23,365 nucleotides of DNA from positions 13,337 to 36,701 of the forward strand of contig JAOZPR010000005.1 of assembly GCA_029932645.1 (NCBI GenBank). The letters run 5' to 3'. The notes under the pieces were generated by a model, which was given only the letters and a program-made list of their open reading frames with translations, was not told the DNA's origin and did not search any database. This document shows, in pieces, positions 1-23,365 of this stretch. This DNA comes from Candidatus Aenigmatarchaeota archaeon (GTDB lineage: Archaea > Aenigmatarchaeota > Aenigmatarchaeia > GW2011-AR5 > JAGGXF01). Numbering within the stretch: the first letter of the stretch is position 1; each line of letters begins with the position of its first letter. Both the position numbers and the translations under genes were made by a program.

Positions 1-28
1 TTCTTTAATCAATTAAAAGGAACCTGGC

Positions 29-514
29 TTATTTTGGCTGTTCGTAAGAGGACAGGTTCTCTGGACAAAGAATTGTTGACCTATACCAGGATAGAACACG
101 GCTGTTGCTAACTGTTCTCACTTTTGATACAGCTGAAACAATATCTGTATCGTCGCATATGTTACCCACTCGCACAGCTATTGACTTATTGGCTGATATG
201 TGATCAAAACTCGTGTTGTGATCGTTTGTGAACATGTCTGCTGTGGCATACAATGTATCATCCTTGTAAATCTTGATGTCTGTTGTATTTATGGTATCAG
301 AACCTGTGTTTTTAAGAACAATAATACAGCCTTTTTCATTCAAACAGTCACCAAGAAGCTCTATGTCTATCTTTCCAAAGTCTTTTTCTATTATTATGAC
401 CTGTTTTTCTTTGATGTTGTAACCGACAAAGAACCCGAATGCAAAAATAACAGAAAGGGTCAATATCAATGAAATAAAAAGTAAAACAACTCTCTGGTCG
501 TTAGATTTTTTCAT
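29..514 (-). CDS. Hypothetical single-TM surface protein, weakly pilin/archaellin-like
   Basis: ORF 29..550; ATG at 514 (MKKSNDQR) is the more plausible start. A basic N-terminus is followed by a hydrophobic helix (VVLLFISLILTLSVIFAFGFFVGY) and a beta-rich domain with IVLKNTG..I....IKIY, reminiscent of archaeal pilin-like domains; 4 Cys. Confidence 0.6.
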   Translation of the reverse strand: MKKSNDQRVVLLFISLILTLSVIFAFGFFVGYNIKEKQVIIIEKDFGKIDIELLGDCLNEKGCIIVLKNTGSDTINTTDIKIYKDDTLYATADMFTNDHNTSFDHISANKSIAVRVGNICDDTDIVSAVSKVRTVSNSRVLSWYRSTILCPENLSSYEQPK

Positions 515-541
515 CCCAACCACAGATAAATCATGGGTAGT

Positions 542-554
542 AAAAAACAAAAAA
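542..554 (-). terminator. Oligo-U tract (TTTTTTGTTTTTT), archaeal-type terminator
   Basis: Plus strand AAAAAACAAAAAA, directly abutting the 555-620 stem. Confidence 0.45.
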
Positions 555-620
555 GTAATGGGAAGATAGAAGAATTTCTTGGAGGAAATAGTCTTCTGAA
601 GACCACACTCTTCCCACTAC
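555..620 (-). ncRNA. Candidate small structured RNA or attenuator leader
   Basis: On the minus strand GUAGUGGGAAGA (620-609) pairs fully with UCUUCCCAUUAC (566-555), including one G-U. There are internal hairpins, a TTTTTAAA box ~23 nt upstream (651-644) and a U-tract immediately downstream. Confidence 0.4.
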
Positions 621-717
621 CAAATAAAATATAACGAAAAATCTTTAAAAAGTTGTGATTTGTGATTTTTTATTACTCTCCCGGAAAAATTTTAAGATTT
701 TATAATTGCTTATTTGA

Positions 718-1560
718 TTATTTATTGTTCTGAACTAGCAGTTGTCTCGCCTGAGATATCAGATTATTGGTTTTCTTTTCGCTCAGACCTGTTTTCTTCT
801 TCAGCGTTCTTTCTGAGGTAATTATAAGATCATGCAGGCTAATAAAACCGTTCCTGAGTAGTGTTCTCTTCACAGCCAAAGTGGTTTTCAAAATTGTAAC
901 TGGAAAGAAATTCTTCTCCTCTATCATGGCTTCAAGGCTTTTTTTCATTCGTTTCGGATAGAACCAGCCCGTGAGTAACATACCCTTGGCTTTGGCATAT
1001 CTTATTGCGTGCTCTGAAAATTTTGTATTGGTGATGACCCAGGCCCTTGTGAAGTTATAGTTGTTCTTGGATTTGTTGTAGCCATCCTTTATATCCTCCA
1101 ACCTTGCCTCGACCTGGAGAACAACACCAAGGCCACAATACCGGTGTGGGTTTATATGTCTCTTACATTCTATTAAAAACAAGTCAGAATTCTTCTTTGC
1201 TATAACATCGACTTGGTGCTCAACAGAGGCTCCGCGTATAATCTTGTTCCAGTCACACTCAAATCCATGAGATGCCATCAGCTCTTTTACAAACTTTTCA
1301 AAACTTTCCGAGTCAATCTCAGCCAGGGCTTTTCTTAGTCTATAGTGATATGATGGTCTTAGCTCTTCTTCCTGCTTATCCAGCTTTTTCAAAACCATCT
1401 TGTATATTTCACGTGTTGTTATTCCGTCGTATGCTGACTGCTCTATCTCTGCTGCTATTTTTCTTGCCCTGCCTCTTGAAACACCAGCGCGCAGGCATGT
1501 TGCCTCTATCTTTCTTGGCATCAGCTCTTCCCGCCGGCCGTCCGCTTTTATTACGTACAT
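718..1560 (-). CDS. ATP-cone + Mrr-like PD-(D/E)xK endonuclease + C-terminal HhH protein
   Basis: N-terminal ATP cone (MYVIKADGRREE...KI...C..AG...TTREI), Mrr catalytic pattern (FEKFV..L....GF; HQVDVIA; LIECK; VITNTKFSEHAIRYA) and a RadA-N-like HhH tail (GLSEKKTNNLI). ATG at 1560 preferred over 1584. Confidence 0.85.
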   Translation of the reverse strand: MYVIKADGRREELMPRKIEATCLRAGVSRGRARKIAAEIEQSAYDGITTREIYKMVLKKLDKQEEELRPSYHYRLRKALAEIDSESFEKFVKELMASHGFECDWNKIIRGASVEHQVDVIAKKNSDLFLIECKRHINPHRYCGLGVVLQVEARLEDIKDGYNKSKNNYNFTRAWVITNTKFSEHAIRYAKAKGMLLTGWFYPKRMKKSLEAMIEEKNFFPVTILKTTLAVKRTLLRNGFISLHDLIITSERTLKKKTGLSEKKTNNLISQARQLLVQNNK

Positions 1561-1597
1561 GTTTTCGCACAACTCCATTAGCATGATTTACAAACTA

Positions 1598-3091
1598 TCA
1601 TTTAATTATCAGGCTTCTCGACATAATCTTGGGTTTTTTAATTTTCAGAAGCTGTAGAATGGTCGGGGCTATATTGTATAATGAATTTGCCTTGGACTTG
1701 GATAGCGTGTACCTTTCTTTCGTTATTAAAATAAACGGCACCCGGTTAAACGTATGAGCAGTGTGCGGCTTGCCGCGGTCTTTCATCTTCTCCACATTTC
1801 CGTGGTCTGCTGTGACGATTATATCATAACTATTTTCTTTCAATGCAGGTATTAATCTCTGCAGACATTTCTCAACAGCTTTCACAGCCTTCGTAGCCGC
1901 TGACAAAGAGCCTGTATGACCGACCATATCCCCGTTCGCAAAGTTCAGCATAATAACATCGTATGTCTTTTTTCGTATGATTGGCAAAAGTTTGTTTGTT
2001 ATCTTAAATGCGCTCATCTCTGGTTTTTTATCATATGTTGAAATCCTTGGTGATGGTATTATTATCTCTTTCTTCCCTCTCATTTTTTTGTATTTGCCGC
2101 CGTCAAAAAAATATGTTATATGCGCAAACTTTTCTGTCTCTGCGATTCTGAGCTGTCTCAGGCCGTGCTTTGCAAGGACATCACCAAGCGTTTCTCTTAT
2201 TTCCTGCCTGCGGAATGCCACGTTGGCTCCAACTTCATAATCAGTGAAAGAAACAAAATACAGGTTCTTGAGTTTTTTCCTTTTGAACTTGGTGAAGTTT
2301 TTTTCTATGAACGCGCGTGTCAACTGCTTCGCACGGTCAGCCCTGAAATTAAAGAAGATTATCGCATCGTTGTCCTTGACTGTGCGGTCTCCGAAAACAA
2401 GCGGCTCCAAGAACTCATCTGTTATGCCTTTTTTATATTCATAATCTATGGCACGGAAGCAAGTTTTGAAGTGCTTGCCCTTGCCGTTAACAAGCATGTC
2501 ATAGGCCTTTTTGATCCTGTCCCATCGGTTGTCGCGGTCCATGGCATAGTATCTTCCAGTTATGGACTGAATATGTCCTCCATACTTTTTTGTTTCCCTG
2601 AGAATTGCTCGGAGATATTTCTTGAACGCCTTTGGCGGGGTGTCCCTGCCGTCGCCAAACAGATGAAGAACCGGTTCTATTTTCTTGTTATGACATAATT
2701 GCAATAGAGCTATCAAATGATTTATGTGCGTGTGTATGCCTCCGTCGCTAAAAAGGCCCATGATATGCAGGCTTGAATTGTTCTTTTTAGCATGTCTGAT
2801 AGCCCTCGAGAGTTCCTTGTTTCTGAAAAATGACCTATTCTTGATTTCTTCATTTATTAAGAGCATTTCTTGTTTAACCAATCGTCCTGCTCCCATATGA
2901 AGATGACCAACCTCAGAACCGCCCAGACTATGCACAGGCAGGCCAACATAGTTCCCGTGCGCTCCTAATGTCGTGTGTGGATATTGTTTCCATAAAGACC
3001 AGAAGAATTTGGCGTGCGCAACAGGATTGGCGTGGCTACTTCTTCTCAGACCCCAGCCATCAAGAATTATAAGTGCAATGCGTCTGCTCAT
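1598..3091 (-). CDS. gpmI: 2,3-bisphosphoglycerate-independent phosphoglycerate mutase, bacterial type
   Basis: LIILDGWG, SEVGH, SDGGIH, DGRDTPP, GRYYAMDRDNRW, NFRADRA, AETEKFAH, NFANGDMVGHTG, TADHGN, HTAHT motifs. Confidence 0.97.
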   Translation of the reverse strand: MSRRIALIILDGWGLRRSSHANPVAHAKFFWSLWKQYPHTTLGAHGNYVGLPVHSLGGSEVGHLHMGAGRLVKQEMLLINEEIKNRSFFRNKELSRAIRHAKKNNSSLHIMGLFSDGGIHTHINHLIALLQLCHNKKIEPVLHLFGDGRDTPPKAFKKYLRAILRETKKYGGHIQSITGRYYAMDRDNRWDRIKKAYDMLVNGKGKHFKTCFRAIDYEYKKGITDEFLEPLVFGDRTVKDNDAIIFFNFRADRAKQLTRAFIEKNFTKFKRKKLKNLYFVSFTDYEVGANVAFRRQEIRETLGDVLAKHGLRQLRIAETEKFAHITYFFDGGKYKKMRGKKEIIIPSPRISTYDKKPEMSAFKITNKLLPIIRKKTYDVIMLNFANGDMVGHTGSLSAATKAVKAVEKCLQRLIPALKENSYDIIVTADHGNVEKMKDRGKPHTAHTFNRVPFILITKERYTLSKSKANSLYNIAPTILQLLKIKKPKIMSRSLIIK

Positions 3092-3112
3092 AACTATTCT
3101 CTTATTAACGAC

Positions 3113-3127
3113 ATATAAAAGTTTTTG
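3113..3127 (-). promoter_or_regulatory. BRE/TATA promoter, probably giving a leaderless gpmI mRNA
   Basis: Minus strand CAAAAAC-TTTTATAT ending 21 nt before the ATG; no SD present. Confidence 0.55.
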
Positions 3128-3147
3128 TTGTTGGATGGCCAGCTGCT

Positions 3148-4134
3148 CTAGTCGCCTTCTATCAGACCATTCATCCTCGCGTGCCTACCAACAGTAGAAT
3201 TTATCAGTGAAAGGTTGGACAATCTCGCAGCCTCATCGATAATTGTGCTCTTTATCTTACAATTCTCTATGACAGCATTTTCAAACAATATCGAATTTTC
3301 TATCACAGAGTCTATCACTTTGCAGTTCTCTCCGATAAAGACATTACCCTTAATTTCGCTCCCCTGGAGAACAACATTTTTCCCGATATGTTGCGCTTCT
3401 TGCATGTGCTCAAAATTGCTCTTCAGGTACGAACTATGATCCCCTATATCATACCATGCCTCATTAAAGACAAATCCATAGATGTCAACTAGCTGATAAA
3501 GCCACTCAAGAAAATATCCCGGCGCGTCCGGATTGTTTCCGCCTTCCAGATATTTCGAGAATAATGGCAGAATCTCTCTCGGAAATATGTAACAAGCTGT
3601 GCTCACAAGTGTTGATTTCGGATTCATTGGCTTTTCTTGAAACTCCTTGATTCTGTTGGTGTCATCTATCACCGCAATACCGTATATTCCTGCTATTTTT
3701 TTCTTGTCCTGCGCATTATGTAAAGCTACCACAGGATATCCTATTTTCTTGTAGAATATCAAAAACTCTTCAAGACTGAAATCGAAAATATTGTCGCCTG
3801 CTATTATCATGACATCTTCATCTACTGCTTTTTCCTGAAACACAAGATTAAGAGCACCTACCGTGCCAAGCTTATCGTGCTCTTTTGTAGAAGGCTCTAT
3901 AAACAATTCTATTTTTTTATCAGATTTTATCGTTTTTAGCCAGGACTTGAAATCCCCTTCAAAGGCCTGATTCGTAGAAACGATTACGTGGGTTATTTCG
4001 TCTATGTCTTCTAGCTTTTCAATTATATAATTTATAATCGGCTTGCCAGCAACAGTGAGCAAAGGCTTTGGTCTTTGATGTGTTATTGGCCACAATCTCT
4101 TGGCATAACCGCCTGCTAATATCACGGCTTTCAT
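3148..4134 (-). CDS. NDP-sugar synthase (sugar-1-phosphate nucleotidyltransferase) with C-terminal left-handed beta-helix
   Basis: MKAVILAGGYAKRLWP, PKPLL, GDN, FQEKP, WYDIG, then hexapeptide repeats. SD GAGGGT lies 6 nt before ATG 4134 (4140 is the alternative). Confidence 0.9.
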   Translation of the reverse strand: MKAVILAGGYAKRLWPITHQRPKPLLTVAGKPIINYIIEKLEDIDEITHVIVSTNQAFEGDFKSWLKTIKSDKKIELFIEPSTKEHDKLGTVGALNLVFQEKAVDEDVMIIAGDNIFDFSLEEFLIFYKKIGYPVVALHNAQDKKKIAGIYGIAVIDDTNRIKEFQEKPMNPKSTLVSTACYIFPREILPLFSKYLEGGNNPDAPGYFLEWLYQLVDIYGFVFNEAWYDIGDHSSYLKSNFEHMQEAQHIGKNVVLQGSEIKGNVFIGENCKVIDSVIENSILFENAVIENCKIKSTIIDEAARLSNLSLINSTVGRHARMNGLIEGD

Positions 4135-4209
4135 ATACATACCCTCTTGTTCCCAATTCTCTTATTCTCAATTATAGTCTCCTAGTTGCAGCCTTGGGCT
4201 GCTTCATTG

Positions 4210-4241
4210 TCAAGTTAGTAAATTATATCAGGTTAGTAAAT
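4210..4241. repeat. Tandem 14-bp direct repeat TCA(A/G)GTTAGTAAAT with 18-bp period
   Basis: 4210-4223 and 4228-4241, one mismatch, in the pgk/NDP-sugar synthase intergenic region. Confidence 0.6.
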
Positions 4242-4295
4242 CAGCAAGATACTAAAAAATAAAACTAAGTAGTAAAACATATCCAGCCAAACTTT

Positions 4296-5498
4296 TTAAG
4301 CCTTTGGCCTCTTGGCTGTTTCTAGGGTTTTCAAAACAGGCATATTCTCTCCAGACAGGTAACTTATAAGGGCTCCGCCAGCAAGGCTTATGAATGAGAA
4401 CTTGTCTTTTGGTATGCCAAGCTCTTCTATAGCAGAAGTGCTGTGACCGCCACCGACAAGAGAAAATGCATTAGAATCAGCAACAGCTGTGAATATTTTT
4501 CTCGTTCCCATGTCAAACCCCTTCTCAACAACCCCGGCTGTTCCGTTCAAGACTATAAACTTCGCGCTCTTTATGGTTTCTGCATACTTGTCACATGTTT
4601 TTGCTCCCATATCATAAATTTTTTCCCGAATGGGCATATCATCAATTATGATGGTCTTCTTGGTCTCGGTAATCATATCAATAGGTATTTCTATTTTATT
4701 TGCCGTGCTCTCCAACAGTTCTTTTGCCTTTGGCACAAAACCCCAGTAGTCATTATCCTTCAAGAATTTTTCAGGCTCTCCCATAACAATGCCTTTTGCC
4801 GCGATAAAAATCTGTGCAATAACACCTGTGGTGAGCACGCTTTGTAAGATTCCCTGTTCAGAAAAGTGCTCTATGATTTTCAGTGCATCTTCCGGTTTTG
4901 CCCCGCCCAAAACAAGCACGGCTTTTTCTGATTTTATCTTTTCTAATGCATCTAGCTCGTGTTGCATCTCTCTCCCCAGTACTGTTGGCAACAAAGGCAT
5001 AAAGCCAACAAGGGATGCCTGGCCACGGTGGGCAGCTGAGAATGCATCTATAACAAAAAAGTCAGCTTCTTTTGCCAAGGTTTGAACGAAATCGGTTTTT
5101 GAGTGCTCTTCTGGCGTGACCTTTTCCATCTCCTCTTTCAAACTGCGAACATTATCCAAAATGAGAATATTACCGTTCTTCAACGCTCTTATTTTTTTTA
5201 TCGCCTTTTCTCCATATATGTCATCGACAAACATTACGTCCTTGCTTGTGTGCTTAGAAAGCAGTTCAGCGTGCTGCTCGAGGTTAACAAAATCTTTGTC
5301 TCCGGGCCTACCCTGGTGAGCAAGCACAACCACCTTTGCTCCCTTGTCAGACAGCTCTTTCAATGTCTCAGCAGCTGCCCTGACTCTCGGGTTGTCCTGC
5401 ACCTTCCCATCAACAACAGGAGAATTAATGTCAGCCCTAACAAGAACGGTCTTGCCAGAAACATCTACATCATCTAGAGTACTAAACGTACTAAACAC
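4296..5498 (-). CDS. pgk: Phosphoglycerate kinase, archaeal type
   Basis: VLVRADINSP, LAHQGRPG, DAFSAAHR, LGGAK, GGGHS, ISLAGGA; GTG start with SD GAGGTGA (5509-5503). Confidence 0.97.
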   Translation of the reverse strand: MFSTFSTLDDVDVSGKTVLVRADINSPVVDGKVQDNPRVRAAAETLKELSDKGAKVVVLAHQGRPGDKDFVNLEQHAELLSKHTSKDVMFVDDIYGEKAIKKIRALKNGNILILDNVRSLKEEMEKVTPEEHSKTDFVQTLAKEADFFVIDAFSAAHRGQASLVGFMPLLPTVLGREMQHELDALEKIKSEKAVLVLGGAKPEDALKIIEHFSEQGILQSVLTTGVIAQIFIAAKGIVMGEPEKFLKDNDYWGFVPKAKELLESTANKIEIPIDMITETKKTIIIDDMPIREKIYDMGAKTCDKYAETIKSAKFIVLNGTAGVVEKGFDMGTRKIFTAVADSNAFSLVGGGHSTSAIEELGIPKDKFSFISLAGGALISYLSGENMPVLKTLETAKRPKA

Positions 5499-5601
5499 AA
5501 AATCACCTCTTTACCTCCAGCCAAACCACAGACATTATCATTCCGTCGATGCCATTCAACCATATTTATTTTATTATTTTATCTCATTGTTTTATTTTTT
5601 A

Positions 5602-6645
<1,044 letters not shown>

Positions 6646-6648
6646 TTA

Positions 6649-6674
6649 TTTATTTACAGTTAAGCATAAATAAA
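6649..6674. promoter_or_regulatory. Overlapping divergent TATA boxes for gap and hydB (TTTATTTA-N10-TAAATAAA)
   Basis: Perfect 8-bp inverted repeat in the 68-bp intergenic region; the plus-strand box ends 21 nt before the hydB ATG. Confidence 0.5.
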
Positions 6675-6677
6675 GTT

Positions 6678-7613
6678 ATGAAGCTGCTCAATCAGAAAGC
6701 CTTTTTTGATTTCTTAGGCCAATTGATTAAAAAATATGAATTTTATGCACCCATATCGCAGAAGGAGTTTGACCTGATCAAGCGACCAGAAGACATCTGT
6801 TTTGATTATATTAGAACAGATGTACCAGCCAAAAATATTTTTTTCCCTCGCGAAGAAGTGCTAATGAAATTCTCTGACGAGCGAATAAAAATCATCAAAC
6901 CACGGATGAAAAAAAAGACCATAATCTTTGGGTTGCGCTCCTGCGACCTAGCGGCAATAGAAATCATGGACAAAATATTTGAGAATGACGTCTGGTACAC
7001 GACCAGAAGGATCAACTCGATTCTTATTGGTATGGCGTGCAACAAGACAGATGAATATTGCTTTTGCGCGTCCTTTGGTATAAACCCAAGGGACGGTGAT
7101 GCTGATTTGTGGGTAACCAAGGAAGCTGATAAATTTTTTCTGCGGGAAAAAACCGACGAAGGAAAAAAACTGGTGAAAGGCCTGACGAACACACGAAAAA
7201 AGCCGAAGAAAAGAAGACTGAAGTTCAAGAAAAGGGTTCTTTTCAATAAGAAGGAACTCAAAAAACTCAAGCAACTTGATTTTGATAACTGGAAAGAATG
7301 CTTGGCCTGTGGAGCATGCACAACGGTTTGTCCAACATGCCACTGTTTTGATGTCGTGGACGTTGCTGAACAAGACCTCAGAAGTGGCGTGAGAAAACGT
7401 GTGTGGGCATCCTGCATGGAAAGGGACTTCTCAAGGGTTGCCGGCGATGCCATCCTCCGAAGCAAAAGAACAGACCGGCTGCGGCAATGGGTCCTGGATA
7501 AATTCGTTTATTTTGAGCATCATTACGGCCACATGGGCTGCGTCGGCTGCGGTCGTTGCATCAAGGCATGTCCTGTCGGAATAGATATAAGGAAGATACT
7601 GAAAAAGAAATGA
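6678..7613 (+). CDS. hydB: Group 3b [NiFe]-hydrogenase (sulfhydrogenase) beta subunit, AsrA-like 4Fe-4S protein
   Basis: GLRSCD, C-x5-CFC, CLACGACTTVCPTCHC, R.W.SC, R.RQW..DKF, CVGCGRCIKACP. Confidence 0.9.
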   Translation: MKLLNQKAFFDFLGQLIKKYEFYAPISQKEFDLIKRPEDICFDYIRTDVPAKNIFFPREEVLMKFSDERIKIIKPRMKKKTIIFGLRSCDLAAIEIMDKIFENDVWYTTRRINSILIGMACNKTDEYCFCASFGINPRDGDADLWVTKEADKFFLREKTDEGKKLVKGLTNTRKKPKKRRLKFKKRVLFNKKELKKLKQLDFDNWKECLACGACTTVCPTCHCFDVVDVAEQDLRSGVRKRVWASCMERDFSRVAGDAILRSKRTDRLRQWVLDKFVYFEHHYGHMGCVGCGRCIKACPVGIDIRKILKKK

Positions 7614-7642
7614 AAAAAATGATAATAAAAAATGAATAAACT

Positions 7643-8407
7643 ATGAGTGGTAAAATGGAAAAACTCAAGCGCGTGAAGATAACCAAAACCAAGAAAGAGG
7701 CGCCTGATACTTTTACATTCAGGGTTCAGAACAAACTTGGTAAAATCGAGCCAGGACAATTTGTCTTCGTGTCTATCAACACGGTTGGCGAGGCGCCGAT
7801 ATCCGTGTCGTCGATACAAAAGAAATATATCGAGCTTACCGTGAAAAAACTCGGGCTGGTCACAACCGCGCTTTTCCAGAAAAAGGTTGGCGACTCGGTC
7901 TACGTACGCGGACCTTACGGAAACGCTTTTCCGAAAGCAAAACAGTACATACTTGTGGCTGGCGGTTTCGGCCTGGCACCGCTAAAAGCGCTCATAGAAG
8001 AAAGACCGAAGAACATAAAAAAACTCTTTTACGGCGCGTGCACGTACAGAGACATGATATTTAAGGATGAGCTCAAAAACTGGCAGTTCGCAGAGATGAT
8101 AGCAGAGAAAAGGACCCGCGGATGCCGTCTGGCAACCGGTCTTGTAACTGACTTAATAGACAAGGCAAAGTTAAGCCCTGTTGCTACCGTAATAATATGC
8201 GGCCCACCAATAATGCTCAAGTTTGTCGCACAGGCTCTGGAGAAAAAAGGGTTCAGGGATAGGCAAATATACGCTTCGCTTGAGAAAACCATGCACTGCG
8301 GGACTGGTATATGCGGTCACTGCAATATTGGTTCATATTACGTGTGTAAGGATGGTCCGGTTTTCAGGCTTGATAAAATAAAAGGATTTGAAGAAAAAAT
8401 TATTTAA
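7643..8407 (+). CDS. hydG: Group 3b hydrogenase gamma subunit (FAD/NAD(P)-binding, 2Fe-2S)
   Basis: PGQF, GEAPIS, RGPYGN, AGGFGLAPL, CGPPIM, CGTGICGHC...VCKDGPVF. Confidence 0.92.
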   Translation: MSGKMEKLKRVKITKTKKEAPDTFTFRVQNKLGKIEPGQFVFVSINTVGEAPISVSSIQKKYIELTVKKLGLVTTALFQKKVGDSVYVRGPYGNAFPKAKQYILVAGGFGLAPLKALIEERPKNIKKLFYGACTYRDMIFKDELKNWQFAEMIAEKRTRGCRLATGLVTDLIDKAKLSPVATVIICGPPIMLKFVAQALEKKGFRDRQIYASLEKTMHCGTGICGHCNIGSYYVCKDGPVFRLDKIKGFEEKII

Positions 8408-8438
8408 TTGCGCGCGCAGTGTCATAGTAGGGATTTGT

Positions 8439-9146
8439 ATGACGAAAAGAAAAAGGCTCCGTATTGGTAATTTCTGGATGGCTGGTTGCATAGGGTGTCA
8501 GCTTGAGTTATTTAATGTACAAGACGGCACCATAGACTTTGCGGACTATCTTGATATAATAAACTTTGATTTAATTCAAGAGAAGAATATAGCAGGTCCG
8601 CTTGACATCGCCTTTGTTGAAGGTGCGATAACAAACAAAAAAGAGGAAGAAGAGCTGCGCAAGATAAGAAAAGAAAGCAAAATACTTGTTGCGCTTGGTA
8701 GCTGCGCGTGTTTTGGTTGTATACCTGGCCTCAAGAATTTTATACGCGGCCGGCCTTTTGGCGTTGCAAAACCGCTACATAAATTCGTAAAGGTTGACTA
8801 CAGATTGCGCGGATGTCCGATAAACAGGAAAGAGTTTATAGATCTTGTCAGACACCTGACAAGAGGTCTTCCGTATAGGGAAAACACATCACCGGTCTGC
8901 ACAGAGTGTCCTCTGAAGGGCAGCGACTGTTTTTTGAAAAAGGGCATCCCATGTATGGGCCCTATTACGGCAGCGGGCTGCGAAGCAATATGTATGAAAA
9001 ACGGTCAGGCCTGTGAGGGATGCAGAGGCCCGATACCAAATGCGAACATATCATCTTTATTCGAATTGTTTGAAAAATTCGGCATGAAACCCAGAGACAT
9101 AAGAAAAAAATTCAGAAAATTCGCCGGAAAAGCCTTTGGTGAATAA
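8439..9146 (+). CDS. hydD: Group 3b hydrogenase small (delta) subunit
   Basis: GCIGCQ, VEGAI, LGSCA, GCP, VCTEC, CMGPITAAGCEAIC, CEGCRG; ATG 8439 preferred over TTG 8388. Confidence 0.92.
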   Translation: MTKRKRLRIGNFWMAGCIGCQLELFNVQDGTIDFADYLDIINFDLIQEKNIAGPLDIAFVEGAITNKKEEEELRKIRKESKILVALGSCACFGCIPGLKNFIRGRPFGVAKPLHKFVKVDYRLRGCPINRKEFIDLVRHLTRGLPYRENTSPVCTECPLKGSDCFLKKGIPCMGPITAAGCEAICMKNGQACEGCRGPIPNANISSLFELFEKFGMKPRDIRKKFRKFAGKAFGE

Positions 9147-9147
9147 G

Positions 9148-10389
9148 ATGAAAAAAATAACAATAGACCACATCTGCAAGATATATGGTCATGCCAACCT
9201 GACTATTAAGGTCAGTGGTAAAGATGTCCAGAAGGTTGACCTGAATATCTTCGAGTCCTCAAGATATTTTGAATCCATTGTAAAAGGCCGTTCTTATAAG
9301 GAAGCGCCTGAGCTCACAAGCAGAATATGCGGCATCTGTTCTACTGCTCATCAGATGGCCTCACTGAAAGCGATGGAGCATGCACTCGGCATAACACCAA
9401 GCCCGCAGACCAAGAAGCTGAGAGAAGTTCTACACATGGGCGGGATTATTCAAAGTCACGTGTTTCACACATATTTCTTGGCATTGCCTGATTATCTTGG
9501 ATATGACAGTGCCATTCAAATGAGCAAGAAGCATAAAGAAAAAATAAAAAACGCACTTTCACTGCGCCGGGCTGGTAATGAAATTATGAACATAATAGGC
9601 GGCCGTTCTGTTCATCCGATAAGCTGCAGGATTGGCGGGTTTGACAGACTGCCAAAAGAGGATGATATAAACAAGCTGGTTAAAAGCCTGAAAGAAAAGC
9701 GCAGGCTAGCTTTGAAAACAATTGAGCTCATGAAAGGTTTTCTGAGAAAAGAATTCGAAAGAAAAACACAGGTCATCGCACTCAGAAGCAAAGACTATTC
9801 ATTCATTGATGGTGTTATAGCAACAACAGAAAAAGATGTGGAAGAAGACTACCGGAGATATATTAAAGAATACCGTGGCGAACCAAAAAAGACCACAACA
9901 CTAGGAGGCAAGTCTTATAGGGTGGGCCCTCTTGCCAGGTTTAAAATCAACGGGTGCCCAGTAAAAAAATGTAGCATTCAGATATCGCTTGATTCGCCTT
10001 TCTCCGGAAACTTTATCAGGGCACTCGAGGTTTTACATTGTATAGATAAAAGTATAGAAATATTGGGTGCTATGAAGATAAAAAAAGAGAAGCCGCAAGA
10101 AAAGAAGCAACTGAAAAAAGTTAACGAAGGATTTGGAACTGTAGAAGCGCCAAGAGGTGTGCTTTTTCACCATTATAGATTTAACAGGCATGGACGTGTG
10201 AACAAGGCAAATATAATAACGCCCACTGCGCAAAACCTGAAAAGCGTTGAAGATGATGTCAAAGTTTTTCTCCCTCTTCTGCTCAAAAAGAAAAAGAAGA
10301 CCATTGTTCTGGAGCTGGAAAAACTGATAAGGGCATATGACCCGTGTATTTCATGCTCTACACATTTTCTTGAGGTGAAATGGATATGA
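9148..10389 (+). CDS. hydA: Group 3b [NiFe]-hydrogenase large (alpha) subunit, with atypical N-terminal motif
   Basis: L1 SRICGICSTAH, EAPRG, IITPT, L2 RAYDPCISCSTH plus a 7-aa tail; ATG 9148 preceded by SD GGTGA. Confidence 0.93.
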   Translation: MKKITIDHICKIYGHANLTIKVSGKDVQKVDLNIFESSRYFESIVKGRSYKEAPELTSRICGICSTAHQMASLKAMEHALGITPSPQTKKLREVLHMGGIIQSHVFHTYFLALPDYLGYDSAIQMSKKHKEKIKNALSLRRAGNEIMNIIGGRSVHPISCRIGGFDRLPKEDDINKLVKSLKEKRRLALKTIELMKGFLRKEFERKTQVIALRSKDYSFIDGVIATTEKDVEEDYRRYIKEYRGEPKKTTTLGGKSYRVGPLARFKINGCPVKKCSIQISLDSPFSGNFIRALEVLHCIDKSIEILGAMKIKKEKPQEKKQLKKVNEGFGTVEAPRGVLFHHYRFNRHGRVNKANIITPTAQNLKSVEDDVKVFLPLLLKKKKKTIVLELEKLIRAYDPCISCSTHFLEVKWI

Positions 10390-11165
10390 AAGATTTCTAT
10401 AAGGAAAGACCGAAGAACAGCCATAAAGGAGACTTTGGCCGATTGGCTGTGATAGCATATGAATACACTGGCGCTCCTGCGCTTGTTGCCATGGCAGCGC
10501 TGCGCTCCGGTGTAGATATTGTTGAAATCATCGCGCCAAAAGAAAAAGCGAGTACAATAGCTTCATTCTCTCCGAATCTCATTGTACGGCCTGTTGTTTT
10601 TTCTCTCGAGAACATAGAAAAAGAGCTGCAACGGGCAGACGCGTTCTGCGTCGGATCCGGATTAGGGAAAGATAAAAAAGTTCTGGGCATCGTCAAAAAG
10701 ATTATATCCAAAACGAAAAAGCCATGCGCCATAGACGCAGATGCTCTCGGGGTTGTTGATAAAAAGAATCTAAAAGGTAAACCGTTTGTATTGACACCTC
10801 ACAGGAAGGAGTTTGAAATATTCGGTAAATTGATCGAAAACATAGAACAAAACAAAAAAGCCGTGGAAAAAGCAGCAAAAAACCTCGGCGTTGTGATTTT
10901 GCTCAAAGGCCCAACAGACATAATCTCAGACGGCACCAACACAAAGCTGAATAAAACAGGCAACCCTTACATGACAAAGGGCGGAACAGGCGACGTGCTG
11001 ACAGGCATAGTCGGCTCTTTGCTTGCACAGGGATTAAAACCATTCAGGGCTGCATGCCTCGGCGCCTATATATCTGGCTTGGCAGGCGATGCTGTGTCAA
11101 AAGAAAAGGGTCCTGGGCTGCTGGCGACAGACGTCATAGAAAAGATACCTGATATAATAAAATAA
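10386..11165 (+). CDS. nnrD: NAD(P)HX dehydratase, stand-alone
   Basis: SHKGDFG, YTGA, GSGLG, IDADAL, TPH..EF, LLKG, GNP.M..GGTGDVL. ATGA overlap with the hydA stop; SD GAGGTGA at 10372-10378. Confidence 0.92.
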   Translation: MKDFYKERPKNSHKGDFGRLAVIAYEYTGAPALVAMAALRSGVDIVEIIAPKEKASTIASFSPNLIVRPVVFSLENIEKELQRADAFCVGSGLGKDKKVLGIVKKIISKTKKPCAIDADALGVVDKKNLKGKPFVLTPHRKEFEIFGKLIENIEQNKKAVEKAAKNLGVVILLKGPTDIISDGTNTKLNKTGNPYMTKGGTGDVLTGIVGSLLAQGLKPFRAACLGAYISGLAGDAVSKEKGPGLLATDVIEKIPDIIK

Positions 11166-11264
11166 GATATTAAAAATATAATAAAAAATAAGGTAGTAAA
11201 GTGGACAAAAAACAAATAAAAATAATAAAAACAGTGGCCGAGTTTATCAGCCCTAAGGCATACA

Positions 11265-11456
11265 TCATTGTTCAATTATGGCGTTTTCTATATCTTCCAT
11301 TGTCATGTTTTCTATGGCTTCTTCCATCTCTTGCTCTATTGCTTTCATAGCCTGGCCCTCTGCTGTTGCCTCACCTGTGACTGTTGGCTGCTGAACACAA
11401 CCACTGATAAAAACAACCGATAACAACAGTGTTATCAGCAATATTTCTTTTATCAT
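11265..11456 (-). CDS. Small lipoprotein with acidic helical tail
   Basis: Signal peptide with lipobox ISG-C (MIKEILLITLLLSVVFISGC); SD GGTGA inside the end of the upstream gene. Confidence 0.8.
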   Translation of the reverse strand: MIKEILLITLLLSVVFISGCVQQPTVTGEATAEGQAMKAIEQEMEEAIENMTMEDIENAIIEQ

Positions 11457-11458
11457 AT

Positions 11459-12421
11459 TCAGTCACCTGTCTCATCTGTTGTAATTCCTTGTCCATCAGT
11501 GATTTCTTGTTCGCTTTCAACAGTCTCGTTTGTTATTGGTGGATTGACAACTTGGCCTGATCTTATTTTTTGAAGTCTCTCTAGCTGGCGCGCCCGGATT
11601 TTTTCTTTGACCAGTTTCCTAGCTTGGATAGCTTTCCTGCATACTGTGGCTTGTGGATTTTTTAGACAGTACTGTTCTGTTGTCTGTACCAAGAAAATCT
11701 TGCATCTTTCTTCATCTGGATGGTTCTTACAATATACTCTTAGTGCATATCTGCATCTGGCATCATCCAGATTGTCGATACAATACTCCTTGAATATGGC
11801 TTTACATCTCTGGTCATCCGGATTGTTCTTGCAGAATGTCTTTATCTTTTCCCTGCACGACGGGTCTTTAGGATTTTTCTCACAGTATCTGTTTCCTATA
11901 CCTTTCGCAACAGCAACGCATTTTGCCGGATATAACTCGCAGAAACTATGTATGTTTTCTGCCAGTTCTACTGCTCTAACTTTTCTGATGGCTCCTAAAA
12001 TATATGTGTTGTATGTCGCACCACTTACATCTATTGTTCCGACCCAGACCTCTGTGTCTCCCTTTTCTACTGATTCAGCGCTGATGCTGCCCACTTTTTC
12101 ATCGCCAGAATACAGATTGGCTTCAATAGAACCATTACCAAGTACTATGTCCTTCACCTTGTATTTGTCATCGTCCAAGAAAAGCACACCAACCATCAGC
12201 TCTGTTTCTTCGCCAAGCAGACTCACTTTGATATTACCAATACCTATCTTGACAATCTTAAAGTCCATAAGATCTGCTGGGTTTGTTGCTATACCCTTAC
12301 CGAGAACTGCCAGTTTTTTTATAACTGGCCTTGGTGCTGTTGTCTGCGCACTAAGCTGCCCCTGCGCAAAAACAGGCATCACAAAAAGCAGAACAGCGAG
12401 CACCGCAAAGATTTTTTTCAT
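11459..12421 (-). CDS. Secreted protein with beta-rich N-domain and tandem C-x8-C repeats
   Basis: Signal peptide MKKIFAVLAVLLFVMPVFA; 12 Cys in six pairs; SD GGGTGA; start at 12421 or 12424. Confidence 0.85.
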   Translation of the reverse strand: MKKIFAVLAVLLFVMPVFAQGQLSAQTTAPRPVIKKLAVLGKGIATNPADLMDFKIVKIGIGNIKVSLLGEETELMVGVLFLDDDKYKVKDIVLGNGSIEANLYSGDEKVGSISAESVEKGDTEVWVGTIDVSGATYNTYILGAIRKVRAVELAENIHSFCELYPAKCVAVAKGIGNRYCEKNPKDPSCREKIKTFCKNNPDDQRCKAIFKEYCIDNLDDARCRYALRVYCKNHPDEERCKIFLVQTTEQYCLKNPQATVCRKAIQARKLVKEKIRARQLERLQKIRSGQVVNPPITNETVESEQEITDGQGITTDETGD

Positions 12422-12489
12422 CATCTATCACCCTTGTTTTGTTATTAATTTTTTTATTAATCAGATTATATTATCTATGTTTTGGCGTA

Positions 12490-12504
12490 TTAATAAAGTT
12501 TTTG
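12490..12504 (-). promoter_or_regulatory. BRE/TATA promoter for the secreted protein-lipoprotein pair
   Basis: Minus strand CAAAAAC-TTTATTAA, with the same BRE as the gpmI promoter. Confidence 0.45.
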
Positions 12505-12509
12505 AAAAT

Positions 12510-12881
12510 TTATCGCAAAACTTTGGCCAGAAATTTTTTGACCTCCTCAACATCCGCATCAAAAGGTATGCCTAATATTTTTAGATTTTTTATTTCTTTC
12601 ATAGTTTTTAGTAGGTTGATGACAAAACCCAGGTCCAAGTCATGGAGAGTTGAAATCCGCCTTTTTTTAATATCATCTTCTGACAACGTACAAGGCTCCT
12701 TTATGCCTTTCACGACATCTACTATGACAACGTCTTTTTCACCATGTATAACAAACGGATCCTCTGTCTTTACAAACTCCATAGAAGGAAAATCCTCTGC
12801 TAGCTTGTCAGCAATAAACCATGCGTGTGGGTCATTAGAAGAGCCGAAAACAAAAATTTTCCTTTTCGTTTTTGCGTTCAT
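12510..12881 (-). CDS. Short, divergent hydrogenase maturation protease-like protein (HyaD/HycI-like)
   Basis: IFVFG, VVIVDVV, STLHD and KILGIP recall HyaD strands and the Asp/His ligands. It lacks GN..(G)DDG. Located in the hyp operon; ATG 12881. Confidence 0.6.
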   Translation of the reverse strand: MNAKTKRKIFVFGSSNDPHAWFIADKLAEDFPSMEFVKTEDPFVIHGEKDVVIVDVVKGIKEPCTLSEDDIKKRRISTLHDLDLGFVINLLKTMKEIKNLKILGIPFDADVEEVKKFLAKVLR

Positions 12882-12883
12882 AA

Positions 12884-13795
12884 TCAAACGCCACTAACAA
12901 GCTCGCTTTTTACATGAGAAACCAGATATGCACCGACCAAAACCATTGCCGAGCCAAAGAGCTGCATTGCTGGTGCTGGCTCGCCCAAGAATGTGATACC
13001 CAGTATCAACGATACAACAGGTGCCAGAAGCAACAAAGTTGACGCTTTTGATGCGTTGATGAACTTTATGCTGTTATACCAGCAAAACACGTAACCAAAG
13101 AGGAATAGCGTGGAAACAATGATTTTGATTATCTGTTCCTGTGTCAGCATGAACAAAACGTTTGCCTTGCCAAAGTAAAACACGGCCAAGAAAAGGAATA
13201 TTGAACCAAAGAACATACGGGAAAAGGTTACGATGTAATTGGACTCTTTCTTTAGCATGACACCTCTCGCAATAATATTCTCAATAGCCCACAGGAATGT
13301 TGCAGATATGACAAGTAAATCACCAAGAGATGGATTTGCCCACAGCTCTGCTGGGTTTATTTTTGTCGAAAAAATAATAACAGTTCCCAAAAACATCAGG
13401 GCAAGCGCTCCGAGCTGTTTTCTCGTAATCTTTTCCTTCAAAAACAGAAATGCAAGTAATGTTATGTAAAGTGGTAGCGTCTTGTGGAGAAAAGCGGCAC
13501 GCCCGCCTGTGGTCAGCCCAAGACCTGTGAAAAACAGCAAGAACGCCACAGCCCCGCCTATGAGACCTATCATTAGCATGGCAAACCAGTTAATCTTTCC
13601 AGCTCTTTTTTGAAAATCTTTTCTGTGCAAGGCTATTACAAAAAATACTATGCCTATTATAAAGGCGCGGACTGCTGTGAAAACAGTTGGGTCTATAGAA
13701 GCGATGAAAACCTTGTTGACTATTATTGAGAAGCCGCTTATCAGCGCTGTTGTAAGAGCAAACAACGTTCCTTTCATCTCGTTATCCATAATCAT
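12884..13795 (-). CDS. EamA/DMT family transporter (about 10 TM)
   Basis: Two-repeat hydrophobic pattern, FLKEKIT, GDLL...A...WA, LGE; start at 13795 or 13789. Confidence 0.9.
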   Translation of the reverse strand: MIMDNEMKGTLFALTTALISGFSIIVNKVFIASIDPTVFTAVRAFIIGIVFFVIALHRKDFQKRAGKINWFAMLMIGLIGGAVAFLLFFTGLGLTTGGRAAFLHKTLPLYITLLAFLFLKEKITRKQLGALALMFLGTVIIFSTKINPAELWANPSLGDLLVISATFLWAIENIIARGVMLKKESNYIVTFSRMFFGSIFLFLAVFYFGKANVLFMLTQEQIIKIIVSTLFLFGYVFCWYNSIKFINASKASTLLLLAPVVSLILGITFLGEPAPAMQLFGSAMVLVGAYLVSHVKSELVSGV

Positions 13796-13810
13796 TACCT
13801 ATATGATAAT

Positions 13811-14368
13811 TTATCCTACAAGGCATTTAAATTTTTTCAATGCGTTGCCATCTTCATAGTAACTTATCAGCTTGTCATACTGCTTCTTTGTTATTTTTTC
13901 AACCATATAACCATAGTGCACGACAACATGGTCTCCTTGCTTTGCATCAGGCAGAAAGTCCTTTTGGTATTTTTTAATACCAATAGGCGTCCTAACCATC
14001 CCGTCATCTGTTACAACAACACCAGGCCAGACAATGCAACGCTGGACAGGTATGTCTTTGAACACCGTGTTACGCTGCTCTATGGCCTCTACGTGCTTGA
14101 ACCAGAAGTATTCGTGAAGAATCTGGACATCTATTTTTTCCTTACCACTTTTTTTCGCCAAGATTATCAGCATCCTGACGGCTATTGTAAAAATCTTTTC
14201 CAAGTCATCTCTGATTTTTTCATTTTTCATCAGCTTTGATTTGAGCTCATCAATGGTTTTTTCACTTACCTTGCCCCGCCTGATTAACACCATGCTGCAA
14301 GGTATGGCATATCTAAGAAAAAGCCTCTTGGTTTCTTCAGAATCGAACACCACAGTCGTTTTCAGCAC
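13811..14368 (-). CDS. Hydrogenase-locus protein with C-terminal HypC-like OB-fold (resembles DUF6390, from recall)
   Basis: FLRYAIPC...YFW..H...CIVWPGVV...GDHVVVHYG..VEKI; GTG start directly abutting the hypC stop. Confidence 0.65.
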   Translation of the reverse strand: MLKTTVVFDSEETKRLFLRYAIPCSMVLIRRGKVSEKTIDELKSKLMKNEKIRDDLEKIFTIAVRMLIILAKKSGKEKIDVQILHEYFWFKHVEAIEQRNTVFKDIPVQRCIVWPGVVVTDDGMVRTPIGIKKYQKDFLPDAKQGDHVVVHYGYMVEKITKKQYDKLISYYEDGNALKKFKCLVG

Positions 14369-14563
14369 CTAAGCCTCTTCAAGAATCTTCTTTGCCTGCT
14401 TCTTATCCACAATATCCATCACAAAACCACCGTAAACGAGAACATAGTCGCCCAGCTTTGGCTTGAGAAGCTCTGTGCTGGCCTTTATTTTCTGGCCTTT
14501 TACTTCTGCCAAGACTTCTTCTTTCTCAATCTTAACAACCTTGGCTGGTATTGCCAGACACAT
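14369..14563 (-). CDS. hypC: HypC/HupF hydrogenase maturation chaperone (variant)
   Basis: MCLAIPAKVV...GDYVLVYGGF; ATG 14563 with SD GAGGTG gives the canonical Cys2. Confidence 0.9.
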   Translation of the reverse strand: MCLAIPAKVVKIEKEEVLAEVKGQKIKASTELLKPKLGDYVLVYGGFVMDIVDKKQAKKILEEA

Positions 14564-14572
14564 TTTCACACC

Positions 14573-14908
14573 TCAGTCAATAACAACTTCCTTTAAAATA
14601 ATCTTGTCGCCGTCTATAATATTGTTTTCTCCCAGCTCTTTTTTGCATTCCGGACACCTGAACCTGGTGTATGCATGTGCCTTCTCAACTATCTCAGGTT
14701 CGCCCTCAAAACCGCACTCGCATTTTACAAGGCCCCGCTTTTTAATAATCTTTATATCCCATTTGACAAGTCCGCTCAAAGCATGTTCAAGTTCGTCAGC
14801 AGGCAGATGCGCTAGGTCGCCGACTTCCACTGCTATTGATTTTATTTTGCCGTTGGCGCTCTTTTTTGCTGTCTGGATTATGTCGTTAGCTATTGCAAAC
14901 TCATGCAT
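14573..14908 (-). CDS. hypA: HypA nickel metallochaperone
   Basis: MHE Ni motif, VEVGDL, Zn site CEC...CPEC, IIDG; SD GAGGTGA overlapping the nadM stop. Confidence 0.92.
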   Translation of the reverse strand: MHEFAIANDIIQTAKKSANGKIKSIAVEVGDLAHLPADELEHALSGLVKWDIKIIKKRGLVKCECGFEGEPEIVEKAHAYTRFRCPECKKELGENNIIDGDKIILKEVVID

Positions 14909-14915
14909 GCTCTAA

Positions 14916-15380
14916 TCACCTCTTTTTGCTTTTGCTTTTAATTATAGTTGCTACGCTTCTTGGAACCAAGTATTGCCACGGTTCGCCGCGGCGCATGAGT
15001 CTTCTTATGCGCGTTGCGTTATACTTTTGACGCTCAAGAAAATCCGGCCTCTTGACCGGTTTTATATCGGCAAAACAGCGCCTAACCCATGCAGAACCTG
15101 TAACAACCACATCGAATTTCATTTTTTTCATTATGGTTTTTGCCCATTTCGCGTCGGAGTTTACGTCAGGCATGATAAAAATTCTGTAATTCTTCTTTTT
15201 TAGTGAGGATTTTATCATCTTTCTTCGGGCGGCGAAAGAAAACGGGTTTTTCCTGTCTGCTTGCTTTGGCCCGCCTATAACTATATTGACTTTTTCGTAC
15301 TTTTCCTGGAGCTTTTCTATTGCGTGTTTGTGACCATTATGAAAGGGCTGGAACCTTCCAACAAAAAGCACTGCACCCAT
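14916..15380 (-). CDS. nadM: NMN adenylyltransferase (archaeal NadM family)
   Basis: GRFQPFHNGH, NPFS, NATRIR, W..LVP; appears leaderless. Confidence 0.85.
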   Translation of the reverse strand: MGAVLFVGRFQPFHNGHKHAIEKLQEKYEKVNIVIGGPKQADRKNPFSFAARRKMIKSSLKKKNYRIFIMPDVNSDAKWAKTIMKKMKFDVVVTGSAWVRRCFADIKPVKRPDFLERQKYNATRIRRLMRRGEPWQYLVPRSVATIIKSKSKKR

Positions 15381-15402
15381 AGAAACCTTTTTATTGGGGG
15401 TT

Positions 15403-15410
15403 TTTAAATA
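15403..15410. promoter_or_regulatory. TATA element between divergent nadM and the ADP-dependent kinase
   Basis: TTTAAATA (+) / TATTTAAA (-), 22 nt from the nadM ATG. Confidence 0.4.
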
Positions 15411-15452
15411 TCTTAATTATAACTCACCCTGATTTGGCACTGTGATGATAGA

Positions 15453-17072
15453 ATGGTGGAAATAGTCCCTGAAGTGAAAAAGATAGGTGAATATGTCGTT
15501 ATTTTTACCAAGGTATATGAAGGCCCACGGCTCGTGACAGACGCTGATGTGGCTGTTATCATAGAGGACGTGGAAGAAAGGATATTTCTCCCACGCACCA
15601 GCACAACTGACTTTTCCGTGTACACGAGTAAAGAAAATGTAGTAGAAAATCTTTCCGGCGTTTACACGCTTATATTTAAAAGCCTGTTCAAGAAATTCAA
15701 GGTTACGATATTCGCCAGAACCAAAGGCAAAACAATAAAGAAGGTTTTATTGTTTGAACGCGGCCAAACAAAAGAAGAAAAAGAGCCATTAGACATAATA
15801 AGAACAATGAATGTGCTGCTCGGGTTTAATGTCAATATAGACAAAATAATCTATGTTGACAAGCGGCTAGAAAAGCTTGTTGACAGAGCAACAAGAAAAA
15901 GAATTCTCCAGGATTTGATAAAACCCAGAAAAAAAATAGACTCTGTTGAGGATGTTTTTGTCGGCATCATAGACTCAATGAAATATGGCGGTCAAGAATG
16001 GGTTATAGAAAACCCTGAAGTGGTGGGATGGCTGAAAGGGCTTTACAAAGAAGGTCTGGAAAAGGAAACCAAGATAGGTGGACAAGTCGGCATAATATCG
16101 AACCTGCTTGCTGTGCTTGGCGGGTCTCCCACAATATATTCGCCTGTGCTCTCAAGAGAACAGGCTGCGCTCTTCCGGAAAAATGTTTTTTCGGTCTGCC
16201 CCGGCAGAAGGCCTGTTGCAGAATGCATCAGCACAGAAAAAAGCAAGATAAACTGGGTGTTTGAATTTGACCGGACTGATAAACTGTTTAACATCCGGTC
16301 AAAACAAGATGGACGATTTATCGCTGGATCGCAGATGGAAGAATACAGACCGGCTTGGCCTGATATTAATAATATCGACGCGGATGCGATTATTTTGTCC
16401 GGTTTCCATCTTCTCAAGAAGAAATACAAAGACGGTAGCACTGCCAAGCAAATCATAAAGAAAACCATAGAATGGGTTGACGGGGCTGCTAAAAGAAATA
16501 TACCAATACACCTCGAATTAACATGCACAGAAGACGAATCGCTCCGAGAAAGCATTACAGAGCTTTTCTACCATGTCGACAGCGTCGGCATGAACGAGTC
16601 TGAACTAAAGCAATTAGTAAAGTTAACGGACAGGAAGGCAACAGTAAAGGACTCTTTGGCCATAATAAAACATATGAAGGAAATCGCAGACAGGTTCGGA
16701 TTGAAGCGCATCCATGTGCACACGCTCGGTTATTATATTAACCTTTACAAGACTGGCGAGTGGGTCTCGCCAGAAAACATAAAGAAGGCCATGGCGTTCG
16801 CTTCGGACCTCGCCGCTGCGAAAGCCTTCGGCGACGCAATCGAGAAGGCGGAAGACCTAAGAATGTCTGACAGTGTCTCAGTATCAGACATCGGCCTGAA
16901 GGAACAGGAAAAACTAGAACAAAACATAAACATGAAAAACGGCATCACCAAAATGAACGATTACACGCTCGTTTTTCTGCCGACTAAGGTCGTGAGCCAC
17001 CCAAAGTCCACGGTTGGTCTTGGCGACATAATCTCTGGATCCATGTTTGTGATTGAGTGCGGGTATAGGTAA
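15453..17072 (+). CDS. ADP-dependent glucokinase/phosphofructokinase with ~100-aa N-terminal extra domain
   Basis: GFNVNID, GGQVGI, INWVFEF, RFI, LSGFH, HLE, SVGMNESEL, HTLGY, PT..V..PKSTVGLGDIIS. Confidence 0.93.
   Translation: MVEIVPEVKKIGEYVVIFTKVYEGPRLVTDADVAVIIEDVEERIFLPRTSTTDFSVYTSKENVVENLSGVYTLIFKSLFKKFKVTIFARTKGKTIKKVLLFERGQTKEEKEPLDIIRTMNVLLGFNVNIDKIIYVDKRLEKLVDRATRKRILQDLIKPRKKIDSVEDVFVGIIDSMKYGGQEWVIENPEVVGWLKGLYKEGLEKETKIGGQVGIISNLLAVLGGSPTIYSPVLSREQAALFRKNVFSVCPGRRPVAECISTEKSKINWVFEFDRTDKLFNIRSKQDGRFIAGSQMEEYRPAWPDINNIDADAIILSGFHLLKKKYKDGSTAKQIIKKTIEWVDGAAKRNIPIHLELTCTEDESLRESITELFYHVDSVGMNESELKQLVKLTDRKATVKDSLAIIKHMKEIADRFGLKRIHVHTLGYYINLYKTGEWVSPENIKKAMAFASDLAAAKAFGDAIEKAEDLRMSDSVSVSDIGLKEQEKLEQNINMKNGITKMNDYTLVFLPTKVVSHPKSTVGLGDIISGSMFVIECGYR
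17043..17067 (+). repeat. Left copy of 25-bp direct repeat (3' end of the kinase gene)
   Basis: ATGTTTGTGATTGAGTGCGGGTATA, 23/25 identical to 17479-17503. Confidence 0.9.
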
Positions 17073-17138
17073 GGTCTAGGACGGAATCAGGTTGTTGGAA
17101 TCATATTTTTTCGAGATATATTATTATAGGATGACGAA

Positions 17139-17423
17139 CTATTTTTTTGATTTGTATTTATCAATTAAATGTCCAACTCCTGCTCCGATTAAAATCCCTA
17201 TGATTATTTCTACGCCCCAGCCAATTGGATGAATTTGTAAATCAGCACCTTGTGCCAATCCGAATAAATGAAAAATATAAGTTGCTGTAGTAAATGGTAA
17301 AATTAGTAATTTTTCTATTATAGTCATCTCAACCCAAAAATTCTTTCCTAACCAAGAAAAGACAGGTAGACTAATTAGGCCCCAAACTGCTCCTATTGCA
17401 GCACCAATTTTCCATTTTTTCAT
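17139..17423 (-). CDS. Small membrane protein (about 3 TM) on an AT-rich islet
   Basis: MKKWKIGAAIGAVWGLI...IIGILIGAGVGHLIDK; Gly-rich helices, mostly A/T-ending codons, own promoter. Confidence 0.8.
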   Translation of the reverse strand: MKKWKIGAAIGAVWGLISLPVFSWLGKNFWVEMTIIEKLLILPFTTATYIFHLFGLAQGADLQIHPIGWGVEIIIGILIGAGVGHLIDKYKSKK

Positions 17424-17447
17424 ATTTTAAGTTAGTTGCTGTAAGTT

Positions 17448-17461
17448 TATATAAATTTTCG
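17448..17461 (-). promoter_or_regulatory. BRE/TATA promoter, leaderless transcript
   Basis: Minus strand CGAAAA-TTTATATA, 24 nt before ATG 17423. Confidence 0.7.
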
Positions 17462-17478
17462 GCCAAAATTACTTTAGT

Positions 17479-17503
17479 ATGTTTGTGGTCGAGTGCGGGT
17501 ATA
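17479..17503 (+). repeat. Right copy of 25-bp direct repeat (orphan kinase C-terminus)
   Basis: ATGTTTGTGGTCGAGTGCGGGTATA, reading MFVVECGYKII* to TAA at 17512-17514. Confidence 0.9.
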
Positions 17504-17506
17504 AAA

Positions 17507-18625
17507 TTATATAACTTCCCTGTAAACCCCAATCGTCTCGGCAGCAATATCAACCCACGTCGGCAGCTTTTTCATGGCCTCGCCGGCTTTCTTTGCGAGC
17601 TGTTTTCGCTTTGCATCGTCACAGAGCAAGTCAAGAATGGCTGCTGCCAGCGCATCCGAGCTCGTGCCGGAGACGACAACGGCGTCTCTGACGAGTTCAA
17701 GCGCGCCGAAGTTTTTCGATAGTATTACCGGCTTTTTGAATGAAAGGGCTTCTAAAGCGACTATACCAAAAGGCTCGTGTTTTGACGGGAGGACAATTAT
17801 ATCGGCAGCCTTGAGGGAAGATTTCTTCTCGTCCTCGTCAATGAAGCCTGTGAAAAGAACGTGATTCTCAATACCCAGAACCTTGGAGAATTTTTTCAGC
17901 GATTCCAACAGGTGACCTGTGCCAACAAAAACGAAATATGCAGGGCGGGCGTCGAGAACTTTTTTAGCAGCATAAAGAAGATTTTCAGGGCCCTTTTGTG
18001 CTGTCAGACGGCCGACAAAAACAATGAGCGGCTTTTTCAGCGCATACTTTTTTGTGACATCTACGCGCTCGAAAGCTCGCTCTTCGTAGGTGTTATATAT
18101 GACCTTAATCTTTTTTTCTTCCGCTGCAAAGTCAGATAGCAGGATTTTCTTCATCATATTGCTAACAGTGATGACTGCATCTGCCTGCTCTATGCCGGCA
18201 CGCTCCATTTGTGACGGATAATTGTCCGTATACTTGAGCGTGCGCTGCTTTTCAAGGCTGTGAAGAGAAAAAACAAGCGGCTTTTTCAGAAATGCCTTGA
18301 GTTCGATACCAGCTGCGGCAGTCAGCCAATCATGAGAATGGATAACATCTATTGGCTTTTTGACGTCCAGCTTTATGACACGTTTGACAACTTCTTTATT
18401 ATAATCCTTGACTGTGCCCATTTCTTCATAGATATTTTTAATTCTCTTTGTCTTGACCTGGTGTATTGTGAAGTCGCTATATCTCTCTGTGAAATCTTCT
18501 GCGCCAGGAATAAATACATGTAAATCGCATCTTTTTCCGAGCGCCGTTGACAGCTCTTTTAAATGTGTCCCGAGCCCTCCAGTAATGTTCGGGGGAAATT
18601 CCCAACCTATCATAGCAATGCGCAC
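17507..18625 (-). CDS. GT4 glycosyltransferase (glycogen-synthase-like WEFPP subgroup)
   Basis: MRIAMIGWEFPP..GGLG, HSHDW, FVGRL..QKG, EPFGIVALEA; GTG start with SD AGGTG. Confidence 0.92.
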   Translation of the reverse strand: MRIAMIGWEFPPNITGGLGTHLKELSTALGKRCDLHVFIPGAEDFTERYSDFTIHQVKTKRIKNIYEEMGTVKDYNKEVVKRVIKLDVKKPIDVIHSHDWLTAAAGIELKAFLKKPLVFSLHSLEKQRTLKYTDNYPSQMERAGIEQADAVITVSNMMKKILLSDFAAEEKKIKVIYNTYEERAFERVDVTKKYALKKPLIVFVGRLTAQKGPENLLYAAKKVLDARPAYFVFVGTGHLLESLKKFSKVLGIENHVLFTGFIDEDEKKSSLKAADIIVLPSKHEPFGIVALEALSFKKPVILSKNFGALELVRDAVVVSGTSSDALAAAILDLLCDDAKRKQLAKKAGEAMKKLPTWVDIAAETIGVYREVI

Positions 18626-18762
18626 AAAAACACCTAAATGCCCTAATTCTATTACTTACTATCCAAAAATAAAACAAAAGTAAGAGGTCATCTTTTTATA
18701 TGCATCGAAATAATAGTTAGTCAGATAATTATAAAAAAAGGATTGAGACGGGGGGGTTGAAA

Positions 18763-19875
18763 ATGGAAAAAATAACTTTTTCTTTGATTAAGGCGGATGT
18801 CGGTGGGTGGCCAGGGCATTCAAAAGTTCATCCAGACCTCATCAAGAAAGCGAATGAAGAACTGGCAAAAAAGAAAGGCAACCTACTGATAGATTACTAT
18901 GTAACAGCGTGCGGCGATGACCTGCAACTGATAATGACACACCGGAATGGCGTCGATTCAAAAGACGTTCATGGCTTGGCATGGGACATATTCAAGAAGA
19001 CTACTGAAATTGCTAAGAAACTAAAACTTTATGGCGCAGGACAAGATATGCTCAAGGATGCGTTCTCAGGAAATATAAAGGGTATGGGACCTGGTATTGC
19101 TGAACTGGAGTTTACCGAGAGAAAGGGAGAACCTGTCATAACCTTTATGATGGATAAAACAGAACCAGGGGCATTTAACCTGCCAATATACAGGATGTTT
19201 GCTGACCCGTTCAACACGATAGGTCTGGTAATAGACCCAAACTTCCATGCGGGGTTCAGGTTTGAAATATGGGATATCAAGGAACACAAAAAGGTAATCA
19301 TGAACGCGCCTGAAGAAATGTATGAAATGCTGGCTTTGCTTGGAGCAAAGTCAAGATACGTGATTAAGCGGGTTTACCCAAAGTCTGGAGAGAAATTGCC
19401 TGAAGATGAGGCAGTTGCTGCTGTAAGCACTGAGAAACTTTTTCAAATCGCTAAAAAATACATAGGAAAAGACGACCCTGTCGCTGTTGTAAGAGCACAA
19501 TCAGGATTGCCTGCACTGGGAGAGGTTCTGGAGCCGTTCGCATTTCCACATCTCGTGTCAGGCTGGATGCGGGGCTCGCACAACGGACCAATTATGCCTG
19601 TGGCACAGAAAGATGCGATGTGCACACGATTTGACGGTCCTCCAAGAGCGGTGGCCTTAGGATTTCAGTTGGCTGAGGGCAAGCTCATCGGACCTGTTGA
19701 CCTGTTTGCTGATGTCGGGTTTGACAACGCAAGAAAAAGGGCACTCGATGTGGCTGATTATATGAGAAGACATGGACCATTTGAACCGCACAGACTACCA
19801 TTAGAGGAGATGGAGTACACAACATTGCCAAAGATTATGGAAAAGCTAAAAGACAGGTTTGAGAAGGTTGAGTAG
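18763..19875 (+). CDS. fbp: Bifunctional fructose-1,6-bisphosphate aldolase/phosphatase (class V FBPase)
   Basis: KADVGG.PGH, GDD, LYGAGQD, DKTEPGAFN, YIGKDDP (Schiff-base Tyr/Lys), GWMRGSH, FDGPPR, EMEYT; ATG 18763. Confidence 0.97.
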   Translation: MEKITFSLIKADVGGWPGHSKVHPDLIKKANEELAKKKGNLLIDYYVTACGDDLQLIMTHRNGVDSKDVHGLAWDIFKKTTEIAKKLKLYGAGQDMLKDAFSGNIKGMGPGIAELEFTERKGEPVITFMMDKTEPGAFNLPIYRMFADPFNTIGLVIDPNFHAGFRFEIWDIKEHKKVIMNAPEEMYEMLALLGAKSRYVIKRVYPKSGEKLPEDEAVAAVSTEKLFQIAKKYIGKDDPVAVVRAQSGLPALGEVLEPFAFPHLVSGWMRGSHNGPIMPVAQKDAMCTRFDGPPRAVALGFQLAEGKLIGPVDLFADVGFDNARKRALDVADYMRRHGPFEPHRLPLEEMEYTTLPKIMEKLKDRFEKVE

Positions 19876-19931
19876 CAACCTTCTTTCGTTTTATTTTCAA
19901 AATATTTTTAAGATATTAAAGGGGTGATTAG

Positions 19932-20591
19932 GTGACAAAACCGATAATAATAGTAAATATGAAAACTTACTCGCAATCTGTGGGACAAAAAGCAATAGAG
20001 CTTGCGAAGATTGCGGCAAAGGTTGCTGAAAAGACAGGCGCAGAAATAATATTGTGTCCACAGCTTGCGGATTTGAAAGAGGTTTCCAAAATTATTTCTT
20101 CTTACGGCCAGCATATCGACCCGATAGAGCCGGGCGCGCACACTGGCCACGTTCTCGGGGAATCGTTGAAAGATGCCGGAGCAACTGGAGTTATTATAAA
20201 CCATTCTGAGGATGTTGTTCCTATTGATGACATAAAGAAAGGCATTGAAAGGGCAAAATCTCTGGGACTGGTGACTGTTGTCTGCGCACCGACTGCAGTC
20301 GATGCGGAAGAAATAGCAAAGCTCTCACCAGATTACATAGCAGTCGAGCCGCCAGAGCTTATCGGCGGTGACATTTCTATATCAACTGCCAAGCCCGAAC
20401 TGATAGAAGATACTGTTGAAAAGGTCCATAAAGCAAATCCTAATATCAGAGTTTTGTGCGGCGCCGGCGTCAAAAACGGCAAAGACGTTAAAAAAGCATT
20501 GGAACTCGGGGCTGAGGGCATTCTTGTGGCATCTGGCGTTGTCAAGGCAAAAGACCCAGAGGCAGCGCTGCTGGACTTGAGCAATGTGTAG
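19932..20591 (+). CDS. tpiA: Triosephosphate isomerase, archaeal short type
   Basis: N.K, GAHTG, NHSE, VEPPELIG, CGAG, LVASG; SD GGGGTGA. Confidence 0.97.
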   Translation: MTKPIIIVNMKTYSQSVGQKAIELAKIAAKVAEKTGAEIILCPQLADLKEVSKIISSYGQHIDPIEPGAHTGHVLGESLKDAGATGVIINHSEDVVPIDDIKKGIERAKSLGLVTVVCAPTAVDAEEIAKLSPDYIAVEPPELIGGDISISTAKPELIEDTVEKVHKANPNIRVLCGAGVKNGKDVKKALELGAEGILVASGVVKAKDPEAALLDLSNV

Positions 20592-20640
20592 ATAAATATA
20601 GAATACGATGTGGCCTGCACTCGTCTTCTGGATATGTCTA

Positions 20641-20670
20641 GAAAGGATTAAATTTATTTATAATCCTTTC
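20641..20670. promoter_or_regulatory. Perfect 10-bp inverted repeat enclosing a TATA-like box upstream of glycogen synthase
   Basis: GAAAGGATTA-AATTTATTTA-TAATCCTTTC. Confidence 0.65.
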
Positions 20671-20696
20671 ATAATAACATATTAGAGGTGTAATGC

Positions 20697-22517
20697 GTGG
20701 GTAATGCGAGGGTTTTTGAGGTTTCTTTCGAGGTCTGCAACAAAGTTGGCGGTATTTACACAGTGCTGGCCTCCAAAGCAGCCCAGATGATCAAGATGTA
20801 CAACGACAAATACACAGCCGTTGGCTTTTACGACCCTGAAAAATCTAAGTTTGAGATAGAGCTGAGAGATCCCGGAGAGCTCAGGGAAATCTTCGAAGAA
20901 CTGAACAAAGAGGGCATAAAATGCTACTATGGCCAGTGGAGGATAGAAGGAAAACCACGTGTAATTCTCCTAGATGTGAAAAATTGCATGCACAGAAAAA
21001 ATGAAATCAAGACAAAGCTTTGGGAAGATTTTGGTATAGACTCTATTAAAGCTGGTTGCGATTTTGATGAGCCTGTTGTTTGGGCATGGGCCGTAGGAAG
21101 ACTTCTGGAGATGCTCATTGGACACTTCAAAGATGATGATATTGTCTGTCAGTTCCATGAATGGCTGTCAGGAGCAGCGCTTCTTTACCTGAAACAAAAA
21201 AATACAAAAGCAGGTCTTGTCTTTACAACGCATGCAACTGTTCTAGGAAGGACCATGGCTGGTCATGGAGAAAATCTTATAGAACAGATAGATGATGGTA
21301 TTAAGAATGGAAAAACCGTTGATGAAAAGAAGGCATACAACTATAAAGTGAACGCAAAACATCTTCTTGAAAAAAAATCAGCAGAAGAGGCTGATGTATT
21401 CACGACTGTGAGCAAGACCATGGCCAGAGAAACACAGTTCATACTCGGCAAGGCTCCTGACAAACTTTTATTAAACGGTCTTGACATGGAAAAGTTTCCT
21501 GCCATGGAAGAATTATCCTATCTTCATAAAAAATATAAAAAGAAACTCGTGGAATTCTTGCAGGCATATTTCACGCCTTATTATAGAATAAATACCAATG
21601 ACCCACGGATAATATTTATCTCAGGAAGATATGAATTCAAAAACAAGGGACTGGATGTCTTAATAGAAGCTCTCGGAAAGGCCAACCAAAAGCTGAAAGA
21701 AACCGGTGTGAAGAGGGATACTTTCGTGTTCTTTTTTATTCCGTCCAATGTCAGAGGGGAAAAATTTGAAGTTCTCGAAAACATATCACTTTATAACGAA
21801 CTGGAGGATCACGTAGAAGAGATGCTACCAGAGATAAAAGATGAGATGTTGAACATTCTCATGAACACGGAAAACGTTAAAAAACTGAGCAAGGTTCTTA
21901 AAAAATTTCTGGCTGATTCAGAAAAATTATCTGATGCGCTCAAATCAAAAAGGGCGGGGCATCCGCCATTGTGCACATATGACCTGAACTACAATGAAGA
22001 CGACGACCTTATAATAAAAGCTTTGCGGGCAAACAACTTACTAAACAAGGAAGATGACCCCATAAAGGTAATCTTTTATCCTGTTTATTTGTCTATAACA
22101 GACAAGCTCCTTTCCATGGACTATTATCAAACCGTGATTGGCTCAAGCTTTGGCGTGTTTCCATCATATTACGAACCTTGGGGCTATACGCCACTGGAGA
22201 CAGCTGCCAACGGCGCTTTGTCACTGACAACAGACTTTGGCGGTTTTGGCCAGTTTATAATGGAAACCATGAAAAAATCAGACGGAAAAAAACACGGCAT
22301 AATGGTTCTGAAAGCAAGAGGCAGAGACAAAAAAGATGTTGTCCAAGAGTTGTGTGATTATATTTGCTGGGTAGCAAAAATGAGTGTAAAAGAGATCGTT
22401 GAGATGAAAATGGACGCAAAAAGGCTTGCATCAGAGGCGGACTGGGAAAATCTGGCAAAACTTTATATAGAAGCCCACAATCTCGCTCTGGAAAAAATGA
22501 GAAGAAGGTGCAGTTAG
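20697..22517 (+). CDS. Glycogen synthase, GT3 family (eukaryote-like)
   Basis: FEVS.EVCNKVGGIYTV, FHEWL, FTTHAT.LGR, FTTVS, GRYEFKNKG, VFPSYYEPWGYTPLE; GTG start with SD GAGGTG. Confidence 0.95.
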   Translation: MGNARVFEVSFEVCNKVGGIYTVLASKAAQMIKMYNDKYTAVGFYDPEKSKFEIELRDPGELREIFEELNKEGIKCYYGQWRIEGKPRVILLDVKNCMHRKNEIKTKLWEDFGIDSIKAGCDFDEPVVWAWAVGRLLEMLIGHFKDDDIVCQFHEWLSGAALLYLKQKNTKAGLVFTTHATVLGRTMAGHGENLIEQIDDGIKNGKTVDEKKAYNYKVNAKHLLEKKSAEEADVFTTVSKTMARETQFILGKAPDKLLLNGLDMEKFPAMEELSYLHKKYKKKLVEFLQAYFTPYYRINTNDPRIIFISGRYEFKNKGLDVLIEALGKANQKLKETGVKRDTFVFFFIPSNVRGEKFEVLENISLYNELEDHVEEMLPEIKDEMLNILMNTENVKKLSKVLKKFLADSEKLSDALKSKRAGHPPLCTYDLNYNEDDDLIIKALRANNLLNKEDDPIKVIFYPVYLSITDKLLSMDYYQTVIGSSFGVFPSYYEPWGYTPLETAANGALSLTTDFGGFGQFIMETMKKSDGKKHGIMVLKARGRDKKDVVQELCDYICWVAKMSVKEIVEMKMDAKRLASEADWENLAKLYIEAHNLALEKMRRRCS

Positions 22518-22542
22518 GGAGTGTTTACAAGAGGGTGTAAAA

Positions 22543-23127
22543 ATGGTTGAAAGAATTCTGTTACTAGCGAAGGATTTTAACGGGAACGAATATGTCAGGC
22601 GTCTTGGGAGCTTCTTGGCAAAGCAGGGAAAGCGCGTCGACCTGATTTATTTTGATTCTTCTGAAAAGACTGAGCAGATAGAGGTGAACTTTAATGCGCA
22701 CTCAATAACACTTATCCTGAATGCGGATAATATATTCAACTGGGCCATGCTTATGAACAATGAAATCAAGAGAAAAGGCCGCGAGTTGTCTAACAAACTT
22801 GAGTTTGATATAATTCACGGGAATGATTGGATCACGGCTCCGGCTGCTATGACGCTGAAGAAATTGACAGAGAAGCCGCTTGTCATGACCATACATTCTA
22901 CAGAGCATGTACGTGGCTTTGGCGGGCCACACGGCGGCATAATATCTGATTTGGAATGGTGGTCTAGCTTTGAGGCAGATTACATAATCTCGTGCGATGA
23001 AAAAACCTTTAATTCTTTGCGAAATGATTTAAAAATACCGGACAGGAAACTGGCACTGATACGCCCAGTGGAGGACTGGGAAAGGAAGATACTTGATATT
23101 TACGAGCTAGTCGAGGGGGTAAAATGA
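22543..23127 (+). CDS. Stand-alone GT4 N-terminal (acceptor) domain protein
   Basis: IHGNDW, P.V.TIHSTE..RG, I..LEW; no nucleotide-sugar-binding C-domain; SD GAGGGT. Confidence 0.75.
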   Translation: MVERILLLAKDFNGNEYVRRLGSFLAKQGKRVDLIYFDSSEKTEQIEVNFNAHSITLILNADNIFNWAMLMNNEIKRKGRELSNKLEFDIIHGNDWITAPAAMTLKKLTEKPLVMTIHSTEHVRGFGGPHGGIISDLEWWSSFEADYIISCDEKTFNSLRNDLKIPDRKLALIRPVEDWERKILDIYELVEGVK

Positions 23128-23365
23128 AAATCCTTATGACAACATGGGAATTTCCGCCAAACAAAGTTGGCGGAATAGCCAGCCATTGCTTGGACTTGTC
23201 CAAGACTTTGGTTAGCCAAGGCCATGATATTCACATCCTGACTTACGGGCCAGAAGAAAAGGACTATGAGATAAGCGGCGTTCATGTCCATACTGTACCA
23301 AGCACAGGCTCATCACCAGATATAGTGAGCTGGGCCATGTTTCTTGGACACAGAATGGAAAAAAA
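23124..23365 (+). CDS. GT4 glycosyltransferase, 5' part (runs off the window; not in the ORF track)
   Basis: Manual translation MKILMTTWEFPPNKVGGIASHCLDLSKTLVSQGHDIHILT...; ATGA overlap with the previous gene. Confidence 0.9.
   Translation, partial: MKILMTTWEFPPNKVGGIASHCLDLSKTLVSQGHDIHILTYGPEEKDYEISGVHVHTVPSTGSSPDIVSWAMFLGHRMEK

Follow-up and report, generated by a model that had tools for sequence, protein, structure and literature searches.

A small set of genes, encoding HypA, a HypC that has lost its conserved His, a DUF6390-family protein, an EamA permease and a protease, constitutes a conserved helper module. We propose, as a serious possibility that we stop short of calling probable, that in many archaea and bacteria functional [NiFe]-hydrogenases are assembled without HypD, HypE or HypF: EamA would import Fe(CN)2CO, the DUF6390 scaffold and the His-less HypC would load it, and the cofactor would be a traded metabolite, with a Tyr replacing the proton-gate Glu in the lineage from which the module is described here.

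The source is a Candidatus Aenigmatarchaeota archaeon (GCA_029932645.1, contig JAOZPR010000005.1), and positions are those of the window, the whole stretch of 23,365 nt that was analysed. The initial annotation placed hydBGDA-nnrD opposite a nadM-hypA-hypC-185-aa-EamA-protease operon; its genes and coordinates stand, and it had missed two minus-strand genes (321 and 63 aa). The features are:

6678 to 7613, plus strand: hydB, group 3b beta subunit, 4Fe-4S dicluster (Fer4_22, E 2e-32; ShyB, HydB and AsrA models below cut-off).
7643 to 8407, plus strand: hydG, gamma subunit, FAD/NAD(P)-binding with an Fe-S domain (FAD_binding_6, NAD_binding_1, DHODB_Fe-S_bind).
8388 to 9146, plus strand: hydD, small subunit, likely ATG at 8439, cluster cysteines retained (Oxidored_q6; alignment).
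9136 to 10389, plus strand: hydA, large subunit, likely ATG at 9148; C65, C68, C404, C407, R340 and H410 retained; Tyr17; 7-residue tail.
10380 to 11165, plus strand: nnrD, NAD(P)HX dehydratase, overlapping hydA (TIGR00196 above cut-off).
11265 to 11456, minus strand: 63-aa gene, between the protease gene and nnrD.
11459 to 12424, minus strand: 321-aa gene, between the protease gene and nnrD.
12510 to 12887, minus strand: putative short hydrogenase maturation protease, 125 aa (HycI 24.0 bits, cut-off 23; alignment).
12884 to 13795, minus strand: EamA/DMT permease of a module-specific orthologous group (two EamA repeats, 152.7 bits).
13811 to 14368, minus strand: 185-aa DUF6390 relative, with an N-terminal region (C24, H92) and an internal HypC domain (C111, H151).
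14369 to 14563 (ORF from 14569), minus strand: hypC, 64 aa, Cys2 retained, conserved His replaced by Tyr44.
14573 to 14908, minus strand: hypA, nickel chaperone, N-terminal MHE and zinc-finger cysteines retained (HypA above Pfam cut-off; alignment).
14916 to 15380, minus strand: nadM-type nucleotidyltransferase, first gene of its operon (below NCBIfam cut-off).

The plus strand carries a group 3b-type [NiFe]-hydrogenase as an operon of four genes (beta, gamma, delta, alpha), flavin and Fe-S subunits among them, and the minus-strand genes from nadM to the protease are packed with gaps of -4 to 15 bases. Among relatives, the nnrD-hydA link and the nadM-module link occur only in G001 and G051. 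With purpose-built profiles, a single copy was found in the source genome for each of four proteins: HypA, the protease and the two hydrogenase subunits, large and small. All locus genes are intact and under purifying selection, with dN/dS of 0.02-0.12 where computable against a same-genus relative (dS was saturated for three genes), comparable to gapdh and pgk. The enzyme resembles P. furiosus sulfhydrogenase I (PDB 9nez, 9e15) and the cytosolic hydrogenase alpha subunit 5yxy in operon order, four Cys, APRG Arg, C-terminal His and short tail. The best PDB match of HydA has an E of 3e-72 and its closest solved relatives are 3b enzymes; the group 3b-type assignment rests on operon make-up, motifs and these nearest structures, the trees having been built without HydDB reference classes. 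Compared with group 3b relatives, the source has a Glu to Tyr change, a genome in which HypB, D, E and F were not found, and NCBIfam Hyd/Shy scores that all fall below cut-off.

The absence of hypB, hypD, hypE and hypF, initially reported for 23 kb, extends to the whole source genome (89% complete, 43 contigs): a search of this assembly gave no match for HypB or HypD, and matches for HypE and HypF were all under cut-off. From their translations, we take the latter to be acylphosphatase, TsaC, Kae1, ThiL, PurL and PurM. Carbamoyl phosphate synthase was not found in this genome either, and none of its nine radical SAM proteins (one of them without a family) gave a HydG-type match, so that no CN/CO source of this type was found. 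In a survey of 274 genomes of the phylum, we found the large subunit in 104, HypD in 8, the 185-aa family in 93, and HypD together with the family in 1; these co-occurrence counts, like those that follow, span related genomes and are hence not independent. As HypD turns up in just 1 of the 93 genomes that carry the 185-aa family, incomplete assembly does not account for the gap. Among the 104 large-subunit genomes, 7 have HypD, 80 the module and 18 neither system, and HypE is present in 1 of 79 module genomes tested. All 12 HydA-bearing relatives carry a 185-aa homologue at the locus and none has HypD, which is also missing from the 14 named genomes with the module at the locus; six of 22 HypD-less named genomes have neither system. 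The module is carried mostly by DPANN and CPR organisms with small genomes. HypD, E and F are likewise missing from five actinomycetes that have DUF6390 and a large subunit, one of them with a contig of 7.43 Mb and a genome of 7.4 Mb.

That the hyp genes are merely unassembled, or the system a decaying relic, would agree with the incomplete, fragmented source assembly, with several deviating motifs and with the phylum genomes that have neither system. We nevertheless consider this very unlikely: HypD is lacking in 92 of 93 module genomes at at least 80% completeness, the intact genes have dN/dS of at most 0.12 (saturated dS in three of them aside), and the near-single-contig actinomycete shows the same gap. 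The HydA phylogeny and the gene-set survey across DPANN and CPR had been suggested beforehand; the gap and the module recur in many genomes, and the alternative cofactor route raised at the time gains support.

In the source HypC, Y44 replaces the His conserved in T. kodakarensis HypC (H51 in E. coli), as first noted, and the N-terminal Cys is retained. This His is lost in 22 of 24 module-linked HypC proteins and in none of 12 comparison proteins. The Cys and His pair of canonical HypC, half lost in the source HypC, is found inside the 185-aa protein, described earlier as HypC-like: its internal HypC domain matches T. kodakarensis HypC (E 1e-15), with C111 and H151 aligned to the Cys and His. 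Two Cys and two His are conserved in the 185-aa protein. No Fe-S or nucleotide-binding family match was found in it, and searches of Pfam, NCBIfam and PDB gave no likeness to a large subunit, a trait of HoxV/HupK. Its DUF6390 (PF19927) score is 19.5 bits, below the 25-bit cut-off, and 40 of 132 homologues match DUF6390 at E<=0.01; it is a short relative and not a member of the family. The two are alike in the first Cys, the HypC-domain Cys and His, gene neighbours and probably fold (predicted-structure match with TM 0.71, from an Atlas model), the 185-aa protein being ~60 residues shorter. We predict that it is an Fe-cofactor scaffold.

The other deviations reported initially are real as well. 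HydA has KIYG where P. furiosus SHI alpha has RVEG, with the four Cys, EAPRG (including its Arg) and the C-terminal His retained, and the protease starts with GSSNDP instead of the GNxLxxxD of its relatives, a 3-residue deletion, although D19, D57 and H82 align with full-length proteases; its HycI score is 1 bit above the Pfam cut-off and it has no PDB match at E<=1. The three deviations do not, however, form one rewired signature. Tyr is found at the proton-gate position in 3 of 31 module-linked and 0 of 28 HypD-linked large subunits (28 of the 31 keep Glu), which rules it out as a module signature. Nor is the short protease module-specific, since three genomes with HypD (L064, L085, L121) have it too; of the three deviations, the loss of the HypC His alone follows the module. 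Glu17Tyr is genuine but lineage-specific; 107 of the 120 closest HydA homologues retain Glu, and Tyr occurs in 12 of the 120 closest homologue clusters. Pro265 and Arg295 accompany every Tyr but also stand in 41 Glu-bearing rows, and are therefore background, not compensation. Several origins of Tyr17 could not be established: it falls into four separately supported groups on the tree, yet a single clade is not rejected (p-AU 0.41). The proton-gate Glu has been termed universal (PMC8020662), and HydA with Tyr17 may therefore turn over H2 poorly.

A different metal centre or reaction had been offered as the second interpretation. The enzyme would then have a CN/CO-free site (Ni only, Ni-Fe or another metal) for a reaction other than H2 turnover, e.g. 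NAD(P)H-dependent sulfur reduction, with the module delivering plain metal. The genome without a known CN/CO source, Glu17Tyr in this lineage, beta and gamma subunits that resemble AsrA/AsrB, and a Cys2His2 site that could hold a simple metal would all suit it. However, all 31 module large subunits, most of which keep Glu, retain APRGxL, the PT/PS motif, H108, H111, D402 and the four Cys, and the Fe/CN pocket is identical between these and the 28 HypD-linked ones. Moreover, the two sets intermingle on the tree, as close sisters in three places, and the module is also found with group 4-type and other four-Cys large subunits. The shared pocket and interleaved tree therefore favour the same cofactor made available by another route, and we regard a different centre as improbable.

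The permease matches EamA over two stretches, its sole PDB match is LicB (E 0.0013), and an Atlas search returned generic EamA clusters only. S20, N27, E121, W169, E172 and R193 are invariant in 29 of 29 sequences, and EamA is adjacent and conserved in archaea, CPR and actinomycetes. It is a predicted importer, whose cargo could also be nickel, a thiol or something else. At 58 DUF6390 loci, EamA occurs in 32 and HypD/E in 11, never both, a split that speaks for salvage of the cofactor; the 15 loci with neither nearby speak against it, as do the 18 phylum genomes and six named genomes with neither system and the lack of an evident donor for free-living actinomycetes. We know of no free Fe(CN)2CO species outside proteins.

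Considering gene set, conservation, co-occurrence and residues together, the module could quite plausibly, if still tentatively, mature a group 3b-type enzyme by salvaging ready-made Fe(CN)2CO, not building one. EamA would import a small Fe(CN)2CO-type complex from a host or neighbours; the 185-aa protein would bind it through C24, H92, C111 and H151, as a receiving scaffold like HoxV/HupK; HypC, left with Cys2 only, would carry the Fe unit to apo-HydA; HypA would insert nickel without HypB; and the protease would cut the 7-residue HydA tail. The matured enzyme may use the NAD(P)H produced when glycogen and sugars are fermented to form H2 or reduce sulfur, and so reoxidise it, with Tyr17 likely lowering or rerouting proton transfer in the source lineage.

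Two other routes to the same cofactor have to be weighed. Synthesis de novo by unknown chemistry, with DUF6390 replacing the HypD scaffold and EamA supplying nickel, an iron-thiol complex, cyanide or thiocyanate, draws on the same co-occurrence and residue data, and accommodates free-living actinomycetes that have the module without HypDEF. With HypB missing too, importing nickel would be of use, and the passages of PMC12134894 consulted state that high nickel bypasses HypAB. We think it unlikely, though worth keeping in mind: the 185-aa protein offers two conserved Cys and two His and no Fe-S or nucleotide-binding match, the source genome yielded no supplier of CN or CO, and DUF6390 adjoins complete hypFCDE operons in 11 loci, so that an accessory carrier fits better than a substitute catalyst. 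In one actinomycete family HypD lies close by in 18 of 25 DUF6390 genomes, a point against our salvage reading as well; DUF6390 is therefore not a pure HypD replacement, and genomes carrying both rule out strict mutual exclusion. Alternatively, holo-HypC, cofactor or Hyp proteins might be passed from a host cell by direct contact, EamA being incidental. Carriers are mostly small-genome DPANN and CPR organisms, and EamA is absent at 15 of 47 DUF6390 loci without nearby HypD/E, but free-living HypDEF-less actinomycetes are left unexplained and the conserved adjacency of EamA argues otherwise, making such transfer quite improbable.

Cofactor salvage can be set against known systems. PMC12134894 describes the six Hyp proteins as required for cofactor formation in every [NiFe]-hydrogenase. 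With canonical HypABCDEF and its HypC-HypD scaffold (PMC12134894 and PMC11565642, in part) the source shares HypA, HypC Cys2 and a putative protease in which two Asp and one His are present; it differs in having no detected HypB, D, E or F, a HypC without the His, the Cys/His pair in the DUF6390-family protein, and a linked EamA. The Fe(CN)2CO carriers HoxL/HoxV and HupF/HupK, as presented in the same passages of PMC12134894, would share with it an extra HypC-type domain and, as we infer, a second holder of the Fe unit between source and apo-enzyme. There, HoxV/HupK resemble the large subunit and act downstream of HypCD, whereas the 185-aa protein has no such match and mostly occurs without HypD. 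CPR hyd1/hyd2 (Jaffe et al. 2020, PMC7304191, in the passages seen) are likewise 3b-type enzymes with a patchy distribution among small genomes, and the family next to them, fam002, is in part homologous to HypC; among our loci the small subunit is full in some and truncated in others, as in hyd1/hyd2. Those passages and four supplements make no mention of missing HypDEF, EamA or DUF6390, and a literature search that covered few subscription papers found no published description of the module or any paper on DUF6390.

With HypD in 7 and the module in 80 of 104 large-subunit genomes of the phylum, either there is a second maturation route or H2 metabolism has been misassigned in many DPANN and CPR genomes. 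Actinomycetes include both forms, which makes the maturation question testable in culture, and enzymes with Tyr17 offer a natural experiment on the proton-gate Glu. Recombinant hydrogenases would also be easier to produce with a loading kit of four genes.

In the window, hydBGDA is accompanied by hypA, a hypC lacking its His, a gene for a 185-aa relative of DUF6390 (PF19927; 13811-14368, minus strand), an EamA permease and a short protease, the last five called the module here. The initial annotation had read this locus as a group 3b hydrogenase system with deviations in HydA (Glu to Tyr), HypC (His to Tyr) and the protease motif; its genes, strands and three substitutions are all as claimed, except that two unrelated genes separate the protease from nnrD. 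The window (G000:C36:13337-36701) belongs to a small-genome archaeon, probably one of the Aenigmatarchaeota going by the taxa of the Atlas clusters closest to the 185-aa protein; its assembly, G000, comprises 718,593 bases in 43 contigs and is 89% complete. A sugar-metabolism cluster surrounds the hydrogenase locus (iPGM, a sugar-phosphate nucleotidyltransferase, ADP-PFK/GK, a glycogen synthase-like glycosyltransferase, FBP aldolase/phosphatase and genes that we take, from their sequences, to be pgk, gapdh and tpi), with pgk and gapdh running divergently from hydB. The same stretch encodes, at 11459-12424 (minus strand), a 321-aa protein in which a hydrophobic N-terminal leader precedes some eight short repeats rich in Cys (C..NP.D..C type). 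It scored above cut-off for none of the Pfam or NCBIfam families and is retained in genome G001 at 73% (dN/dS 0.11); a 63-aa lipoprotein-like gene comes next. At 718-1584 (minus strand) lies an ATP-cone protein with an Mrr-type restriction endonuclease and an AF1548-like C-terminal domain, conserved in G001. Elsewhere in G000 we observed tetraether lipid synthase Tes above cut-off (L204:1189-2685, contig C33), and His-Xaa-Ser radical SAM-like genes on contig C3. The whole assembly gave only two tRNA genes in 718 kb (ARAGORN), so most of its RNA genes are either unassembled or split by introns.

The absence of hypB, hypD, hypE and hypF, initially noted for 23 kb, extends to the whole assembly: HypD and HypB gave no match, and the HypE and HypF matches all fell below cut-off and are read as housekeeping paralogues. 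Profiles built from the loci of this analysis left this picture unchanged. Carbamoyl phosphate synthase, from which the cyanide ligands of the known route derive, was not found in G000 either, and none of its nine radical SAM proteins matched a HydG-type family. HydA was matched in 13 genomes out of 61, a set made up of G000 and 60 relatives; the 12 HydA-bearing relatives all carry a 185-aa protein homologue at the locus, and HypD was found in none of them. Among 274 genomes of the phylum (completeness at least 80%), 104 had a large subunit (counted by match, irrespective of the full cysteine set), 8 had HypD and 106 matched the 185-aa-family profile. Removal of 13 HypC-only matches left 93 family genomes (73 strong, and 20 weaker whose match reaches the N-terminal half), of which 79 had a large-subunit match and one, G242, had HypD; the family occurs in 14 of the 170 genomes with no large-subunit match. 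Long-form DUF6390 was detected in one additional genome, leaving 18 of the 104 with neither system. HypE was present in 1 of 79 module genomes examined for it, a count that 8 strong-match genomes lie outside. G242 carries the module at one locus and hypCDE on a separate contig.

A named set of 50 genomes, drawn from 80 named loci, gave HypD in 0/14 genomes carrying the module at the locus, DUF6390 in 2/28 HypD genomes and, among 22 HypD-less genomes, the family in 16 and neither system in 6. Because these genomes are related to one another, their counts are not independent. Against G001, genes with unsaturated dS show dN/dS of 0.02-0.12, similar to pgk and gapdh. The observation is real and conserved, and the textbook pathway does not explain it.

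We compared large subunits (3b-type) adjoining the module (31) with those adjoining HypD (28). Every member of both sets has the four Cys, R43, R63, P339-R340-G341-L343, P363, H111 and D402. The two sets share the pocket residues, of which the Arg has been reported, in a passage of PMC3325256, to hydrogen-bond the CN ligands. A FastTree tree was built from 101 rows, excluding those with long tails or of group 4 type, named loci that were untested, the duplicate L070 and the majority of the 120 homologues. On it, enzymes of the two sets pair as close sisters in three places, once among actinomycetes and once in each of two CPR-rich clades. The module also adjoins large subunits of group 4 type that have all four Cys (L147-L154), and one at L191 that we take from its motifs to be group 1h. 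A kit common to several hydrogenase groups points to their shared need, the cofactor. At four hyd2-type loci with the same module (L026, L027, L028, L032), a truncated small subunit is fused behind a flavoprotein of about 500 aa, presumably thioredoxin-reductase-like from its sequence, with the fused gene upstream of that for the large subunit. The module-linked, CPR-type enzymes of L136 and L138 have Asn in place of the C-terminal His that follows their last Cys (DPCMSCATN).

At position 17 of HydA, the top 120 homologue clusters (of 341) have Tyr in 12, Glu in 107 and Ala in one; the 12 include the window's own sequence, one like that of G001 and one like that of G051. Tyr17 occurs in 3/31 module enzymes and 0/28 HypD enzymes. 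The carriers form four supported groups on the tree, and a single clade was not rejected by the test. G051, from another family, likewise has Tyr, and its genes are arranged alike, nadM, nnrD, gapdh and pgk included. Part of PMC8020662 describes the equivalent E28 as a universal proton gate and E28Q as defective in proton transfer; T. roseopersicina E14Q retained about half its activity, and an Arg-Asp-His route is proposed there, according to a section of PMC3325256. The window's HydA keeps R340 and H108, with Ser at the Asp position as in P. furiosus, and we give H2 turnover by this enzyme slightly better than an even chance.

A search at E<=0.001 gave 238 representatives of the 185-aa protein. 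All of 132 aligned homologues, 117 of which match HupF_HypC and 40 DUF6390, have H92 and H151, and C24 and C111 are each present in at least 90%. The C-terminal part of the profile matches T. kodakarensis HypC (E 1e-15), and the two conserved HypC residues, the N-terminal Cys and the His, align with C111 and H151. The Atlas model of the protein superposes on a DUF6390 model with TM 0.71. We infer that C24, H92, C111 and H151 form one putative metal site. The stand-alone HypC keeps its Cys, but at 22 of 24 module loci (one mis-parsed row dropped) the His is missing, compared with 0/12 at HypD-linked loci; in E. coli, this Cys and His, with HypD C41, are proposed iron ligands in the part of PMC12134894 consulted.

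DUF6390 is also found with HypD. In the actinomycete family of G332, 25 of 201 genomes carry it, within or adjoining the hyp operon at mapped loci, and HypD is present in 18 of these 25 versus 11 of 55 without DUF6390. In one actinomycete family, L190-L201 have DUF6390 in or beside complete hyp operons, with EamA absent; in two other genomes (L183, L191), hypA-hypC-DUF6390 occurs in the absence of both EamA and HypD. Of the seven HypD-less DUF6390 actinomycetes, the five searched further all have a large subunit and gave no HypF or HypE. Among 58 family loci (7 plain-HypC rows removed), an EamA orthologue lies within 3 kb at 32 and HypD/E within 6 kb at 11, all from G332's family; 15 have neither and none has both. 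From the co-occurrence, the operon positions and this split, DUF6390 is a real maturation accessory able to act alongside HypDEF, and loci missing HypDEF are where EamA tends to be found. This pattern is consistent with a carrier supplied through either synthesis or import, so salvage of a preformed Fe(CN)2CO unit is favoured over its construction by the module. A set of polar and charged residues is invariant across the EamA group (29/29 sequences).

The window's protease has an eroded first motif, with D19, D57 and H82 aligning with conserved positions. Three HypD genomes have the same short type, which accompanies DPANN/CPR large subunits rather than the module.

Jaffe et al. 2020 describe, in a portion of PMC7304191, a partly HypC-like family adjoining CPR 3b enzymes; in the part of its supplements covered, we found no mention of missing HypDEF, EamA or DUF6390. 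The sections consulted of PMC9258230, PMC8421398 and PMC10811913 treat 3b enzymes and do not address maturation. In the literature searched (supplements beyond Jaffe et al. aside), we found no published description of the module, nor any paper on DUF6390. A parallel case is that of archaeal [FeFe] enzymes, for which a passage of PMC11216029 argues for an unknown maturation route.

The operon, absences, co-occurrence, residues and selection were observed. As a proposed mechanism, EamA would import the unit, which the 185-aa protein would then bind, with hand-over via Cys2 of HypC; delivery by HypC alone is proposed in an excerpt of PMC11565642. HypA may insert nickel without HypB, and the HydA tail would be cleaved. 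In fermentation, the enzyme would act as a sink for NAD(P)H, with nadM and nnrD possibly assisting.

Follow-up and report, generated by a model that had tools for sequence, protein, structure and literature searches.

A natural tyrosine at the proton-relay glutamate position of a group 3b-type [NiFe]-hydrogenase large subunit from an Aenigmatarchaeota archaeon

The window analysed here, a contig stretch of 23,365 nucleotides from a Candidatus Aenigmatarchaeota archaeon, carries a complete hydrogenase operon in the order beta-gamma-delta-alpha, which adjoins gap and pgk, together with a cassette of maturation genes on the opposite strand:

4296..6618, minus strand: pgk and gap, divergent from hydB (named from translations, with no family-library scan)
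6678..7613, plus strand: hydB, beta subunit (4Fe-4S dicluster)
7643..8407, plus strand: hydG, gamma subunit (FAD and NAD(P) binding, 2Fe-2S)
8439..9146, plus strand: hydD, small (delta) subunit, its Fe-S cysteines aligning with those of the delta subunit of P. furiosus SHI
9148..10389, plus strand: hydA, group 3b-type [NiFe]-hydrogenase large subunit of 413 aa, with ATG at 9148 and a Pfam match to nickel-dependent hydrogenase
9184..9186, plus strand: codon TAT of Tyr13, at the position of the proton-relay Glu (E17 in P. furiosus SHI, E28 in E. coli Hyd-1)
10380..11165, plus strand: nnrD, NAD(P)H-hydrate dehydratase, overlapping the hydA stop
12510..12887, minus strand: hydrogenase maturation protease (HycI-like)
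12884..13795, minus strand: EamA permease, in a maturation cassette without HypDEF
13811..14368, minus strand: HypC-like/DUF6390 protein (weak matches, under both cut-offs)
14573..14908, minus strand: hypA, nickel chaperone

The nnrD gene is similarly placed at four related loci (L026, L039, L046 and L092), and nadM is found on the minus strand beyond hypA, downstream of hydA. Judged from these neighbours, the location of the operon beside gap/pgk, nnrD and nadM suggests a function in the reoxidation of glycolytic NAD(P)H. The NAD versus NADP signature of the gamma subunit is variable. The genome of the window (G000; 718,593 bases, 89% complete, same genus as G057) encodes hydA as its single NiFe large subunit, has genes for 2-oxoacid:ferredoxin oxidoreductase and gives a weak match for Fe-ADH; neither an FeFe hydrogenase nor LDH was found at this level of completeness. 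Around the hydrogenase lies an island of sugar-metabolism genes (window positions 1598-6618 and 15453-23127; named by translation only), including phosphoglycerate mutase, pgk, gap, an ADP-dependent kinase-like gene, FBP aldolase/phosphatase, tpi and glycogen genes. At positions 11459-12424 on the minus strand, a protein of 321 aa is encoded that begins with a predicted signal-like segment and contains several copies of a Cys-rich unit; it has no Pfam or NCBIfam match, is kept in L026 (73%) and is missing at the other loci with a Tyr-type large subunit.

Judged from sequence and predicted fold, the enzyme is by its architecture a group 3b hydrogenase, but neither the gate Glu nor the full Hyp set of a canonical enzyme is present. 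Group 3b alpha subunits provided the best NCBIfam and PDB matches of hydA, and the best PDB match by sequence was P. furiosus SHI (E 6e-72; PDB 9nez, 9nf0 and 9e15), although the NCBIfam score, with 257 bits versus a cut-off of 880, lies below the equivalog cut-offs even for these best-matching 3b models. The AlphaFold model (pLDDT 85, pTM 0.89) has a TM score of 0.87 to SHI alpha at about 33% identity. Both CxxC motifs are present (ligands C61, C64, C400 and C403), and the operon provides a delta subunit, a gamma subunit with FAD/NAD(P) binding and a beta subunit with Fe-S clusters, as expected for the SHI type. Also found were the canopy residue R336, H68, A334-P335 and P359-T360, which we take to form the CN/CO pocket, E42 and H406 as presumed Mg ligands, a cleavable C-terminal extension of 7 aa past H406, and a protease. 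An assignment to the metal-less, Ehr-like enzymes of group 4 membrane complexes does not fit, as all four metal-binding Cys are present in 16 of 16 Tyr proteins and the partners are soluble 3b subunits.

In the L0 motif, where a canonical [NiFe]-hydrogenase has its gate Glu, hydA encodes Tyr13. The codons around the site read TGC (9175-77, Cys10), AAG (9178-80, Lys11), ATA, TAT (9184-86, Tyr13), GGT and CAT, and the N-terminal alignment, which is free of gaps, places Tyr13 at Glu17 of P. furiosus SHI alpha (ITIDHIARVEG). Thus, the exchange of Glu for Tyr at the gate site, proposed in an earlier note on this DNA, was borne out by codon and alignment alike. The same note had considered a sequencing error unlikely, and contigs from four studies concur: the codon was inspected in six contigs (rather than raw reads) from 4 runs of 4 studies of vent and marine-sediment metagenomes, of which one, X5, is possibly the source of the window itself. 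The codon lies within five of the six, one of which comes from a relative about 90% alike; these show 0 differences there, and none has Glu. The sixth belongs to another organism and ends before the codon. Tyr was also present in 17 of 17 members of the window's clusters that include the N-terminus (5 of 7 in cluster 1, the remaining 2 being fragments without the N-terminal part, and 12 of 12 in cluster 2). P0122 and P0125, 230-aa proteins of the window's cluster, have an N-terminus without the motif and are probably fragments or frameshifts.

A Lys at the motif Arg position and the Cys preceding it had been counted as part of the anomaly. Both residues are there, but neither belongs to it, because Lys occupies the Arg position in 145 of 147 Glu-type proteins and is the norm of the DPANN family, and Cys10 is local to the genus, being found only in the window's two clusters and in 0 of 118 other homologues, which have Thr, Ala or Ser instead.

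Among these 118 other homologues (43–49% identity), the gate site is Glu in 107, Tyr in 10 and Ala in 1. A larger set of 182 aligned homologues contained 165 with Glu, 16 with Tyr (39–84% identical) and 1 with Ala; it had been enlarged by a second search with a Tyr-weighted profile and therefore overstates the frequency of Tyr. A less biased count started from the 77 of 343 Aenigmatarchaeota species genomes that have the large subunit; with 3 low-completeness genomes added (80), 77 were readable at the site, and 73 of these had Glu, 3 Tyr and 1 Gly. As 16 of 182 homologues and 3 of 77 readable species carry Tyr, the residue is rare, as had been assumed, but not private to the window. Residues other than Glu and Tyr were limited to one Ala (1/182) and one Gly (1/77 species). 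Neither Asp nor Gln was seen in the 182 homologues and 77 readable species, and no other acidic residue aligned at the site. That substitutions other than Tyr are so rare argues against a site released from constraint. A DNA pattern search of JGI metagenomes yielded 9 further Tyr loci, and one Tyr protein was labelled Micrarchaeota by its source; a region-focused search for further Tyr forms returned 5 proteins, with 0 new ones carrying Tyr. In the main texts of the mostly open-access literature searched, no natural change of this Glu to Tyr was reported.

The hydA gene is under strong purifying selection. Its dN/dS against the 83%-identical relative L026 was 0.049 (about 0.05; Nei-Gojobori, at a dS of about 2, which is near saturation), compared with 0.083 for GAPDH and 0.068 for PGK, and its dN of 0.10 compares with 0.135 and 0.145 for the beta/gamma subunits. 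Invariant in 16 of 16 Tyr proteins were C61, C64, C400, C403, H68, D115, E294, D398, E42 and H406 as well as A334-P335-R336 and P359-T360. His104 was kept in 13 of 16 and was Gln in 3 of 16, and the Asp of the alternative proton path is Ser or Asn throughout the family. Low dN/dS together with intact metal ligands, Arg336, His68 and CN/CO pocket indicates that the gene is not decaying. In a clade built with the site masked, 8 of 8 proteins (49–82% identity, 114 of 413 columns invariant) had Tyr, and both Tyr codons, TAT and TAC, are used. Close homologues thus share the residue, and neither a private change nor relaxed selection was found.

Three further positions of hydA co-vary with the gate residue:

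9928..9930, plus strand: Pro261, present in 15 of 16 Tyr forms versus 7 of 159 Glu forms
10006..10008, plus strand: Gly287, a position with Asn in 0 of 16 Tyr forms versus 147 of 159 Glu forms
10018..10029, plus strand: Arg291-x-x-Glu294, with Arg291 in 16 of 16 Tyr forms versus 6 of 159 Glu forms

Accordingly, a residue other than Asn stands at position 287 in 16 of 16 Tyr forms versus 12 of 159 Glu forms, and at position 291 the Glu forms mostly have Gln. Arg291 is located three residues ahead of Glu294, which, by motif rather than by direct alignment, is inferred to be equivalent to Glu436 of T. roseopersicina Hyn, where an alternative proton path Arg487-Asp103-His104-Glu436 has been proposed (PMC3325256; this and the papers below are cited from their accessible parts). 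The link between Tyr and Arg291 is one-way, as the Arg291 background also occurs with Glu, namely in the 6 of 159 proteins and in 6 further 3b-type Aenigmatarchaeota genomes; Arg is present at this position in Mvh-type enzymes too. The Arg291 background may therefore be permissive for Tyr or merely a lineage marker instead of a compensation. Independent pairs of Tyr and Arg291 on supported branches number only 2, too few to test a coupling. A compensating acid in the small subunit was ruled out, since the residue following its first Cys does not track Tyr: it is Ile here, Glu in other Tyr loci and Lys, Phe, Ser or Ala in Glu loci.

As to its history, one to five origins of Tyr are possible from the trees and the gene order. 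With the four diagnostic columns masked, a tree of 51 of the 182 rows split the Tyr sequences into five groups, with poor resolution of the backbone; Tyr was monophyletic in 0 of 200 bootstrap trees, and the best trees require 5 changes. Monophyly of Tyr was rejected under LG+G4 (p-AU 0.032) and not rejected under a mixture model with 30 rows (p-AU 0.099). For the two Aenigmatarchaeota-type Tyr groups, a four-subunit tree of 14 rows gave a p-AU of 0.022, the groups being split only by a single long, compositionally odd Glu row. Against their separation counts the common gene order pgk, gap, hydBGDA, nnrD, protease, EamA and HypC-like in the window, L039 and L046/L092. Moreover, gap and pgk adjoin 5 of 5 examined Tyr loci, which are kin, versus 1 of 14 Glu-type 3b loci (leaving out L090 of the Gly type and L096 of the Mvh type).

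The second departure from a canonical enzyme concerns maturation. No match to HypD or HypB was obtained in G000 (89% complete), and the matches to HypE (73 bits versus a cut-off of 252) and HypF (41 bits versus 466; searched in G000 only) were weak and partial. What this genome without HypB, HypD, HypE and HypF has is the minus-strand cassette at 12510-14908, in the order protease, EamA, HypC-like/DUF6390 and hypA. HypD and HypE were found in 3 of the 77 Aenigmatarchaeota genomes that encode the large subunit and were missing from 74. According to PMC12134894, the cofactor requires all six Hyp proteins. Given the absence of HypD and HypB and of a genuine HypE or HypF, assembly of a normal Fe(CN)2CO site cannot be taken for granted. 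Missing HypD and HypE were ruled out as the cause of Tyr, as Glu forms lack them too, and since relatives without Hyp retain Glu, the two oddities are separate.

The favoured reading is that the enzyme works and evolves H2 while bypassing the gate; this ranks above a Tyr relay, another substrate or cofactor, and a dead subunit. That this Tyr-gated, tetrameric group 3b-type enzyme still evolves H2 from glycolytic NAD(P)H, with its protons rerouted, is put at about an even chance. A Tyr side chain is longer than that of Glu, and its phenol has a pKa near 10. Being long and a poor substitute for a carboxylate, Tyr would probably plug or cap the Glu channel, perhaps with a hydrogen bond to Cys400, and protons would then reach the metal site by another route, either the His68 path or the Arg336-His104-Glu294 path. 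The latter would have Arg291, the constant companion of Tyr, as its neighbour, and some loss of rate would be tolerated. In the literature, the Glu goes by the name of universal proton gate (PMC8020662), and some enzymes are crippled once it is lost (PMC8020662, PMC3325256); SHI E17Q retains 20–30% activity (PMC8163435), and Hyn E14Q showed about 50% activity in vitro and lost H2 evolution in vivo (PMC3325256). A His pathway is described via the His of CxxCxxxH, equivalent to H68 (PMC11228991). The His104 route is weakened by Gln at this position in 3 of 16 Tyr proteins and by Ser or Asn in place of the path Asp. From the exchange, altered chemistry or loss of H2 catalysis had been deduced in the earlier note: altered chemistry is still plausible, whereas loss of catalysis is disfavoured by the conserved catalytic and cofactor-pocket residues, the strong selection and the residual activity of SHI E17Q.

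Clearly less probable, at a little over one chance in five, is that Tyr13 itself serves as a proton donor or as a proton-coupled electron-transfer partner of Cys400, tuning bias or oxidant tolerance. The high pKa of a phenol and the longer side chain speak against such a relay, as does the variable partner position in the small subunit. The AlphaFold model, whose overall fold is like SHI alpha, does not place Tyr13 or supply a geometry, because pLDDT is below 50 over residues 1–14. On the other hand, it is Tyr, not Phe or an inert residue, that is kept in all 16 cases, the step from GAR to TAY takes two changes with an Asp intermediate not seen, and the proton-donor His38 of complex I at the same position (PMC11228991) is a precedent for a non-carboxylate donor.

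An unlikely alternative, of slightly lower standing, is that the protein is no longer a hydrogenase and that, with a different metal site made without HypD, HypE and HypF and shaped by Tyr, it passes NAD(P)H electrons to, for example, polysulfide. Sulfur is reduced by group 3b enzymes (PMC7304191), and the scarcity of HypD and HypE among the genomes with the subunit, set beside the Hyp requirement cited above, would fit. However, 73 of 77 readable species, mostly without Hyp, retain Glu, so absence of Hyp does not free the gate site. The large subunit has also retained its CN/CO pocket and cleavable tail, and HypA and the protease are still encoded. Equally doubtful is a distinct mechanistic class of Tyr-gated, HypDEF-independent DPANN enzymes, which would have arisen by several origins of Tyr on the Arg291 background and use direct proton-coupled electron transfer at a non-canonical metal site, possibly on a substrate other than H2. 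A catalytically dead large subunit, kept as scaffold or sensor for a working beta-gamma diaphorase half, could account for the lost gate residue and canonical maturases, but is improbable, as the other catalytic residues are invariant (His104 in 13 of 16) and hydA, by its dN, is under no less constraint than the beta and gamma subunits. That the Tyr codon stems from a sequencing error, or from a private change in a gene undergoing decay, is practically excluded by independent contigs agreeing at the codon, diverged homologues with Tyr and low dN/dS.

The Tyr13 enzyme can be set beside several known systems. P. furiosus SHI likewise has four subunits in the order beta-gamma-delta-alpha, the same Cys ligands, the canopy Arg and Ser at the canopy Asp position; it differs in Glu17 for Tyr13 and in Ala, Asn and Gln for Pro261, Gly287 and Arg291. 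The nearest homologues of hydA (43–49% identity) are the group 3b-related hydrogenases of DPANN/CPR, known from the hyd1 type (PMC7304191), Aenigmarchaeota 3b (PMC8407114) and Woesearchaeota 3b (PMC8421398). They likewise have Lys in L0 and a HypC-like gene and protease nearby, with HypD and HypE mostly absent, but about nine in ten retain Glu. Neither the L0 Glu nor a Tyr variant is taken up in the accessible parts of these three papers, and those of PMC11216029 and PMC8091004 contribute nothing further here. The engineered variants SHI E17Q, Hyd-1 E28Q and Hyn E14Q lost the same carboxylate; in contrast to Glu-to-Gln, the Tyr13 variant arose in nature, is maintained by selection, introduces an aromatic residue and comes with second-shell changes. 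In complex I (Nqo4/NuoD His38) and Ehr, the loop position or metal site is altered together with the chemistry (PMC11228991, PMC7304191). These are group 4-related, and Ehr lacks the metal-binding Cys, whereas hydA has all four and group 3b partners. As a caution, DPANN 3b enzymes have been annotated as H2 producers on cysteine motifs alone. The proton route of [NiFe]-hydrogenases is debated between a Glu gate, an Arg-His-Glu path and a His path, and nearly all the evidence comes from mutants made in the laboratory. A family that lacks Glu by nature and under selection, with Glu relatives on the Arg291 background as controls, makes this question testable.

Further variants were seen among the relatives. 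A 3b-type large subunit (L090:9266-10519; G347, G346) has Gly at the gate and Pro inside its C-terminal CxxC, and occurs in one of the few genomes with HypD and HypE. With Glu kept, the L0 motif departs from Gly-His to Ala-Arg in L051 (G119), from His to Ser in L014, L015, L021 and L123 (G063-G065, G278) and from Gly to Ser in L131 (G326). Two-subunit versions, with no beta or gamma gene matched nearby, were found at L086-L088, L093, L094 and L097; their small subunit is truncated to about 160 aa, and the second Cys of its motif is replaced in most, for example by Asp. Finally, P0015, P0016 and P0021 are Glu-type large subunits of about 550 aa, with an extra domain (PF02663) in P0016.
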